Virus record (IMG/VR): IMGVR_UViG_3300029705_000031
DNA length: 64,000 bases
Source of the DNA: a virus
Taxonomy: Duplodnaviria; Heunggongvirae; Uroviricota; Caudoviricetes
Strand: one strand, 5' to 3'
A program made the position numbers and the translations under genes. This document shows positions 1 through 64,000 of this stretch, one piece after another. The notes beneath the pieces were generated by a model, which searched no databases, was not told where the DNA came from, and saw only the letters and a program-made list of their open reading frames with translations. Within the stretch, counting starts at the first letter, position 1; each line of letters starts with the position of its first letter.

Positions 1-38
1 ATAGTAATCCTGATGTAACATCTAGTTATGAGGATACT

Positions 39-3000
39 ATGTTAATATCACCTGAATACTCAATATATAATAATTCAGAAACTAATTGTAAGCTAAATGA
101 TTTATTTACCTTCACTAGCAATATTTATTATATGAGTGATAAAGATGTTGAAGGTCTTACTGAAAAAACAAAAAATACAATTATCTTAGCTGCACTTAGA
201 AAAATCTTAGATGATCGTAAAATTCCTTATAAAGAAACTGACTATTTAGTTAATGTTAAATATGACAGTAATAATGAAATAAAATCTTATGATTTAGTTA
301 TTGATAATTTACTAAACTTAGTTTTAAATACTAATCCTCTAACTAAAAATGATCTACATGATGGTAAGGATGAAACTTTTAGAAGTTTACAAAGTGAAAT
401 TATTAGTCTAAAAGCTTATGTAAATGAATATGTAGTTAATGAAACTAAATATTCTGGTAATAAGTATTTTATGAAGAATGGTAAAGCTAATTATTCTGGT
501 TATAGTTTAGCTACTGTAATTCCTCATAATACTGGATTAATGCCTGCTAGTATTATTATAAATAATGTAAATCCTGACAGTATTATTGATACTGGAGATG
601 TTTATGTAAAATCAGATACTAAAAATATTTACGTTTATAATACTGGAAAAAATCGTTCTGAATTTGAATTCACTATTATATTTGATACTGGTGATTATTT
701 AGAATTTCCTAAAGATAAATCTTTTGAAGAGTTTATAGAAATTTGTATCAATAGTATTAAAAAAATAAAACTAGATAATTCTCTCATTAGACAAAAAAAT
801 GGAAAGATTATTATACATTTATTAGATATTAATAATGAGTCTTTATTCCATAAATTTGACTTCTTAGTTATTACTAATAATGAAACTAAAGAAGATTCTT
901 ATTATAGAGTTGATGATGCTGAATTATTTGAATATAATGAAGTAGATAAAACACTTACTATAATCTCTGATAAAGTTAAAGTTAGTTTAAAAGATACTTT
1001 TTATATTACTGCGATGCATATTGATGATGCTCCTATAATGTATCTATTAAACCAATTATTAATGAACCCTAATTTTTATATTCAGCCTGTTGTAAATTTC
1101 TTAGATTTAATATTTAAACCTACAGATTTTGAATTTGAAGAGTATAAAAAAGTATTAGGTGTTGAAGCCGTTGAATCTTTAATACAAAATGAAGAAGTAA
1201 GATTTGTAAATTTATCTTCTTATGATGTTACTGAAGATGATATTTTATTTGTTAATGGATTAGCATATTCATTAGTTGATAATGATCATTTTAAATTATT
1301 CTATTTAACTAATGAAGCTAAAATTACTAAAAGAATTCTTATTATTTCTAACTTTAATATCAATAATCTTGACGATATTTACGTTAGTAGACTTACTACT
1401 CTGATTAATCCTTTTGATATGGAAGATGATGAAAACGACTCTTCTTATAACTTTGATAAATATGTTTATTTAACTGAAAAATCTTCTTTCGGTCATAATT
1501 ACTTTAAATCTAATGTTATGCCTAATGAAGATGAAATTAAAAAATCTAATGTAGATAATGTTATAGATAATTATAGAGAATTTAAGAAAACTGGTTATTT
1601 TACTAGAGAAGATTTTGTTTCAACTATAAATCGTTATTTTGCTCAAAGCTATGTAAATATGACAGATATTGATTTAAACGTTGATAGATTTTTAAATAAT
1701 TCTATTGATAGTTTTACTTTTGAGCAAGTTATAAGTAACTATACTCTTTCTAACGAATATGAGACATTAGTTAAGAATTATATAGATAAAAAAATAAGTT
1801 TAAATGATTTTAAAGATAGTCTGCCTGAAGATGTTAGTTATAGAAATCTATTAGCTAAATATTATACTGTCGTTTATTTAAATTCTATTAAAAAAGAAAA
1901 GAAATTAATTGAATATAAAGATAGTTATAAAGTCAATGGAGCTTTAATTGTTAAAGCATGTAATGAATATTTTAATGAAGATTTATCAGAAGAAGAATTT
2001 AGATCAAAATTATATAGCAGTAATCTTGATCCTGATAATGTATATTTTAATTATCTAACATATAAACTTCTAGATGATGAATTTTCTGAAAATATGGAAG
2101 AAAATATTAATATCTATAAGTCTTATATAGAAAAATATAACTTATTTGATAGTATTTCAGAAGAAGTATATCCTTTTGATTCTTCATCTAGAATGTTTAA
2201 TAAACATCCTTTAACTAATAGAATTGAAGGTTTCCATTCTCATCACGCACATCATAATTGTGAGTATGATGATGAAAATCAAACTACTTATGATGATACT
2301 TATATGTATGTAGATTGCTATAATGGTAAACATGGTTTTACTACTAAATCTGTCATTCAAAATAGATATTGTATCGTTTCACATAAGCTTGGAAAAACAC
2401 CTAATTTTGTTAACATTAATCCTTTTGCTAATGATATTGAATCTGAAGAAGGAAAATTTGTTGGAAATATTTGGTGGGAAGCAGATGATGAAAATATTTA
2501 TGTTTATAATGATGGTAATTCTACTTGTGAATTTGAATGGTTTGCTACTTATGATGAAAATTGTAAAGTAGAGACTCATGAATATGAGGAACTTTTAGAT
2601 TTTAATAAGAAGGATTATCTATTCTATAACATAACCCACTCTCCTATAACCAAATTAGGATATTATGGTAAAGATTATTTAGAGTATGATAAAGATAAGA
2701 AATTATTAGCTGTTCATAATGCAAATCCCAATAATGTATCTTACAACTATAATTTATCTTATGTTATTGGCAAACACATAACTAATAAAAAGTTTTTAGA
2801 ATATTCTGAAGATTTTACTTATAATCAAGATGGATACTTTGATAAAAATTCAGAGGTTCCTCCTACTGGTAAAGAAATCATTAATTATTCTGGTGAATTT
2901 AGATCTACTAAAGGCACTTTTTATGGAAATGGTATAGCACAATATTTACCAATTAGTGATTTTGATAAATTTGAAACTGGTGATATTGTTTCTTATGTAG

Positions 3001-3323
3001 ACGGTGTATGTAAATTAGCTGATGCTAAAAATAAAGATACTGTCATTGGTGTAATAGCTGACAAAGACAATATAGCTTTGTATATAGATAATTATACAAC
3101 TAATAAAGAACTTGTTTCTTTATTTGGCATTCAAAATGTTAAAGTAATAGGAGATATATCTGCAGGTGATAAATTAGGCTTATTAACTGATAATCCTGAT
3201 TTAAAAGGCGTAGCTACTTCAGGTAATGGTTATGTTGATAATTGTTACATTGGTAAAGCATTAGAAAGTTATTCAAGTGAAGATACAGTTAAAACTATTA
3301 AAGTATTATTAACATTGGTATAA
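39..3323 (+). CDS. large hypothetical protein (1094 aa), probable virion structural protein; contains a His-rich patch (HSHHAHHN)
   Basis: long uninterrupted ORF, GAGGA RBS 6 nt upstream of ATG, no recognisable catalytic motifs, followed by bidirectional hairpin terminator. Confidence 0.6.
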   Translation: MLISPEYSIYNNSETNCKLNDLFTFTSNIYYMSDKDVEGLTEKTKNTIILAALRKILDDRKIPYKETDYLVNVKYDSNNEIKSYDLVIDNLLNLVLNTNPLTKNDLHDGKDETFRSLQSEIISLKAYVNEYVVNETKYSGNKYFMKNGKANYSGYSLATVIPHNTGLMPASIIINNVNPDSIIDTGDVYVKSDTKNIYVYNTGKNRSEFEFTIIFDTGDYLEFPKDKSFEEFIEICINSIKKIKLDNSLIRQKNGKIIIHLLDINNESLFHKFDFLVITNNETKEDSYYRVDDAELFEYNEVDKTLTIISDKVKVSLKDTFYITAMHIDDAPIMYLLNQLLMNPNFYIQPVVNFLDLIFKPTDFEFEEYKKVLGVEAVESLIQNEEVRFVNLSSYDVTEDDILFVNGLAYSLVDNDHFKLFYLTNEAKITKRILIISNFNINNLDDIYVSRLTTLINPFDMEDDENDSSYNFDKYVYLTEKSSFGHNYFKSNVMPNEDEIKKSNVDNVIDNYREFKKTGYFTREDFVSTINRYFAQSYVNMTDIDLNVDRFLNNSIDSFTFEQVISNYTLSNEYETLVKNYIDKKISLNDFKDSLPEDVSYRNLLAKYYTVVYLNSIKKEKKLIEYKDSYKVNGALIVKACNEYFNEDLSEEEFRSKLYSSNLDPDNVYFNYLTYKLLDDEFSENMEENINIYKSYIEKYNLFDSISEEVYPFDSSSRMFNKHPLTNRIEGFHSHHAHHNCEYDDENQTTYDDTYMYVDCYNGKHGFTTKSVIQNRYCIVSHKLGKTPNFVNINPFANDIESEEGKFVGNIWWEADDENIYVYNDGNSTCEFEWFATYDENCKVETHEYEELLDFNKKDYLFYNITHSPITKLGYYGKDYLEYDKDKKLLAVHNANPNNVSYNYNLSYVIGKHITNKKFLEYSEDFTYNQDGYFDKNSEVPPTGKEIINYSGEFRSTKGTFYGNGIAQYLPISDFDKFETGDIVSYVDGVCKLADAKNKDTVIGVIADKDNIALYIDNYTTNKELVSLFGIQNVKVIGDISAGDKLGLLTDNPDLKGVATSGNGYVDNCYIGKALESYSSEDTVKTIKVLLTLV

Positions 3324-3328
3324 TAAAA

Positions 3329-3366
3329 AACCGTATAAGACAATTAAGTCTTATACGGTTTTTTTT
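3329..3366. terminator. bidirectional rho-independent terminator between convergent genes
   Basis: stem aaccgtataagac / gtcttatacggtt with A-run upstream and T-run downstream. Confidence 0.7.
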
Positions 3367-4738
3367 AATTAAGTATATCTAACTGATTAAAAATTCTAGT
3401 AATATCAATATAAGGATTGTAAGAATTTAACTCCATAGTTAAAGCTCTTTCATCACCAATTTTTTGATCATCCCATCCATAATACCAATTACCAGGTGCA
3501 GGATTATCTGATAATTCTAATGGATCTGTTTCATTAGAGATGACAAAAATATTAGCATATTCACCAATTTTAAATGCAAAGAAAGCTAACCAAAGTTTAG
3601 TATTTACAGTTGTTCCATATATAGCGTTACAGAATTCATTAAATGTAGTTATATTTGAATCATTACCAACATAAACTTTAGCAGCATCTTTATATTCTTC
3701 CCAGTTATTAGAATTTAAAGTAAATAATCTAGAAGAATTATTTTTGATATCTAGAATAATACGAACTTTTCCGTTGTCAGTATATTTAAATATGGCTGTT
3801 AGATTCTTATTTAAAATACTACTTATGTTAGTCCAGTCATAACTGTCTATTAATAGGTTATTATTATAAGGATTTTTACCTATACTTTTACCTACATTGT
3901 TTAGGAAAGAAATATTATATAATGAACGATAATACAGTTTGTTTGTAATTCCATAAGAACTATATCTTACAGTTACTTTATCAGAATTATCTTCATCTAT
4001 TTCATAAAAATCGTTTATATTATTGAAAATTTCTCTATTTAAAGTACCTTCATATTGTACATAATCATTACCATTTTGTAAATAATAGGTTTTTAGACAA
4101 TCAAATTCAGTAGATTTTTTATATTCAGTTTCAATATCAAAATCATTTTCTATCCATGTAAATGTTCTATTGTCTTCATCTAGACTGAAACATTCATTAT
4201 CATAATGAACGCCATTAATATAAATAGAAACAGAATCGGAATGTATAGGAGTACATGATATGGTAAATGTTTGACCTGTGAATAATTTATCTTCATATGA
4301 ATAAAAACTTACGATGTCTTTATCTTCAATGAATTCTTCAATTGCATTACGAAGATTTATAAGTTCACTTTGAAAAGCTTCAGTTTTTTCAAAACTAGTA
4401 CTTGCTTTATTCCATGCATTAAATAATGCTTCATAAAAGTTACTACCAATTAAACTTAATCGTCTTACTAGATCAGGATTTAATTCTTCATTACCAATAA
4501 TTCTATTAAATCTATCAATAAAATCATGATTTGTATCTCGAACTGCGGTAGTGATAGAAAATATATCATTGATAGCACCTATAACAGTTTTACTCTCAGT
4601 ATTTAAACCCTTACTAAGATCTGGATTAATAGTACTATTCTGTAAATAAGGATTATTCTCAGTAGAAATAGCAAATAACTTTTTTTGTAATGCATATATT
4701 TCATTAAGTTCTTGAGTAGTTAATTCATTAATTGACAT
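3365..4738 (-). CDS. hypothetical protein (457 aa), probable structural module
   Basis: long ORF, first of a co-oriented minus-strand block with short intergenic gaps. Confidence 0.6.
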   Translation of the reverse strand: MSINELTTQELNEIYALQKKLFAISTENNPYLQNSTINPDLSKGLNTESKTVIGAINDIFSITTAVRDTNHDFIDRFNRIIGNEELNPDLVRRLSLIGSNFYEALFNAWNKASTSFEKTEAFQSELINLRNAIEEFIEDKDIVSFYSYEDKLFTGQTFTISCTPIHSDSVSIYINGVHYDNECFSLDEDNRTFTWIENDFDIETEYKKSTEFDCLKTYYLQNGNDYVQYEGTLNREIFNNINDFYEIDEDNSDKVTVRYSSYGITNKLYYRSLYNISFLNNVGKSIGKNPYNNNLLIDSYDWTNISSILNKNLTAIFKYTDNGKVRIILDIKNNSSRLFTLNSNNWEEYKDAAKVYVGNDSNITTFNEFCNAIYGTTVNTKLWLAFFAFKIGEYANIFVISNETDPLELSDNPAPGNWYYGWDDQKIGDERALTMELNSYNPYIDITRIFNQLDILN

Positions 4739-4754
4739 AGCTTATCACCACCTA

Positions 4755-5753
4755 TTAATATTCGTATTTATTTAATTTAAAAATATATCTAGTACGAGCA
4801 ACATTATCAAATGTAAATCTAGAAGCTTCTGCATTATATAGAACTTTACCGCAAACTGGTTCTTTTCTATCAGTATCATCAGGTCTTGCCTTATCACTAT
4901 AGTCGCCTAAATTTCTAAAAACATATGTTTTTGAAAAATTATTTTTCTCTAAAATATTAATAAGCTCATTCTGATAGTATGTTTCATCAAAGTAATAAAG
5001 ATTTTCTCTATCAACTTTCCATGTAGAATAATCATAGTTTTCTTTATTCCATAATGTATAAACACCATTAGTTATATAATAGTAATCTAAATCACTATTA
5101 AAATCATTAGTAACTGGTAAATAGAATAAAGGAAGATAAGACTCAGCAGGACGATCATATATCCAAAGTTCAACACAATTGCTAGAGAAATCATTTAATT
5201 CATAATTTTCTCCATACCAATCTTCCCATGATATAGTTTTTTCACTACTTGCTGACTTATTTTTAACATCTTTTAAATAAAGTATTTTATCAGCAAATAG
5301 CACGATATACATAGACCATTTAATTTTTCTTAAATTACCATTATAATCTGTAGTATAATCAGATTTATCACCAGCATTTAATAGTAACCAATAAATTTTC
5401 TCTTTTAATTCTTCAGATAAATTATCAATGCCAATTAAATCGGTCTTTTTCATATATGTTTTTTCAGAATATTCCTCATGGTTATCTATACGTTGATTTA
5501 AATGCTCTAGTTCAGTTTCATAACTTTTTCCTAAAATCTCTAAATCACCATTTAGAATATTTTCTATATTTTCATATTTATCAGATAATTCATCAAATTT
5601 TTGTTTAAAAGCAACATTTATTTGATGTTTTACATTACTATCTAATTTATCAAAATCTCTAATAATTCTCTTTAATTGTGAACCATCTTTTATTTGACAA
5701 AGATCAATTAAAGATCCAAGATTTTTTTCATGTTCATGTCTTTTTTCTATCAA
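4755..5753 (-). CDS. hypothetical protein (332 aa)
   Basis: ORF tightly packed in minus-strand block. Confidence 0.6.
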   Translation of the reverse strand: MIEKRHEHEKNLGSLIDLCQIKDGSQLKRIIRDFDKLDSNVKHQINVAFKQKFDELSDKYENIENILNGDLEILGKSYETELEHLNQRIDNHEEYSEKTYMKKTDLIGIDNLSEELKEKIYWLLLNAGDKSDYTTDYNGNLRKIKWSMYIVLFADKILYLKDVKNKSASSEKTISWEDWYGENYELNDFSSNCVELWIYDRPAESYLPLFYLPVTNDFNSDLDYYYITNGVYTLWNKENYDYSTWKVDRENLYYFDETYYQNELINILEKNNFSKTYVFRNLGDYSDKARPDDTDRKEPVCGKVLYNAEASRFTFDNVARTRYIFKLNKYEY

Positions 5754-5848
5754 AATTCTTAACCCCCTTCTTTATAAAAATAAAAAAAGTTGTTAGAATG
5801 ATAGTTAATAGTTATCTATCAAACTAACAACATTCTTAAAAATTCTAA

Positions 5849-7441
5849 TTATTTGTTATTAGGGTTAAAATTCTCATTTTCAGAATATAAAACATCATAA
5901 ACAACAGTTACATCAAAATCAGATTGTATATCAAAACCATTATCCATTTCAAGATAATCCCAAATTAAAATAGGAGTTACATTATCTTTTAAATAATAGT
6001 AGAAATACGTATCATTTTTATATGCAACACCATTGATAAATAGTTTAATACTACTTTCAATAGGTTTATATTTAAGTTCGAAATAAGGTCTTAATACGCC
6101 TTCAATTTCAATTTGTTTATATTCAGTAATAGTATCTTTATAATTAGAATAAACTAAACCAACTTTTTCTTGTAGCTTATTTAATTCATCTTCAGCTTTT
6201 TTAGCATCCATTTTGTATTTGTTAATTAATTTATTAGCAATACCAGTTAATTCATCATGTGGCATAGAATAGATATTTCCATCTAAATCTCCAGTATAGA
6301 AGTTAATACAAGAAATTTTAGATCCTTCACAAATAGTAGTGAATAGGTCATGATTCATTCCATAAACTTCATGAGGCATCATAAATCTTAACGATTTTTT
6401 ATCAGGATTAATAAGGAAAGTTTCATTAATTCCATTATAGGTTATCATACCTTCAGCTACAGAAGATGGGAAATAAACCATAGCATGTTTTTTATCAATC
6501 TGGAATAAACCAACTAATTTTTGTTGTTTTAAAACACCTTGATTTTTATTTTCATTAACAAATCTTACCATCTTAATATCGTTAATATCAAAATTAGAAG
6601 AATTACCAAAATCAATATCTAATATACGAATTAAATAATCATTTTGTTTATTAATTTCATAAAAATACATAACTGAATTATAAAATAATACACAACCAGA
6701 ATCTACAGGTTCAGACATTTGGATCCATTCGCCATTTCTACTAGATGCATAGAATTCATTTTCTTTAGTTACATGTGCCCAAGTATAAGGAATAATGTTG
6801 TAATACTCTCTATTTTCTTTAGGATCGAATATTTTAACACTGCCATCATCTTCTAAAATAGGAAGACCATATTTATCATATTTCTTGGGGAATTCTACTC
6901 CATCTTCCTCATAGTAAGTTATGATAATTCCATCTTTTTTGATTTTATAAGGATAATAACATCCATTAAATATTACGAGAGCATTAGAAACATCAGCTTT
7001 AAAGTTTACATCTAATCTATATTTTCTAGCCCCATCAATTATATCATAGTATAACTTCATTTCAAAATTTACTGGTTTAAGAGATAATCTAGATTTAACT
7101 GCAGATGGACTATCTAAACCATCTCTAGCTCCTATTAAATGTTTAAAACCATAAGCATCAATATATTCACAATCTGGCAGTAAATATAGTTCTTCATTGG
7201 TTAATTTTGGAGCATTTGTAATTTTATCAACGAAATGAATACCAATTTGAGATAGCATAGCTTTTCTATAGTTAATCCAACTAGATCTAGAATTTTTACA
7301 TTTATAATAAATCTCTTTAACATTAACTAACTGGGAGTTAATAGTACTATAATGTTCATTAAAATATTTTAGATGATAAGCTCTACAAAAACTATCTGAT
7401 TTAAACATAATAGTTTGACCGTCCATATATTCTTTATACAT
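5849..7441 (-). CDS. hypothetical protein (530 aa)
   Basis: ORF, 8-nt overlap with upstream gene suggests translational coupling. Confidence 0.6.
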   Translation of the reverse strand: MYKEYMDGQTIMFKSDSFCRAYHLKYFNEHYSTINSQLVNVKEIYYKCKNSRSSWINYRKAMLSQIGIHFVDKITNAPKLTNEELYLLPDCEYIDAYGFKHLIGARDGLDSPSAVKSRLSLKPVNFEMKLYYDIIDGARKYRLDVNFKADVSNALVIFNGCYYPYKIKKDGIIITYYEEDGVEFPKKYDKYGLPILEDDGSVKIFDPKENREYYNIIPYTWAHVTKENEFYASSRNGEWIQMSEPVDSGCVLFYNSVMYFYEINKQNDYLIRILDIDFGNSSNFDINDIKMVRFVNENKNQGVLKQQKLVGLFQIDKKHAMVYFPSSVAEGMITYNGINETFLINPDKKSLRFMMPHEVYGMNHDLFTTICEGSKISCINFYTGDLDGNIYSMPHDELTGIANKLINKYKMDAKKAEDELNKLQEKVGLVYSNYKDTITEYKQIEIEGVLRPYFELKYKPIESSIKLFINGVAYKNDTYFYYYLKDNVTPILIWDYLEMDNGFDIQSDFDVTVVYDVLYSENENFNPNNK

Positions 7442-7736
7442 TATAGTTTCCTCCCTTCTTCTCTAAAATAACAACATTATTTATGGATTTTTCTTCTTTT
7501 CCATTTTTACTATAAAATTTTAAAGTTACGGTACTACCAGGTTTATAAAATCCATAAATATAGTCGCCAAGTCTTCCATCTTTATCTTCACTATAAAGTA
7601 ATGTAGGCAAGGATAGGCCGTTAAAGTCATCCTCAACGGCCCATCTATTATATTTCTTACCTATTACATTATTTTTATCTAAAGAAAGTCTGGTTCCCAT
7701 AACGAAATTTTCAATATAAATAATGTAATTTTCCAT
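7434..7736 (-). CDS. hypothetical protein (100 aa)
   Basis: ORF overlapping start of downstream gene by 8 nt. Confidence 0.5.
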   Translation of the reverse strand: MENYIIYIENFVMGTRLSLDKNNVIGKKYNRWAVEDDFNGLSLPTLLYSEDKDGRLGDYIYGFYKPGSTVTLKFYSKNGKEEKSINNVVILEKKGGNYNV

Positions 7737-7758
7737 ATAGTATTAAACCATCCTTTCT

Positions 7759-10700
7759 TTAATTATCTATTTCTATTTCATTATTATTGATGGTATTAAT
7801 AACAGCAGTATTGTCAACTTTAACAATATCTACATCTATAACATAGATATTGTTACTTTCAGATCTATAACAATAACGGTTTAAACCACATCTTAAAATA
7901 TCCAATGTAGTTTCAAAATTAGATTCACGTTTCTTTAACTGGAATTCTATGTCATTACCACTAGCAGAAATATCAGTTTTATAACTAGCTTCAGGTCTTA
8001 ATTCAACTACTGATTCAATAATTTCATTTTCAGGTATAATAGGTTCGATAATCAGCCAGTTTTCATCTTCATAAGTTATATCATCGATATATACTCTAGA
8101 AATATCTAACATTTCATATTTGAAATAATCAAATTCACTATTAGTATAACTGCCTTCAGGAACATGTAATTCAATTATCTTATTAATACCTTCAATATCA
8201 AAGAAGAGATCAAGACTAATCTTACCATTTCTAATGGATTTTTCAATATACTTATTAATAGTTTGGACATTACCAGTACTAGTTTTAAAGTTTTTGAAAC
8301 AAACATAGATATACTGAGCCATACTATTTTTAGTATAGTTATTATTTTCATTAACTAACTGAGTATTGTATTTTACAATAGTGTTACCATTGATATCTTT
8401 TAAAGCAGCATTAGTAAAATCTATTTTAGAATACTCTTCATTTAAAGCTAGTTTATTAATAGCTATAGTATAACCATCCATTATATTACCAGTAAAGATA
8501 CCTTTAGCTGCAATACGAATATCATTAACATCCATAACTACAAATAGTAACTGCTGTACAAATTCTTTAGTTTCTTTATTATAGAAATCAACAGCTACTA
8601 CTTCATTTTTATTTAATACACCAATGGTCATGACACCTTCAGCATTAGTTAATTCAGCCTGACCAATAGACATATAAACACCATCAAGATTCTTTATTGA
8701 ATAATAGAAGAAGTTATCATCATCTTTATACTTATTAATAAAGTTTTCATCTAAAGTAGCAGTTAAATTATCATAATAAATAATCTGGTGATTATTCTTA
8801 ACATTATTGTTAAGTAATTTAATAGTAACATCAGTATAATCTTCAGTTAAGGTTTCAATAGGATCACCAGTCTTGGTATCATCATTAAATACATAGAGTC
8901 TTAATATATATTCTTTATCTAATACTAATCCAGTAATATAATCAGCTCTGGAAGATTCTTTATCTAATATATCATCTCTAAAAACATATACGTCAACAGT
9001 ATCGGTAGTTACTTTTTGAATCTGGTTATTATTATAAGTAGCATAAATATCAAGATTAGTTATAATTTCTCCATCAACTAAATAGCTATTGGGAATTACA
9101 TCTAATTTTTTAATTCTCTTACTAGAAACAGGAGATACAAGAATAGACTTGGTATCATAAATATGATCACAATAAATAGCTGAAATTATATAAGAGCCTT
9201 CAGAATCGACTATACCTTCATCATATTTAATAGAACCATCAAAATTAGTTAGAGTTCTAGTATATTCTTCTTCAGTTAGAATTCTCTCATTACCATTTTC
9301 ATAATGAGCAATAACTCTAATAGAATTAAAGATATTATCATTTAAAGTAAAGATATTAGTGTTACTTACAATTCTAATAGATTCGACTTCAATAGCAACT
9401 ACTTCCATAGTAATAGAATCAGAAATTAAATTTCCATTTTCACCTTGATTGAATGTAGCAGTTACATATTGTTTGCCTACATTTACAGTATCAAAATCAG
9501 GTAATTCTTCACCAAATTCATTCTTAAATGTATAATCACAATATTCAGTAATATCAATGTAATCTTCATCAGAATAATAACCTAATACTCTGAAGATAGG
9601 ATAGATATTTTGTTTAATCTTTTGGTCAGATGCATTAGTAGTACTGATAGAAATTTTCTTAAATCTACCATAATAGATATCATCAGTAGTTTCTACTTTT
9701 CTATTAGTATCTAATTTTTCATCTTTAACAATTTTTAACCAACTATTCTTAATTTCATTATTCTCATCTACATTCTTTAACTGAGTGTAGATATTTTCTC
9801 TAACTTCATTAGGATATCTAGTCATGTTAATAATTGCTTTAGCATAATCAGACCAGTTTATTTCAGAATAAATTTCAGCATCTTTTAAAGTAATATGTTG
9901 ATCATCAATCTTTAAATAACGATTGATAATAGAGCGTTTATTACATACAGGAACACGTACACGTCCAAGGTATACTTCAATATAATCTTCACAGATAGGT
10001 ACGCTGTATTCATCTAAATCAATGATACCGTATGAGAAATTAGTTTGTACGGAAGATTCTTCTAAAAATACTAATTCATCTATTATATCGCTATAGTCAT
10101 CAGTATATTTAGTAAACATTACTCCATCAAATACTTTAATTCCATTAATAATAATTTTATTATTTTCTACTAAACTCTTTACATAGAGAGAAAAATCTAA
10201 ATATCTATCATTATTTACAAATTCAAAACTATCATTAGGAATAAATGCTTCATCAATTAAAATGCTATCTACTTCGTCTACAACAATTTCTTCATATTTA
10301 CCAATTTCAGGATTAGATTCTAAAATTTTTTCTATAGCAGCAATTGCAATATCGGTATTTTTAATGACTCTATAGAAACGTTCAAACATGTCTCTATTAT
10401 TACGATAACGATGTTCTTCATATTCATCTTTATAGAGAACACATTTAATAGTATCAAGAATAACTAAATCAGTATTATTAGGAATTCTTTCAATATTGAT
10501 TAAATTTTGGAATTCTTGATTAAAAGCTACATAGTCAGTAATCTTATCTAAATTATGTTTGCAGTAGAAATTATAGGTATCATCAATATTTTTATTTCTA
10601 AAGACAACCTTAGAATTAGGTTTAAGAATACCGATAAATTGAATGTACTGATTACGATCTTCATCATTAACAAAAATGTAATCTACATTATTAATAAGTC

Positions 10701-11928
10701 TATAACCATCAACATAAACTTCTACATCGTTGATAGATTTTACAGGAAGAGGTAAAGAACAACCTGCAACTTTTCTACTATTATCAACTAGAGGAAGAAT
10801 AATATGATTATTTGCATCATATTTAATATATTCTTCATCTTCCAGTTCAGTAGTATTAATAAATTCACATTCAACATGCTTTTTTCTATTAATGATTAAA
10901 TATACATCGTTTTTATTTAAATTATCTTCACTCAGATCTAGAATAAGTAATTTTCTGTAATTAAAAGGAATAAATCCCCAATTATCTACATTAGAAGTTT
11001 CTCTAGTTTCTAGAGCAAATAGAATATCACCTGCATTACAAGTAAAGTTACCATAAGTACCAGCAACTAATACTTTATAAGCTTCATTTTTCTTTACATT
11101 TTCTAAAGGTAAAGATATAATATCTGAGCCAGATCCAATCTTACCAATAGTACCTTTAAAAGTTAAAGCATCTACAAAAGGAATATATTCTTTAATAAAA
11201 GCTTTAGTATTTAATTGGAAGTATTGCTCATCTTTTTCTAAAGAAGATTTCTTAAAAATAAGTAAATTTTCTAAAACAGCAATATCTTCATCTTCATCTA
11301 AAATTTCACCATATCTACCAACATCTTGTTTCTTAATCGTATAAGTTTTAGTATTAACATTATCAATACTTATAGTAGTATAGAAAGAATTACATCTAGG
11401 TTCTTTACGAATTACTACACTGATAATATCTCCAACATTTACTTTGTTTTCATCAATCAAGAAACGTCTACCACCAGTTTTAAAGTTATAAACTTTATCA
11501 CTAGGCATTTCAATATAGTTTTTCTTAGATAATTTTATACCATTTACAAAAACATCAGAGTAGAAATCATAGTTATCTGATGCTAAAGAACTATCGGTAC
11601 AAACAATTAGAATTTTATCGCCATTACCAAAGTTTAGGTAAACAGAGTCATTATTGAAAATATTTTTATAGAGTAATTTTTGTTTAGTTTCAACACTATC
11701 AATATAAACATCGGTTTGATAAACAATGTTTGAAGAAGCTTTTAAGTATCTTCTTATATAGTCAGGATCTTCTTTAATGATCTTATCAAAAGTTTCTTTT
11801 AGTTCTTTTCTAGTAGCGTAGGGGGTAATTTGTTTTTTTAAAGCATCTATAGTAGAGATACTAGTATCTCTATTTTTCATTGCCTCCATAACAATGGAAT
11901 CAAAAGTAACTGACATTCGTTTCAACAC
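7759..11928 (-). CDS. very large hypothetical protein (1389 aa), probable virion structural/baseplate-fibre protein
   Basis: 4.2-kb uninterrupted ORF in AT-rich DNA where stops are frequent; no catalytic motifs seen. Confidence 0.6.
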   Translation of the reverse strand: MLKRMSVTFDSIVMEAMKNRDTSISTIDALKKQITPYATRKELKETFDKIIKEDPDYIRRYLKASSNIVYQTDVYIDSVETKQKLLYKNIFNNDSVYLNFGNGDKILIVCTDSSLASDNYDFYSDVFVNGIKLSKKNYIEMPSDKVYNFKTGGRRFLIDENKVNVGDIISVVIRKEPRCNSFYTTISIDNVNTKTYTIKKQDVGRYGEILDEDEDIAVLENLLIFKKSSLEKDEQYFQLNTKAFIKEYIPFVDALTFKGTIGKIGSGSDIISLPLENVKKNEAYKVLVAGTYGNFTCNAGDILFALETRETSNVDNWGFIPFNYRKLLILDLSEDNLNKNDVYLIINRKKHVECEFINTTELEDEEYIKYDANNHIILPLVDNSRKVAGCSLPLPVKSINDVEVYVDGYRLINNVDYIFVNDEDRNQYIQFIGILKPNSKVVFRNKNIDDTYNFYCKHNLDKITDYVAFNQEFQNLINIERIPNNTDLVILDTIKCVLYKDEYEEHRYRNNRDMFERFYRVIKNTDIAIAAIEKILESNPEIGKYEEIVVDEVDSILIDEAFIPNDSFEFVNNDRYLDFSLYVKSLVENNKIIINGIKVFDGVMFTKYTDDYSDIIDELVFLEESSVQTNFSYGIIDLDEYSVPICEDYIEVYLGRVRVPVCNKRSIINRYLKIDDQHITLKDAEIYSEINWSDYAKAIINMTRYPNEVRENIYTQLKNVDENNEIKNSWLKIVKDEKLDTNRKVETTDDIYYGRFKKISISTTNASDQKIKQNIYPIFRVLGYYSDEDYIDITEYCDYTFKNEFGEELPDFDTVNVGKQYVTATFNQGENGNLISDSITMEVVAIEVESIRIVSNTNIFTLNDNIFNSIRVIAHYENGNERILTEEEYTRTLTNFDGSIKYDEGIVDSEGSYIISAIYCDHIYDTKSILVSPVSSKRIKKLDVIPNSYLVDGEIITNLDIYATYNNNQIQKVTTDTVDVYVFRDDILDKESSRADYITGLVLDKEYILRLYVFNDDTKTGDPIETLTEDYTDVTIKLLNNNVKNNHQIIYYDNLTATLDENFINKYKDDDNFFYYSIKNLDGVYMSIGQAELTNAEGVMTIGVLNKNEVVAVDFYNKETKEFVQQLLFVVMDVNDIRIAAKGIFTGNIMDGYTIAINKLALNEEYSKIDFTNAALKDINGNTIVKYNTQLVNENNNYTKNSMAQYIYVCFKNFKTSTGNVQTINKYIEKSIRNGKISLDLFFDIEGINKIIELHVPEGSYTNSEFDYFKYEMLDISRVYIDDITYEDENWLIIEPIIPENEIIESVVELRPEASYKTDISASGNDIEFQLKKRESNFETTLDILRCGLNRYCYRSESNNIYVIDVDIVKVDNTAVINTINNNEIEIDN

Positions 11929-11945
11929 CTTCCTTGCTCAATTTT

Positions 11946-12908
11946 TTAACTACGACTTAATACACGAGTAATTTCAGTGTATAAATCTAGAGCATCTTTG
12001 TTAATTGTACTATCAACTAACTGATCTCTATATCCTCTAATGTTAAAGATACAAGAAGTTATAATAACTTCTAATAGTCTTTGATAATTTTCTATAACAA
12101 ATATAGAATCTTCACCATAAAGATTCATGAACTCATTTAAGAATACTCTTAGATTTAGCTTATTTAATACGTCAAAGTATTCAGATAATGCTTTAAAGAA
12201 AGTTTCTAATGATTCATAATTCTCTTTAGGGAAATCTAAATCTGTACTAAGCATTAGTTTCTTAGGACTATTACCAGAAGTGCAAGCATAAGCAATATCG
12301 TTAGTTGCATCATTTTCTGGTTGTTCTAATACATAAAGTAGGAAGAACTTAGCTAATAGATAACTAATACGGTCTGACTTCTCAGGCATTAGATTGATTG
12401 CATATAGTTTATCTAATACTTTTCTCATTAGCTTTACATAGCATTCAGCAGAAAGTTTTTTAATCTTACCATTCATAGTAAATTTTCTTTCTGTTTTTTG
12501 TAACTCTCTAGAGATATAAGCACATTCTAGATAACCATATAGTTTTTTATTATCTATTCTAACTTCACCTTGTTTGCTTTTAGTAGCACCTATAGACTCT
12601 AGATTTACTACAGCAGTTATGTCATCCTTAAGAACTCTATTCTTTATAAGAAATATTGGAACTAATCTGGTTAGTTTTACATGATCTGAAAAAACAGTTG
12701 TTATTTCTTTATTTTCATAAGAATTGATAACTTGTTGCTTTAAGGTAAATGAAAAACGTCTTTTAATGATATCGATTTCATTTTTAAAATATTCAGCATC
12801 TACTAGATCTTTTTCCCAATCTATTTTCTTTACATTTTCTCTAAAGTTTTTACCTACTTTTTCATCTTTTCTAAATAGGTAAGTATCACTTAATCCTTTC
12901 AAGCACAA
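11946..12908 (-). CDS. hypothetical protein (320 aa); first gene of minus-strand operon
   Basis: ORF preceded by 130-nt AT-rich divergent intergenic region. Confidence 0.55.
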   Translation of the reverse strand: MCLKGLSDTYLFRKDEKVGKNFRENVKKIDWEKDLVDAEYFKNEIDIIKRRFSFTLKQQVINSYENKEITTVFSDHVKLTRLVPIFLIKNRVLKDDITAVVNLESIGATKSKQGEVRIDNKKLYGYLECAYISRELQKTERKFTMNGKIKKLSAECYVKLMRKVLDKLYAINLMPEKSDRISYLLAKFFLLYVLEQPENDATNDIAYACTSGNSPKKLMLSTDLDFPKENYESLETFFKALSEYFDVLNKLNLRVFLNEFMNLYGEDSIFVIENYQRLLEVIITSCIFNIRGYRDQLVDSTINKDALDLYTEITRVLSRS

Positions 12909-13041
12909 ACACCTACTTTCTTTCTTTTTTCATCATAGATTTATTAGTTTGTTTCAAGTAGATTAACTTGTTATTTTAAAAAGATTTACAACTATATATC
13001 ATAAAGGTATAGAAAAACTAAAGAAAGGAAATCTGATACAA

Positions 13042-13314
13042 ATGAGTAATTTTGTTGAACTTAAACAAGGTTTAGAAGGAAAATCTGAAGGACTTATAAA
13101 TCTTAATAGAGTATCATATATCACTATTGACATTGATAATTATAACTACATTACTGGTGAATATTCAGATGATCCAATATATTTTATAGTTTTTGTAATG
13201 GATGATAAGGATGAACATAGAAGACAATGTAGTTCACTATTAGAAGCACAAATGATCTATGCAAAACTAAGAAAATATCTTTGTAAAAATGAGGAGCTGA
13301 ATGAAATACTATGA
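13042..13314 (+). CDS. small hypothetical protein (90 aa)
   Basis: ORF with AAAGGAAAT RBS context. Confidence 0.45.
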   Translation: MSNFVELKQGLEGKSEGLINLNRVSYITIDIDNYNYITGEYSDDPIYFIVFVMDDKDEHRRQCSSLLEAQMIYAKLRKYLCKNEELNEIL

Positions 13315-13526
13315 GTAAATGGATGAAACTTGACGGATGTTTGTTTAATTTAGATTATGTTATGAAGATCTATATGTTAAACGAAGTTAATAATAGAGGA
13401 AAAGATAAATACTATATAGTAATCGTCCAAAGTGAAGATTATGGAGAATATAGAATTCCTTGTGTTAGTAGAACTGAAATGGAAGATACATTCAGTATGA
13501 TTGAAAGAAAAGTTATGGAGGAATAA
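13311..13526 (+). CDS. small hypothetical protein (71 aa)
   Basis: ATGA start/stop overlap with previous ORF. Confidence 0.45.
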   Translation: MSKWMKLDGCLFNLDYVMKIYMLNEVNNRGKDKYYIVIVQSEDYGEYRIPCVSRTEMEDTFSMIERKVMEE

Positions 13527-13529
13527 CAT

Positions 13530-14630
13530 ATGAAAGAATTAATTAAGATAGCACATATAGCAGATGTACATTGGGGAAGCATTAATCCTAAGAAACTTTA
13601 TAATGATTTAAAAACAGAATTCATTGACAAAATCAAAGCTATGGATGATCTAGACATGATTATGATTCTAGGTGATTATTTCGACAAAAAGATTCCTCTA
13701 ACAGATCAATCTAGTATTCTGGGTATCAAATTTCTGAATCAACTTTGTAGTTATGCTAAAAAAAGAAATATTGAAATCCGCTTAATTCGTGGTACTAAAA
13801 CACATGATTTCAACCAATTAGATAACTTCAAATCATTAGAAACTAACTTTTCTAATTTCAGAATCATTAATACTGTTTCTGAAGAAGTATTTAATGGTCT
13901 CAAATTTTTGTATGTTCCTGAAGAGTATATGAATGATCAGGAAGAATACTATAGAGAGTTTAAGAATAATAGTTATGACTGCATGTATGGACATGGTACT
14001 TGGGATGTTTTTGCTTTTCAGAATCAGATTTCAGAATCAGAAAGAATGATTAAGGGTTCTCCTGTTTTCATGTACAATGAATGGGATAATGTAGTAAAGT
14101 ATGACATTATCTTTGGACATATTCATGTAAGAAATAATCATAAGAAGCTACAATATCCTGGCTCTTTTGAAAGATGGTGCTATGGAGAAGAAACAAAAAA
14201 AGGTTTCTTAATTCAGGAAATTGATTTAAAGAATGAAGTATCTTTCATTCAGTTCTTTGAAAATACTAAAGCAACTGAATATACAACAGTTACCTTATCG
14301 AATTTAGTAAATGAAAATGAAGATTTAAAAGAAACTATTTCTAAAATAGAAAATCTAAAAAAAGATAATAGTAACTTTAGAGTAAAAGTAAGTAAGGATA
14401 TGTCTTTAGATAATTTAAATATTCTAAAAGAAACTTTTTCTAATGAAAATTCTATTAGAATCGAATTGCAGTCAGTTAAAGATCAGGTACAAGAAAAAGT
14501 TTTACAAGAATATGATTTCTTAGGTAATGATGTTAGTGAAAATATTCAAGCTTTTATAAAAGAAAAATTTGGTAAGGATATTTCATTAGAAGAAATAAAT
14601 GAAATTTCTAAAGAAGAGAATGATGATTGA
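13530..14630 (+). CDS. sbcD: Mre11/SbcD-family recombination-repair nuclease (T4 gp47-like calcineurin-type phosphoesterase)
   Basis: phosphoesterase motifs IAHIADVHWG (D-x-H), ILGDYFD (GD), and GHIH; size 366 aa typical for phage gp47. Confidence 0.8.
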   Translation: MKELIKIAHIADVHWGSINPKKLYNDLKTEFIDKIKAMDDLDMIMILGDYFDKKIPLTDQSSILGIKFLNQLCSYAKKRNIEIRLIRGTKTHDFNQLDNFKSLETNFSNFRIINTVSEEVFNGLKFLYVPEEYMNDQEEYYREFKNNSYDCMYGHGTWDVFAFQNQISESERMIKGSPVFMYNEWDNVVKYDIIFGHIHVRNNHKKLQYPGSFERWCYGEETKKGFLIQEIDLKNEVSFIQFFENTKATEYTTVTLSNLVNENEDLKETISKIENLKKDNSNFRVKVSKDMSLDNLNILKETFSNENSIRIELQSVKDQVQEKVLQEYDFLGNDVSENIQAFIKEKFGKDISLEEINEISKEENDD

Positions 14631-14642
14631 TTTATAAAAATT

Positions 14643-14677
14643 TTAGTTCTAAGTACTAATAAAGTACTTAGAACTAA
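14643..14677 (+). terminator. rho-independent terminator
   Basis: inverted repeat ttagttctaagtact / agtacttagaactaa. Confidence 0.6.
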
Positions 14678-14841
14678 AAATGTCTGTTAAAAACTTAAGG
14701 AGGTTAAAATGAATGACAAAGATTTAGATCAAAAAAGAAAATGTTATTCTTAATTTAATAAATTGTTTCCAAATTTTTGGAATAAAACTTTATTTAAATA
14801 AATCATTATAAAGAATATATGAAAGTGTAGGTGAAATATAC

Positions 14842-15423
14842 TTGGATTATTTATATAATATTAAGAAAATAGATGAATTAGAAATAGGTGATATTATATT
14901 TATGGAAGTAGATGAAAATAATAGACCTATTTGCGAATATATAATTCTAGAAAATTTAGATGATGGATATAAATCTACTTTTTGTTTAGAAGAAAAATCT
15001 ATGAGAAAGTTAGATTTTAATGATATGAAATTTGTATATTTCTTAGGAAATATGTGTCAAAAATTAAGTATTAAAGAATTAATGAAAAACGTACAAAAAC
15101 GTTATGTTTGGTTAGGTATTGAATATGATCTTATAAAAGTATTGGTTAATTTACTTGATGGTAATGTAGAAAAGTATAACTACGAAACTGAAGAATGGGA
15201 ATACCTTAATGACGAAGTAGAAGATAATGGATATATAATGACATTAACTTTTGATAGTGTTAGATTCCGTATCAATCTTACTACTCTAAAAGTTCAAATG
15301 GCTAACTCTCATACTTTAAGATTTAGAAATTATAACAATTTCCTTTTAGGTTTAGAAGGTGATTATGTTTTCAATAGTGAAAATGAGTTAGAATTAATAA
15401 AACCTAATGGAGAAACAAAATAA
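14842..15423 (+). CDS. hypothetical protein (193 aa), TTG start
   Basis: ORF with AGGTGA RBS; start codon is TTG. Confidence 0.45.
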   Translation: MDYLYNIKKIDELEIGDIIFMEVDENNRPICEYIILENLDDGYKSTFCLEEKSMRKLDFNDMKFVYFLGNMCQKLSIKELMKNVQKRYVWLGIEYDLIKVLVNLLDGNVEKYNYETEEWEYLNDEVEDNGYIMTLTFDSVRFRINLTTLKVQMANSHTLRFRNYNNFLLGLEGDYVFNSENELELIKPNGETK

Positions 15424-15467
15424 AAATTTCTGTAAATCTTAAAGTATATTGGGAGGAGGTTTTAAAT

Positions 15468-17144
15468 TTGGCTAAGAAGAAGGACAATTTAACAATACAG
15501 ATTCCAATTAATCTCAAGCAATTTGAATTATTTATTGGAACTGCATTAACATATAATGAATACGTTAATAAACAGTTAATAAGAAAAATTGCTGAATTAG
15601 CTACAAATATAGATAAAACCATGTATGAAGATGATATTGAGTTAGCTTCTAGACTATGGTTTTTAAAGGCTATACTAAAATATCGTATTAAAAATGGATT
15701 AAAAACTTCTGATGAACTAATTGAAGCTGTAAGAGTTAGTGGTAAATTCGAAGAAGAAATTGATACAATTATAGAATGTATTAATGATAATTGGTATGAA
15801 GAAGATAATGGTTTAGATAGAGAAAGTATTTTATATGTAGATGAGTTAGTATCCGATATCTTACAGTTTAGCTTTATTTTTGAATACCAAGATATTGTCG
15901 ATGATTTAAGCATTAGATTGCGATCTGGTGATTATGGAGATAGTATTCATGATTTTTGTGATTCATATAGAACTACTATAACTAATCTCTATACGGCATT
16001 TAAAAAGGCAGAAACTATTTCTAAAGAAAGTGAGAATGATTTTAGTAGTAATGATTCATCTCTAGAAATTGCAGTTGGTCGTTCTTTAAAACAGTTGAAT
16101 TCTCCTAGTAATAAACTAAAAACTTCTATTCGTATGAAGAATGAAATGTTGAATGGAGGTTATGAGTCAGGACGGTTTTATTTGATCCTTGGTTTACAGG
16201 GTGGAGGAAAGAGTGTAGAATTAGCACAAATAGCTATGGATTTTAAGCACTATAATAAAGATCTAGTTCTAGAAGGTGGAAAGAAACCTGTAATTCTTTT
16301 TATTACTCAGGAAAATTCTATTAGAGAAACTATTGAAAGATTCTGGAGTTTCTATATGGGTAATTCTGATGATTTCAAATCTCATTCTCTAGAAGAAGCT
16401 ATGAAAATTCTAAATGAAAAAGGTTTTTCTAAGGGAACTGAAATGCTGGTTAAGTACAGAAGTTCTAAGTCTATCTCTACAACTGATGTAGATGCTATGA
16501 TAGAAGAAATTGAAGAAGATGGAGATAGAAAAGTAATTGCAGTTATTCATGATTATTTAAAGCGTATTCGCAGTTCTCAATATAGTAAAAATATTGGTAA
16601 TAACTATGAAGAAATGGGTGCAGTTGCTGATGAATGGACTGTTATTGCAAAACAACATGATATTGTAGTTGTTAGTGCCATGCAGTTTAATCGAAATGCT
16701 CTACAAAAGATTGAAGAAGCTATGAAAAAAGATAAAGCTGATCCATTGAAAACTTTAGGTACATCTGATATTGGTGAATCTGTAAAGATTCTAGATAATA
16801 GTGATGTTATTTATTCTATTCATAGAAAACCTAATCCTCTTAATGGTGAAATGATGATTAGTTATAAACTAATGAAATATAGAGGTAAACGTTCTGCAGA
16901 TGCTCCTGAGTATTTCAGTCATCCTTTTGAAGAGAATAATACAATGAAACTGAAACCTGATTTAAATCTGACTAAGCCTCTATCTGTAGTTGAAATGGGT
17001 GATGGAATGAATAATTTCAATCCTAGTGAAAATCGTAAGGCTAGAAACGAAAAGAATGGTGGTAAAACACCTTCTGGTGGTCGTATTACTGTTAATAAGA
17101 GTAATAGAAAGAACTTAATGGAAGAAGAAGACGAAGAAGAATAA
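15468..17144 (+). CDS. RecA-fold P-loop ATPase, probable DnaB-like replicative helicase; acidic C-terminal tail (EEEDEEE)
   Basis: Walker A LILGLQGGGKSVELAQ in the middle of a 558-aa protein; Walker B-like hydrophobic-D stretch VIAVIHDYL; context of replication genes. Confidence 0.5.
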   Translation: MAKKKDNLTIQIPINLKQFELFIGTALTYNEYVNKQLIRKIAELATNIDKTMYEDDIELASRLWFLKAILKYRIKNGLKTSDELIEAVRVSGKFEEEIDTIIECINDNWYEEDNGLDRESILYVDELVSDILQFSFIFEYQDIVDDLSIRLRSGDYGDSIHDFCDSYRTTITNLYTAFKKAETISKESENDFSSNDSSLEIAVGRSLKQLNSPSNKLKTSIRMKNEMLNGGYESGRFYLILGLQGGGKSVELAQIAMDFKHYNKDLVLEGGKKPVILFITQENSIRETIERFWSFYMGNSDDFKSHSLEEAMKILNEKGFSKGTEMLVKYRSSKSISTTDVDAMIEEIEEDGDRKVIAVIHDYLKRIRSSQYSKNIGNNYEEMGAVADEWTVIAKQHDIVVVSAMQFNRNALQKIEEAMKKDKADPLKTLGTSDIGESVKILDNSDVIYSIHRKPNPLNGEMMISYKLMKYRGKRSADAPEYFSHPFEENNTMKLKPDLNLTKPLSVVEMGDGMNNFNPSENRKARNEKNGGKTPSGGRITVNKSNRKNLMEEEDEEE

Positions 17145-17149
17145 AATAA

Positions 17150-17183
17150 AGAGAAAGTAAGATTAGAATATCTTACTTTCTCT
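17150..17183 (+). terminator. rho-independent terminator
   Basis: agagaaagtaagat / atcttactttctct hairpin. Confidence 0.6.
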
Positions 17184-17214
17184 AAAATCTAGATTTTAGA
17201 AAGGAAATGCTAAA

Positions 17215-17592
17215 ATGAGAAGAAATGTCTATCCAGAAACTTTTCTAGGGAAAATTGTTTATCATGAAAAAGAAAAAACGTATTATCGAATTGATCATTT
17301 ACCTAAAAGATATAGAAACACATCTGAGACACATAGTGGAGAATATTTTACAAGAGTAACTAGATTAACTAATAATGAAGATAAGGACTCTTCAGATACC
17401 GTGTTACATATTAATCCAAATACTATAGAACATATGAAACTAATGAAATCTAAGAAAAATTCTAAACTAGAAATTAAGATTTATAAAGACAATAGTTATT
17501 ATAATGAAAATCTAGTTGAGCATACTGCATTAACAAAAGATTTTAATGAATATATATATGATATTCACTATGGTATTCATAAGAAGGAATAA
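17215..17592 (+). CDS. hypothetical protein (125 aa)
   Basis: ORF with AGAAAGGAAAT RBS context. Confidence 0.45.
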   Translation: MRRNVYPETFLGKIVYHEKEKTYYRIDHLPKRYRNTSETHSGEYFTRVTRLTNNEDKDSSDTVLHINPNTIEHMKLMKSKKNSKLEIKIYKDNSYYNENLVEHTALTKDFNEYIYDIHYGIHKKE

Positions 17593-17598
17593 ATACCT

Positions 17599-18150
17599 AT
17601 GGATTTAACAAAAGTTAGTAAATACTTAAGTCTAATTTTACGTCATAAACCTGAAGTAATTGGAATTACTTTAGATAAACATGGCTGGGCAAATACAAAA
17701 GAATTGATTGAAGGAATCAATAAACAACAAGATTTCAATATGAAAATGTTAGAAGAAATTGTTAGAAATGATAATAAACAACGTTATTCTTTCAATGAAG
17801 ATAAGACATTGATTCGTGCTAATCAAGGTCATTCCATTAATGTAGATGTAGAATTGGAAGAAAAAGAACCGCCTGAATTTCTTTATCATGGGACAGGTAT
17901 GAAATATGTAGGTTCTATTAATAGAATTGGATTACTTCCAAAAACTAGACTTTATGTTCATCTTTCAGAAACTTATGAGATTGCTATAGAAGTAGGTAAA
18001 CGACATGGTGAACCTAAAGTTTATCAAATTAAAGCTAAAAATATGTATAAAGATGGATATAAATTCTATCTATCAAAAAATGGTGTTTGGTTAACAAAAG
18101 AAGTTTCTCCGAAGTATTTTAATCATAATATAGATGCTACATTAAACTAA
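17599..18150 (+). CDS. kptA: RNA 2'-phosphotransferase Tpt1/KptA family
   Basis: hallmark Tpt1 motifs: SKYLSLILRHKPE (Arg-His), IRANQGHS (Arg), YHGT, RLYVHLS; 183 aa matches family size. Confidence 0.85.
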   Translation: MDLTKVSKYLSLILRHKPEVIGITLDKHGWANTKELIEGINKQQDFNMKMLEEIVRNDNKQRYSFNEDKTLIRANQGHSINVDVELEEKEPPEFLYHGTGMKYVGSINRIGLLPKTRLYVHLSETYEIAIEVGKRHGEPKVYQIKAKNMYKDGYKFYLSKNGVWLTKEVSPKYFNHNIDATLN

Positions 18151-18155
18151 CAAAT

Positions 18156-18198
18156 TTTGGATATATCTCATTTTAGAGATATATCCAAAATTTTTTTA
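18156..18198. terminator. bidirectional terminator between convergent genes
   Basis: ttttggatatatctc / gagatatatccaaaa with flanking A/T runs. Confidence 0.7.
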
Positions 18199-18675
18199 TA
18201 ATAATCTAGTATCTTTAACTCTAACTGGTGTTAAAATATGTTTTTCTACAAATTCAGGTTTATCTTTGTTTAGTAACAATTTTCTATTATATGAATTTAC
18301 TATACGATTTATATGTGATATTTTAGTTGGATCATAAATGTTTATAACAGGAGAATTGAATTCAGCAGCAGAAGGTATAGGATTAAACATCATAACTAAA
18401 TACCAAAAGTCTACGCTACCATAAATTTTTTTAGCTACTATTTCTGGATGATAATAATAAGCTTCTGGACAATTAACTTTTATTACAAATTGAGCTAAAA
18501 ATCCTTTATATCTTTCTAAAATATTATAATCAAATGTATAAAACTCGTCATTAAAATTTACTTTATGACTAAGATTAGTCAATAGCATTGAATTATTTTC
18601 ACTTTTTTCTAATGATTTATTTATATTAGCAACACCAGCTGTACTATCAAACTTAGAAAGGTTTATTGTCTCCAT
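18196..18675 (-). CDS. hypothetical protein (159 aa)
   Basis: ORF downstream of spike-like gene on minus strand. Confidence 0.45.
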   Translation of the reverse strand: METINLSKFDSTAGVANINKSLEKSENNSMLLTNLSHKVNFNDEFYTFDYNILERYKGFLAQFVIKVNCPEAYYYHPEIVAKKIYGSVDFWYLVMMFNPIPSAAEFNSPVINIYDPTKISHINRIVNSYNRKLLLNKDKPEFVEKHILTPVRVKDTRLL

Positions 18676-18710
18676 AAAATTTACACCACACCTTTATAAT
18701 TTCTACAATT

Positions 18711-19487
18711 TTAATTACATTTACATTCAATATTACTACCACTTTGGAAATATCCTGTACCACCAACATCTATTGAACCACCAATCGAAGTTGCGCCACT
18801 GATATCAACTGAACTATTAAAATTAGCAGATCCATTAACATCAGATGAACCATTTATAGTAACGTTACCATTTAGTTCTATTCCACTTTCAGAAATTACA
18901 ATAGAATTTCCACCAGCAACTAATTTCATTGTATGTTCATTAGTGTCTACTTCAATTCTACATCCATCCCAATATGATCTAATAACGTCTATATTACAAC
19001 GTTTTTCAGGATCTTCATAATTTCCAGGATTTATACAATTTGTAGTATCTATTTTATTACCTTCTGTATTAGCTGAAAATGGTAAGTAATAACATTTCTG
19101 TAAGTCTGAATCAAAAAACAATACTAAGATTTGAGAACCTACTCTAGGTATTCTTAATGAACCAGAACTACAATATGATTCATTATATTTCCAATTTGGA
19201 TTATTACTTTCATAGTAACTCATTGGTCTAGCCCAAATATAATTACTTTCCTCTAATTCCATTTCAGAATCTTCAAAATCTTTAGAATTAAGGATTAAGC
19301 TTTTATCTAATTCTACTTTAAATTCATTTTCAAAAGGTTTCTCATCATATTCATTCTCATACATTAATTGTGGTATAAAAACTGATACTTTTCCCTCATT
19401 ATCTGGATCAATATTATCTCTAACTTCAGCAATTACAAATTTAGATGTATCTAATTTAGAAATATCTTCTATCATATTGAAAATCAC
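18711..19487 (-). CDS. putative baseplate central spike (P2 gpV / Mu gp45-like OB-fold protein) with Gly/Ser-rich C-terminal beta-helix-like tail ending in Cys-x-Cys
   Basis: motif SLRIPRVGSQILVLFFDSD resembles gpV OB-fold core; C-terminal GxxxVxGxS repeats; weak, motif-level only. Confidence 0.35.
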   Translation of the reverse strand: MIFNMIEDISKLDTSKFVIAEVRDNIDPDNEGKVSVFIPQLMYENEYDEKPFENEFKVELDKSLILNSKDFEDSEMELEESNYIWARPMSYYESNNPNWKYNESYCSSGSLRIPRVGSQILVLFFDSDLQKCYYLPFSANTEGNKIDTTNCINPGNYEDPEKRCNIDVIRSYWDGCRIEVDTNEHTMKLVAGGNSIVISESGIELNGNVTINGSSDVNGSANFNSSVDISGATSIGGSIDVGGTGYFQSGSNIECKCN

Positions 19488-19584
19488 CTTCCTTTTATTA
19501 TTAGGTTGTTAAAAACAATTTTTCTTATAAATATATATTCTAACATTGTAAGTATATTGTTTTGTAAAGGAGTTTTGATAGAAT

Positions 19585-20118
19585 ATGAAAGAATTAACAA
19601 TAGAATCTTTAAAAGAAATTAGTAAACGATATAATGATTATGATAGCCCTTTGATAAAATCATTTAATAATGGTACCTATAAAGTTTCAAAAGCATCTTT
19701 AGCTAGATTACTAATTCAAAGTATTACAACATTTAGTCATGACGATCAATTAAAGAAATTTTTAAATGAAGAATTACCAAAATTAACAAAAGATGATTTA
19801 AAAGAGATTTATAATTTGAAAGTAATTTCACGTTCAGATATAACTTCAAAAATGTTTAGTCTTTTCAATTCAGATTTAATAAATCTAACAAATATGGAAA
19901 AACAATTCATTTTTCTATATGCTTGGAGACAAAATTGCATTTTATCTGATAAAGAAGAGAAAATGACAATTATTACATTTCTTAAAAAAGAAAAACATAT
20001 AAAAAGTAAAGAAATTAAAAAAGATATTGCATTAGCTTTATTAGAGATTGATTATCTAGACTACTTTAATCCAAATGATTACAAAAGAGAATTATTTGAT
20101 ATTTCATTAAAAATCTAA
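19585..20118 (+). CDS. hypothetical protein (177 aa)
   Basis: ORF with AAAGGAG RBS. Confidence 0.45.
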   Translation: MKELTIESLKEISKRYNDYDSPLIKSFNNGTYKVSKASLARLLIQSITTFSHDDQLKKFLNEELPKLTKDDLKEIYNLKVISRSDITSKMFSLFNSDLINLTNMEKQFIFLYAWRQNCILSDKEEKMTIITFLKKEKHIKSKEIKKDIALALLEIDYLDYFNPNDYKRELFDISLKI

Positions 20119-20145
20119 AACTTTTAGGGAGGATAATAAACATAT

Positions 20146-20628
20146 ATGGAGAACAAAAAGATTTTAACAGATTACCTAATTGAGAAAATGGAAGACGTTT
20201 TAGATTTAGATCATGATAATGGAAAATACACTATGCAGCAGCAGATCTTTGAAAAAGATAAAGATATTATTTGTAATCTATTTCTACCTTTTAACATTGA
20301 TGGTAAAACAATTGTTGATTATAGTGAATCTGCTAATGAGATTTTAAAGAAAGACAACTATAGACATTATATTAGATTCAATCCAATTAAGTATAAATCT
20401 CATCTATGTTTACTAGAAGAAGCTTTAGTAGAATTTGGTAAAAGTATTGGACAGGATTTAGATAGTTCTGTCATTAAAGATGATGAAGGATATTATGGTA
20501 TTGTATTGATTACATTCCATGATGGATCTAAAGAAACTTTCTTAGAAACATCTAAAGGATATAAAAAAGAAAATGAGGCTATTTTAAAAGCTATCCTGTT
20601 AGCTTTAACGGATTATGAAGAGGAATGA
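20146..20628 (+). CDS. hypothetical protein (160 aa)
   Basis: ORF with AGGGAGG RBS. Confidence 0.45.
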   Translation: MENKKILTDYLIEKMEDVLDLDHDNGKYTMQQQIFEKDKDIICNLFLPFNIDGKTIVDYSESANEILKKDNYRHYIRFNPIKYKSHLCLLEEALVEFGKSIGQDLDSSVIKDDEGYYGIVLITFHDGSKETFLETSKGYKKENEAILKAILLALTDYEEE

Positions 20629-20634
20629 TATAAG

Positions 20635-20910
20635 ATGTCTTCAGATTTAGAATCTATTACTACAATTATGTCATTTAAATGTAATAATTGTAAAGGTGAA
20701 TATATTGATATGAATTTAAAACCAGATTATGATAATTTCTATCATTGTAAAATTTGTGATACTTATTATGCAAAAACTTATACGTATAATGGTTTTTATT
20801 ATGTAGCAGACTTATATGAAATTGATAAGAAAATAGTTTTTGATAGAATGCTAACTAATAGCAATCATAAGATTATTGATTTAGAAGGGAGGAGTATTTA
20901 CATTGTCTGA
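20635..20910 (+). CDS. small zinc-ribbon protein (CxxC...CxxC)
   Basis: CNNCKG ... CKICDTYY motif pairs. Confidence 0.4.
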   Translation: MSSDLESITTIMSFKCNNCKGEYIDMNLKPDYDNFYHCKICDTYYAKTYTYNGFYYVADLYEIDKKIVFDRMLTNSNHKIIDLEGRSIYIV

Positions 20911-22252
20911 AATTACTATGGATTCTTTAACACATGATCAGCAAAGAGCTATAAAGAAAATGGTCATGTGGTGGAATCTGGTTGATAATCAACAGTATTA
21001 TCGTTTAGTAGGTTATGCTGGAACAGGTAAGACTTTCATAGTCAATTTCCTTATTAAAGAGTTAGGCCTAGATCCTGTTTCACAGGTTGCATTTTGTGCT
21101 TTTACTGGTTCAGCAGCTATGAATTTAGTTAAGAAAGGTAATAAGAATGCGACTACTATTCATCAGTTAATCTATGAAACTACAGTTGAAGAATATCCAG
21201 TTTACCATAAGAAAAAGAATAAAGAAACTGGAGTTATGGAAGATGATTTAAGTCGTGAACCAATTAGATATGAGAAGAAATTCTATACTACTAAGAAAAC
21301 TCAGCTAAATCCTTTAATCAAACTAATTGTTATAGATGAATACTCTATGGCTAGTGATGAAATGTTAAAGGATATACTAAGTTTTGGTATTAAAGTCTTG
21401 ATGATTGGAGATTCAGGTCAGCTCGAACCAGTGAATAAAGTAAATACCTTTATGGATGAGTATGATTCTATACTAGAAGAAATTGTAAGACAACAAGGTG
21501 AAAGTCCCATTATTGATCTATCTTTTAAAGCGAGAAATAAGATAGCTATTCCATATGGTACTTATAATGAAGATGCTGAAGTATTACCTATGTATTGTTT
21601 AGATGATATAGATGATGCTATAGAATTATATACATGGGCAGATCAGATTCTTTGTGGTTCTAATAGAACTAGAAAGAATATAAATCGAATTGTTAGAAAA
21701 CATTTAGGATTTACTGATATAATCCCTCAAGTAGGAGATAAGGTAGTTTGTACTCAGAATAATTGGAAACTATTAACATATAGTCCTAAATTAGGAACCT
21801 ATATAAATCTAGTAAATGGCACTATGGGTTATGTAAACAAGATTAAAGCAGTTAGTCTAGTTTCTAAAGAATTCATCATGGATTTTAGATGTGACTTTGA
21901 TCCAGAATGTGTATTTGAAGATATCAAAGTTAGTTTCTGTAATTTTGATGAAGAAACACAACCACCCTCTCAAAGAGGTAAGTTTGACGGTAGAAGTATT
22001 ACTAACATCTTTGATTTTGGTTATGCTATGACTGTTCATAAAGCACAGGGTAATGGATATGGTAAAGTTCTTGTTATAGTCGAAAAAATGTCCTTTAGAC
22101 CTTTCAATATAGAAACTGAAAGACGTTGGCTGTATACTGCTATTACAAGAGCTGAAAAACAGTTGATTATGTTAATTGATGATAAATACTATCGTAGTCC
22201 TTTGTATGAAAGAGATAGAGAATTTTGGAATAGCTATGATGAATACTACTAA
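20903..22252 (+). CDS. Dda/RecD-like superfamily 1 DNA helicase
   Basis: Walker A GYAGTGKTF, Walker B VIDEYSMA, motif VI VHKAQGNGY; 449 aa like T4 Dda. Confidence 0.75.
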   Translation: MSEITMDSLTHDQQRAIKKMVMWWNLVDNQQYYRLVGYAGTGKTFIVNFLIKELGLDPVSQVAFCAFTGSAAMNLVKKGNKNATTIHQLIYETTVEEYPVYHKKKNKETGVMEDDLSREPIRYEKKFYTTKKTQLNPLIKLIVIDEYSMASDEMLKDILSFGIKVLMIGDSGQLEPVNKVNTFMDEYDSILEEIVRQQGESPIIDLSFKARNKIAIPYGTYNEDAEVLPMYCLDDIDDAIELYTWADQILCGSNRTRKNINRIVRKHLGFTDIIPQVGDKVVCTQNNWKLLTYSPKLGTYINLVNGTMGYVNKIKAVSLVSKEFIMDFRCDFDPECVFEDIKVSFCNFDEETQPPSQRGKFDGRSITNIFDFGYAMTVHKAQGNGYGKVLVIVEKMSFRPFNIETERRWLYTAITRAEKQLIMLIDDKYYRSPLYERDREFWNSYDEYY

Positions 22253-22273
22253 AGAAAGGATTGAAACAAACTC

Positions 22274-22666
22274 ATGACTAATAATCCAAATGAAATCATT
22301 GAAGAGTATGAAGCTAAAGAACAGATTTCTGACAAACAGAAGAAAAAGAAACCTAAGACTAAGAAAGCCGATCACAAACATGTATATGATAAGTATGTGA
22401 TAAAAGAAGAAAAATTAGAAACATTATTTGGTAGCTATACATTGTATAAGGACAAAACACAGTTTAGTATATATAAGAAATGTTCTGTATGTGGAAAACT
22501 TATTCATGAAAATCTACCACAGTATATAGAAGATGATTTAGCTAATACTTTTGAAAAGAATTCAAAAAAATGGAAGTATTTTTATTTCTGTATTAGTAAT
22601 AGAGATGAAGTAGAGTATATAGAAAAGAATTATCCTGAAATTGAAATTTGTTATCTTGAAAAATAA
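22274..22666 (+). CDS. hypothetical protein (130 aa)
   Basis: ORF. Confidence 0.4.
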   Translation: MTNNPNEIIEEYEAKEQISDKQKKKKPKTKKADHKHVYDKYVIKEEKLETLFGSYTLYKDKTQFSIYKKCSVCGKLIHENLPQYIEDDLANTFEKNSKKWKYFYFCISNRDEVEYIEKNYPEIEICYLEK

Positions 22667-22709
22667 GTATATATTCTTATAGTGATTCTATTGAGGAGGT
22701 TTATTAACT

Positions 22710-22970
22710 ATGAATGAAGTTTCTAATCAGCAAAACAATAATCAAGAAATGGAAAAACTATATTATAAGCCTAATGAAGCTAGTTTTAATTTCAATGGTA
22801 TTACTTTGAATGTAGACATTCCTACATTTGTAGGTAACATTAAGAAGATTAGAGAAGAAAATAGAAGAAAGAAAGCACTTAAAGAATTAAAGAAACTTGA
22901 AGGTAAGACTTTAAGAGACGCACAGCATCATGTTGAAGATGAAACTATTGAAGTTGAAGAGGTTAAATAA
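22710..22970 (+). CDS. hypothetical protein (86 aa)
   Basis: ORF with GAGGAGG RBS. Confidence 0.4.
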   Translation: MNEVSNQQNNNQEMEKLYYKPNEASFNFNGITLNVDIPTFVGNIKKIREENRRKKALKELKKLEGKTLRDAQHHVEDETIEVEEVK

Positions 22971-23215
22971 TGAATAACGAGAATACTTTTCAATCTACAG
23001 AAAATTTAGATGATATTGTATTTACTACAGATACAGAACTACCAATTGATCCAGAACAAGCTTTTATCAGTACTAAAAATTCAGATGATTTTGATTTCAA
23101 TTTTAACAATCAGAATAATGCTAATAGAGCTACTAAACCAAAAGCTATGACAAAGAAACAAAGAAGATCTCGCACTAAAATGACTAAGGCGAGTCGTAGA
23201 CGTAATCATAGATAA
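22970..23215 (+). CDS. small protein with strongly basic C-terminus (KKQRRSRTKMTKASRRRNHR), possible nucleic-acid binding
   Basis: composition only. Confidence 0.35.
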   Translation: MNNENTFQSTENLDDIVFTTDTELPIDPEQAFISTKNSDDFDFNFNNQNNANRATKPKAMTKKQRRSRTKMTKASRRRNHR

Positions 23216-23227
23216 AAAAGTATTAGG

Positions 23228-23267
23228 GGAAGAATGACAAAAACTGTCATTCTTCCTTAATTTTTTT
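23228..23267 (+). terminator. rho-independent terminator
   Basis: ggaagaatgaca / tgtcattcttcc + T7. Confidence 0.7.
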
Positions 23268-23362
23268 GAAAAACACAAATTTTCACTATAACAAAAAATT
23301 ACACAAAACATAAATCACTAAGGTGATAGTATTTGTTATAAATGTATAAAGGAGATGTTTAG

Positions 23363-25621
23363 ATGAATGTAGCTGAATGGTTAGGAAAAGACAACCAACT
23401 TGGAATTGATATTTGGGAAAAGAAATATCGTCAAGATGATGAATCTTTTGACGAATGGCTAGATAGAGTAAGTGGTAAGGATGATGAAGTAAAACAGTTA
23501 ATTCTTGAAAAGAAGTTTTTATTTGGTGGAAGAATTCTTTCAAATAGACTACTTGATAGAAAAGCTACTTACAGTAATTGTTACGTTCTTCCTGCTCCTG
23601 AAGATAACATAGAAAGTATTTTTGATACTGCTAAGAACATGGCTAGAACATATAGCTATGGTGGTGGTATTGGTTTTGATTTATCTAAGTTAGCTCCTAA
23701 TGGTGCTAAGATTAACAATACCGCTAAGTATACTAGTGGTGCTATTTCATTTATGGATCTATACTCCATGGTTACAGGCTTGATTGGTCAGAATGGACGT
23801 AGAGGTGCTTTGATGTTATCTATGTCAGTATCTCACCCTGACATTGAGGAATTCATTAAGTGTAAGACAGATCTAGATAGAGTTACTAAAGCAAATATCT
23901 CTGTAAGAGTTTCTGATGATTTTATGAAAGCTGTTGTAAATGATGAAATGTGGACTATGTCTTTTACAAGAGATGAAACTAAAGAAACTATTAGTAAAGA
24001 AGTTAAAGCTAAAGATTTATTCAGACTAATTTGTGAAACTAATCATAACTATGCAGAACCTGGTCTACTATTCTGGGATACTGTATCTAATGGTAACTTA
24101 CTAGAATTTGATAAGGATTTTAGTTATGCTGGTACTAATCCCTGTGGAGAAATGCCTCTACCTGCTGGTGGTGCATGTAATCTAGGTTCTATTAATCTAG
24201 CAGAATTTGTAGGTGAACCTTTTACAGATGATGCATATATTGATTATATAGATTTAGAAGAAACCGTTAGAATTGCAACTAGAGCATTAAATGAAGTTTT
24301 ACATGAAGGTTTATCTAAGCATCCTCTAGACATTCAGAAAGAATCCGTTAACAATTGGAGACAGATTGGTCTTGGTGTTATGGGTATTTCTGATATGCTT
24401 ATTAAGCTTGGTGTACGTTATGGTTCAGAAGAAGCATCTACAGTACTGTATAATGTAATGAAAACTATTGCATATGAATCTTTTAAAGAATCCTATAACT
24501 TAGCCGATAAGTATGGTTCTTATCCTAACTTTAAAAAGAATAAAGTCGTTCAGTCAGCATTTTATAAAAGATTAAATGTATTTACATCTAATAATAAGAA
24601 ACTAGATAAACTAGCAAATTCTCAGTTACTAACTATTGCTCCTACTGGTACTCTTTCCACTATGTTAGGTATTAGTGGTGGTATTGAACCTATCTTTGCT
24701 AATTCCTATACTAGAACTACTCAAAGCTTACATGGAAATAACAATGATGTAGTTTATAAAGTATATACTCCTATTGTAGAAGCATATATGAAAGCCAATG
24801 GTATAACTGATGAAAAGGATCTTCCTGATTACTTTGTAACTGCAAAGGATATCAATTGGAGAGAAAGAATCAATATGCAGGCTGCAGCTCAACATTGGAT
24901 TGATGGTGCTATTAGTTCTACTCTTAATGTACCTGAAGATTTTACAGTTGAAGATGTAATGGAAGCATATATGTATGCTTGGAACGCTGGTCTAAAGGGT
25001 ATCACTATGTTCCGTGATAACTGTAAGAGAGTAGCTATTCTAAATACTGATAAACCTAAAGAAGAAGAAAAGTCTGTTATTGAACTAGCTGATAGTCTAG
25101 TCGGTAAGAGAAAAACTCTAACTACTGGTTGCGGTAGTTTACATTTACAGGCATTCTTTGATAGACATACTGGTGAACTAAAAGAAGTCTTCTTAGCTAA
25201 GGGTTCTACTGGTGGCTGCAATAACTTCATGATTGGTTTATCTAGAATGATTAGTCTAGCTGCTAAAAATGGTGTTTCTACAGCAGAAATTGTTGATCAG
25301 CTTAATAGTTGTGGTGTATGTCCTAGTTATGCAGTAAGAAGAGCAACAAAGGGTGATACAAGTCCTGGTAGTTGCTGTCCTGTTGCAGTTGGTAAGGCAT
25401 TGATTGAATTACAGAAGGAAATGAAAGATGAGATCAATCAATTTTCTTCTAATACTAAAAAAGAATCTGCTGTTCAAAAGAAAGTAGAGAAAAAAGTAGA
25501 GAAGACTAATGCTAATGTTGATCATTCTAAACCTATTAAGTGTCCAGAATGTGGAGAACCACTAAGCTTTACTAATGGATGTGACAGTTGTACTAACTGT
25601 GGTTATTCTACTTGTTCTTAA
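23363..25621 (+). CDS. nrdJ: class II (adenosylcobalamin-type, monomeric) ribonucleotide reductase with C-terminal zinc ribbon
   Basis: NPCGEMPLPAGGACNLGSINL active-site block, TLSTMLGISGGIEPIF, C-terminal CPECGE...CTNCG; no adjacent small subunit gene. Confidence 0.8.
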   Translation: MNVAEWLGKDNQLGIDIWEKKYRQDDESFDEWLDRVSGKDDEVKQLILEKKFLFGGRILSNRLLDRKATYSNCYVLPAPEDNIESIFDTAKNMARTYSYGGGIGFDLSKLAPNGAKINNTAKYTSGAISFMDLYSMVTGLIGQNGRRGALMLSMSVSHPDIEEFIKCKTDLDRVTKANISVRVSDDFMKAVVNDEMWTMSFTRDETKETISKEVKAKDLFRLICETNHNYAEPGLLFWDTVSNGNLLEFDKDFSYAGTNPCGEMPLPAGGACNLGSINLAEFVGEPFTDDAYIDYIDLEETVRIATRALNEVLHEGLSKHPLDIQKESVNNWRQIGLGVMGISDMLIKLGVRYGSEEASTVLYNVMKTIAYESFKESYNLADKYGSYPNFKKNKVVQSAFYKRLNVFTSNNKKLDKLANSQLLTIAPTGTLSTMLGISGGIEPIFANSYTRTTQSLHGNNNDVVYKVYTPIVEAYMKANGITDEKDLPDYFVTAKDINWRERINMQAAAQHWIDGAISSTLNVPEDFTVEDVMEAYMYAWNAGLKGITMFRDNCKRVAILNTDKPKEEEKSVIELADSLVGKRKTLTTGCGSLHLQAFFDRHTGELKEVFLAKGSTGGCNNFMIGLSRMISLAAKNGVSTAEIVDQLNSCGVCPSYAVRRATKGDTSPGSCCPVAVGKALIELQKEMKDEINQFSSNTKKESAVQKKVEKKVEKTNANVDHSKPIKCPECGEPLSFTNGCDSCTNCGYSTCS

Positions 25622-25636
25622 TTAAAAACTATAAAA

Positions 25637-25669
25637 GGTATAATCCAATACGGATTATACCTTTTTTTT
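25637..25669 (+). terminator. rho-independent terminator
   Basis: ggtataatcc / ggattatacc + T8. Confidence 0.7.
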
Positions 25670-25737
25670 ATTTCCTTAAAGTATGTTTTAGTGAAAAAAT
25701 TATTAATGATACTTTTTATGAAAGGAAGAAGTAAATA

Positions 25738-26169
25738 ATGAGAAAATTTTTTAACTGGCTTCATAGCCTATTTAAGAGCGAGAAAAATACAGAAATTGCT
25801 GTAATTACAGAACCTACCGATGAGGTAATTGAAGAAAAGAATGATGAAGAATTAGATATCCCTGTAGAAGAAACTATTGAAACTGAGTGTCACTGTGAAG
25901 AGTGTAATTGCGATAAGCAGTCTGATGAAGATTTCTTAAAGAATCTTGATTGGGATAACTTAGATTTGTATGATTTACATACACTATATTCTCTTGATCT
26001 AGAAAATTACTGTGATGACTTAGTTAACTGGTATAAGATTTCTAAGATTAAGGGCCTACCTGATGATTTCATTCGTAAGTATAAGGACAAGATCATCTGG
26101 AAAGAGTATAACAAGAGTTACTTAAGACATAAGACTAGAGATATGCTTAGAGAAGAAGGATATCTATAA
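25738..26169 (+). CDS. hypothetical acidic protein (143 aa) with one copy of the Trp-anchored repeat (NWYKISKIKGLPDDFIRKYKDKIIW)
   Basis: ORF; C-terminal module similar to repeats of 26358..27581. Confidence 0.45.
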   Translation: MRKFFNWLHSLFKSEKNTEIAVITEPTDEVIEEKNDEELDIPVEETIETECHCEECNCDKQSDEDFLKNLDWDNLDLYDLHTLYSLDLENYCDDLVNWYKISKIKGLPDDFIRKYKDKIIWKEYNKSYLRHKTRDMLREEGYL

Positions 26170-26176
26170 TAGATAA

Positions 26177-26213
26177 TACAGATATAGCTTAACAAAAGCT
26201 ATATCTGTATTTT
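26177..26213 (+). terminator. rho-independent terminator
   Basis: acagatatagctt / agctatatctgt + T-run. Confidence 0.6.
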
Positions 26214-26357
26214 TCAATTATAAAAATATCTATTATTCTAACTTTGATATAAAAGAATTATTTCTTTAAAAATGCTTAAAATAATTCCATATATCAAAAT
26301 AACGTATGGTTTACAAACATACATTAAAATTCTATTAAGAAAAGGAGAAGATCAAAT

Positions 26358-27581
26358 ATGACTGATCAGAAAAGATTTAACAAATCTGTTATTGATGAAG
26401 AAGATGAAATTGAAGAATATAGCGATGATCCTAGAAATGTAAAGTACAAGAAATTTGTAAAACTATTTGACATGCCTGATGAAGAAAGACTAAAGATGTT
26501 TGATCATTTCTTTAGTGAAGAAGCTAATCATAAGTTCTGGAACTATTGTAATGAGTTTAATCAACTTTCTATTCCATTTGTAGAATACTTTATGGATATG
26601 CTTCCTACTAAGTATTGGAAGACTCAGGCTAGAAAACTAATTAGACATGATTTAGATGAAACATTTGCTGATCATTTTGCTGATAAGATCTACTGGCCTT
26701 TGGCTTCTAAGGAAATGACAAAGCTCAGACAGGTTGATGAAGAACTAATTAGAAAATATGATAAGTATTGGGATTGGACTCAGATTTCTAAGGCTAGATT
26801 GTCTGAAGATCTAATTGAAGATTACAAGTATTGCGTAGATTGGACTGAAGTATCTATGCATTCTAGACTATCTGAAAACTTTATTCGTAAACATGTTAAT
26901 GATGTAAACTGGGAAAAGATTTCTGAATGGCAAAGAACTCTATCTGAAGACTTTATTCGCCAGTATCAAGATATGGTTAACTGGAAGTTCATCTCTCAGT
27001 ATCAGAAACTATCTGAAAAGTTTATGGATGAGTTTGCTGATAAGATTGATTGGTTCTATGCTTCTAAATCTCAGAAAATGTCTGAAGGATTTATTGCAAA
27101 GCATAGAGATGATGTTGACTGGGGAAGAATTTCTCGTTATCAAGTACTAAGCATGTACTTTATTCGTCAGTATAAGAATTATGTAAAGTGGAATAGTATC
27201 TTTATGTATCAGAAAACATCTGAAAAATTTAAAGAAGAATTTGCTGAGTTCTATCAGCCTTATGAAGACAAGTTAAAGAAAAAGGGAAAAGGTGTTAGAG
27301 CACAGAAACGTAAGATGGCAGCAAAGGCAGTCTTAGAAGATGAATGGCGTAAGGAACGTGGCTTTGAAAATCAATCTGAAAATTTCAAATATAGTAAGAG
27401 ACCTTCTGGTAAGCCTTTACTAAGAAATGAACAGCAGATTAGAGAAGAGCGATCTATTGTTAATAGATCTAGTGCTCGTACAGTTGTCAAACCTGGTGAT
27501 CGTTATACACCTGTTACTAGACCTACTATTGCTAAAGAAGTAAATGAAGCAAGAGATGAATCTCTTAAGAAACACTTTTAA
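26358..27581 (+). CDS. tandem-repeat protein (407 aa) built of ~9 copies of a 23-residue W-x(3)-IS-x(2)-Q-x-LSE-x-FI-x(4)-D-x-V-x repeat
   Basis: repeat units start with W at 22-24 residue spacing (WTQISKARLSEDLIEDYKYCVD, WEKISEWQRTLSEDFIRQYQDMVN, WKFISQYQKLSEKFMDEFADKID ...); 69-nt periodicity in DNA. Confidence 0.6.
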   Translation: MTDQKRFNKSVIDEEDEIEEYSDDPRNVKYKKFVKLFDMPDEERLKMFDHFFSEEANHKFWNYCNEFNQLSIPFVEYFMDMLPTKYWKTQARKLIRHDLDETFADHFADKIYWPLASKEMTKLRQVDEELIRKYDKYWDWTQISKARLSEDLIEDYKYCVDWTEVSMHSRLSENFIRKHVNDVNWEKISEWQRTLSEDFIRQYQDMVNWKFISQYQKLSEKFMDEFADKIDWFYASKSQKMSEGFIAKHRDDVDWGRISRYQVLSMYFIRQYKNYVKWNSIFMYQKTSEKFKEEFAEFYQPYEDKLKKKGKGVRAQKRKMAAKAVLEDEWRKERGFENQSENFKYSKRPSGKPLLRNEQQIREERSIVNRSSARTVVKPGDRYTPVTRPTIAKEVNEARDESLKKHF

Positions 27582-27591
27582 GTTTTAACAA

Positions 27592-27642
27592 TAAAGATAA
27601 AGTATGATTAACCTATTTAGAGAATCATACTTTATCTTTTTT
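27592..27642 (+). terminator. rho-independent terminator
   Basis: aaagataaagtatgatt / aatcatactttatcttt + T-run. Confidence 0.6.
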
Positions 27643-27663
27643 AAAAGAATGAGGATTTTACAT

Positions 27664-28068
27664 ATGAATAATTCAGATACAGAAAAGAGTTTTTTAAACT
27701 TTGAACTAACTTTGGAAGCCTATGACGCAATAATGGATTATATAGAGGACAATAACTTACTAAATGAAGATAATGCTGAAAGTTTTAGTATCTATGAAAG
27801 TCTAATGTTTGAATTAGCTATAGCTGAAGTAACTAAACTAAAACAAGTACTAATACAAGAAAATGCTAAATACTTATTAGCATTATTAGAAGTTAAAAAA
27901 GCTAAAGCAATGATAGATGATTTAATAAAAGAAATTACAAAAATGGCTGAGAAAGAAAAGCTAGAAAAAGAAAGAAAAGAGCAAGAACAGAATGATACAG
28001 TAAAATCTACTAAGGAATCTTTTATAGATACACTAAAGGGTAAGTTCTCTAAGTTTTTTAATCTATAA
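27664..28068 (+). CDS. coiled-coil protein (135 aa); start moved to ATG 27664 (GAGGA RBS) because ATG 27604 lies inside terminator hairpin
   Basis: RBS tgaggatt 7 nt before ATG 27664; Lys/Glu-rich heptad-like sequence. Confidence 0.45.
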   Translation: MNNSDTEKSFLNFELTLEAYDAIMDYIEDNNLLNEDNAESFSIYESLMFELAIAEVTKLKQVLIQENAKYLLALLEVKKAKAMIDDLIKEITKMAEKEKLEKERKEQEQNDTVKSTKESFIDTLKGKFSKFFNL

Positions 28069-28070
28069 TC

Positions 28071-28110
28071 AAAAATAGTATAGTTTTTATAAAAACTATA
28101 CTATTTTTAA
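28071..28110 (+). terminator. rho-independent terminator
   Basis: aaaaatagtatagttttt / aaaactatactattttt. Confidence 0.6.
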
Positions 28111-28179
28111 ATCTTTATTTTACTTATAAACATATATCATAATTCAGGTAAAATAAAAAGAAAGGAAATTTCATATCTT

Positions 28180-28785
28180 ATGGAAAACATTAAAAAGACT
28201 AAAAATTTCTTTTGTAGAAAATGCTTAACATCATATATCATCCCAACTGAATATAAAAATGAAATTGTAAATCTAACAGAGAATATAAAGATTGATCAGC
28301 ATCTAAACTTTACTTATAAGTGTTGTAAGTGTGGCCATGATGCTGAAGAAATTGATGAAAAGATGTTTTATAACGTCATAAAACTGAATAAAATGGGTTT
28401 CTATACTGATTATTGTTGTGAAGGTCATTCAGAAGATGATAAGAATATGGATAGTGGCACTTATATTAAATTTCTAAGTTTTGATGAACGTTTCTGTGAT
28501 GATTTTAGAAAAATGGATGAAGAAAAACATTTATATCTAAAATCTTTCTTAGAAAGAGAAATTAGAAATCATCCACTACTAAACTTTGAAATAAGCAAAT
28601 ATGATCATTCAATATCAATCGATATGAACTATAATTCAGATGAATTTGATAGATACATTGATGATAAAGGTTTTGAATATGTCAAAACTGAAACTCTATC
28701 ACAATTTGATGAACTCATCAAAAAATTAGAAAAACAAATAACAAGAGAAGAAAAAATGAAGAACTATAAGAAAGGAAACTATTAA
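28180..28785 (+). CDS. zinc-ribbon-containing hypothetical protein (201 aa)
   Basis: CRKC...CCKCGH cysteine pairs; AAAGAAAGGAAAT RBS context. Confidence 0.45.
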   Translation: MENIKKTKNFFCRKCLTSYIIPTEYKNEIVNLTENIKIDQHLNFTYKCCKCGHDAEEIDEKMFYNVIKLNKMGFYTDYCCEGHSEDDKNMDSGTYIKFLSFDERFCDDFRKMDEEKHLYLKSFLEREIRNHPLLNFEISKYDHSISIDMNYNSDEFDRYIDDKGFEYVKTETLSQFDELIKKLEKQITREEKMKNYKKGNY

Positions 28786-28789
28786 AAAC

Positions 28790-29347
28790 ATGAATAATAA
28801 CGAAAATGCAACTGTAATTGTAAAGGATAGAACTATCATTTTCTCTGGTGTTATCGATTCTGAAGCCGCTGGTAAAGGTATTTATGCTATCAAATCAATT
28901 GAAGATGAAGATAATGATAATGAATCTCATCTAAAGACTTATAATAGAGAACCTATCAATCTTATCATTAATTCTAATGGTGGTAATGCTTATGATGCAT
29001 TAGCATTGATTGATGTAATTGAAACTAGTAAAACTCCTATTCATACATATGCATATGGGATGATTATGAGTGCAGCATTACCTCTATTTGTAGCTGGTGA
29101 TAAGAGATTCTGTGGTAGACGTGTAACCTTTATGCATCATGAAGCTGCTGCTAGAATTGATGATTATTCTAGTATTATTTCAGCAAAAGCTAAAGAAGTT
29201 GAACGTGTCGGTAAGGTTATTGATGATGTCTTAATTGAAAGAACTAAAGTTACTGATAAGATGGTAAAACAGTGGTATAATGAAAGAGAAAAATATTTTG
29301 ACGCACAGGAAGCATTAAAGTTAGGAATTGTTCATGAAATTCTATAA
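28790..29347 (+). CDS. ClpP-family (S14) serine peptidase homologue
   Basis: INSNGGNAYDALALIDVI, GMIMSAALPL (Ser), FMHHEAAA (His) align to ClpP GG/Y-D/GxAASMG/MIHQP blocks. Confidence 0.6.
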   Translation: MNNNENATVIVKDRTIIFSGVIDSEAAGKGIYAIKSIEDEDNDNESHLKTYNREPINLIINSNGGNAYDALALIDVIETSKTPIHTYAYGMIMSAALPLFVAGDKRFCGRRVTFMHHEAAARIDDYSSIISAKAKEVERVGKVIDDVLIERTKVTDKMVKQWYNEREKYFDAQEALKLGIVHEIL

Positions 29348-29366
29348 GTAAAGGAACTTTTGGTTT

Positions 29367-30302
29367 ATGGATGGTGAAATGAAAAAGTTTATAAAATATT
29401 ACAAAAAAGAATTTGATAATAATGGAAATTTGATTGATACTAAAGAAGTAAAACTTTCATTTGATAACATGATTAAGCATTCAAATTGTTTTGACTGGTA
29501 TTACTTATCTAATAACATAACTGAAGATACTTGCACCAGAGATTTCATTACAACATTTGGCGAACATCTTAAATGGTATAATGGTAATTTCCTTATGTAT
29601 GTGCCTGATGATATAATTCTAAAAAATATGAATCGAATTGATAAAGGTTCTATTTTTAGTAGAAGACAATTTTCAGAAGAATTTTGTAGTAAGATTTTGG
29701 ATGATATTTTGAATACATCTCCAAAATATGCTAATGACATGTACTTTACAAACTTGAAGTATATGATAAAGTATCAAAAGAATCTTTCAAATGACTTCTT
29801 ACAGAAATATCTTTTTACTAAAATCACTACTGATAAGGTTAAAGGTATTATTCCAGACTATCGTGTAGGAGAGTTAATGAGGAATCTAGCTGAATATTTT
29901 CCTCTTACAGAAGAACAGTATTTGATTTATATAGTAAAAACTTCTAAATATACAACCAAATTTAGTAGATTTACAGCTTTAGTTAATGCGGATAGTAATT
30001 ACAGTCTAGATTTCATTAAAAATCATAGAAAAGGTTTAAATGAAAAAGCTTTCTTAAATACCGATCAAGTAAAATACTATCTATCACATAATAAGATTTC
30101 TGAAAATGCATTAACTGTATTTAAGCAGAGAATTAACTGGATCGATCTTATTAATAGCCATGAAACAAAAGCTGAAGTTTTAGAATATATGGGAAAACAC
30201 TGTAAGAAAGAAATATTTGATACTATAATGAAGCATTCAGACAAACTAAACAACAAAAAGAATCTAGAAATAGTTAATAGATCAATTTCAGAAAAAGTGT
30301 AA
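29367..30302 (+). CDS. hypothetical protein (311 aa) with degenerate copies of the Trp-anchored repeat (DWYYLSNNITEDTCTRDFITTFGEHLKWYNG)
   Basis: paralogy at motif level with 26358..27581 and 25738..26169. Confidence 0.45.
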   Translation: MDGEMKKFIKYYKKEFDNNGNLIDTKEVKLSFDNMIKHSNCFDWYYLSNNITEDTCTRDFITTFGEHLKWYNGNFLMYVPDDIILKNMNRIDKGSIFSRRQFSEEFCSKILDDILNTSPKYANDMYFTNLKYMIKYQKNLSNDFLQKYLFTKITTDKVKGIIPDYRVGELMRNLAEYFPLTEEQYLIYIVKTSKYTTKFSRFTALVNADSNYSLDFIKNHRKGLNEKAFLNTDQVKYYLSHNKISENALTVFKQRINWIDLINSHETKAEVLEYMGKHCKKEIFDTIMKHSDKLNNKKNLEIVNRSISEKV

Positions 30303-30428
30303 AGTTAGAATTTTTAAACATATATTCTAACTATGATAGAATTATAAAGAGGAGAAAGGATTATTATAGAAAATTTCTGTGAACCTTTCTCCTTTTCCTT
30401 GTCTATAAGAAAGGAGATTTAAAGAAAA

Positions 30429-30761
30429 ATGTTTAAAATTATGAAAAAGGAAAAATATGAACTAAGATACTTTTCTGTAAAAATACCTGATGTTGGTATT
30501 GAAAGCATGAATAGCAAACAATTAGAAGCCTATTATTCGAAAGAAAAAATCATTCAATTAGCACAAGATAATGTAATTGAAATTTCATCATTTACACTAT
30601 CTAAAATGTCAAATGAAGCTATAATTAGATTTAGTGTATTTGATAATTCTTTAAAAGATAAGTTTTTAAACATTCTTAATAAAGACTATCGTGAATTGTT
30701 ATTGATCAGAAGTTTGACACCGTTAGGAAGAATTAGAAATGTACACTGGATCTGCAAATGA
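30429..30761 (+). CDS. hypothetical protein (110 aa)
   Basis: ORF, overlaps start of deaminase gene by 23 nt. Confidence 0.4.
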   Translation: MFKIMKKEKYELRYFSVKIPDVGIESMNSKQLEAYYSKEKIIQLAQDNVIEISSFTLSKMSNEAIIRFSVFDNSLKDKFLNILNKDYRELLLIRSLTPLGRIRNVHWICK

Positions 30762-31185
30762 AAAATTTTTTAGTATAGCTAGAAAAGCAGCTGAGATGTC
30801 AAATTTTTATAGATGTCATACTGGTTGCGTAATAGTTTATAAAGGTGATATTATTTCATCTGGTTATAATCAAAATAAAACTCATCCCTTGCAAAAAGTC
30901 TATAACAAAGAAAGATATGAAGAAGATAGTACACCTCATTATATGCATGCTGAGATACATGCATTATCTAGTGTAATTAATGATACTTCTATTAATTGGA
31001 AGAAAGTACATATCTATTTATATCGTATTAGTAAGAAAAATGTATATGCTTTAGCTAGACCTTGCCCTGCATGTATGAAATTGATACATCATTTAGGCAT
31101 TAGACATATACATTACACTACTAATAATGGTTATGCTCATGAAATATTGAATGAGAGAGGAATTGAGAATGAAATTTGTATCTAA
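30739..31185 (+). CDS. dCMP (deoxycytidylate) deaminase
   Basis: zinc-binding cytidine/dCMP deaminase motifs HAEIHAL and PCPACMKLI; 148 aa. Confidence 0.8.
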   Translation: MYTGSANEKFFSIARKAAEMSNFYRCHTGCVIVYKGDIISSGYNQNKTHPLQKVYNKERYEEDSTPHYMHAEIHALSSVINDTSINWKKVHIYLYRISKKNVYALARPCPACMKLIHHLGIRHIHYTTNNGYAHEILNERGIENEICI

Positions 31186-31366
31186 AGAAAAGTTATCTAA
31201 GAAGAAACAAAAGGAACTAAACAAACAACATAGAAATTTTTGGTTGATAAATCCTATTACTAGAACTCCTAAAAATCCCAAAGCTTATGATAGAAACAAA
31301 GAAAAGAATTGGATGAAGAGTCTTGATGACTCTTGATATAGAAAGGTTTATTAAGCGATTTAAGAG

Positions 31367-31561
31367 ATGAATAACTTTAAGGTTAAGGAAATGCAGAATA
31401 TTCTTAGAAATAATGGTTATGCAAAGAAAAGACATCGTGGATCTCATGAAATCTGGTATAATGATGATAAAAATGATACTGTAGTTATTACTAATCGTAA
31501 GAAAGGTGTTAATTACTTTACAGCAACTAAAATGATGAAAGAACATTGTATTGTAAGATAA
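31367..31561 (+). CDS. hicA: HicA-like mRNA interferase toxin homologue
   Basis: 64 aa; LRNNGYAKKRHRGSHEIW...VVITNRKKGVNYFTATKMMKE matches HicA GFxxxRxxGSHxxW...V consensus. Confidence 0.55.
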   Translation: MNNFKVKEMQNILRNNGYAKKRHRGSHEIWYNDDKNDTVVITNRKKGVNYFTATKMMKEHCIVR

Positions 31562-31568
31562 AAATTAT

Positions 31569-31604
31569 AGAGGATTTCTTTTATAAGAAATCCTCTTTTT
31601 TTTA
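31569..31604 (+). terminator. rho-independent terminator
   Basis: agaggatttctt / aagaaatcctct + T8. Confidence 0.7.
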
Positions 31605-31676
31605 TTGGTTAAAATAGGTTTCAAATATATATAATAAAACTAGAATACTTTATAAAAGAAAGGAGTTTGTAGTTTT

Positions 31677-32153
31677 ATGCAATATACTTTTAAATTAGAA
31701 ATCTATACTGATAGTGATTTTAGTTTTCCATACATTCCTATTGGAATGAAATATGGCATTGAATGTTATTCTTTAGAAAAAGACTTTAAAAATAAAGAAG
31801 CTGCAGTTAAGTACATTAAGGATATTTCTGAATTTCTTAAAACACATATTACTGGAGATAAATATGCTATAGAATCTTTTAAGTCAATGTTAGAAAGATT
31901 TTGTAAAAATTTAGAAGATAAACCAAATAACCATTTTCATTCTTGTGTTGATTACATGGGAGGAAATTATGAAGGAACTAGTATTAGTTTAGAACAAACT
32001 TTAAACAAAGTCTATATTACAGAACTTTTCTTAACTGATGAAGAATATGATTTGTATAAAAGTGCAAAATACTTATCTTTAGGTGATATTAAAGATGCGG
32101 TTTTAGAAAAATGTAAAGAGATAAAGGAGAAGTATAAACATGTCAACTACTAA
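31677..32153 (+). CDS. hypothetical protein (158 aa), possible HicB-like partner (N-terminus MQYTFKLEIYTDSDFSFPYIPIG resembles HicB M-x-Y-x-x-x-L...DG-x-Y-x-x-x-FPDIPG)
   Basis: weak motif resemblance only; separated from hicA by a terminator. Confidence 0.3.
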   Translation: MQYTFKLEIYTDSDFSFPYIPIGMKYGIECYSLEKDFKNKEAAVKYIKDISEFLKTHITGDKYAIESFKSMLERFCKNLEDKPNNHFHSCVDYMGGNYEGTSISLEQTLNKVYITELFLTDEEYDLYKSAKYLSLGDIKDAVLEKCKEIKEKYKHVNY

Positions 32154-32334
32154 TAAATGGAAAGTGACAGGTTATTATGGTTTCTCAGATTATGATGGTC
32201 CTGAAGATGATAACATTAATCTTATAATGGAAATGGATAAATCTGTAACAAAAGAAGAATTAGAGTATTTATTATTCAAACGATATGAAAAATATAGATG
32301 TGTCGTATTAAAAACTAAAAAGGAGGAAATATAA
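32140..32334 (+). CDS. small hypothetical protein (64 aa)
   Basis: ORF overlapping neighbours, GGAGG RBS for next gene inside it. Confidence 0.35.
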   Translation: MSTTNKWKVTGYYGFSDYDGPEDDNINLIMEMDKSVTKEELEYLLFKRYEKYRCVVLKTKKEEI

Positions 32335-32336
32335 AA

Positions 32337-33866
32337 ATGGCGACTAAAAAGAATCTAACATATAACGAAGATAGTATTAAAGTCCAAGAATATCCTGATA
32401 ATGTAAGATCTAATCCTACAGTCTATATCAGTAGTCTTGGTAAAGAAGGTAATACGCATCTACTAAGAGAAGTAATTGATAACTCTATTGATGAATTCCT
32501 AAATGGTTTTGGTAAAACAATTACAATTGAAATTTCCAATAAAAAAGGTGTATTTAGAGTAATTGATGAAGGTCGTGGTGTTCCTCCTAAATCTATTGAA
32601 AGAGCATTTACTACATTACATGCTTCAGGTAAATTCGATAAAGATAGTTATAGCACATCAGGTGGTCAGCATGGTCTTGGTAGTACATGTGTTAATGCAC
32701 TTAGTAAGTATTTCCTTGTCATTACACATGAAGGTGGTCATGAATACTCTCAAAGATTTGAATATGGTAAGAAAGTAACTGAACTAAAAGATTTAGGAAA
32801 GTCTGATAAGGTAGGTACTATTGTAGAGTTTTGTCCTGATGAATCTGTAATGGATACATTTGAGATTGACATTGAATCAGTCAAAGATGAATGTAAGATG
32901 AAGTCTTTTATCAATAAAGGACTTACTATCATTATTAAGGACATGGATGAAAAGAAACAGGCTAAGTATTATCATAAAGATGGTATTGAGGAATACGTAC
33001 AGTTAAATGCTAAGAAAGCTCTATTTAATCCTATTACATTCTCTACATCAACTACTGTTAACAAGGCTAATAAAGAATTGAATGTAGAAATCGATTGTTC
33101 CTTTACTTATGATAACTCTACTGATCCTATCAATATTAAATCCTTCTGTAATTCCATTTATACTAGTGATGGCGGTACTCATGAAACTGGTTTTAAAACA
33201 GCTCTTACTAGTTTGATTAAAAAGTATATTGCTGATAATAACCTACTAACTAAAAAAGATGCAAATCTAGACATTACTGGTGATTCAGTTCAGGAAGGTG
33301 TAGTAGCAGTAGTATCTATCAAACATCCTCATCCGATGTATGATCAGCAGTCTAAGAAAAAGCTTAACTCTACAGAAGTTTCTGGTGCAGTAATGAAAGC
33401 AGTTAATGCAGAATTTAGTAAGTGGATTGAAACCCATGCTAAAGAAATGAAAGTACTTTGTACTAAAGTAATTGAATCTGCAAAGGCTAACAGTGCTGCT
33501 AAGAGAGCTAAAGAACTAGCTAATAAGAAATCTGAAAATGGAATTACTGCTGTTTCTGATCTATCAAAATTAGCTAACTGTATTTCTAAGAAACCTGAAG
33601 AATGTGAACTGTTTGTAGTTGAGGGTAATTCTGCAAGTTCAAGTGCTAGAAATGGTAGAGATAAGCAAACTCAGGCTGTTTATGCTCTAAGAGGTAAGAT
33701 TCTCAATACTAACAATCTAGCTGAAACTAAGATTTTTGAAAATAAGGAACTATCAGATTTGATTTATATCTTAACTGGTAAGAAAACTGCAATTGGTAAG
33801 AATTTCAATGTTGAAGACATGAAGTATCATAAACTGGTAGCCTTGACTGATGCTGACGATGACGGT
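32337..33866 (+). CDS. type IIA DNA topoisomerase ATPase subunit (GyrB/T4 gp39-like), exon 1 (GHKL ATPase + transducer + first half of Toprim, ends ...LTDADDDG)
   Basis: GHKL motifs EVIDNSIDE, IDEGRGVP, GGQHGLGSTCVNALS; Toprim VEGNSASSSARNGRDKQTQAVYALRGKILN; ORF stops 3 codons after DADDDG where GyrB continues SHIRTLLLTFFYR. Confidence 0.85.
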
Positions 33867-35157
33867 AAATGACACATTAAGTCTGCATCAGTGAGAAATT
33901 TTCTAACAATACATTAGTATTAATGTTAGGAGGTTTCATTCAAATGAAAAATGAAAAAGAAACTAAAGAAAGATATGCTTCTGGTATTGAAAATTGTAAA
34001 AAACAAGCTCAAAATCTTAAACAAAAAGCATCTGAAAAATTTTTAAGTAAAGTTTACGAACAAGTTGGTGATGATTATACTTTTCTGGAAACTTATGTAA
34101 CGAGTAAAACTAAACTCTGGGTAATACATAATGTTTGTGGACATAAGTATAGAGTAACTCCAAATGAGTTTACTTCTCATAAAAGACGTTGTCCAAACTG
34201 TGCAAATAAAAAAAGAGTACTTAATACTGGAATAAAACCTCATACATTAGAATCTATTATTGAAAGTGTAAAAGAATTATCTAATGACGAATATGAGGTA
34301 GTTAGTAATGAGTATGAAAATAATAAAGAAAAAATTTGGGTTAGACATAAAACATGTAGTTATTCATACCTTGTTCGTTATAATGACTTTCAGCAAGGAT
34401 ATAGATGTCCTTTATGTGCTGACATGAATAAAAGTCAGAATAATTCTAAACCAATACAGGATATTAAAAGTGTTCTAGATTTTAATAAAATTGAGTATGA
34501 ATCAGAAGTGTCATTTGAAGAATGTGTAGACAAACGTTTTCTTCCATTTGATATATTGGTTTATACTGATAAAGTCAATGATGAATACTTTTTAATTGAG
34601 TATGATGGACAACAACATTCTGATCCTAATGCACAATTTGGAGGAACTAAAGAAGAAAGACTTATTAGATTTGAGCTAACTCAAAAACATGACACTATAA
34701 AAAATGCTTTTTGTGAAGAAAACAGTATAAAACTTTATAGAATTTCTTATAAAGAAGATTTGATGAGCAAACTAAGAAGTATATTGGAAGAAAATAATCT
34801 AATTTGACTTGCAGTGAATGCCGTCTAAAAACCTAGTTAACTGCGGGAAACTATCAATAAACACTATTTACTAAACTAAGATAGTAATATACTTAGTGGC
34901 AATGGGTAACTCCAAAGATATAGTAAAAAGAATAGTGTTTGATACAATCGACGCAACGAAGTATCCTACATTTAGTAAAAGATAGGATATGAGTTCAACG
35001 ACTATCGAAACCAACTAACTTAATGTTAGTAATAAGGTAAGTTGAAATACTTACACGAAGGGAGTAGAGTAGGGAAATGTAAATTACAAAGTACCGAAAA
35101 GCTAGGCTATACTAATTTAGTATAGAAAATATAGTCTAAATTATGCAAAGTAATTTG
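33867..35157 (+). mobile_element. group I self-splicing intron (ORF in P1 loop) interrupting the GyrB-like gene inside the Toprim DxDxD motif
   Basis: IGS gccgtc (34818..34823) complementary to exon end gacggu with U.G at the splice site; P-like element aactgcgggaaa (34840..34851); R element gttcaacgactatcgaaacc (34993..35012); S element aaaatatagtc (35127..35137) giving P7 gacta/tagtc; omega-G 35157; exon 2 restores ...HIASLILGFVYRH. Confidence 0.8.
33923..34807 (+). CDS. intron-encoded putative homing endonuclease: three CxxH/CxxC zinc-finger-like repeats + C-terminal Vsr/DUF559-like (EDxHD-type PD-(D/E)xK) nuclease domain
   Basis: repeats CGHKYRVTPNEFTSHKRRCPNCA, CSYSYLVRYNDFQQGYRCPLCA; C-terminal FDILVYTD...LIEYDGQQHSD...RLIRF pattern typical of Vsr-like nucleases; AGGAGG RBS. 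Confidence 0.5.
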   Translation: MLGGFIQMKNEKETKERYASGIENCKKQAQNLKQKASEKFLSKVYEQVGDDYTFLETYVTSKTKLWVIHNVCGHKYRVTPNEFTSHKRRCPNCANKKRVLNTGIKPHTLESIIESVKELSNDEYEVVSNEYENNKEKIWVRHKTCSYSYLVRYNDFQQGYRCPLCADMNKSQNNSKPIQDIKSVLDFNKIEYESEVSFEECVDKRFLPFDILVYTDKVNDEYFLIEYDGQQHSDPNAQFGGTKEERLIRFELTQKHDTIKNAFCEENSIKLYRISYKEDLMSKLRSILEENNLI

Positions 35158-35982
35158 CTTCACATTGCAAGCCTTATCTTAGGATTTGTATATAGACATG
35201 CTAAACCCATTTTGGAAAAAGGTTACATGTATATTGCAATGCCTCCTCTTTATTCTATCATTGAAAGAAATAAGAAACGTTATTTCTTAAATCAAGAGGA
35301 ATATGATGCATATATTGAGGAAAAGATTTTTGAAAACTATGTATTTAGTTGTAATGAGATAGGTTTAAATAAGACTAAAGCTAAAACCATTCTTAAGAAT
35401 TTTGAAACTTACAAAAACAAAGTAAGTGAACTATCTACTAGTACAGGTATCAATATGTATTTAATTGATGATGTATGTGATTATTTACGTACTAATGAAA
35501 ATGCAACAAGTAAGGATATTGTGAATTTATTAAAACAGATTGGTGATTTTGAATTCTTTAAGAATGATGAAGGAAATTCTGAGATTAATGGTCTTTATGA
35601 TAATAGCTTTGTAAATGCAGTAATTAAGGATTTAGTAAAGTCTGCTAAAAAAGCTAAGAAGATTCTAGAAGATCTTAGTATTCCTGAAGAAGTATTCATC
35701 AATGATTATCATCTATCAATTAAGAACTATCAAGACATGTATAACAAGGTTACACCTAAGTCCAGAAGTCGATTCAAAGGCTTGGGAGAAATGGATGCTA
35801 ATGAACTTTGGGAAACTACTCTTGATCCTTCAGTTAGAAACATTATGCAAGTTGTACTATCAGATGAAGAAAAGACAGATGATACTATGGATACACTACT
35901 AAATTCTAATAGTAAGTATGCAGACAAACGTAAAGTATTCTTAATGAAAAATCAGCAAAAGATTAAGGAATTAGAAATCTAA
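35158..35982 (+). CDS. type IIA topoisomerase ATPase subunit (GyrB-like), exon 2 (rest of Toprim and C-terminal domain)
   Basis: HIASLILGFVYRHAKPILEKGYMYIAMPPLY aligns with GyrB HIRTLLLTFFYRxMxxLIExGxVYIAQPPLY; exact 3' splice site +/- a few nt. Confidence 0.8.
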   Translation, partial: LHIASLILGFVYRHAKPILEKGYMYIAMPPLYSIIERNKKRYFLNQEEYDAYIEEKIFENYVFSCNEIGLNKTKAKTILKNFETYKNKVSELSTSTGINMYLIDDVCDYLRTNENATSKDIVNLLKQIGDFEFFKNDEGNSEINGLYDNSFVNAVIKDLVKSAKKAKKILEDLSIPEEVFINDYHLSIKNYQDMYNKVTPKSRSRFKGLGEMDANELWETTLDPSVRNIMQVVLSDEEKTDDTMDTLLNSNSKYADKRKVFLMKNQQKIKELEI

Positions 35983-35991
35983 CTAATACAA

Positions 35992-36027
35992 AAAGAAAGT
36001 ATCTTATTTTAGATACTTTCTTTTTTT
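35992..36027 (+). terminator. rho-independent terminator
   Basis: aaagaaagtatct / agatactttcttt + T-run. Confidence 0.7.
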
Positions 36028-36089
36028 GTTTTAATAGGATTTATAACATTTCTATAATGAAAACTATTTTTAAGGAGTGAAATTACTAT

Positions 36090-36440
36090 ATGGCACAAGT
36101 TACTATAGATGCAACTCAGGATTACAAAGTTACTGACATTAGAAAAAACGTCAATAATAAGTATGATACTACTATTAAGATGCTTAAGAAGTGGACTATG
36201 GAAAACTTCTATTTCAATAACAATGTAGTTCATTATCTACATCCAGAAGCAGCTTACACTACTCAGATTGATAAATCCATTAGATGTAATGAGGTTGTTT
36301 ATAAGAAGTCTGAATTCGATACCCCTCTGTCTCATATGATGTACATGTTCATTGTTATTGGTAAAACAATGGAAGAAGATGAGAGAATTGAAGCTATTGA
36401 TGCTTTATGTAAGTCAGTTGAGGATGACTCTGTTGTTTGA
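36090..36440 (+). CDS. hypothetical protein (116 aa)
   Basis: ORF with AAGGAG RBS. Confidence 0.45.
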   Translation: MAQVTIDATQDYKVTDIRKNVNNKYDTTIKMLKKWTMENFYFNNNVVHYLHPEAAYTTQIDKSIRCNEVVYKKSEFDTPLSHMMYMFIVIGKTMEEDERIEAIDALCKSVEDDSVV

Positions 36441-36569
36441 CTACCAATGTTTAGAAAGAATCTAGGTTCAGGAAAACAAAGAAAATTTTGGTAATTTTCT
36501 AACTTTCTTTTTAACTATATATAATAAACCTGTCATAAAAATCAAACATTTTTAAGGAGGACATTAGTT

Positions 36570-37007
36570 ATGTATAGTTTTGGTAAGGAAGTAAGAGATC
36601 TAAAAGAAGCAGAAAAAGTTACGATTGATCTAATTGAAAATGGTAAGTTTAATGAATTTTTAGAAAAAACAAACATTGACAAAGACTTTTTAATTAGTAA
36701 GATTGAAGTGGCAGAATGTTTTACATTAGGAATTGACTATGATATCTGTCTAGAAGATTGCTTTAATCCAGAAACTCAGCAGTCGATTATTGATGAAATC
36801 AAACAGCGAGAAGGCTATGCTGACAATTCTTTAATTGTTGGAGATTGTTCTGTATATCTAGAAGATTCTGATAAGATGCTTTTTGGTTATTTCCTATGTA
36901 GTGATGTTTTCTCTAATACCAATACTGATAGCATGCTTCTACTATCTGTAGGTTTTGCTCTAGGAGAAGATATTGCCAATGCAACTAAGCAGTTTGTAAC
37001 TTTATAA
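36570..37007 (+). CDS. hypothetical protein (145 aa)
   Basis: ORF with AAGGAGG RBS. Confidence 0.45.
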   Translation: MYSFGKEVRDLKEAEKVTIDLIENGKFNEFLEKTNIDKDFLISKIEVAECFTLGIDYDICLEDCFNPETQQSIIDEIKQREGYADNSLIVGDCSVYLEDSDKMLFGYFLCSDVFSNTNTDSMLLLSVGFALGEDIANATKQFVTL

Positions 37008-37016
37008 AAACACTAA

Positions 37017-37056
37017 AAAGAGGATGTTTTATTCATTAAAACATCCTCTTTATTTT
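37017..37056 (+). terminator. rho-independent terminator
   Basis: aaagaggatgtttt / aaaacatcctcttt. Confidence 0.65.
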
Positions 37057-37076
37057 GTTTTAGAGGAGAGTTAATC

Positions 37077-37334
37077 ATGGAAAGCTTAAAGAATGTAATA
37101 GAAAATGAGCATATTTTTATAGTAGAAGTTGAAGAAGTTTTACAAAAGTTAGTTGCTATTAAAGCAGATAGTAAAGAAGAAGCATTAAAAAGAGCTAAAG
37201 AAAAATACAAAAATTGTGAACTTATCTTAAATGAAGAGGATTTTAAAGAAACTAGCTTTAAGATTTATGAATACAATGATCCTAGAGAAATCATAGAACT
37301 AGTAATCACAGCTTTAGCTAATAGAACTTGTTAG
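37077..37334 (+). CDS. hypothetical protein (85 aa)
   Basis: ORF with GGAGAG RBS. Confidence 0.4.
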   Translation: MESLKNVIENEHIFIVEVEEVLQKLVAIKADSKEEALKRAKEKYKNCELILNEEDFKETSFKIYEYNDPREIIELVITALANRTC

Positions 37335-38377
37335 AAAGGACTAATGATGAAATGACTATTGAAGAAATCAAAAATATGGTTAATGGTGAATCATACGATT
37401 TTCTAAGAACTAATCCACATCTTAAGGATAGAATCATTTTTCTTACATTAGGTGGTAGCTATGCCTATGGTACAAATAATGAAAATTCAGATGTAGATGT
37501 TCGTGGTTGTGCTCTTAATAGTGTTAATGATATCCTCGGTATGTCAAATTTTGAACAGGTAGTAAATACAACAACAGATACGACAATCTATAGTTTTAAT
37601 AAATTGATTAAACTCTTAATCAGCTGCAATCCTAACACCATTGAATTACTTGGTTGTAAACCAGAACACTATTTTTACATTACAGATATTGGTAAAGAAC
37701 TAATAGACAATAGAAAAATTTTTCTTTCTAAAAAAGCAGTTGAGGATTCTTTTGGTGGATATGCAACTCAGCAGCTTCGTCGTTTAGAAAATGCAATAGC
37801 TAGAGATAAACTATCACAGGAAGATAATGAAAGACACATTAGAAATTCCATGCAAAGATCTTTAAATCACTTTATTGATAAATATGGAATTTCTGATGGT
37901 AATGGTGTTGAACTCTTTATAGATAAAAGTAATCGTGATGATTTAGATTGTGAAATTTTCTGTAAGATTTACCTTGACAAAATTCCAGCAAGAGATTTTA
38001 CTGTTATGTTAAACTCTCTATCAAATGTAATTAGTAGTTATGGAAAACTAAATCATAGAAATCATAAGAAAGATGATGCACATCTTAATAAACATGCAAT
38101 GCATCTAATTAGACTGTATCTAATGGCTATTGACATTCTAGAAAAAGAAGAGATCAATACTTATAGAGAAAATGATATAGAATTTCTATTAAGTATTCGT
38201 AATGGAAGATATCAAAATGAAGATGGTACTTACCATAAAGATTTCTTTGATATTGTATCTGATTATGAAAAACGTTTAGTATATGCTAAAGAAAATTCTA
38301 GTCTTCCTATGGAGCCAAATATGGAACTTATTGAAGAATTTACAATAGATGTAAATAGGAGGTCATTAGATGTATAA
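37328..38377 (+). CDS. Pol-beta-superfamily nucleotidyltransferase (349 aa), translationally coupled to CCA-adding enzyme
   Basis: hG[GS]x9-13Dh[DE]h signature LGGSYAYGTNNENSDVDVRG near N-terminus; 8-nt overlap with next gene. Confidence 0.5.
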   Translation: MLERTNDEMTIEEIKNMVNGESYDFLRTNPHLKDRIIFLTLGGSYAYGTNNENSDVDVRGCALNSVNDILGMSNFEQVVNTTTDTTIYSFNKLIKLLISCNPNTIELLGCKPEHYFYITDIGKELIDNRKIFLSKKAVEDSFGGYATQQLRRLENAIARDKLSQEDNERHIRNSMQRSLNHFIDKYGISDGNGVELFIDKSNRDDLDCEIFCKIYLDKIPARDFTVMLNSLSNVISSYGKLNHRNHKKDDAHLNKHAMHLIRLYLMAIDILEKEEINTYRENDIEFLLSIRNGRYQNEDGTYHKDFFDIVSDYEKRLVYAKENSSLPMEPNMELIEEFTIDVNRRSLDV

Positions 38378-39713
38378 TGTCTCTTTCAATATTCCAGATA
38401 ATGTGAATGTTATCTTAGATACTTTACATGATAATGGATATGAAGCATATATAGTCGGTGGATGTGTTAGAGATAGTCTGTTAGGATTACAACCAAAAGA
38501 TTGGGATATTTGTACTTCAGCACTTCCACCACAAATACTAGAAGTTTTTAATGATAAGCGTATAATTGAAACAGGTTTAAAACATGGAACAGTTACTATA
38601 GTTCTAGATGACGAACAGTATGAGATTACAACATATCGTACTGATGGAAACTATTCTGATAATCGACATCCAGATTCAGTAACATTTGTTAGTAACCTTA
38701 AAGAAGATCTTGCAAGAAGAGATTTTACTATAAACGCTATGGCTTATAACAAACAAGATGGTTTGATTGACTATTTTAATGGTTATAAGGATTTAAAGAA
38801 TGGTATAATTTCTTGTGTTGGAGATGCTAATGAACGTTTTAATGAAGATGCGTTACGTATTATGAGAGCTTTACGTTTTTCTTCTAGATATGAAATTCCA
38901 ATTGCAGAATCCACACAAGAAGCTATTCATAAAAATAAGGATTTACTTAAAAATATTGCCATTGAACGCATTAATAGCGAATTATGTAAATTGTTACTTG
39001 GTTATGGTGGATCCTATATTTTAGCAAACTATAAAGATGTGATTACAACTATTATTCCAGAATTAAAACCTTGTATTGGATTTAATCAAAATAATCGTTA
39101 TCATGAATACGATGTTTATGATCATATCAGACATGCAGTATACAATTATGGAGGTTCGGATTTAGTAGTAATTATATCACTCTTACTTCATGATATTGGC
39201 AAACCTCATTGTTATACTGAAGACTGTAACGGAGGACATTTTTATGGTCATGGAGTAGTAAGTCATGATATAGCAGAGAAAGTATTAGACAATTTAAGAT
39301 TTGATAATAAAACAAAACATGATGTTCTTGAATTAGTATTATACCATGATTCAACTATTGAACCAACACCAAAAACAGTACGTAGATGGTTAAATAAAAT
39401 TGGTGAAAAACAATTTTTAAGACTTCTTGATATTCGTGAAGCAGATATGTTAGCACACTCCAAAGATACACAGAAGTCTAGATTAGAAAGAAATGATAAA
39501 CTTAGAAAAATTTTAGCTGAAATAATCCAATCTAATCAATGTTTTACTATAAAGGACTTAGCAATTAATGGTAAAGACATTATTGCTATGGGTGTACCTG
39601 AAGGTAAACGTATAGGTGAAATACTAAATACAGTCCTTAATGAAGTTATTAATGAAACTATTGTAAATGAAAGAAAATTTTTATTAGATTACGTATATTA
39701 TAATCTAGTATAG
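38370..39713 (+). CDS. cca: tRNA nucleotidyltransferase (CCA-adding enzyme/poly(A) polymerase family) with HD domain
   Basis: IVGGCVRDSLLGLQPKDWDICT, RRDFTINAMAY head-domain motifs and LLLHDIGKP HD motif. Confidence 0.8.
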   Translation: MYNVSFNIPDNVNVILDTLHDNGYEAYIVGGCVRDSLLGLQPKDWDICTSALPPQILEVFNDKRIIETGLKHGTVTIVLDDEQYEITTYRTDGNYSDNRHPDSVTFVSNLKEDLARRDFTINAMAYNKQDGLIDYFNGYKDLKNGIISCVGDANERFNEDALRIMRALRFSSRYEIPIAESTQEAIHKNKDLLKNIAIERINSELCKLLLGYGGSYILANYKDVITTIIPELKPCIGFNQNNRYHEYDVYDHIRHAVYNYGGSDLVVIISLLLHDIGKPHCYTEDCNGGHFYGHGVVSHDIAEKVLDNLRFDNKTKHDVLELVLYHDSTIEPTPKTVRRWLNKIGEKQFLRLLDIREADMLAHSKDTQKSRLERNDKLRKILAEIIQSNQCFTIKDLAINGKDIIAMGVPEGKRIGEILNTVLNEVINETIVNERKFLLDYVYYNLV

Positions 39714-39727
39714 AAGGAGAACACATA

Positions 39728-42700
39728 ATGGCACAGAATGTAATTCAAAAGGATATTGTTGATATTCAAAAAGACAATATGCTTCAGTATATGATGTCTC
39801 TAATGTATGATAGAGCGATTCCTGATATTAGAGATGGATTAAAACCAGTACAGAAATTTATCCTTTGGAGTTGTTACAGTTCAGGTTTCTTTCCAAATAA
39901 ACCCCATGTAAAGTGTGCTAAGATTGCTGGTGATGTTATTGCTAACTTCCATCCACATTCACTAGATGCAGCTTATGAAGCATTGTGTAGACTTGCTCAG
40001 ACTCATTCTATGAATATTCCATTAATTGATTTTCATGGTGCATGTGGTTCTATTGATGGATCAGGCGCAGCAGCTCATAGATATTGTGTGACTGGTGATA
40101 CCTTAATTAGTCTACCAAATGGTAAATTAAAAAGAATTGATGAACTAATTGAAAATTCTAATGATGATTCAACTATGGATGTAGATTTTGAAGTATTAGA
40201 TTTTAAAAATAATCCAGTACATGTTTCTAAATTCTTTAATTCTGGAAAACATGATATAATCAAGATTAAAACCAGTTCTGGTTGTACTATTAGAGGTAGT
40301 TATAATCATCCTATCTTGTGTTTATATAAAAATCCTACTGATGGTCTACCAGAATTCAGATGGACAACTTTAGATAAAATTGAAACTGGATGTTATGCTG
40401 TTATAGCATCTAAATTCAATAATTCTTTTAATGAAACTATAAGTGAAGAAGAAAAGCTTAAAGCAATTTTCTTTGGTGGAATGGTTTCTGAAGGAGGTTT
40501 ATCTAAAAATCAGAGATACTATAGAGTAAGTTTCTCCAATCAAGATAATGAATACTATAATCTAGTGGAATCTGGATATAAAGTATATCTTGAAGAGAAT
40601 AATCTAAGTAATTTGAATATTCGTATTAATCCAAATGCTCGTGGTGGAGTTAAAGAATTTTGTACTGAAGACAAAAATCTTCATAATTTAGTTAAAGAAC
40701 AAATTGGTGAAGATGCTCATAATAAACAGATTCCTCCCTATGTTCTAAACTCTAATTTAGAAATTCAAAGATGGTTTTTAAAGGCACTTTTTGAAGGAGA
40801 TGGAGGAGTAACATGTCGTTTAGATAAAAGAAGAAAAGATAATGTTACTGGACATGTATTTTATTCTACTTCTTCAACAAAACTTTTGAATGAATTAAAA
40901 ATTCTATTAATGAATTTTGGTATTAGAACTAAAGTTACTAAAGACAGATCTAATTTTAAACTTACAATTTATTCTTTAACTGACATGAAAATTTTTAAAG
41001 AAAAAATAGGATTTTTAAGTGATAGAAAAAATAAAGTATTGAATGAATTAGTAGAAAATAAAGAAATACAAATTACTAAGTCTTATGGTGTTTCTTCTTC
41101 AGATAAAATTCCATATCTTGCCGAATTCATTAGAAATAATAAACTTAGAAATACACATTATTTAAAGTCTCATAGCCTAAATTGTAAACAAGATATAGAT
41201 AAACATAATGATGTAATTAAAGATTCTTTGAGTTATGAAGAATATTTTAAGCTTATGAGAAAACTTGAAGTTTTAGATTTATACCATTATGAAGAAATTA
41301 TTGAAGTTGAAAGACTACCAGAAGAAGTAGTATATTCAATTAAAGTAGATTCTAATGATCATAGTTTTATTAGTAATGGTTTTATTAGTCATAATACTGA
41401 GGCAAAACTTAGTAAATATGGATTAGATATTCTTAGTGAAATCGATAAGGATGCTGTTGATTTTGAAAAGAACTATGATGTAACTAAAGATCAACCAACT
41501 GTTTTACCTGCAGTAATTCCTAATATCCTATTGAATTCTTCAATGGGTATTGCAGGTGGTTATGCTTCTTCAATTCCTCCACATAACATCAAGGATGTAT
41601 GTAATACTGTATGTGAACTAATTGATAATCCTAATATGTCAGTTCAAGATGTAGCTAAGAAACTAGTTCCTGACTTTCCTACAGGTGGTATCTTATGTTC
41701 TAAGAAGGAAATTGAAAAAGCTTACATTACTGGTCAGGGTTCAGTAAAACTAAGAGGTAGAGCAACTATCAATAGAAATAAGAATAACACATCAGAAATT
41801 GTTATTACTGAAATTCCATTTATGACTACAATTGGTCCTCGTATGAGTGGCACATCTACTAATACTGAGGGTGGTTTGATTAATTCCATTGTAGCTAAGA
41901 TTAAAGATGGTACAATTGATGGAATTAAGGATATTCACGATATTTCTGATAAGAATGGTCTATGTATTAAAGTTTTTATCAAGAAAGATTATGACCCTGA
42001 TGTTATTCTAAATCAGTTATACAAGTTCACTCAGTTAGAATCTACTTTTAAGATCATTCTAGTTTGTAAGAATGGTAATTTCTTTAAGGTTTATAACATC
42101 AAGGAAATTCTAACTGAATGGATTGAATTCCGTGTATCTACTATTAGACGTATCATTACACATGATATCAAGAAAGCTAAGTATCGTGAACATATTCTAG
42201 AAGGTCTATTAAAAGCATTAACTGATATCGATACTGTTATTAGTATCATTAAGAAAGCTAATGGAAGAGCTGATGCTAAAGTAAAGTTAGTTAGGAAATA
42301 TGGATTTACTGATTTACAGGTTGAAGCTATTCTTGACATGAAACTTTCTCAGTTAAACTCTCTAGATGGAAAGAAGCTAGAAGAAGAAAAACTAAGTAAG
42401 CAAAAAGAAATTCTAGAACTAAAAGAGAATTGGAAAGAATCCAATATCTATGAAAGAATTAAGAAAGAACAGAAAGAATTTGCTAAAAAATATGGTAGTG
42501 AAAGAAAGACTACTGTAGAAGAGATTGATACTGATATTACTACTGAAGACATTATTGCTGATGAAGATACTTTGATTGTCATTACTCAGGGTAATTACAT
42601 TAAGCGTATTTCAAATGAGTTTAGAACTCAGAAACGTGGTACTCAGGGTATTTCTATTGGTGATAACTCTATCACAGAAATGTTCTCTGCTTCTACTAAG

Positions 42701-43543
42701 GATCATCTACTATGTTTTACTAATACTGCCAGAGTCTATGATTTAAAAGCTTATGACATTAAAGAATCTAAGGATCTTAAAGCTAAGGGTTTAAGAATTG
42801 AAAATTATCTAAATCTAAAAGAAAATGAAACAGTTACTAACATTCTATGTATCAATAATACACAGATGAATGATAATGAATCCTTCCTAGTTTTCGCTAC
42901 TAAGAATGGTATGATTAAGAAAACTAAGTTAGAAGAATTCAATAACATTCGTTCTACTGGTATTATTGCTTTGATGTTAAAGTCTGGTGATGAACTAGTT
43001 TCTGTAAAGTATATTGATACTAGTAAACCTATGCAAGATATCTTGATTTCTACTAAAAATGCTCAGACAGTTAGATATGATCATGAAGAAATCAAAGAAT
43101 TAGGTAGAAATACCTATGGTGTAATTGGTATTAATCTAGAAAATGATGACCGTATTACAGATATGTGTATCATTGAAGATGACGAACAACTAATCTTCTT
43201 TGCTACTAAAAATGGTTTAGGTAAAACTATTCGTATTACTGATAATGTAGAAAAAGTTGATCCCAATACTAAAGAAAAAGTAATCATCAATGATGGTTTT
43301 CCTAGACTAAAACGCTCATCCAACATTAAAGGCAGACTATGCATGAAACTAAAAGAAAATGACGAATTAGTTTCAATGGTAGCTATCAATAATGTAAATG
43401 ACGAACTAATGATTGTTACTGATAGCAAACTATTAGTAGTCAATACTGAAGAATTCAAAGAACCTTTAAAGAGACCTACTTATGGTAAGAAATTAGTTAG
43501 TTTGACTAATGAAGACTATGTAAGAAAGGTGATTCTAAAGTGA
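39728..43543 (+). CDS. type IIA topoisomerase DNA breakage-reunion subunit (GyrA/ParC-like; precursor containing an intein)
   Basis: N-terminal GyrA blocks HPHSLDAAYEALCRLAQ and AAAHRY(active-site Tyr)...TEAKLSKYG split by intein; C-terminal beta-pinwheel-like repeats. Confidence 0.85.
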   Translation: MAQNVIQKDIVDIQKDNMLQYMMSLMYDRAIPDIRDGLKPVQKFILWSCYSSGFFPNKPHVKCAKIAGDVIANFHPHSLDAAYEALCRLAQTHSMNIPLIDFHGACGSIDGSGAAAHRYCVTGDTLISLPNGKLKRIDELIENSNDDSTMDVDFEVLDFKNNPVHVSKFFNSGKHDIIKIKTSSGCTIRGSYNHPILCLYKNPTDGLPEFRWTTLDKIETGCYAVIASKFNNSFNETISEEEKLKAIFFGGMVSEGGLSKNQRYYRVSFSNQDNEYYNLVESGYKVYLEENNLSNLNIRINPNARGGVKEFCTEDKNLHNLVKEQIGEDAHNKQIPPYVLNSNLEIQRWFLKALFEGDGGVTCRLDKRRKDNVTGHVFYSTSSTKLLNELKILLMNFGIRTKVTKDRSNFKLTIYSLTDMKIFKEKIGFLSDRKNKVLNELVENKEIQITKSYGVSSSDKIPYLAEFIRNNKLRNTHYLKSHSLNCKQDIDKHNDVIKDSLSYEEYFKLMRKLEVLDLYHYEEIIEVERLPEEVVYSIKVDSNDHSFISNGFISHNTEAKLSKYGLDILSEIDKDAVDFEKNYDVTKDQPTVLPAVIPNILLNSSMGIAGGYASSIPPHNIKDVCNTVCELIDNPNMSVQDVAKKLVPDFPTGGILCSKKEIEKAYITGQGSVKLRGRATINRNKNNTSEIVITEIPFMTTIGPRMSGTSTNTEGGLINSIVAKIKDGTIDGIKDIHDISDKNGLCIKVFIKKDYDPDVILNQLYKFTQLESTFKIILVCKNGNFFKVYNIKEILTEWIEFRVSTIRRIITHDIKKAKYREHILEGLLKALTDIDTVISIIKKANGRADAKVKLVRKYGFTDLQVEAILDMKLSQLNSLDGKKLEEEKLSKQKEILELKENWKESNIYERIKKEQKEFAKKYGSERKTTVEEIDTDITTEDIIADEDTLIVITQGNYIKRISNEFRTQKRGTQGISIGDNSITEMFSASTKDHLLCFTNTARVYDLKAYDIKESKDLKAKGLRIENYLNLKENETVTNILCINNTQMNDNESFLVFATKNGMIKKTKLEEFNNIRSTGIIALMLKSGDELVSVKYIDTSKPMQDILISTKNAQTVRYDHEEIKELGRNTYGVIGINLENDDRITDMCIIEDDEQLIFFATKNGLGKTIRITDNVEKVDPNTKEKVIINDGFPRLKRSSNIKGRLCMKLKENDELVSMVAINNVNDELMIVTDSKLLVVNTEEFKEPLKRPTYGKKLVSLTNEDYVRKVILK
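40085..41395 (+). mobile_element. intein (437 aa) with LAGLIDADG homing-endonuclease domain, inserted immediately after the catalytic tyrosine codon of the GyrA-like gene
   Basis: block A CVTGDTLISL, block B GSYNHPIL (TxxH), two LAGLIDADG motifs AIFFGGMVSEGG and FLKALFEGDGGV, block G VYSIKVD...ISHN followed by +1 Thr (TEAKL); removal restores AAAHRY-TEAKLSKYG. Confidence 0.9.
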
Positions 43544-43728
43544 CTGGTTTAGTTATATTTGTATTAGCTATCTTAGTTTTCTTTACAGTATATGTAGTCA
43601 AATTTCTATTAGCTTTAAAGAAAATTAAACCAAGTTTTAGTAGATCTATTGTCATTACACATACTGTAATTATGTATGTTTTTATGGTAGTACTACTTAT
43701 TTTTCCTTTATTAGAGGTGATTTTCTAA
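43540..43728 (+). CDS. small two-TM membrane protein (62 aa), GTG start overlapping topo gene stop
   Basis: hydrophobic segments LVIFVLAILVFFTVYVV and VIMYVFMVVLLIFPLL. Confidence 0.4.
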   Translation: MTGLVIFVLAILVFFTVYVVKFLLALKKIKPSFSRSIVITHTVIMYVFMVVLLIFPLLEVIF

Positions 43729-43899
43729 ATGTCTGTACAAATCTGTATGTTTATTGTATCTATTAGTGTACTTCTTATAATTTCTGGTTGTTATATCAAC
43801 ATAAATGATACACTAAACAAAAAAGATGGAGATATTCCTGAATCTATTGGAATTATTCTGTTTGTTACCTCTATCATTAAACTTTGGAGAATGATGTAA
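43729..43899 (+). CDS. small putative lipoprotein (56 aa; signal peptide with lipobox IISG-C)
   Basis: ATG overlaps previous stop (TAAATG); GAGGTGA RBS; MSVQICMFIVSISVLLIISGC fits [LVI][AST][GA]C lipobox; not in supplied ORF track (<60 aa). Confidence 0.4.
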   Translation: MSVQICMFIVSISVLLIISGCYININDTLNKKDGDIPESIGIILFVTSIIKLWRMM

Positions 43900-43912
43900 A
43901 AGGTAATCCTAT

Positions 43913-43959
43913 AAATTCGACTATTTCAAGGTTATATCTTGAAATAGTCGAATTTTTTA
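43913..43959 (+). terminator. rho-independent terminator
   Basis: aaattcgactatttcaag / cttgaaatagtcgaattt + T-run. Confidence 0.7.
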
Positions 43960-43990
43960 TCTCTATATTAAAGGAGAAGTATATTCTAAG

Positions 43991-44164
43991 ATGAACGATC
44001 TCTTTAATCTATTCATGATACCATGTATTGTTATAATACTAATTGGATTAATCACTATAACACTATTTAAAAAATCTCGTTATGAAGGATTTTGTATTCT
44101 ATCTATTGGTATTATTGGATTTTTGATCTTATTAGTAACTTTCAAAATACTTCTAAAAATCTAG
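43991..44164 (+). CDS. small two-TM membrane protein (57 aa)
   Basis: AAAGGAGAAG RBS; hydrophobic IPCIVIILIGLITITLF and ILSIGIIGFLILLVTF; not in ORF track (<60 aa). Confidence 0.4.
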   Translation: MNDLFNLFMIPCIVIILIGLITITLFKKSRYEGFCILSIGIIGFLILLVTFKILLKI

Positions 44165-44176
44165 GAGGAAATTAGA

Positions 44177-44593
44177 ATGCTAGAAAATAAAGAAATGCCT
44201 ATTAGAATTGAATTCAATCTAAAAATCACCGATCAGGATATTGAAGATATTGTAGTTACAGCAATTGAAGGCGGTATTGGATATTGGGCTTGTTTGGATA
44301 ATACTACTGAAGAATGGAATGAATTTGAAAAATCTAATTTAACCACTAGTGAATATTGTTCCAAACTACTATTGGATGGAAAGAAACTAAGATTTATTGA
44401 TGATGAAGATAGGAATACTTCTTGGTTGTTAGATATCGATATGTTACTTAATGGAATTAAGATGTATATCGAGAGTTGTTCTACTGATATAGTTGATAGT
44501 GGTTGTTTTGAGTTAGACCTATGTAATCTAGATGCTAATTCTGCTGATTGTATTTTCCAATATGCCTTATTTAAAGAAATTGTATATGGTTAA
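44177..44593 (+). CDS. hypothetical protein (138 aa)
   Basis: ORF with AGGAGG RBS. Confidence 0.45.
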   Translation: MLENKEMPIRIEFNLKITDQDIEDIVVTAIEGGIGYWACLDNTTEEWNEFEKSNLTTSEYCSKLLLDGKKLRFIDDEDRNTSWLLDIDMLLNGIKMYIESCSTDIVDSGCFELDLCNLDANSADCIFQYALFKEIVYG

Positions 44594-44618
44594 AATCTAA
44601 GAAAGTAGGTATACTATT

Positions 44619-44774
44619 ATGAAATGTCCTAACTGTGGTTGTGATTTATTACTAACAGTAACTACAAATGATATTACAGGAAATAGTTATACTAGTTTTT
44701 ATAGATGTGAAAGTTGTGAAACTAAATTAGACGAAGATGAAGTAGTGAAATTTAATGATAATGAGATTATTTAG
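44619..44774 (+). CDS. small zinc-ribbon protein (51 aa; CPNCGC...CESCE)
   Basis: two CxxC pairs; AGGTATAC RBS-like; below ORF-track size cutoff. Confidence 0.35.
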   Translation: MKCPNCGCDLLLTVTTNDITGNSYTSFYRCESCETKLDEDEVVKFNDNEII

Positions 44775-44869
44775 CTTATAACTATAAAAAGTAAAAATTT
44801 TTATAAATATATTTAATAATTCTGTAAACAAAATACTACAACACAACTAATCAAAAAGGAGACAAAATC

Positions 44870-45033
44870 ATGAAGTATTCAGAATTGGTCGATCAGGTAT
44901 TCGTAACTTCGGTGGCAGGTGTTGTACCTTATATCGAAGGACATGCTGGTGTTGGTAAGTCGCAGATGATTAGAGACGTAGCAAATCTCTATCGTGAAAA
45001 AGGATTTGAGGAAGTACCTATCGTTACCTTATT
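44870..45033 (+). CDS. MoxR-type AAA+ ATPase (AAA_5 family), exon 1 with Walker A
   Basis: Walker A EGHAGVGKSQ; ORF ends 10 codons past proposed junction; exon end ccttattc pairs with intron IGS gaataagg (45945..45952). Confidence 0.7.
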
Positions 45034-46217
45034 CGGTGCGCTACTAAAAGAGGGAGAGCTTAACTAAAGGTTACAATTCTTTAATAAAGGGGATGTTTTT
45101 ATGAGAGTAAAAACAAAACCTAATGTTGATGTTGGAGTTACTTTCACAAATAACGATGGTTTAGATTTTATAGTAGATGAGATAGTAGAAATAAAAAAGT
45201 ATGAAAAAATGTGTAAAATCACATTTTTAGAAAGTGGATATTCAGCTATAGTTGGTAGTAGTTCTATAACAAAAGGAAGTGTTAAAGATTACTATCAGAT
45301 AACTATTCTTGGTGTTGCTTGTTTTGGTGATGCTAAAACAAATCCAAGGCATACTAAGCAAACATATAGAATTTATAAAAACATGTTACATCGTTGCTAT
45401 GATGAAAAAAACAAAGACTATAATTCATATGGTGGTATTGGTGTTTCTGTTTGTTCTAATTGGTTGAACTATAACAATTTTCTAAATGACCTTTATGATA
45501 TTGAAGGATTTGATTTTGAAAAATTTGAAAATGGTGAAATTAGTATGGACAAAGATAAGAAACAAAAATACATTCCTAAGAATGAAAGAATTTATAGCAA
45601 GGAAACATGTTGTTTCATATCTACTAGTGAAAATTCTACTATAAGAAATTTCGAAAATAGTCTAAATCCAGAAAAAAGAAAAATTCTTATAACCTATCCA
45701 GATGGTAATACTGAAACAATAGATAGAACAGAATTAAAAATCTATTGTGAAAAAAAGGGTTTTACAAATCCAAACCATATTAGAAGAGTTTTAAGAAAAG
45801 AACGTAATTCTTACAAAAACATTAAATTTGAACTTGTAGACTAATGGGTTCTTCATTAACAAACCTCATGAACTTAAGGTAAGATCTTAAGGTGTGTTAC
45901 TTATCGTATTAAGTAATGCTAACGGTATCAGTGGAATAAGGATAGTTTACTATCACGAAGCAGCTGACTAAGAGACTCTACGGTCCAGAAATGGATAGCA
46001 GACAATACCGTGCCAAGCTTCTCAAAAGAGATGAAGGTGTACAGACTATCGAAACCAACTAGTTTTAAACTAGTAATAAGGTAAGTTGAAATACTTACAC
46101 GAAGGGAGTAGAGTAGGATAAACAATCCGAAGGATGAGGATCTAGATTGTTTCTAGATAAAAGATAGTCGAAAAATCACATAGAAATATGGTAGTGAAAA
46201 CTACATGATTTTTGCGG
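45034..46217 (+). mobile_element. group I self-splicing intron interrupting the MoxR-like ATPase gene (splice boundaries approximate, +/- 5 nt)
   Basis: IGS-like gaataagg following cagtg as in intron 1; R element gtgtacagactatcgaaacc (46036..46055), S element aaaagatagtcg (~46160..46171); ~75 nt core 46044..46117 near-identical to 35000..35073 of intron 1 with compensatory stem change (ctaac/gttag vs ctag/ctag); no canonical U.G at 5' splice site identified. Confidence 0.7.
45101..45844 (+). CDS. intron-encoded protein (247 aa), probable homing endonuclease/DNA-binding protein with conserved YxIYxxMxxRCY...YGGIGVxVCxxW motif
   Basis: located wholly inside intron; motif recurrent in phage intron/HEG-associated proteins; no clear HNH or GIY-YIG catalytic signature found. 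Confidence 0.35.
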   Translation: MRVKTKPNVDVGVTFTNNDGLDFIVDEIVEIKKYEKMCKITFLESGYSAIVGSSSITKGSVKDYYQITILGVACFGDAKTNPRHTKQTYRIYKNMLHRCYDEKNKDYNSYGGIGVSVCSNWLNYNNFLNDLYDIEGFDFEKFENGEISMDKDKKQKYIPKNERIYSKETCCFISTSENSTIRNFENSLNPEKRKILITYPDGNTETIDRTELKIYCEKKGFTNPNHIRRVLRKERNSYKNIKFELVD

Positions 46218-47199
46218 TGGTATTCCCGTTCCTAGACGTGATGAAAATAGCAAGAAAATGATCAACGATTACACTACACATGTTAAAATGCAGCAGATTT
46301 TGGATAATGATACTAGAGGTATCAACACAATCCTCTTTATTGACGAGCTAAATAGATGTGAAGCAGCAGTGAATCAGGAACTCATGCAGTTGATTCTTGA
46401 CCGTAGAATCAATGAAACGATTCTTCCTGATTCTTGTATTATTGTTGCAGCAGGTAACCCTGAGTATGACGATGATAACGACTATCAGGTTCAGGTTATG
46501 AACGACGCCATGAAGAATCGGTTTGTTAAGTATACACTTGAAGCTGATGTAAAGGACTGGCTTAAGTGGGCATCTAACACAAAGGATGATAACAAAACTG
46601 GTACAGAAGCAATTGATTCTGACGTAATTGAGTTTATTGCAGAAATGCCTAATCTACTTCACGATCCTCATAGTAAAGAAGACATCAAGCCCACTCCTAG
46701 AGGTTGGGAACTTCTTTCTAAGGTAATGAGACAGATTAAGAATTACTATCCTGAAGATTTTGAAAGTATGTTGTTTGAAGCAGCAAAGGGTGTAGTTGGT
46801 CAGACTCCTGCAACCCAGCTAATTGGTTTCCTGAGAGATAAGAAGAATCCTATTACTTCTACTAAGGATATTTTCAAGTCTTCTGATAAGGAATTTAACA
46901 ATAACGTACTTAACAAGATTAAGGGTGATACATCCACTAGACAGTTCGTTATCATTGATCGTTGCATTCGTTACATTAGCGAAAACATTAAGGAATTCAA
47001 TGATAAGAAGACTGGTGAAAATAGCTGTAAGAGATTCATTGAAGTATGTAAGGTACTTCCCAAGGACATCATGGTTGGCGTTCTAAAGAACATTGGTGTT
47101 AATCATAAGAATATTCATGATACTTTTACTAAGTATGATGACTATATGGATCTATTCTTTGATACCAATAAGAAGACTATGACTGCGGCAAACATCTAA
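46218..47199 (+). CDS. MoxR-type AAA+ ATPase, exon 2 (Walker B, sensor and AAA lid)
   Basis: ILFIDELNRCEAAVNQELMQLILDRR...IIVAAGNPEYDDDNDYQV...AMKNRF = classic AAA_5/MoxR Walker B-sensor blocks; in-frame extension upstream of first ATG back to 46198. Confidence 0.75.
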
Positions 47200-47212
47200 G
47201 CCATACTAATAG

Positions 47213-47270
47213 AGTTTAAGAGTTAGAGAAAAATAAAAAATTCTCTAACTCTTAAACTTTTTTCTTTTTT
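47213..47270 (+). terminator. rho-independent terminator (long-loop hairpin)
   Basis: agtttaagagttagag / ctctaactcttaaact + T-runs. Confidence 0.6.
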
Positions 47271-47318
47271 AATGAGTAATCAAAAAATCTTATAGAGAAA
47301 GGAGATGTACTATAAGTT

Positions 47319-48488
47319 TTGACTGATAAAGAATTGGAATTTGTAAAAAAGTTTCTAGATTTTAAAGAAGCTACTGAAAACAGTTACTACTATGATCGTT
47401 ATATAACACCAAGTGATGTTATGAAGTTTTTACAACCAGATGCAAGAAGAAACTATAAAGATGCTTGTAACATACTTTCTTATGAAGATAGAATAGATTT
47501 AGCAAAAATCTATCTAGAAAGAATAGTAAGTATGACATTTAGTAACAATTTTGGTTACTATAAAAATAGTCATAATAGTAATAAAGGTTACTATGAAACG
47601 ATGTTATCCAATAGTGGAATTGACTGTTATGTTGATGTAGCTAAAACAAATGAAGAAGGTTTTCCATTAGAGTTCAACAAGAAAAATGAGAACTTTTTCT
47701 ATATCTTCTTAGATGGTCTCTATAAGTATTGGGATAAGCAGTTAGAATACTATAAAAACAATCAACAAGAAGCTGTAGAGATTATGTTTGAATCTCAATG
47801 TAATGGTACTTGGTTTTACTATAACCATTTCAACTATAACTTCCTAAAAGTATATCTAGAATATCTGAAATCTAGAGGATTTAAGATTAACATCTTTGAG
47901 CTTTTCAATAAGAAACTCAAAAGAGTTATAAAAAGTATGGATAAAGGTTTAGCACATTATACTAAATCTTATCTATTTGAAAGTTTAGCTATAATCTTTG
48001 ATTTCTATAATGCTATTCTAGATATCTATGGAGAAGATAATGAAAAAGTAATCAATAAGCTACAGAACAATCTAATCACTATTTTCAAAGATGAAATAGA
48101 AACTGAGAAATTTGGTTTCATGAATACTTTCTTATACACAAAGAGGTGGACTAACAATAGTAAGAATAGAAGTTCTGAATCAACTAGTGATGTAGTTCAT
48201 TTCTGGGAGTATGTTTACAATAATGAACTAAATCCTACTTTAAAACGTATCTTCTTGAATGCAATAATTCATACTTGGAATAAGTCACCTATTCCAAAAG
48301 TAAGAAACTCAATGCAGTTACTAGTGGATTTAGCAACTTATAAATATGATGGAAGATCAGGATTTCCATACCATAATCAAAGATTGTTCTATAATGACAT
48401 AATTGCAAATGCAAACATGCTAAAGAAATCTGTTAAATCTATACTATTTTCTAAAGCAATTCTAGAAGAAGGAGGTTTATTTCTATAA
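47319..48488 (+). CDS. hypothetical protein (389 aa), TTG start, between MoxR ATPase and VWA genes
   Basis: ORF with AAAGGAG RBS; stop overlaps next start (TAATG). Confidence 0.5.
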   Translation: MTDKELEFVKKFLDFKEATENSYYYDRYITPSDVMKFLQPDARRNYKDACNILSYEDRIDLAKIYLERIVSMTFSNNFGYYKNSHNSNKGYYETMLSNSGIDCYVDVAKTNEEGFPLEFNKKNENFFYIFLDGLYKYWDKQLEYYKNNQQEAVEIMFESQCNGTWFYYNHFNYNFLKVYLEYLKSRGFKINIFELFNKKLKRVIKSMDKGLAHYTKSYLFESLAIIFDFYNAILDIYGEDNEKVINKLQNNLITIFKDEIETEKFGFMNTFLYTKRWTNNSKNRSSESTSDVVHFWEYVYNNELNPTLKRIFLNAIIHTWNKSPIPKVRNSMQLLVDLATYKYDGRSGFPYHNQRLFYNDIIANANMLKKSVKSILFSKAILEEGGLFL

Positions 48489-49984
48489 TGGCAGCTAAAG
48501 TTAGTACTAAGAATACTAGTTTAGAAGACATGAATGTAGAAGAACTTAAGAAAAGATGCTTAGAATGTGTTAACAACAAGGATCTTAATACTGCAACAAG
48601 ATACTTTAAAGAGTACATTGAATTGATCATCTTCAATCTATTGATTTCAGATCACTTCTTTGGTACTTTCATTATCCATATGCAAAGAGAAATTCGTTAT
48701 GATTTCTATGCACCTGCAGGTGTAACTATCAAAAAAGGTTCTCCATTATTGGTAATAAATCCTGCTCTACTACTAAGATATACTCATAAAGAAGTTAAAG
48801 CTATTCTAAAACATGAGGTTTATCATCTACTTCATTTCCATCTTCTAAGAAGTAAAGAGAATAACAATCGTTTTGATAGCTATATTGAGAATATCGTTAT
48901 GGACGTTGCTATCAACCAGTTCATTCCAGAAATTCCTGATGAATGTGTTACGTTTGACAATTTCTGTAAACAGTTTAAACTAGATCCTTACAGAGTATCT
49001 CGTAAAGAATCTTTTGAGTATTACTTAGAACTAGTAAAGAATAGTGATGTATACAAAAAAGATTCTGAACAGTATAAGCAAATGATGAAGGATATTCAGG
49101 ATATTCTTGATCAGCTTAATGAAAGTATGGGTCAGAATGGTAATGGTTCTGGTAGTGGCTCTGGATCTGGTGATGGTAAAAATGGTAAAGCTTCTGGAAA
49201 TGGTTCTGGAAATGGTGGAAAATCCATTCAGGAAATGTTAGATGAAATTCTAGATAAGAAATATCCTATTGATCATTCTATCTGGAAAGAATCTGATAGT
49301 TCCGATGTTCAGAACATCAAGGAGATCGTTAAGCATATGGTAAATGAAGCAATCAAGAATTGTGGTAATGTACCTGGCGATCTACAAGAGCTAATCAATA
49401 AGATTAATGAACCTACTATCATTAAGTGGCAGGATGAACTAAAGAGACTTGTTGGTTCTGTTAAGTGTCCTTATAAACTTACTCCTCTAAGAAGACCTAG
49501 AAGACAGCCTGATAGAATGGATCTTAAGGGTAAAATGTCTGATAGAAAAGTTAAAATCGCAGTTGCTATTGATACTTCTGGTTCTATGGGTGAAAGAGAA
49601 CTTCAGTTTGTATTCTCTGAAATCTTTAAGATTCTAGAATTGGTTAAGTTTGAAATGACAATCATTGAATGTGATTATAACGTACAGAGAGTTTATAAGG
49701 CTAAGAACCTGCAAGAAGTTGACATGAATGTCAAGGGACGTGGAGGTACAGCATTTACACCTGTCTTCAAATATCTTAAGGAAGAAATGCGTCAACAAGA
49801 TAAACCTGACTTACTGGTTTATTTCACTGACGGATGGGGCGAGTCTTGTCTTGACGAAAAGTATCATATTAGTAGTAGTACCAAACTAATGTGGGTATTA
49901 ACAGGACGTAAGAAAGATTTATCATGTTCTGGACATGGTGCTTGGACTAATAAGATCAAAGAACTTAAGATGAACGAAAGATAA
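48488..49984 (+). CDS. VWA-domain protein with N-terminal putative metallopeptidase-like (HExxH) domain; typical partner of MoxR ATPases (DUF2201-like architecture)
   Basis: HEVYHLLH motif; MIDAS motif KIAVAIDTSGSMG; Gly/Ser-rich linker; gene order MoxR-x-VWA. Confidence 0.6.
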   Translation: MAAKVSTKNTSLEDMNVEELKKRCLECVNNKDLNTATRYFKEYIELIIFNLLISDHFFGTFIIHMQREIRYDFYAPAGVTIKKGSPLLVINPALLLRYTHKEVKAILKHEVYHLLHFHLLRSKENNNRFDSYIENIVMDVAINQFIPEIPDECVTFDNFCKQFKLDPYRVSRKESFEYYLELVKNSDVYKKDSEQYKQMMKDIQDILDQLNESMGQNGNGSGSGSGSGDGKNGKASGNGSGNGGKSIQEMLDEILDKKYPIDHSIWKESDSSDVQNIKEIVKHMVNEAIKNCGNVPGDLQELINKINEPTIIKWQDELKRLVGSVKCPYKLTPLRRPRRQPDRMDLKGKMSDRKVKIAVAIDTSGSMGERELQFVFSEIFKILELVKFEMTIIECDYNVQRVYKAKNLQEVDMNVKGRGGTAFTPVFKYLKEEMRQQDKPDLLVYFTDGWGESCLDEKYHISSSTKLMWVLTGRKKDLSCSGHGAWTNKIKELKMNER

Positions 49985-49997
49985 GTGTTAAATTCAT

Positions 49998-50036
49998 ACT
50001 AGAGACTATAATACAACTTATAGTCTCTAGTATTTT
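49998..50036 (+). terminator. rho-independent terminator
   Basis: actagagactata / tatagtctctagt + T-run. Confidence 0.65.
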
Positions 50037-50070
50037 ACATAAATCAAAAAATAAAAAGGAGACTTAAAAA

Positions 50071-51630
50071 ATGGCAATTATTATCCCTATCATTATTGGC
50101 GTAGTACTATTAGGATTAGTCATTGGTTTCATGTGTATGATTTACAAGGTAGCTGATATTGACAAGGCATTGATTATTACTGGTGGCAAAGAGCCTAAGA
50201 TTAAGGTATCTGGTGGTAGTTTTGTAATTCCTATTTTTAGAAGAGCACAGTATTTTGATCTTTGTATGCTTACTGTTAAGGCCGATAGAGATGAAATTCG
50301 TACTGTAACTTCTGTACCTATTGTTACCGACTGGACTGCTCAGATTCGTCCTGATACCTCTGATGAAGCAAATCTAAAGAAAGCAATTATGTCTTTTAAA
50401 GAACGTGGTCAGGAAGGTATTATTAATGATGTTAAACTAACTCTTACTGGCGCTGTTCGTGATATTGTTGCATCTATGACTCCTGAAGCTGTTCTTAAAG
50501 ATAAGGCTGAATTTGCTCAGAAGGTTCGTGATACTGTTGAAGATGAAATGAGAAACATGGGTATGGAACTAGTTTCTCTAAACATTCAAGATATTTCTGA
50601 TAATAATGGTTACTATGATAACATTGCAGCTCTAGATATGGAAGATAAGCGTCTATCCGCAGAAACTAAGAAGGCTCAGATTAATCAGGAAGTTCGTAAG
50701 AAGAAGGCAGAATCTGAACAAGCTGCTGCTCATTCTGAACTTGCTGCAAATCTAGCTATTGCTGAAAAGAAACGTGATAATGATCTTAAGAGAGCTGAAT
50801 TTAAGGCTGAAACTGATACTGCTAATGCAAATGCTGAAATTGCTGGTAGACTTCAGACAACTAAGAGAGAACAGGAAGTTGCAGAACAGGAAGGTAGAAT
50901 TCAGGTAATCCGTCAGGAACAGGCTAACTTTGCTGCTCAGAAGGAAAAGGAAGTTATCATCACTAAGGCACAGGCTGAAAAAGAAAAGAATCAGATTGCA
51001 GCTGAAGCAGTAGCTAACATCAAGAAGATTGATGCTGAAGCAAAGGTTATGGTTGCTGAAAGAGAAGCTAATGCTATTAAGATCAATGCTGATGCTAATG
51101 CAGAAAAGGTTAAGAAGGAAGGTCAGGCAACAGCTGATGTTACTAAGCTAAAGGGTATTGCTGAAGCTGAAGTAGCAAAGGAAAAGGGTCTAGCAGAAGT
51201 AGAAGTCATTAAGGAAAAGGGTCTAGCAGAAGCTGAAGCTGAGAAGGCTAAACTACTAGCTAAGGCAGAAGGTGAAAAGGCTCTAGCAGATGCTCGTGCT
51301 TCTAATGAAAAGGTTAACTTCGAAATCGAAAAGCTTAAGATTGAAGCTGAAGCTAGAGTAACTATTGCTACTAAGACTGCTGAAATTATGGCTGAGATTG
51401 GTAAGAATGCTGAATTCGTCAACATCAATGGTTCTTCTCAGGGTACTCAGAGTGGTAATGTACTAATCGATACTCTTAAAGGTATTCCTGAACTTATGAA
51501 GGTTCTTAATGTTGAGAATGAAGCTCTTAATGGTAAGGGTATTAATGATGAAGTTAAAGGTATTGTCGAGAGTGTAACTGGTCCTGTAAAGGGATTACTT
51601 GTTGACAATTCTAACAAGTCTGATACATAA
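50071..51630 (+). CDS. flotillin/SPFH (band 7) family membrane protein with N-terminal TM helix and long Ala/Glu/Lys-rich coiled-coil (EA repeats)
   Basis: N-terminal IIIPIIIGVVLLGLVIGFMCMI; SPFH-like core; repeated AEAEVAKEKGLAEVEV... characteristic of YqiK/FloT flotillins. Confidence 0.65.
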   Translation: MAIIIPIIIGVVLLGLVIGFMCMIYKVADIDKALIITGGKEPKIKVSGGSFVIPIFRRAQYFDLCMLTVKADRDEIRTVTSVPIVTDWTAQIRPDTSDEANLKKAIMSFKERGQEGIINDVKLTLTGAVRDIVASMTPEAVLKDKAEFAQKVRDTVEDEMRNMGMELVSLNIQDISDNNGYYDNIAALDMEDKRLSAETKKAQINQEVRKKKAESEQAAAHSELAANLAIAEKKRDNDLKRAEFKAETDTANANAEIAGRLQTTKREQEVAEQEGRIQVIRQEQANFAAQKEKEVIITKAQAEKEKNQIAAEAVANIKKIDAEAKVMVAEREANAIKINADANAEKVKKEGQATADVTKLKGIAEAEVAKEKGLAEVEVIKEKGLAEAEAEKAKLLAKAEGEKALADARASNEKVNFEIEKLKIEAEARVTIATKTAEIMAEIGKNAEFVNINGSSQGTQSGNVLIDTLKGIPELMKVLNVENEALNGKGINDEVKGIVESVTGPVKGLLVDNSNKSDT

Positions 51631-51640
51631 GCTTCTTAAA

Positions 51641-51678
51641 AAGAATAGACTCTATCAAAAGAGTCTATTCTTTTTTTG
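51641..51678 (+). terminator. rho-independent terminator
   Basis: aagaatagactct / agagtctattctt + T7. Confidence 0.7.
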
Positions 51679-51737
51679 TTATTTTTCTAGACTTTAACAA
51701 ATCTATAATAGAAAAACATAGAAGAAGGTGAACTAAA

Positions 51738-52925
51738 TTGGCTAGTCCTAAAGATTGTAGCAGTGTTATAGTTAAAACCAAATACTATCCAGAAATTGAA
51801 AAGAATATAGCTAAGAACAATGGTAGAGAGTTCTTAAGTTACATTCCTAGATACATTGATAGAAATCATGATAAACTATTCAATGCAGATTTCAAACATC
51901 TATCTTGGAGAGTTGACAGTATGGATGGCGAAGTTGTTTTTGATACAGTTGGAAAAAATCCAGAAGAACTAAATCGAATCATAAAGGAAACTAAACAGAC
52001 TGAAGATAGCTGGGTTCTATACAATAAAGCAGAATATTGGTCTATGATCTTCATCATTAAGTACTTCCAAGATAACAAAAAAGAAAGAGAAATGAAGATG
52101 TCCATACTTTACTTTGCATTAGCTCTATACTCTAGTGTTATTAGAAAGTGTTTTAAGTTTGAACCTAATCCAAACATAATGGAATACACTATAAACTCTT
52201 TATCTAATCGCTATGACATTAAGAAGTATGGTACTATCATCAATGTTCTACAAAAGCTATCCTATGGTTGTCATGAGACTTATAAGGATTACTTAGATGA
52301 TAAGGATTTCTGTGACTTACACATTAAGGATTATCTAAACAACATGTATGTTCGTATTAACAACTTTGTTAAGGAAATCCTTACTGTTTATATCAAAAAT
52401 AAAGAAAACAAAAACTATATGAATACTGAAAGAGAAAAAACTGATGCTGAAGATTTTTATGAAACTAACAACATCTCAAATAAGATTTATCAGATGACAG
52501 AAAAAGTAGCAAATACTATCATAACTTCTAACTTGAATGTAAACATAGTAGAAATGTCTGCTAAGATGTCTAACGTTTCTATTAGCGAAGTTAGAAACGT
52601 AATCACTCGGATCTTAGAAAAAGATGACAAACGTATTAAGGAATTCATAGCATTATTCTTACATCAGTATTTAGTAGTTGATAGACATCCAGAAGCAACA
52701 TTCTCTAGTTCTAATTTCCTAGTTTATGTTAACAAGATTTATGGTAAGTCTAATACTAACGATAAAGGTGTTATTAGAATGAAGGAAATTCTAGATGAAT
52801 GGTTAAAAGAAAATTCTGAAAAATACTTAAAAACTCAACGAGTTGCTAGTTTGATAGCATTTAGAAAGTCTATCATGCTTTTCTTCTGTATTGCAACTCA
52901 ACAAGTTATACTGAATAAATACTAA
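51738..52925 (+). CDS. hypothetical protein (395 aa), TTG start
   Basis: ORF with GAAGGTGA RBS. Confidence 0.45.
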   Translation: MASPKDCSSVIVKTKYYPEIEKNIAKNNGREFLSYIPRYIDRNHDKLFNADFKHLSWRVDSMDGEVVFDTVGKNPEELNRIIKETKQTEDSWVLYNKAEYWSMIFIIKYFQDNKKEREMKMSILYFALALYSSVIRKCFKFEPNPNIMEYTINSLSNRYDIKKYGTIINVLQKLSYGCHETYKDYLDDKDFCDLHIKDYLNNMYVRINNFVKEILTVYIKNKENKNYMNTEREKTDAEDFYETNNISNKIYQMTEKVANTIITSNLNVNIVEMSAKMSNVSISEVRNVITRILEKDDKRIKEFIALFLHQYLVVDRHPEATFSSSNFLVYVNKIYGKSNTNDKGVIRMKEILDEWLKENSEKYLKTQRVASLIAFRKSIMLFFCIATQQVILNKY

Positions 52926-52951
52926 TTAAAATACAGGTAGGTGAAAATACT

Positions 52952-54379
52952 TTGGAAATAATGAATGAAAATGTTCTTTTACAGGAATCTTACTTCGGTA
53001 AGGATAGTACTCTACTAGAATGTGAAGAATGTATTAAAGCGATGAAAGAAGCTATAGTAGCAGGCAAGAATCCTAACTCTATCAATGAAAAGACTACATT
53101 TGAATCTTTGATAGCTAAAAAGTTCAACTGTGAAAAAGTCTATTTATCTATTTTAGCTGATGAAAGTGGATTGAATGCATATACTGTACCTTTCTATTAT
53201 GAAAAGAATCGTAGTTATGATGATAAGTTTTTTGAACTAGTATCAGATAATAATGGTATACGATATAAGTCTGCTACTGGTAAGACTTTATACATCTATA
53301 TCAATACTTATACCATTAGAAACTATAGTGTCACTAACATCATGGGTATTTTACTACATGAAGTTGGACATAATTTCTTCTATATGAAGGAACAGATACA
53401 AAATCGTAAGTCTAAGCTATTTACAGAGTTTGTACTATACTTAATGAGACTGTTAGATCAATACAATTATGATCCTAGATTAGTATCTGAAGTTGTAAGA
53501 GTTTTAATCAATGAAGGATTGAACTTTAAAAAAGGAATTCAAAAGTCTTCTTATGAAGAAACTAAGAAATTCCTATCTGATAAAGCTTTTGACATCATTA
53601 ATGGTAGATACAAGTCTACCCATACTGGAATTGGTAAAGCTTTCTATACTTTAGCTACTGTTGTAGGTAAGGTTATAACTACTGCTTTTTCTTTAGTAAA
53701 TACTGCAATATATACACTAATGTTCCCTCTATTAGTCAATTCTGCGGCTTATAAGAATCTAGAGAATTCAGCTAAGAAAACTCAGAACTATAATGCTGAA
53801 AAGTTCTGTGATAACTTCGCAGCTTCTTATGGTTATGCATTAGGTGTAGTTGATACTTTCAACTCTTCCTCTAACTTTACTTATTCTAAAAAAATTGCTA
53901 GTAAGATTCCTATTGTTAGAGTCTTAGATTACTATTCTGATGTCTTATTCTATTTCGTTGCTTATATGAGTGACGAACATCCTACTCATCAGAAACGTGT
54001 AACATTTGCTTTAGAGAAATTAAAGTATGAGTTAGAAACTAACAAAAAGAACATGTCTCCTAAACAGATAGAAGAAATCCAGAATGATATCAATGATATC
54101 GAAAAGCTATTAAAGAAAACTCCTTATTTCAAGAAAGCTATAGATAAGCTATTTGCTGGTATTGATGATAGGAGAGATAAAGCTGGTTCTTTAGGTATGA
54201 CTGATGAAGAAATCTATGATTTCGATAAGACTATACTAAAGGATAAAGTTACAACTATCAATAAAGAAGATTTAGGTATACTTTCTTATATGACAGAAGA
54301 CTATCAAAAAGCTATAGATGACTATTTTGAATCTCCTGTGATGGAAATGTTAAATGAATCCTGTATTCTAGAACAATGA
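52952..54379 (+). CDS. putative zinc metallopeptidase (HExxH: LLHEVGHNFF), 475 aa
   Basis: single HExxH motif followed by hydrophobic stretch; otherwise unassigned. Confidence 0.4.
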   Translation: MEIMNENVLLQESYFGKDSTLLECEECIKAMKEAIVAGKNPNSINEKTTFESLIAKKFNCEKVYLSILADESGLNAYTVPFYYEKNRSYDDKFFELVSDNNGIRYKSATGKTLYIYINTYTIRNYSVTNIMGILLHEVGHNFFYMKEQIQNRKSKLFTEFVLYLMRLLDQYNYDPRLVSEVVRVLINEGLNFKKGIQKSSYEETKKFLSDKAFDIINGRYKSTHTGIGKAFYTLATVVGKVITTAFSLVNTAIYTLMFPLLVNSAAYKNLENSAKKTQNYNAEKFCDNFAASYGYALGVVDTFNSSSNFTYSKKIASKIPIVRVLDYYSDVLFYFVAYMSDEHPTHQKRVTFALEKLKYELETNKKNMSPKQIEEIQNDINDIEKLLKKTPYFKKAIDKLFAGIDDRRDKAGSLGMTDEEIYDFDKTILKDKVTTINKEDLGILSYMTEDYQKAIDDYFESPVMEMLNESCILEQ

Positions 54380-54426
54380 ATTATAGGATTCTTTAATCAA
54401 AAATAAAGAAAGGAGATTTTTAATTT

Positions 54427-55158
54427 ATGTTAAACATTACTGCTAGTAGTTCAGAAGACTTCAGTGCAATAGAAGCTGCGTTATTTGAATTTGATGAAAA
54501 TGAAGTATTTTTAAAATATTTTGATGTTGCAGTACAGTCTGAAGCTGATGTTGAAGGTATTACTGTTATCTTAAGAAATAATAAAAAGTTTAAGAAAGAT
54601 CTCAATAAGAAAAAGTACATTGTTTCTATTCCTACTACTTTAACTATAGATGCTTTTGAGTTCTTAAAGAAATATGAAACCAAAGGTAATAAGAGAGTTC
54701 CTTTCTATTCTGTAATAATTAAAGGTCATCTTTATCAGTCTGATGTAAAACTTATCTTAATTTTATGTGGATTTAATGATGACAATATTCGTATCTTAAG
54801 TGCCGATGAATATTCAACTGGTGACGGTATAATTGTTGACGGTGGTTCAATTGGTGGTAACAATGGTTCAATTGACGATGATTATGTTGACGGTGGTATA
54901 ATTGGTGAGAATAATGGGAATAACGGTAGTAATAGTGGCGTTAATGGTGGTTTAATTGGCAACAATAATAACCATAAATGTCACCATACTAATCGTAAAA
55001 TGCATGAAATGTATCATCCTCCCGCTCCTTTAGGTCCTCCTCCTCATCATCATATGAGACCTGAAATGGCACCTCCTATGGATCATCACCATCATTGCAA
55101 ACCTATAATAAGCTGTGAAGAAGAATCTTTCATAGTTGATACCTTAATTGATCAATAA
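54427..55158 (+). CDS. hypothetical protein (243 aa) with Gly/Asn-rich repeats and His/Pro-rich C-terminus (HHTNRKMHEMYHPPAPLGPPPHHHMRPEMAPPMDHHHHC)
   Basis: composition; possible metal-binding tail. Confidence 0.45.
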   Translation: MLNITASSSEDFSAIEAALFEFDENEVFLKYFDVAVQSEADVEGITVILRNNKKFKKDLNKKKYIVSIPTTLTIDAFEFLKKYETKGNKRVPFYSVIIKGHLYQSDVKLILILCGFNDDNIRILSADEYSTGDGIIVDGGSIGGNNGSIDDDYVDGGIIGENNGNNGSNSGVNGGLIGNNNNHKCHHTNRKMHEMYHPPAPLGPPPHHHMRPEMAPPMDHHHHCKPIISCEEESFIVDTLIDQ

Positions 55159-55169
55159 AAATACAAAAA

Positions 55170-55207
55170 GAAGAGTATAACCTAAAATAGGTTATACTCT
55201 TTTCTTT
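55170..55207. terminator. bidirectional terminator between convergent genes
   Basis: aagagtataacct / aggttatactctt + T-run. Confidence 0.65.
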
Positions 55208-56324
55208 ATTTAGTTAGATTTATTCTATCAGTTAGTCTAGTAAACAAATTTGGTTTTTTAGGAGTTTTCTTTTTAATCTGTAAAGGTTCTAAATAACTCA
55301 TTGAAGCATAACCTTTTAGATTTTGTATATAACCCCAACCATTATTAGTTTTTTTATTGATATGAACAGTTTGTCCATTTTTTAATGTAGTTATTATATC
55401 ATAGTTAGTACTAGGCCCTTTACGAATGTTTAGAACATCACCTTTGTCTACATTTGTAACTACAAATACCTTACTGCCAGTAACAGGGATTAAATCTATC
55501 TTAGGTGCTAAAGTAAGAAAATTCATAGATACCCAACCATCTAAAGATTCTATATAACCCCAGTTATCATTAGTCTTTTTACTAATAGTTACTACTTTGC
55601 CTCTTTTTAAAGTATCAATAATATAAGAATTGGTATTAGGATTATTACGAACATTTAAAGAAGAATTAGCAGCTACATTTACTACATAGTCTTTATTAAC
55701 TAAAGTAGTTTTGATAGGTTCTTTTTCTAATTTTTCTTCATTAGAAATTACAGTATCATCTCCATCAAAAAAACCAATAGGACGTCCGTAACCAGCAATA
55801 CGATTGTAATCAAGTCTATAAGATTTTCTTTCAACTCCACCACCATTGGCTACGACACCATCATCAATACTAGTATTACCTTCTATAGTATAAACTCTAT
55901 TAGAATCTACTTTATAGACAATACCTACGTGTGCCATCATACTATAACTTAAATCAGGATATAAGAAAAAGATAATGTCACCAACTTTAGGTTCTTTAAA
56001 GATTCTATTCTTAGCCTTAAAGTTGTTATAGCCAACTATACAAGCACAGAATAAATCACCACATAGCATTTCCTTAGCCTTTTTTACATTACCTTTGCAT
56101 AATTCTACCATGATTACTGAAGTAAACATAGCACACCAAGGTTGACCCTGCCAATAAGTTTCACCTACACCAGTATATACACCATAATCTCGATTAAATC
56201 TAGTATAGTTATTATTACCTGCATTTGCTGAGAAATCTTCTAAATTTTCATTGGATAATTTTTCATGATAATTCTCATATTTCAATGCTATATTTACATA
56301 ATCAATTGCTTTAATAATTCCCAT
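55206..56324 (-). CDS. endolysin: N-terminal CHAP peptidase/amidase domain + two C-terminal SH3b cell-wall-binding repeats
   Basis: CHAP Cys GQPWCAMFTS and His MMAHVGIVYKV; two repeats NVRNNPNTNSYIIDTLKRGKVVTISKKTNDNWGYI / NIRKGPSTNYDIITTLKNGQTVHINKKTNNGWGYI. Confidence 0.8.
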   Translation of the reverse strand: MGIIKAIDYVNIALKYENYHEKLSNENLEDFSANAGNNNYTRFNRDYGVYTGVGETYWQGQPWCAMFTSVIMVELCKGNVKKAKEMLCGDLFCACIVGYNNFKAKNRIFKEPKVGDIIFFLYPDLSYSMMAHVGIVYKVDSNRVYTIEGNTSIDDGVVANGGGVERKSYRLDYNRIAGYGRPIGFFDGDDTVISNEEKLEKEPIKTTLVNKDYVVNVAANSSLNVRNNPNTNSYIIDTLKRGKVVTISKKTNDNWGYIESLDGWVSMNFLTLAPKIDLIPVTGSKVFVVTNVDKGDVLNIRKGPSTNYDIITTLKNGQTVHINKKTNNGWGYIQNLKGYASMSYLEPLQIKKKTPKKPNLFTRLTDRINLTK

Positions 56325-56344
56325 TTTTATAATTATCCTCCATT

Positions 56345-56974
56345 TTAGGTTCCATCTAAACTAATGTCATCTATATCCTCATAAATAAAGTCATCACCAT
56401 AGTGTTTTTTCAATTCTGATAGCTCTTTAGATTGAGAAACTTTCATTGTAACTAAGTCTTTTTGATAAGCTCGTTTCATATATGCTTTAACACAGATACC
56501 TAACATAATAACAATACCTGCACCTACGTAAGCTACTGGTTCTAAATTTTGCTGTAAGTGCATTTCAATACATATAAAAAGTATGAATAAGAAAGCTAGT
56601 GCAACACAAGCTATAGTAATTTTTTTAGAAAATTCCATTTTATGTTTAGCTTGTTTTTCTTCTTTAGTATTAAAGTTAGATGTTACTTTTTTTATTTCTT
56701 CACTAGTTAGTATGTTTAATAACTCTTTTTTAATACTTTCTTTGTCATCTTCAGTAAGAACACTATTGCAAATCTTTTCTTCTTTAATAGGTTCTTCTAT
56801 TGTAAATTCCTCTTCAGGTATTTCAGAATTTTCTTGATTATTTTCAGAGATAAACTGTAACTCTTCTGCTAAATCAGTATAATTTGATTTAGTTTCTTTT
56901 TCCTCTTTTACATCTTTTAAGATATTACTCATGTTTGATAATCTCTCTTTCCTAAGACGTTCTTTTTCAGTCAT
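56345..56974 (-). CDS. membrane protein (209 aa; charged N-terminal half, two TM helices), possible holin-like lysis protein upstream of endolysin
   Basis: TM segments ITIACVALAFLFILFICI and VAYVGAGIVIMLGICV; position immediately upstream of endolysin; function inferred from context only. Confidence 0.3.
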   Translation of the reverse strand: MTEKERLRKERLSNMSNILKDVKEEKETKSNYTDLAEELQFISENNQENSEIPEEEFTIEEPIKEEKICNSVLTEDDKESIKKELLNILTSEEIKKVTSNFNTKEEKQAKHKMEFSKKITIACVALAFLFILFICIEMHLQQNLEPVAYVGAGIVIMLGICVKAYMKRAYQKDLVTMKVSQSKELSELKKHYGDDFIYEDIDDISLDGT

Positions 56975-57136
56975 AAATAATCACTTCAACTTTCTTTTAA
57001 GAAACTTTTATATAGGCTTGATTATTGTATTGTTAAGAGTAATAATTAGGTAGAGTTTATAATAGTATAATCTTCCATTTCTTCTCATTATAAACAACAA
57101 ACTATTAATGATTCTTAAAAAATAAAAAGAAAGGAA

Positions 57137-58522
57137 ATGGAGGTTAAAATAACTATGCCTAGTGTTATTAATATACGTCAAACTATTACTGAATATTTTT
57201 CTGGTGATAGTGCTTCTACTAATTTTACTATAACTCACCTTCCTTTAGCTATACAAAAAATTACTGTAGATGACAATTTATTAGATGAATCTACATATAG
57301 TTTATCTGATAAAGTTGTCAAGATTAAATCTGCACCTGCTAGAGGTAATAAAAATATAGCAATTACCTATACCTATTATAGTGAACTACCTTTTATTAAA
57401 GGTAAGGATGGTAAATCTGTTTATGAAGTAGCTAAAGAAAATGGTTATACTGGTAGTGAAATAGATCTTTACGAAGCTTTAGGTGACTTAGATAAATTCC
57501 TACCCTTTACTGGTAATGAACCTGGTTTAGTACCTTCTGGTTCTAATTCAAATAAAGCTCTTTTCTTATCTGGTGATGGTGTTTGGAGAACTCCAAGTGT
57601 TGATTTAAATACAGCTTTAGAAGATTATCCAACTGAAGATGAATTAAATAAATTATTAGAAAATTACCTTCAAGATAAGGATTTAAAAAATTCTAATGCA
57701 TTAGCTGGTATTTTAGAAAATTATGTTAAGTCTAATAATAAAGATACTGTATTAGAGACAGTATTAAATGATGGCTATTATACTAAGGATGCAATAGATA
57801 AACTATTAGACGGCTATATTAAAAATGGTGAATTAGATGGTAACATTGGTAGCGATGAAGTAGCTGATTTACTAGCTAACTATGTTAAAAATAGTGAACT
57901 AACAGAAACTTTAAAAAAGTATGCACTTCTTACTGAATTAAGTAATTATTACAAAAAAACTGAAATAGATGCTACATTAGGTGATTATTACAAAAAAACT
58001 GAAATAGATGCTACATTAAAATCTTATACTACTAATACTAACTTTACTGATCTTTCAAATAAAGTCACTAATATAGAAAATAATTATACTAAAACATCTG
58101 ATTTAAGTGATTATGCTAAAACATCTGATTTAACTAATTATGTTAAAACTACTGATTTAAATAGTAAATTAACTAGTTATGCTAAAACATCTGATTTAAG
58201 TAGTTATGTTAAAACTACTGATTTAAATAGTACATTAAATAGTTATGCTATTAAATCAACAGCTACTACAGTTACTTTATCAGCTAGTGGTTGGGAAGGA
58301 ACTGAAGCTCCTTATACCTATAATGCAAGTAATATTTCTGGTATTACTGAAAATGGTATTGTTGCATTGGCTGATAGTAATACTTCCGCTCAAAAAGAAG
58401 ATGCTGCAGATGCTTTAATTAGTGTCAGTGCACAATCTGTAACCAATAAAACTATTACATTTGCTGCTAATGGCACTAAACCTACTTCCAATATTGTTTT
58501 ACAATTGGTATTCTTTGGTTAA
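57137..58522 (+). CDS. tail fibre protein (461 aa) with conserved phage-fibre N-terminal module (GKDGKSVYEVAKENGYTGSE) and Ser/Thr-Asp-Leu tandem repeats
   Basis: N-terminus homologous to 61550..62323; repeats KTSDLSDYAKTSDLTNYVKTTDLNSKLTSYAKTSDLSSYVKTTDLNS and YYKKTEIDATLGDYYKKTEIDATL. Confidence 0.65.
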   Translation: MEVKITMPSVINIRQTITEYFSGDSASTNFTITHLPLAIQKITVDDNLLDESTYSLSDKVVKIKSAPARGNKNIAITYTYYSELPFIKGKDGKSVYEVAKENGYTGSEIDLYEALGDLDKFLPFTGNEPGLVPSGSNSNKALFLSGDGVWRTPSVDLNTALEDYPTEDELNKLLENYLQDKDLKNSNALAGILENYVKSNNKDTVLETVLNDGYYTKDAIDKLLDGYIKNGELDGNIGSDEVADLLANYVKNSELTETLKKYALLTELSNYYKKTEIDATLGDYYKKTEIDATLKSYTTNTNFTDLSNKVTNIENNYTKTSDLSDYAKTSDLTNYVKTTDLNSKLTSYAKTSDLSSYVKTTDLNSTLNSYAIKSTATTVTLSASGWEGTEAPYTYNASNISGITENGIVALADSNTSAQKEDAADALISVSAQSVTNKTITFAANGTKPTSNIVLQLVFFG

Positions 58523-58574
58523 TAAAATCTTTTTAAACTTTATTTCAGTTATGATGATAAAGAAAAAAGAATAA

Positions 58575-58602
58575 AGGATAAAGGGAATTAATTCCCTTTA
58601 TC
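58575..58602. terminator. perfect 14-bp-stem hairpin ggataaagggaatt/aattccctttatcc flanked by A-run and T-run (bidirectional terminator); copy 1
   Basis: seen directly; identical stem recurs at 61506..61534. Confidence 0.7.
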
Positions 58603-58936
58603 CTATTTTTATATCACTTATTATCAATAAATTCTTCTAATTCAAACTTATAAAACCAAATCTCTCTTAGATCCTTAGTACGACAAAGAACTTGTTCTTT
58701 ACCTTCTCTTAGAACCCATAAATAATCCTTAGTAAACTTGTGAATTAGCTTTTTACCATGAGTAAATTCCATAGTTAAATACCACCTACAACCTTTTTAA
58801 ATTTTTAGTTCATATAATTTATATAAACTAATAGTTTTTTAGTAGTATTTTTAGTTTTTAAAAAACTTATATGATAAAGAAATATTTTAAATCATTTATC
58901 CTAAAATCTAATCTTAAATTATATTCTTATGATATA

Positions 58937-59380
58937 TTAGATGGATAAATAATAACTAAACTCATTATTAGAAAAACCATAAGCGTTCATATCTATAACC
59001 ATATTATCTTTAAGGACACGTACAACCCACATAAATGCTTCATCATAATCATCACTATTAGAATACTCAAACTTTATAGATTCAAAACTATCTGCAGGAG
59101 TAATTTCTGGTATAGTTATCCCCCATTTATAAGCACTACCTGTGTAAGTCACATTATGCATAATAATAAATATAGAATCTATAGGTACTTGTATTGTGAC
59201 TCCTGAATTATCAGCATTTACTTTTAAACGAATTAGAGATTTAGTAGCATAGTCATAGTAAATAATAACATTAGCTGGACTATAAGCTTCTCTATCAGGT
59301 TCTCTATCACTATTTAATGTAATAGTAGCCATCTCTGGCATATTACCAGAATCTCCGCCTCTTTTAACAAAAACAGACAT
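58937..59380 (-). CDS. hypothetical protein (147 aa), fibre-module associated
   Basis: ORF with GGAGAC RBS-like. Confidence 0.45.
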   Translation of the reverse strand: MSVFVKRGGDSGNMPEMATITLNSDREPDREAYSPANVIIYYDYATKSLIRLKVNADNSGVTIQVPIDSIFIIMHNVTYTGSAYKWGITIPEITPADSFESIKFEYSNSDDYDEAFMWVVRVLKDNMVIDMNAYGFSNNEFSYYLSI

Positions 59381-59401
59381 ATTCTTTCAAGTCTCCTTTC
59401 A

Positions 59402-59719
59402 TTATATTACACCAATATTTATAGGTATATCAACTTCAGGAATTTCTACAGTATAGAAAGTTAAACTGTTAAGACCTTGAGCTACCTTTTGAGAAGAAGG
59501 TCCTTTAATCCAAGCTTCTAATATTGATTTATCAGCTTCTATATCTGTTCCTGATAATCTTGCATCAACAATAATTATAGGGGTATTAATAGTTACACCA
59601 GATACAAATATAGACTGTTTATATCTACCATCAGAATTAGATTCCCATCCAGAAATAGTAAGAGTAGCTGAAGAAGCTTTTCCATGATTAGCTTGAGGAA
59701 TTGAATTTATAATACCCAT
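59402..59719 (-). CDS. hypothetical protein (105 aa); N-terminus MGIINSIPQ paralogous to 59958 ORF, C-terminus resembles end of fibre 57137..58522
   Basis: motif-level similarity seen in sequence. Confidence 0.45.
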   Translation of the reverse strand: MGIINSIPQANHGKASSATLTISGWESNSDGRYKQSIFVSGVTINTPIIIVDARLSGTDIEADKSILEAWIKGPSSQKVAQGLNSLTFYTVEIPEVDIPINIGVI

Positions 59720-59820
59720 AAAGTCTTTATTACCCTCCTTATTAGATTTTATTTGAAAACTTAATTTCTAATTAAAACATTTAACAATCAAAAATTTTAA
59801 AGAATAAACTATTTTAATTC

Positions 59821-59851
59821 CTAGAAACAAACTATTATAGTTTGTTTCTAG
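59821..59851. promoter_or_regulatory. perfect 31-bp palindrome ctagaaacaaactat-t-atagtttgtttctag in divergent intergenic region (operator-like)
   Basis: 15/15 arm complementarity around a single central T; lies between divergently transcribed 59402..59719(-) and 59958..61034(+). Confidence 0.4.
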
Positions 59852-59957
59852 ATTCAATAGCTTATTAATTTTTTAAAACTAAAAAGGTAAGAAGTTATTG
59901 AAAAGCTATTTTTATGTTTTTGTTATTAAATTTTAAAAGGGAGGTTATAAATATTTT

Positions 59958-61034
59958 ATGAGTATTATAAATGCTATACCCCAAATTAAAAGTATAGATA
60001 CTAGTGAATTTGCTAAAATTACTGATTTAAGTGATTGCATGAAAAAATCTGAAGTTTTACAATTATCTTCAGAACCAAATTCAACTACAATTGGTTATGC
60101 AGGACAAATGGCAATTGTAAATACTGATACAGTATATGTTTGTGCTGGTGCTATAACTGACGGTACTACAACTCAATATGTATGGAAGAAAAATAGAAGT
60201 GGCACTGTTGCTGGAGATAATGGTAGTGATCCTCTAGTTTTTACTACAAGTAAAACTATTGATCTTAGTGCTTATGGTTTAGAAACTGGTGATAGTATTA
60301 CTATTGCTTGTGTTAGTGGTGGTAATGGTGGTCAAGCTGGCGGCGGTAATGCACTTAGAGATGAAGTAGGTGGTAATGGTGGAGCTGGTGGATGTGGTGG
60401 TAAAAGTACTGGTAATAGTCATAGTGGAGGTGGAGGAGGTAGTGGTGTAGGATATGGTGCAGGTGGCGGAGGTGGTGGAGGTAGACATTATTATAGTAGT
60501 ACATCTGGCGCCACTAAGTATAAAGCTGGTAATGGTGGAGCTGGTGGAGCTGGTGGAAAATGTGAGGTAAAAACTGTAACATTAACGTCTACGTCTGTTG
60601 CTGTTACTATTGGAGCTGGTGGTACTGGAGGTAGCGGTATTGCTAGTTCTTCTGGTACTACTAGTGCCGATTATACAATTGGTAATGTTGGTGGTACTGG
60701 AGGTACTACATCCTTTGGTAGCTATTTATCAGTTACAGGTGGCGGAGGTAAAGCTGGTGGTAATGGAAGTAGTGGCGATTATCGTAGTCCTAGTACTTAT
60801 GATGATTATTCTTATGGTGGTTATGGTGGCGGCGGAGGAGGCGGTTGGTACTGGACTACTGGAGTAATTGGTTCTCTAAATCAATATGGAGCTGGAAGTA
60901 ATGGACCTGATACTAGTAGTGCATGGGAAACTTATGGTGGTAGAGGAGGCGGTGCTGCTGCTGCTAATGGTGGTACTGGAGGTAATTCTGGCACTGATAG
61001 TGGTTCTGGTGGCGCAGTCTTTATTTGGTATTAA
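59958..61034 (+). CDS. glycine-rich fibre/receptor-binding-like protein (358 aa; long GGxGG runs)
   Basis: GGGAGG RBS; N-terminus MSIINAIPQ shared with 59402 ORF; Gly-rich low-complexity core. Confidence 0.5.
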   Translation: MSIINAIPQIKSIDTSEFAKITDLSDCMKKSEVLQLSSEPNSTTIGYAGQMAIVNTDTVYVCAGAITDGTTTQYVWKKNRSGTVAGDNGSDPLVFTTSKTIDLSAYGLETGDSITIACVSGGNGGQAGGGNALRDEVGGNGGAGGCGGKSTGNSHSGGGGGSGVGYGAGGGGGGGRHYYSSTSGATKYKAGNGGAGGAGGKCEVKTVTLTSTSVAVTIGAGGTGGSGIASSSGTTSADYTIGNVGGTGGTTSFGSYLSVTGGGGKAGGNGSSGDYRSPSTYDDYSYGGYGGGGGGGWYWTTGVIGSLNQYGAGSNGPDTSSAWETYGGRGGGAAAANGGTGGNSGTDSGSGGAVFIWY

Positions 61035-61046
61035 TAGGAGAGATGA

Positions 61047-61496
61047 TTGATTATGAATAAGAAATATATAAGATTAGATGAAACTAATAGAGTTTTAGAA
61101 ATTATTCCTGAATTTGATCCTGTATTTCCTGAAATACCATTAAGTGAAAGATATTCCAAAGTATTTATAGATTCTCTTATGGAAATTGAAGAAGATGTAA
61201 AAGTAGAACAAAATTGGTACTACAACAAATCTACTAATGGTTTTGTAAAAACTATTAATGAAATTCTATCTTCTTCTGAATTAAGAGAAAAGGCTTATAA
61301 AGAATTAGCTATTATTAACTGGGAATCTTCTACAATTACTGTTGATAAGGCTAATGAACTTTGGATTGCTTATACTGCTGAAGGAAATACTGAAAAGTCT
61401 AGTAAACTATCTGCTTTAATTGCAGAAGCTAAAGCTAGCATTAGAGAAATGTATCCTGATGAAGTAGTTGAAGAACCTACTGAATCTGTTGAATAA
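61047..61496 (+). CDS. hypothetical acidic protein (149 aa), possible fibre assembly chaperone
   Basis: ORF directly after fibre-like gene; function inferred from position only. Confidence 0.35.
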   Translation: MIMNKKYIRLDETNRVLEIIPEFDPVFPEIPLSERYSKVFIDSLMEIEEDVKVEQNWYYNKSTNGFVKTINEILSSSELREKAYKELAIINWESSTITVDKANELWIAYTAEGNTEKSSKLSALIAEAKASIREMYPDEVVEEPTESVE

Positions 61497-61505
61497 AAAT
61501 AAAAA

Positions 61506-61534
61506 GGATAAAGGGAATTTAATTCCCTTTATCC
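61506..61534. terminator. hairpin ggataaagggaattt/aattccctttatcc (copy 2 of the 58575 hairpin), bidirectional terminator
   Basis: same 14-bp stem as copy 1, one extra loop nt. Confidence 0.7.
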
Positions 61535-61549
61535 TTAAAAATTACTTAA

Positions 61550-62323
61550 TTAACCTTCATAGCAAATATAGATATCACCAGTAGGTAGTGAAGCACCAGA
61601 ACCAATGTCATTAGTTCCAGCATAGATGTTTCTAACTTGTTTAGTACCTAAGTTAGTAACAGCACTTGCATTAGCAACAACTTGTCCTGCTAAAGTACCA
61701 GCAGTAATAGTATTAGCACCTTGATTGTGAGAAGTAGGAGCTACACCACTAACTTCAGATGCACTGTGAGTATGACCTACAGGAGAAGCACCAACTTCAG
61801 ATAAGGTATAAGTAAGACCACCAGTACCGTCAAAATTCTTACTAGAATTACCAATCTTAATAGCTCTACTAGTAGTTAACTTAGCAGCAGAATTTACACT
61901 ACCAGTAGGAATTACATAATCTACACCAGCTTGAGCAACTGTAATTGTACCATTACCATTACCTTTTAATAATCCATTAGCAGTAATAGTAGCTTGTTTA
62001 CCTGCAATACTAGCTAACGCAATATAAAAAGCAGCTTCAGTTCCAGTATAACCACCAGCTACAGCAGATTCATATGCTGATTTACCATCAGCACCAGCAG
62101 TAGTAGGAATACTATCCCAATAACTATAAGAGATATTAACGAGTCCACTAGGGGCAGTATTGAATGTAACAACATTACCAGATAGAGTATAACCAGAGTT
62201 AGCACCAGATACAATTATCTTAACATTTTGGTCTGGTATATTTTGTAAAGTAAAATCCTTCTGAGAACCATTTCCAACAAAAGTTTCAGTAATAGGAATT
62301 TTAATTTTTATAGATTCAGCCAT
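61550..62323 (-). CDS. tail fibre protein (257 aa) with conserved N-terminal fibre module (GADGKSAYESAVAGGYTGTE)
   Basis: paralogous N-terminus to 57137..58522. Confidence 0.6.
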   Translation of the reverse strand: MAESIKIKIPITETFVGNGSQKDFTLQNIPDQNVKIIVSGANSGYTLSGNVVTFNTAPSGLVNISYSYWDSIPTTAGADGKSAYESAVAGGYTGTEAAFYIALASIAGKQATITANGLLKGNGNGTITVAQAGVDYVIPTGSVNSAAKLTTSRAIKIGNSSKNFDGTGGLTYTLSEVGASPVGHTHSASEVSGVAPTSHNQGANTITAGTLAGQVVANASAVTNLGTKQVRNIYAGTNDIGSGASLPTGDIYICYEG

Positions 62324-62368
62324 TATAATTTACCCCCTTTATTCTATAAATTTTTGAAATCATTTTTT

Positions 62369-63130
62369 TTAGGTATTTTTTAATCTTTCGTCTAGTAAAT
62401 TCATTACAAATTGATAAACTGCATTAGAAGTGACAAGATTATCACTGCCAAAAGTTACTTCATTATCAATACTAAATCCAGTACCATCAGGATTAAACCA
62501 AACATCAATTTCATCAGTAGGTCTAACCTTACTTACTTCAATTCTACTATTGAATTTAAGGTTTTGTACGGAAGCTTTTTTATCCTCCATATCAATAATG
62601 ACAGAAACGATACTATTAACTTCAAATGCATGTTTATAATTACAGGTACAGACGTTTTCAGAGTCTACTAATTCATAATTTTCTCCATCAATTACAATGT
62701 GAGTTAAATCACAACTAGCTACTGGAGTTTTAAAATTGATCTGTAGCTTATTCTGTACGTACATACCAGTAGGTAAAGATAATGTTAATTTTTTATCAGC
62801 GATACTACCATTAACTGTAGCTGCTACAGTACCAGCACCAGCAGTATAAGCTACTTCATATTTTTCAAAAGGAATTAATTCATAAACACCTTTAGAAAAA
62901 CTAGTAGCTTTAAAAGTATCACCAGAACGTTTATAATAAGTCTTTCCACTTACTGCAGAATTATCAGAAGTTACTTGATAGTTAGCATAATCAGCAAAAC
63001 CAGCTTCAGAAATATCAGAGAATTGTTTAAAACAAAAACCATTAGCATCATATAATCTAATAAAAGAAGAACCTCTAACAGCTTTATTATAATCATAAGA
63101 TACTAAACCTTTTACTAAAACACCTGCCAT
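62369..63130 (-). CDS. hypothetical structural protein (253 aa)
   Basis: ORF with AAGGAGG RBS. Confidence 0.5.
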   Translation of the reverse strand: MAGVLVKGLVSYDYNKAVRGSSFIRLYDANGFCFKQFSDISEAGFADYANYQVTSDNSAVSGKTYYKRSGDTFKATSFSKGVYELIPFEKYEVAYTAGAGTVAATVNGSIADKKLTLSLPTGMYVQNKLQINFKTPVASCDLTHIVIDGENYELVDSENVCTCNYKHAFEVNSIVSVIIDMEDKKASVQNLKFNSRIEVSKVRPTDEIDVWFNPDGTGFSIDNEVTFGSDNLVTSNAVYQFVMNLLDERLKNT

Positions 63131-63150
63131 AATAAGTTTCCTCCTTCCGA

Positions 63151-63957
63151 TTAATAGTTAGCTAGGGTAGGTTGAGCATTTACAGAAATAGTACCACCAG
63201 TACTATAAGTATATAGAGTTCTAGCAACTAAATTAGTAGTTTTAATACTTACAGAACTTCCACTATCAACAATAATACCATCAACAACTTCATTATTACC
63301 ACCAGTAATGGTATCTATATACATCTGAGATAACTCAGATACTTTAACTGCTGTAATGGCACTATTAACATTGATAATACCTTTGCTAATAAAAGTACTA
63401 GCTTCTTTTAGTTCAATACCAGTATCAGTACTATTAATAGTAATTGTATATCCACTATCAAAAACAACAGCACTGTCAGTAATAGTTATACTATTAGCAG
63501 TTAAGTGTATTCCATTAAACTTTACAGAAACACTGTAAGAAATGGATAAATTATTGATAGTGATATCATAATTATCTCCACTAAAAATAATAGAACCACC
63601 AAAGAAACCAGTTACATTAACGACTTCATTATAAGTTCCATTATCTATAAAGGTAATATATGCATTATTACCATTTAAATTTTTAGGAATTACACTTAAA
63701 GCCTTATTAATAGTAGCATAAGGAGCATCCTTACTACCATCTCCAGTTTCATCATTACCAGATATACCTACATAAATAGTTGCATCTACTAATAGATTAG
63801 GACTTTTTGAACTAACTATATTGTTTATGCTACTATTGTTATTATTACTATTTTCTTTAGTAACAAACCAAACAACTTCACTACCAGAAGGAGCCTCACT
63901 ACCAACATGAACTTCAGGAGGACTAATGTTATTTTCTAAAGCAGTATATATACCGCT
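63151..63957 (-). CDS. tailspike-like protein, 5'-truncated (no start codon; reading frame runs into the terminal palindrome); N-terminal region has pectin-lyase-fold signature GDGSKDAPYATINKAL
   Basis: in-frame translation from stop at 63151..63153 up to an in-frame stop created inside the palindrome at 63958..63960; no ATG/GTG/TTG after that stop. Confidence 0.5.
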   Translation of the reverse strand, partial: SGIYTALENNISPPEVHVGSEAPSGSEVVWFVTKENSNNNNSSINNIVSSKSPNLLVDATIYVGISGNDETGDGSKDAPYATINKALSVIPKNLNGNNAYITFIDNGTYNEVVNVTGFFGGSIIFSGDNYDITINNLSISYSVSVKFNGIHLTANSITITDSAVVFDSGYTITINSTDTGIELKEASTFISKGIINVNSAITAVKVSELSQMYIDTITGGNNEVVDGIIVDSGSSVSIKTTNLVARTLYTYSTGGTISVNAQPTLANY

Positions 63958-64000
63958 TTAGAAAATAACATTAGTCCTCCTGAAGTTCATGTTGGTAGTG
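63897..64000. repeat. 104-nt near-perfect palindrome (48-bp arms, central gtatatatac also self-complementary; single a/c central mismatch) abutting the window end
   Basis: reverse complement of 63953..64000 equals 63897..63944 exactly. Confidence 0.9.

Follow-up and report, generated by a model that had tools for sequence, protein, structure and literature searches.

A 104-nt palindrome at the end of a contig from a large uncultured phage is most probably a fold-back chimera and not a hairpin telomere

The window analysed here, a stretch of 64,000 nucleotides (IMG/VR record IMGVR_UViG_3300029705_000031), is part of a large uncultured phage and ends in a near-perfect palindrome of 104 nt. The palindrome is truly present in these letters, yet it reflects an artefact at the contig's end rather than a property of the phage: with a probability of about 0.86, the stretch from 63957 to 64000 is a fold-back (inverted) chimera attached to the end of the contig and does not belong to the phage genome. 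A preliminary description of this DNA had offered an assembly or chimeric-read artefact of the fold-back type as one of two readings of the palindrome, and this reading is supported by eight contigs that run through the site to a start codon.

The arms of the palindrome (63897-63948 and 63949-64000) are reverse complements of 52 nt each, are separated by no spacer and pair at 51 of the 52 positions. The sole mismatch between them lies at 63943 (A) and 63954 (C), which gives a place to the A/C pair near the centre that had been noticed before. The exact arms of the terminal palindrome are 63897-63942 and 63955-64000; the arms 63897-63944 and 63953-64000 described earlier are reverse complementary, but calling them exact at these coordinates was two bases too generous. 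The fold energy of the single-stranded 104-mer is -52.8 kcal/mol (shuffled sequences, -6.4 +/- 1.9 kcal/mol; z = -25, 0 of 200 shuffles as good), and the runner-up inverted repeat in the final 2 kb of the window is 28 nt long and pairs at 71%. Fold energy and the absence of equals in the preceding 2 kb exclude a chance origin. Since the palindrome reaches the final base of the window (64000), its length is fixed by the point at which the sequence stops. Exact-pattern scans of IMG/VR for the fold-back junction and for the unique flank returned no match. Two scans of a JGI metagenome collection that lacks the JGI contigs L001 and L005 described below, one for the junction and one for a pattern common to the native and the fold-back forms, gave no match either.

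For the comparison with other assemblies, an exact-protein look-up was performed with the gene next to the palindrome (62369-63130, minus strand), which placed this product on 20 contigs; ten of these 20 were examined, and a near-identical protein of 295 aa was found among them; the product of another window gene (52961-54379, ATG form) was used for a further exact look-up. At least eight contigs (L001-L004 and L006-L009), 99.9-100% identical to the window, read through the site; they were drawn from two ENA assemblies and from seven JGI samples that contributed one contig each. In all eight, the match to the window ends at exactly 63956 and is followed by unique, non-palindromic sequence, and all eight carry a complete ORF of 295 aa upstream of the neighbouring gene, with the purine-rich ribosome-binding site GAAAGGAAAG about 9 nt before the ATG. 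Across the divergence point, the coding strand of these contigs reads ...GTTACATCTG/GCGGTATATATACTGC... (the slash marks the point of divergence); beyond 63956 it reads ATGGGTGAAGCT...CTAGTTACATCTG/GCGGTATATATACTGCTTTAG..., and the native continuation carries ...GTTACATCTGGCGG.... The loci L001 and L014 lie in a contig of 173,938 bp which shares 100% identity with the window along 21 kb and runs about 115.6 kb beyond the junction. According to the preliminary description, a hairpin terminus would be refuted by unique sequence continuing the reading frame to a proper start codon, and such sequence was found, in independent assemblies and not in long reads.

The outer part of the left arm (63897-63940) is identical to L001-L004, L006, L008 and L009, while the mirrored stretch has no counterpart in the eight read-through contigs and is common to the window and one further contig (L005, see below) only (Table 1). 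Between the two lies a native imperfect palindrome with an exact part of 10 nt (GTATATATAC). The fold-back junction reads ...ATACCGC/TTTAGAAAA..., so written that the slash marks the join, which lies 8 nt beyond the centre of symmetry with the native mismatch retained. Position 63954 holds the native C, whereas a mirror of 63943 would have put a T there; the switch from native to mirrored sequence therefore took place between +6 and +9 relative to the centre. The window contains no second copy of the 16-nt site. It does contain 63 other palindromes of equal quality, about one per kb, and the native site is thus an ordinary one. The stability of an intramolecular snap-back at this site is -0.1 kcal/mol, and so weak a snap-back favours pairing between two fragments.

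Table 1. Features at the end of the window (positions of the window; the strand is given for features of the coding frame).
Feature	Position	Strand	Comment
Native part of the 295-aa tail-protein gene	63151..63956	-	Last two bases of codon 28, codons 29-295 and stop
Outer left arm, native, within the tail-protein coding region	63897..63940		Template of the mirror copy
Native 16-nt imperfect palindrome, GCAGTATA/TATACCGC	63941..63956		Centre 63948/63949; probable seed of the fold-back; last native bases of the contig
Non-native mirror copy	63957..64000		Exact reverse complement of 63897-63940; junction 63956/63957
In-frame TAA upstream of the tail-protein frame	63958..63960	-	Made by the mirrored sequence; no true codon of the phage

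The gene interrupted by the fold-back codes for a tail protein. In the window, its minus-strand frame is open from 63957 to the stop codon at 63153-63151 (268 aa), and the first ATG, GTG or TTG occurs only at residue 211 (63324). Inspection of the frame bore out the earlier statement that it is closed by a stop in the mirrored arm and has no upstream start codon; the native codon at the position of this TAA is Ser27 (TCT) of the 295-aa protein. The full gene corresponds to L001:9093-9980, in which position 9175 equals window position 63956, and the contig lacks 82 nt of its 5' end (27 codons and 1 nt). A protein search returned homologues of 270-300 aa. The best of these, P0001 and P0002, show 45-48% identity and start with MAEAILVKG... 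and MGEAILAKG..., respectively, and in the alignment their conserved ...LITSG... motif falls on the opening residues of the window ORF. This alignment suggests that about 27 residues are missing and that the true coding sequence would extend a few bases beyond the centre of the palindrome. The restored N-terminus (MGEAILAKATRPIDEMPISGSPNLVTSGGIYTAL) aligns with P0002 from residue 1, and independent relatives with N-terminal homology from residue 1 are 297-298 aa long; homology from the first residue indicates that the read-through version is the real gene. To judge from the assembled sequences, the tail-protein gene is intact in the genome of the phage.

A word-indexed protein search found relatives of the tail protein at no more than 48% identity. 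The truncated product matches PHROG 4577 ("tail protein", E = 5.5e-15), and is predicted to fold as an all-beta repeat, with pLDDT exceeding 90 from residue 59 onwards. Foldseek matches of the model were weak (none with E <= 0.001) and consisted mostly of right-handed beta-helix enzymes and phage tailspikes or fibres; a sequence search of the PDB with the tail protein gave no meaningful match. The label of a tailspike beta-helix given to this gene before is therefore plausible, PHROG 4577, the beta model and the weak Foldseek matches supporting it weakly and leaving it unproven.

The window codes for DnaB-like and Dda-like helicases, a ribonucleotide reductase, a split type II topoisomerase, a tRNA nucleotidyltransferase, an SbcD/gp47-like nuclease and a CHAP+SH3 endolysin, and has a G+C content of 28.8%. 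The nearest phages in GenBank, which include the jumbo Bacillus phages BpSp and AR9, share less than 40% amino acid identity in the topoisomerase subunit, and megablast of the final 3 kb against GenBank phages gave no match. Taken together, the window and the L001 contig cover some 180 kb. Window genes that were looked up also occur on two contigs of 0.2-1 Mb, and the genome may therefore exceed 200 kb. The phage was seen at about 99-100% identity in more than 10 JGI and ENA samples, and a second strain (L018, 98.7% identity with indels) is present in the same ENA assembly as the 100% identical contig L002.

Several other genes of the window deserve mention. The GyrA/ParC-like topoisomerase subunit of 1,271 aa (39728-43543, plus strand) is apparently interrupted by an intein: among the Pfam hits of an identical product, Intein_splicing and LAGLIDADG_3 lie between two DNA_topoisoIV segments, and the PHROGs matches fall into two stretches. 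A protein of 358 aa encoded among the tail genes (59958-61034, plus strand) contains long glycine-rich runs (GGNGGAGG, GGGGGGG and similar) and has no Pfam match; the G+C content of this stretch is 37%, compared with 29% for the window. A tRNA nucleotidyltransferase resembling the CCA-adding enzyme is encoded at 38370-39713 (plus strand), yet ARAGORN found no tRNA gene in the 64 kb. The ORFs 39-3323, 3365-4738, 5849-7441 and 7759-11928 (1,094, 457, 530 and 1,389 aa, respectively) showed no significant match to PHROGs or Pfam.

One further contig carries the fold-back. L005 (JGI 3300023371, Ga0216340_10036688) is 7,904 bp long, is 100% identical to the final 7,904 bases of the window and opens with the identical 104-nt fold-back at the very base at which the window ends. 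Since the two share both the fold-back and the terminal base, the end of the window is the end of a contig. A residual gene call of 57 aa left by the fold-back matched L005 alone in an exact look-up. The tally is thus two contigs with the fold-back versus at least eight that read through, and apart from L005 no terminal fold-back was found at the ends of the 23 loci fetched. Contigs of this phage break at many positions across many assemblies, which makes a break near 63956 unremarkable. A recurrent break point was observed in the CHAP+SH3 endolysin gene (55206-56324, minus strand), where contigs of at least three assemblies end between 56040 and 56097 (L002 and L005 end at 56097, L003 at 56040, L015 and L018 at 56054); the contig ends in this stretch carry no terminal fold-back.

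An off-centre join with a kept mismatch is the signature of a 3' end that was primed on the opposite strand at a short palindrome. In one DNA molecule or more, such a 3' end, at ...TATACCGC (63955/63956), would anneal to this palindrome on a same-sense strand, which may be its own 5' part or a sister fragment, and a polymerase would extend the paired end by copying the preceding sequence backwards. As the primer keeps its own bases, the A/C mismatch would survive and the join would come to lie 8 nt past the axis. The polymerase may have acted during end-repair, amplification or another step of library construction; we infer this step, and likewise a low abundance of the fold-back junction. Reads from the chimeric molecule would then supply the assembler with junction-spanning k-mers, and at a break in the graph the contig would be extended along the chimeric path until the sequence ended or the path rejoined its own reverse complement.

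Some observations count against the proposed fold-back chimera or sit uneasily with it. The arm of 52 nt implies k = 47 (the last novel k-mer starts at 63954 and the contig ends at 64000), or k = 46 when the vertex at which the path rejoins is taken as the end of the contig; to our knowledge, 47 is not a usual final k of an assembler, and the length of the arm therefore counts against the explanation. Alternatively, the arm may have been set by the end of a read or by one short insert, itself a palindrome of 104 nt. The ordinariness of the site and a snap-back of only -0.1 kcal/mol also count against it, as they leave the choice of this particular palindrome unaccounted for. Finally, one fold-back with one 52-nt arm in two contigs is less comfortable for a random library chimera if the two libraries are independent.

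Products of this kind have already been described in the literature. Chimeric reads from NGS library preparation that join an original strand to its inverted complement, start at nearly perfect palindromes of natural origin and retain the mismatched bases have been reported (PMC10908179), and among chimeras formed during MDA more than 85% were inverted, and in more than 70% of cases the join showed 2-21 nt of complementarity (PMC1855051). The present case resembles the PDSM model (BMC Genomics 2024, PMC10908179) in its short native palindrome, its kept A/C mismatch and a join just beyond it. Those artefacts were noticed in targeted sequencing of human DNA, where they took the form of soft-clipped reads and false variants, whereas the one described here is built into the end of a metagenomic contig and is known from contigs. 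As in MDA chimeras, a displaced 3' end would prime on a strand of the same sense via microhomology (Lasken & Stockwell 2007, PMC1855051); unlike these chimeras, which usually have an intervening deletion, the turn is immediate and has zero spacer.

The other reading of the preliminary description, a linear phage genome ending in an N15-type, covalently closed hairpin telomere that was sequenced through, is refuted by the read-through contigs, the 16-nt native site and the off-centre join, and we consider it next to impossible. A long near-perfect palindrome does sit at the end of the contig, and reading through a closed hairpin, as in N15, PY54 or phiKO2, would also yield a terminal palindrome. 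The hairpin telomeres of these phages require a protelomerase, and every copy of the genome ends at its target, which in N15, phiKO2 and PY54 is dyad-symmetric and roughly 40-56 bp long. Here, the same strain continues for about 115 kb past the site and seven further contigs read through it, the putative end falls within an intact and conserved tail gene, 82 nt from its start, and the native site is 16 nt long, imperfect and exact over 10 nt, so that a long dyad-symmetric target is lacking. Protelomerases cleave with a 6-bp stagger, and the read-through of a hairpin is thus expected to be a perfect mirror outside a few central bases; at the present site a native base is retained at +6 and the join falls at +8/+9. 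Scans of the 26 window ORFs of at least 280 aa with PHROGs and/or Pfam revealed no protelomerase, the window representing 64 kb of a genome that measures 180 kb or more; the closest relatives, jumbo Bacillus phages, show less than 40% identity. In contrast to N15, PY54 and phiKO2, the window thus shows a 16-nt site, an off-centre join, more than 115 kb of genome beyond it and no protelomerase detected in the window. Hardly more credible is one end of an invertible tail-fibre segment of the Mu G or P1 C type, switched by a DNA invertase. The site is near the 5' end of a tail-protein gene, and the crossover sites of Mu and P1 lie near the 5' ends of tail-fibre genes. However, an inversion would place the distal end of the segment, and not the mirror image of the neighbouring sequence, next to the constant part, the 16-mer is single-copy in the window, the native locus in L001 has no long inverted repeat that involves the site, and no recombinase was seen among the neighbouring genes.

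A real but minor molecule formed in vivo, that is, a snap-back or inverted duplication made by template switching or fold-back priming at the quasi-palindrome, is unlikely. It could be a by-product of replication or recombination or a defective genome, perhaps promoted by a recurrent nick or break near 63956, and its minority junction would have entered the assembly. The junction structure is the same for a polymerase step in the cell and in the tube, the window and L005 share an identical junction and arm length, and the phage carries T4-like replication and recombination genes (the Dda-like and DnaB-like helicases and the SbcD/gp47-like nuclease). Against this, the fold-back is absent from at least eight assemblies of the same strain, its product destroys a structural gene, there are about 64 equivalent palindromes per 64 kb with no specific break site seen, and the two fold-back contigs, 100% identical over 7.9 kb, may share reads. 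Moreover, hairpin nucleases cleave such fold-back structures, and the phage encodes a homologue of these enzymes. Quite unlikely, too, is the more specific proposal that a nick or double-strand end recurs near 63956 and that its 3' end snaps back on the (TA)4-centred quasi-palindrome and is extended in infected cells; if true, minority palindromic genomes (inverted-dimer or hairpin-capped) would be sufficiently common to turn up in the assemblies of two datasets. In vivo fold-back priming beside DNA breaks gives rise to large palindromes in Tetrahymena rDNA and in gene amplification in yeast and tumours. These share with the window end a short central inverted repeat with mirrored sequence on both sides; they are long, replicating and abundant, whereas here 44 nt are mirrored and the intact arrangement is dominant across assemblies. 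A purely algorithmic error, in which the de Bruijn graph was folded at the palindrome and the junction was in no read, is very unlikely, although the fold-backs of the window and L005 stop at the same base. The k values known to be in use in metagenome assemblers are 21 or more, and the exact native palindrome of 10 nt (16 nt with the mismatch) is far shorter than this, which makes an algorithmic fold-back improbable. The 44 mirrored bases also need k-mers across 63956/63957 that do not exist in the native sequence, and no other terminal fold-back occurred among the 23 loci despite about one such palindrome per kb. In favour of an algorithmic error, palindromes are described as causing inverted loops in bidirected de Bruijn graphs, with handling that depends on the assembler (bioRxiv 10.1101/2022.01.20.477068).

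For quality control, the fold-back chimera at 63957-64000 should be trimmed from the contig, the end of which is uninformative on the physical ends of the phage genome. An annotator who trusted the palindrome might read it as a hairpin telomere or a terminal repeat and might call the tail gene a pseudogene. A mismatch kept near the centre together with a join a few bases beyond the axis is diagnostic in such cases, as it points to a primed fold-back and not to a resolved telomere.
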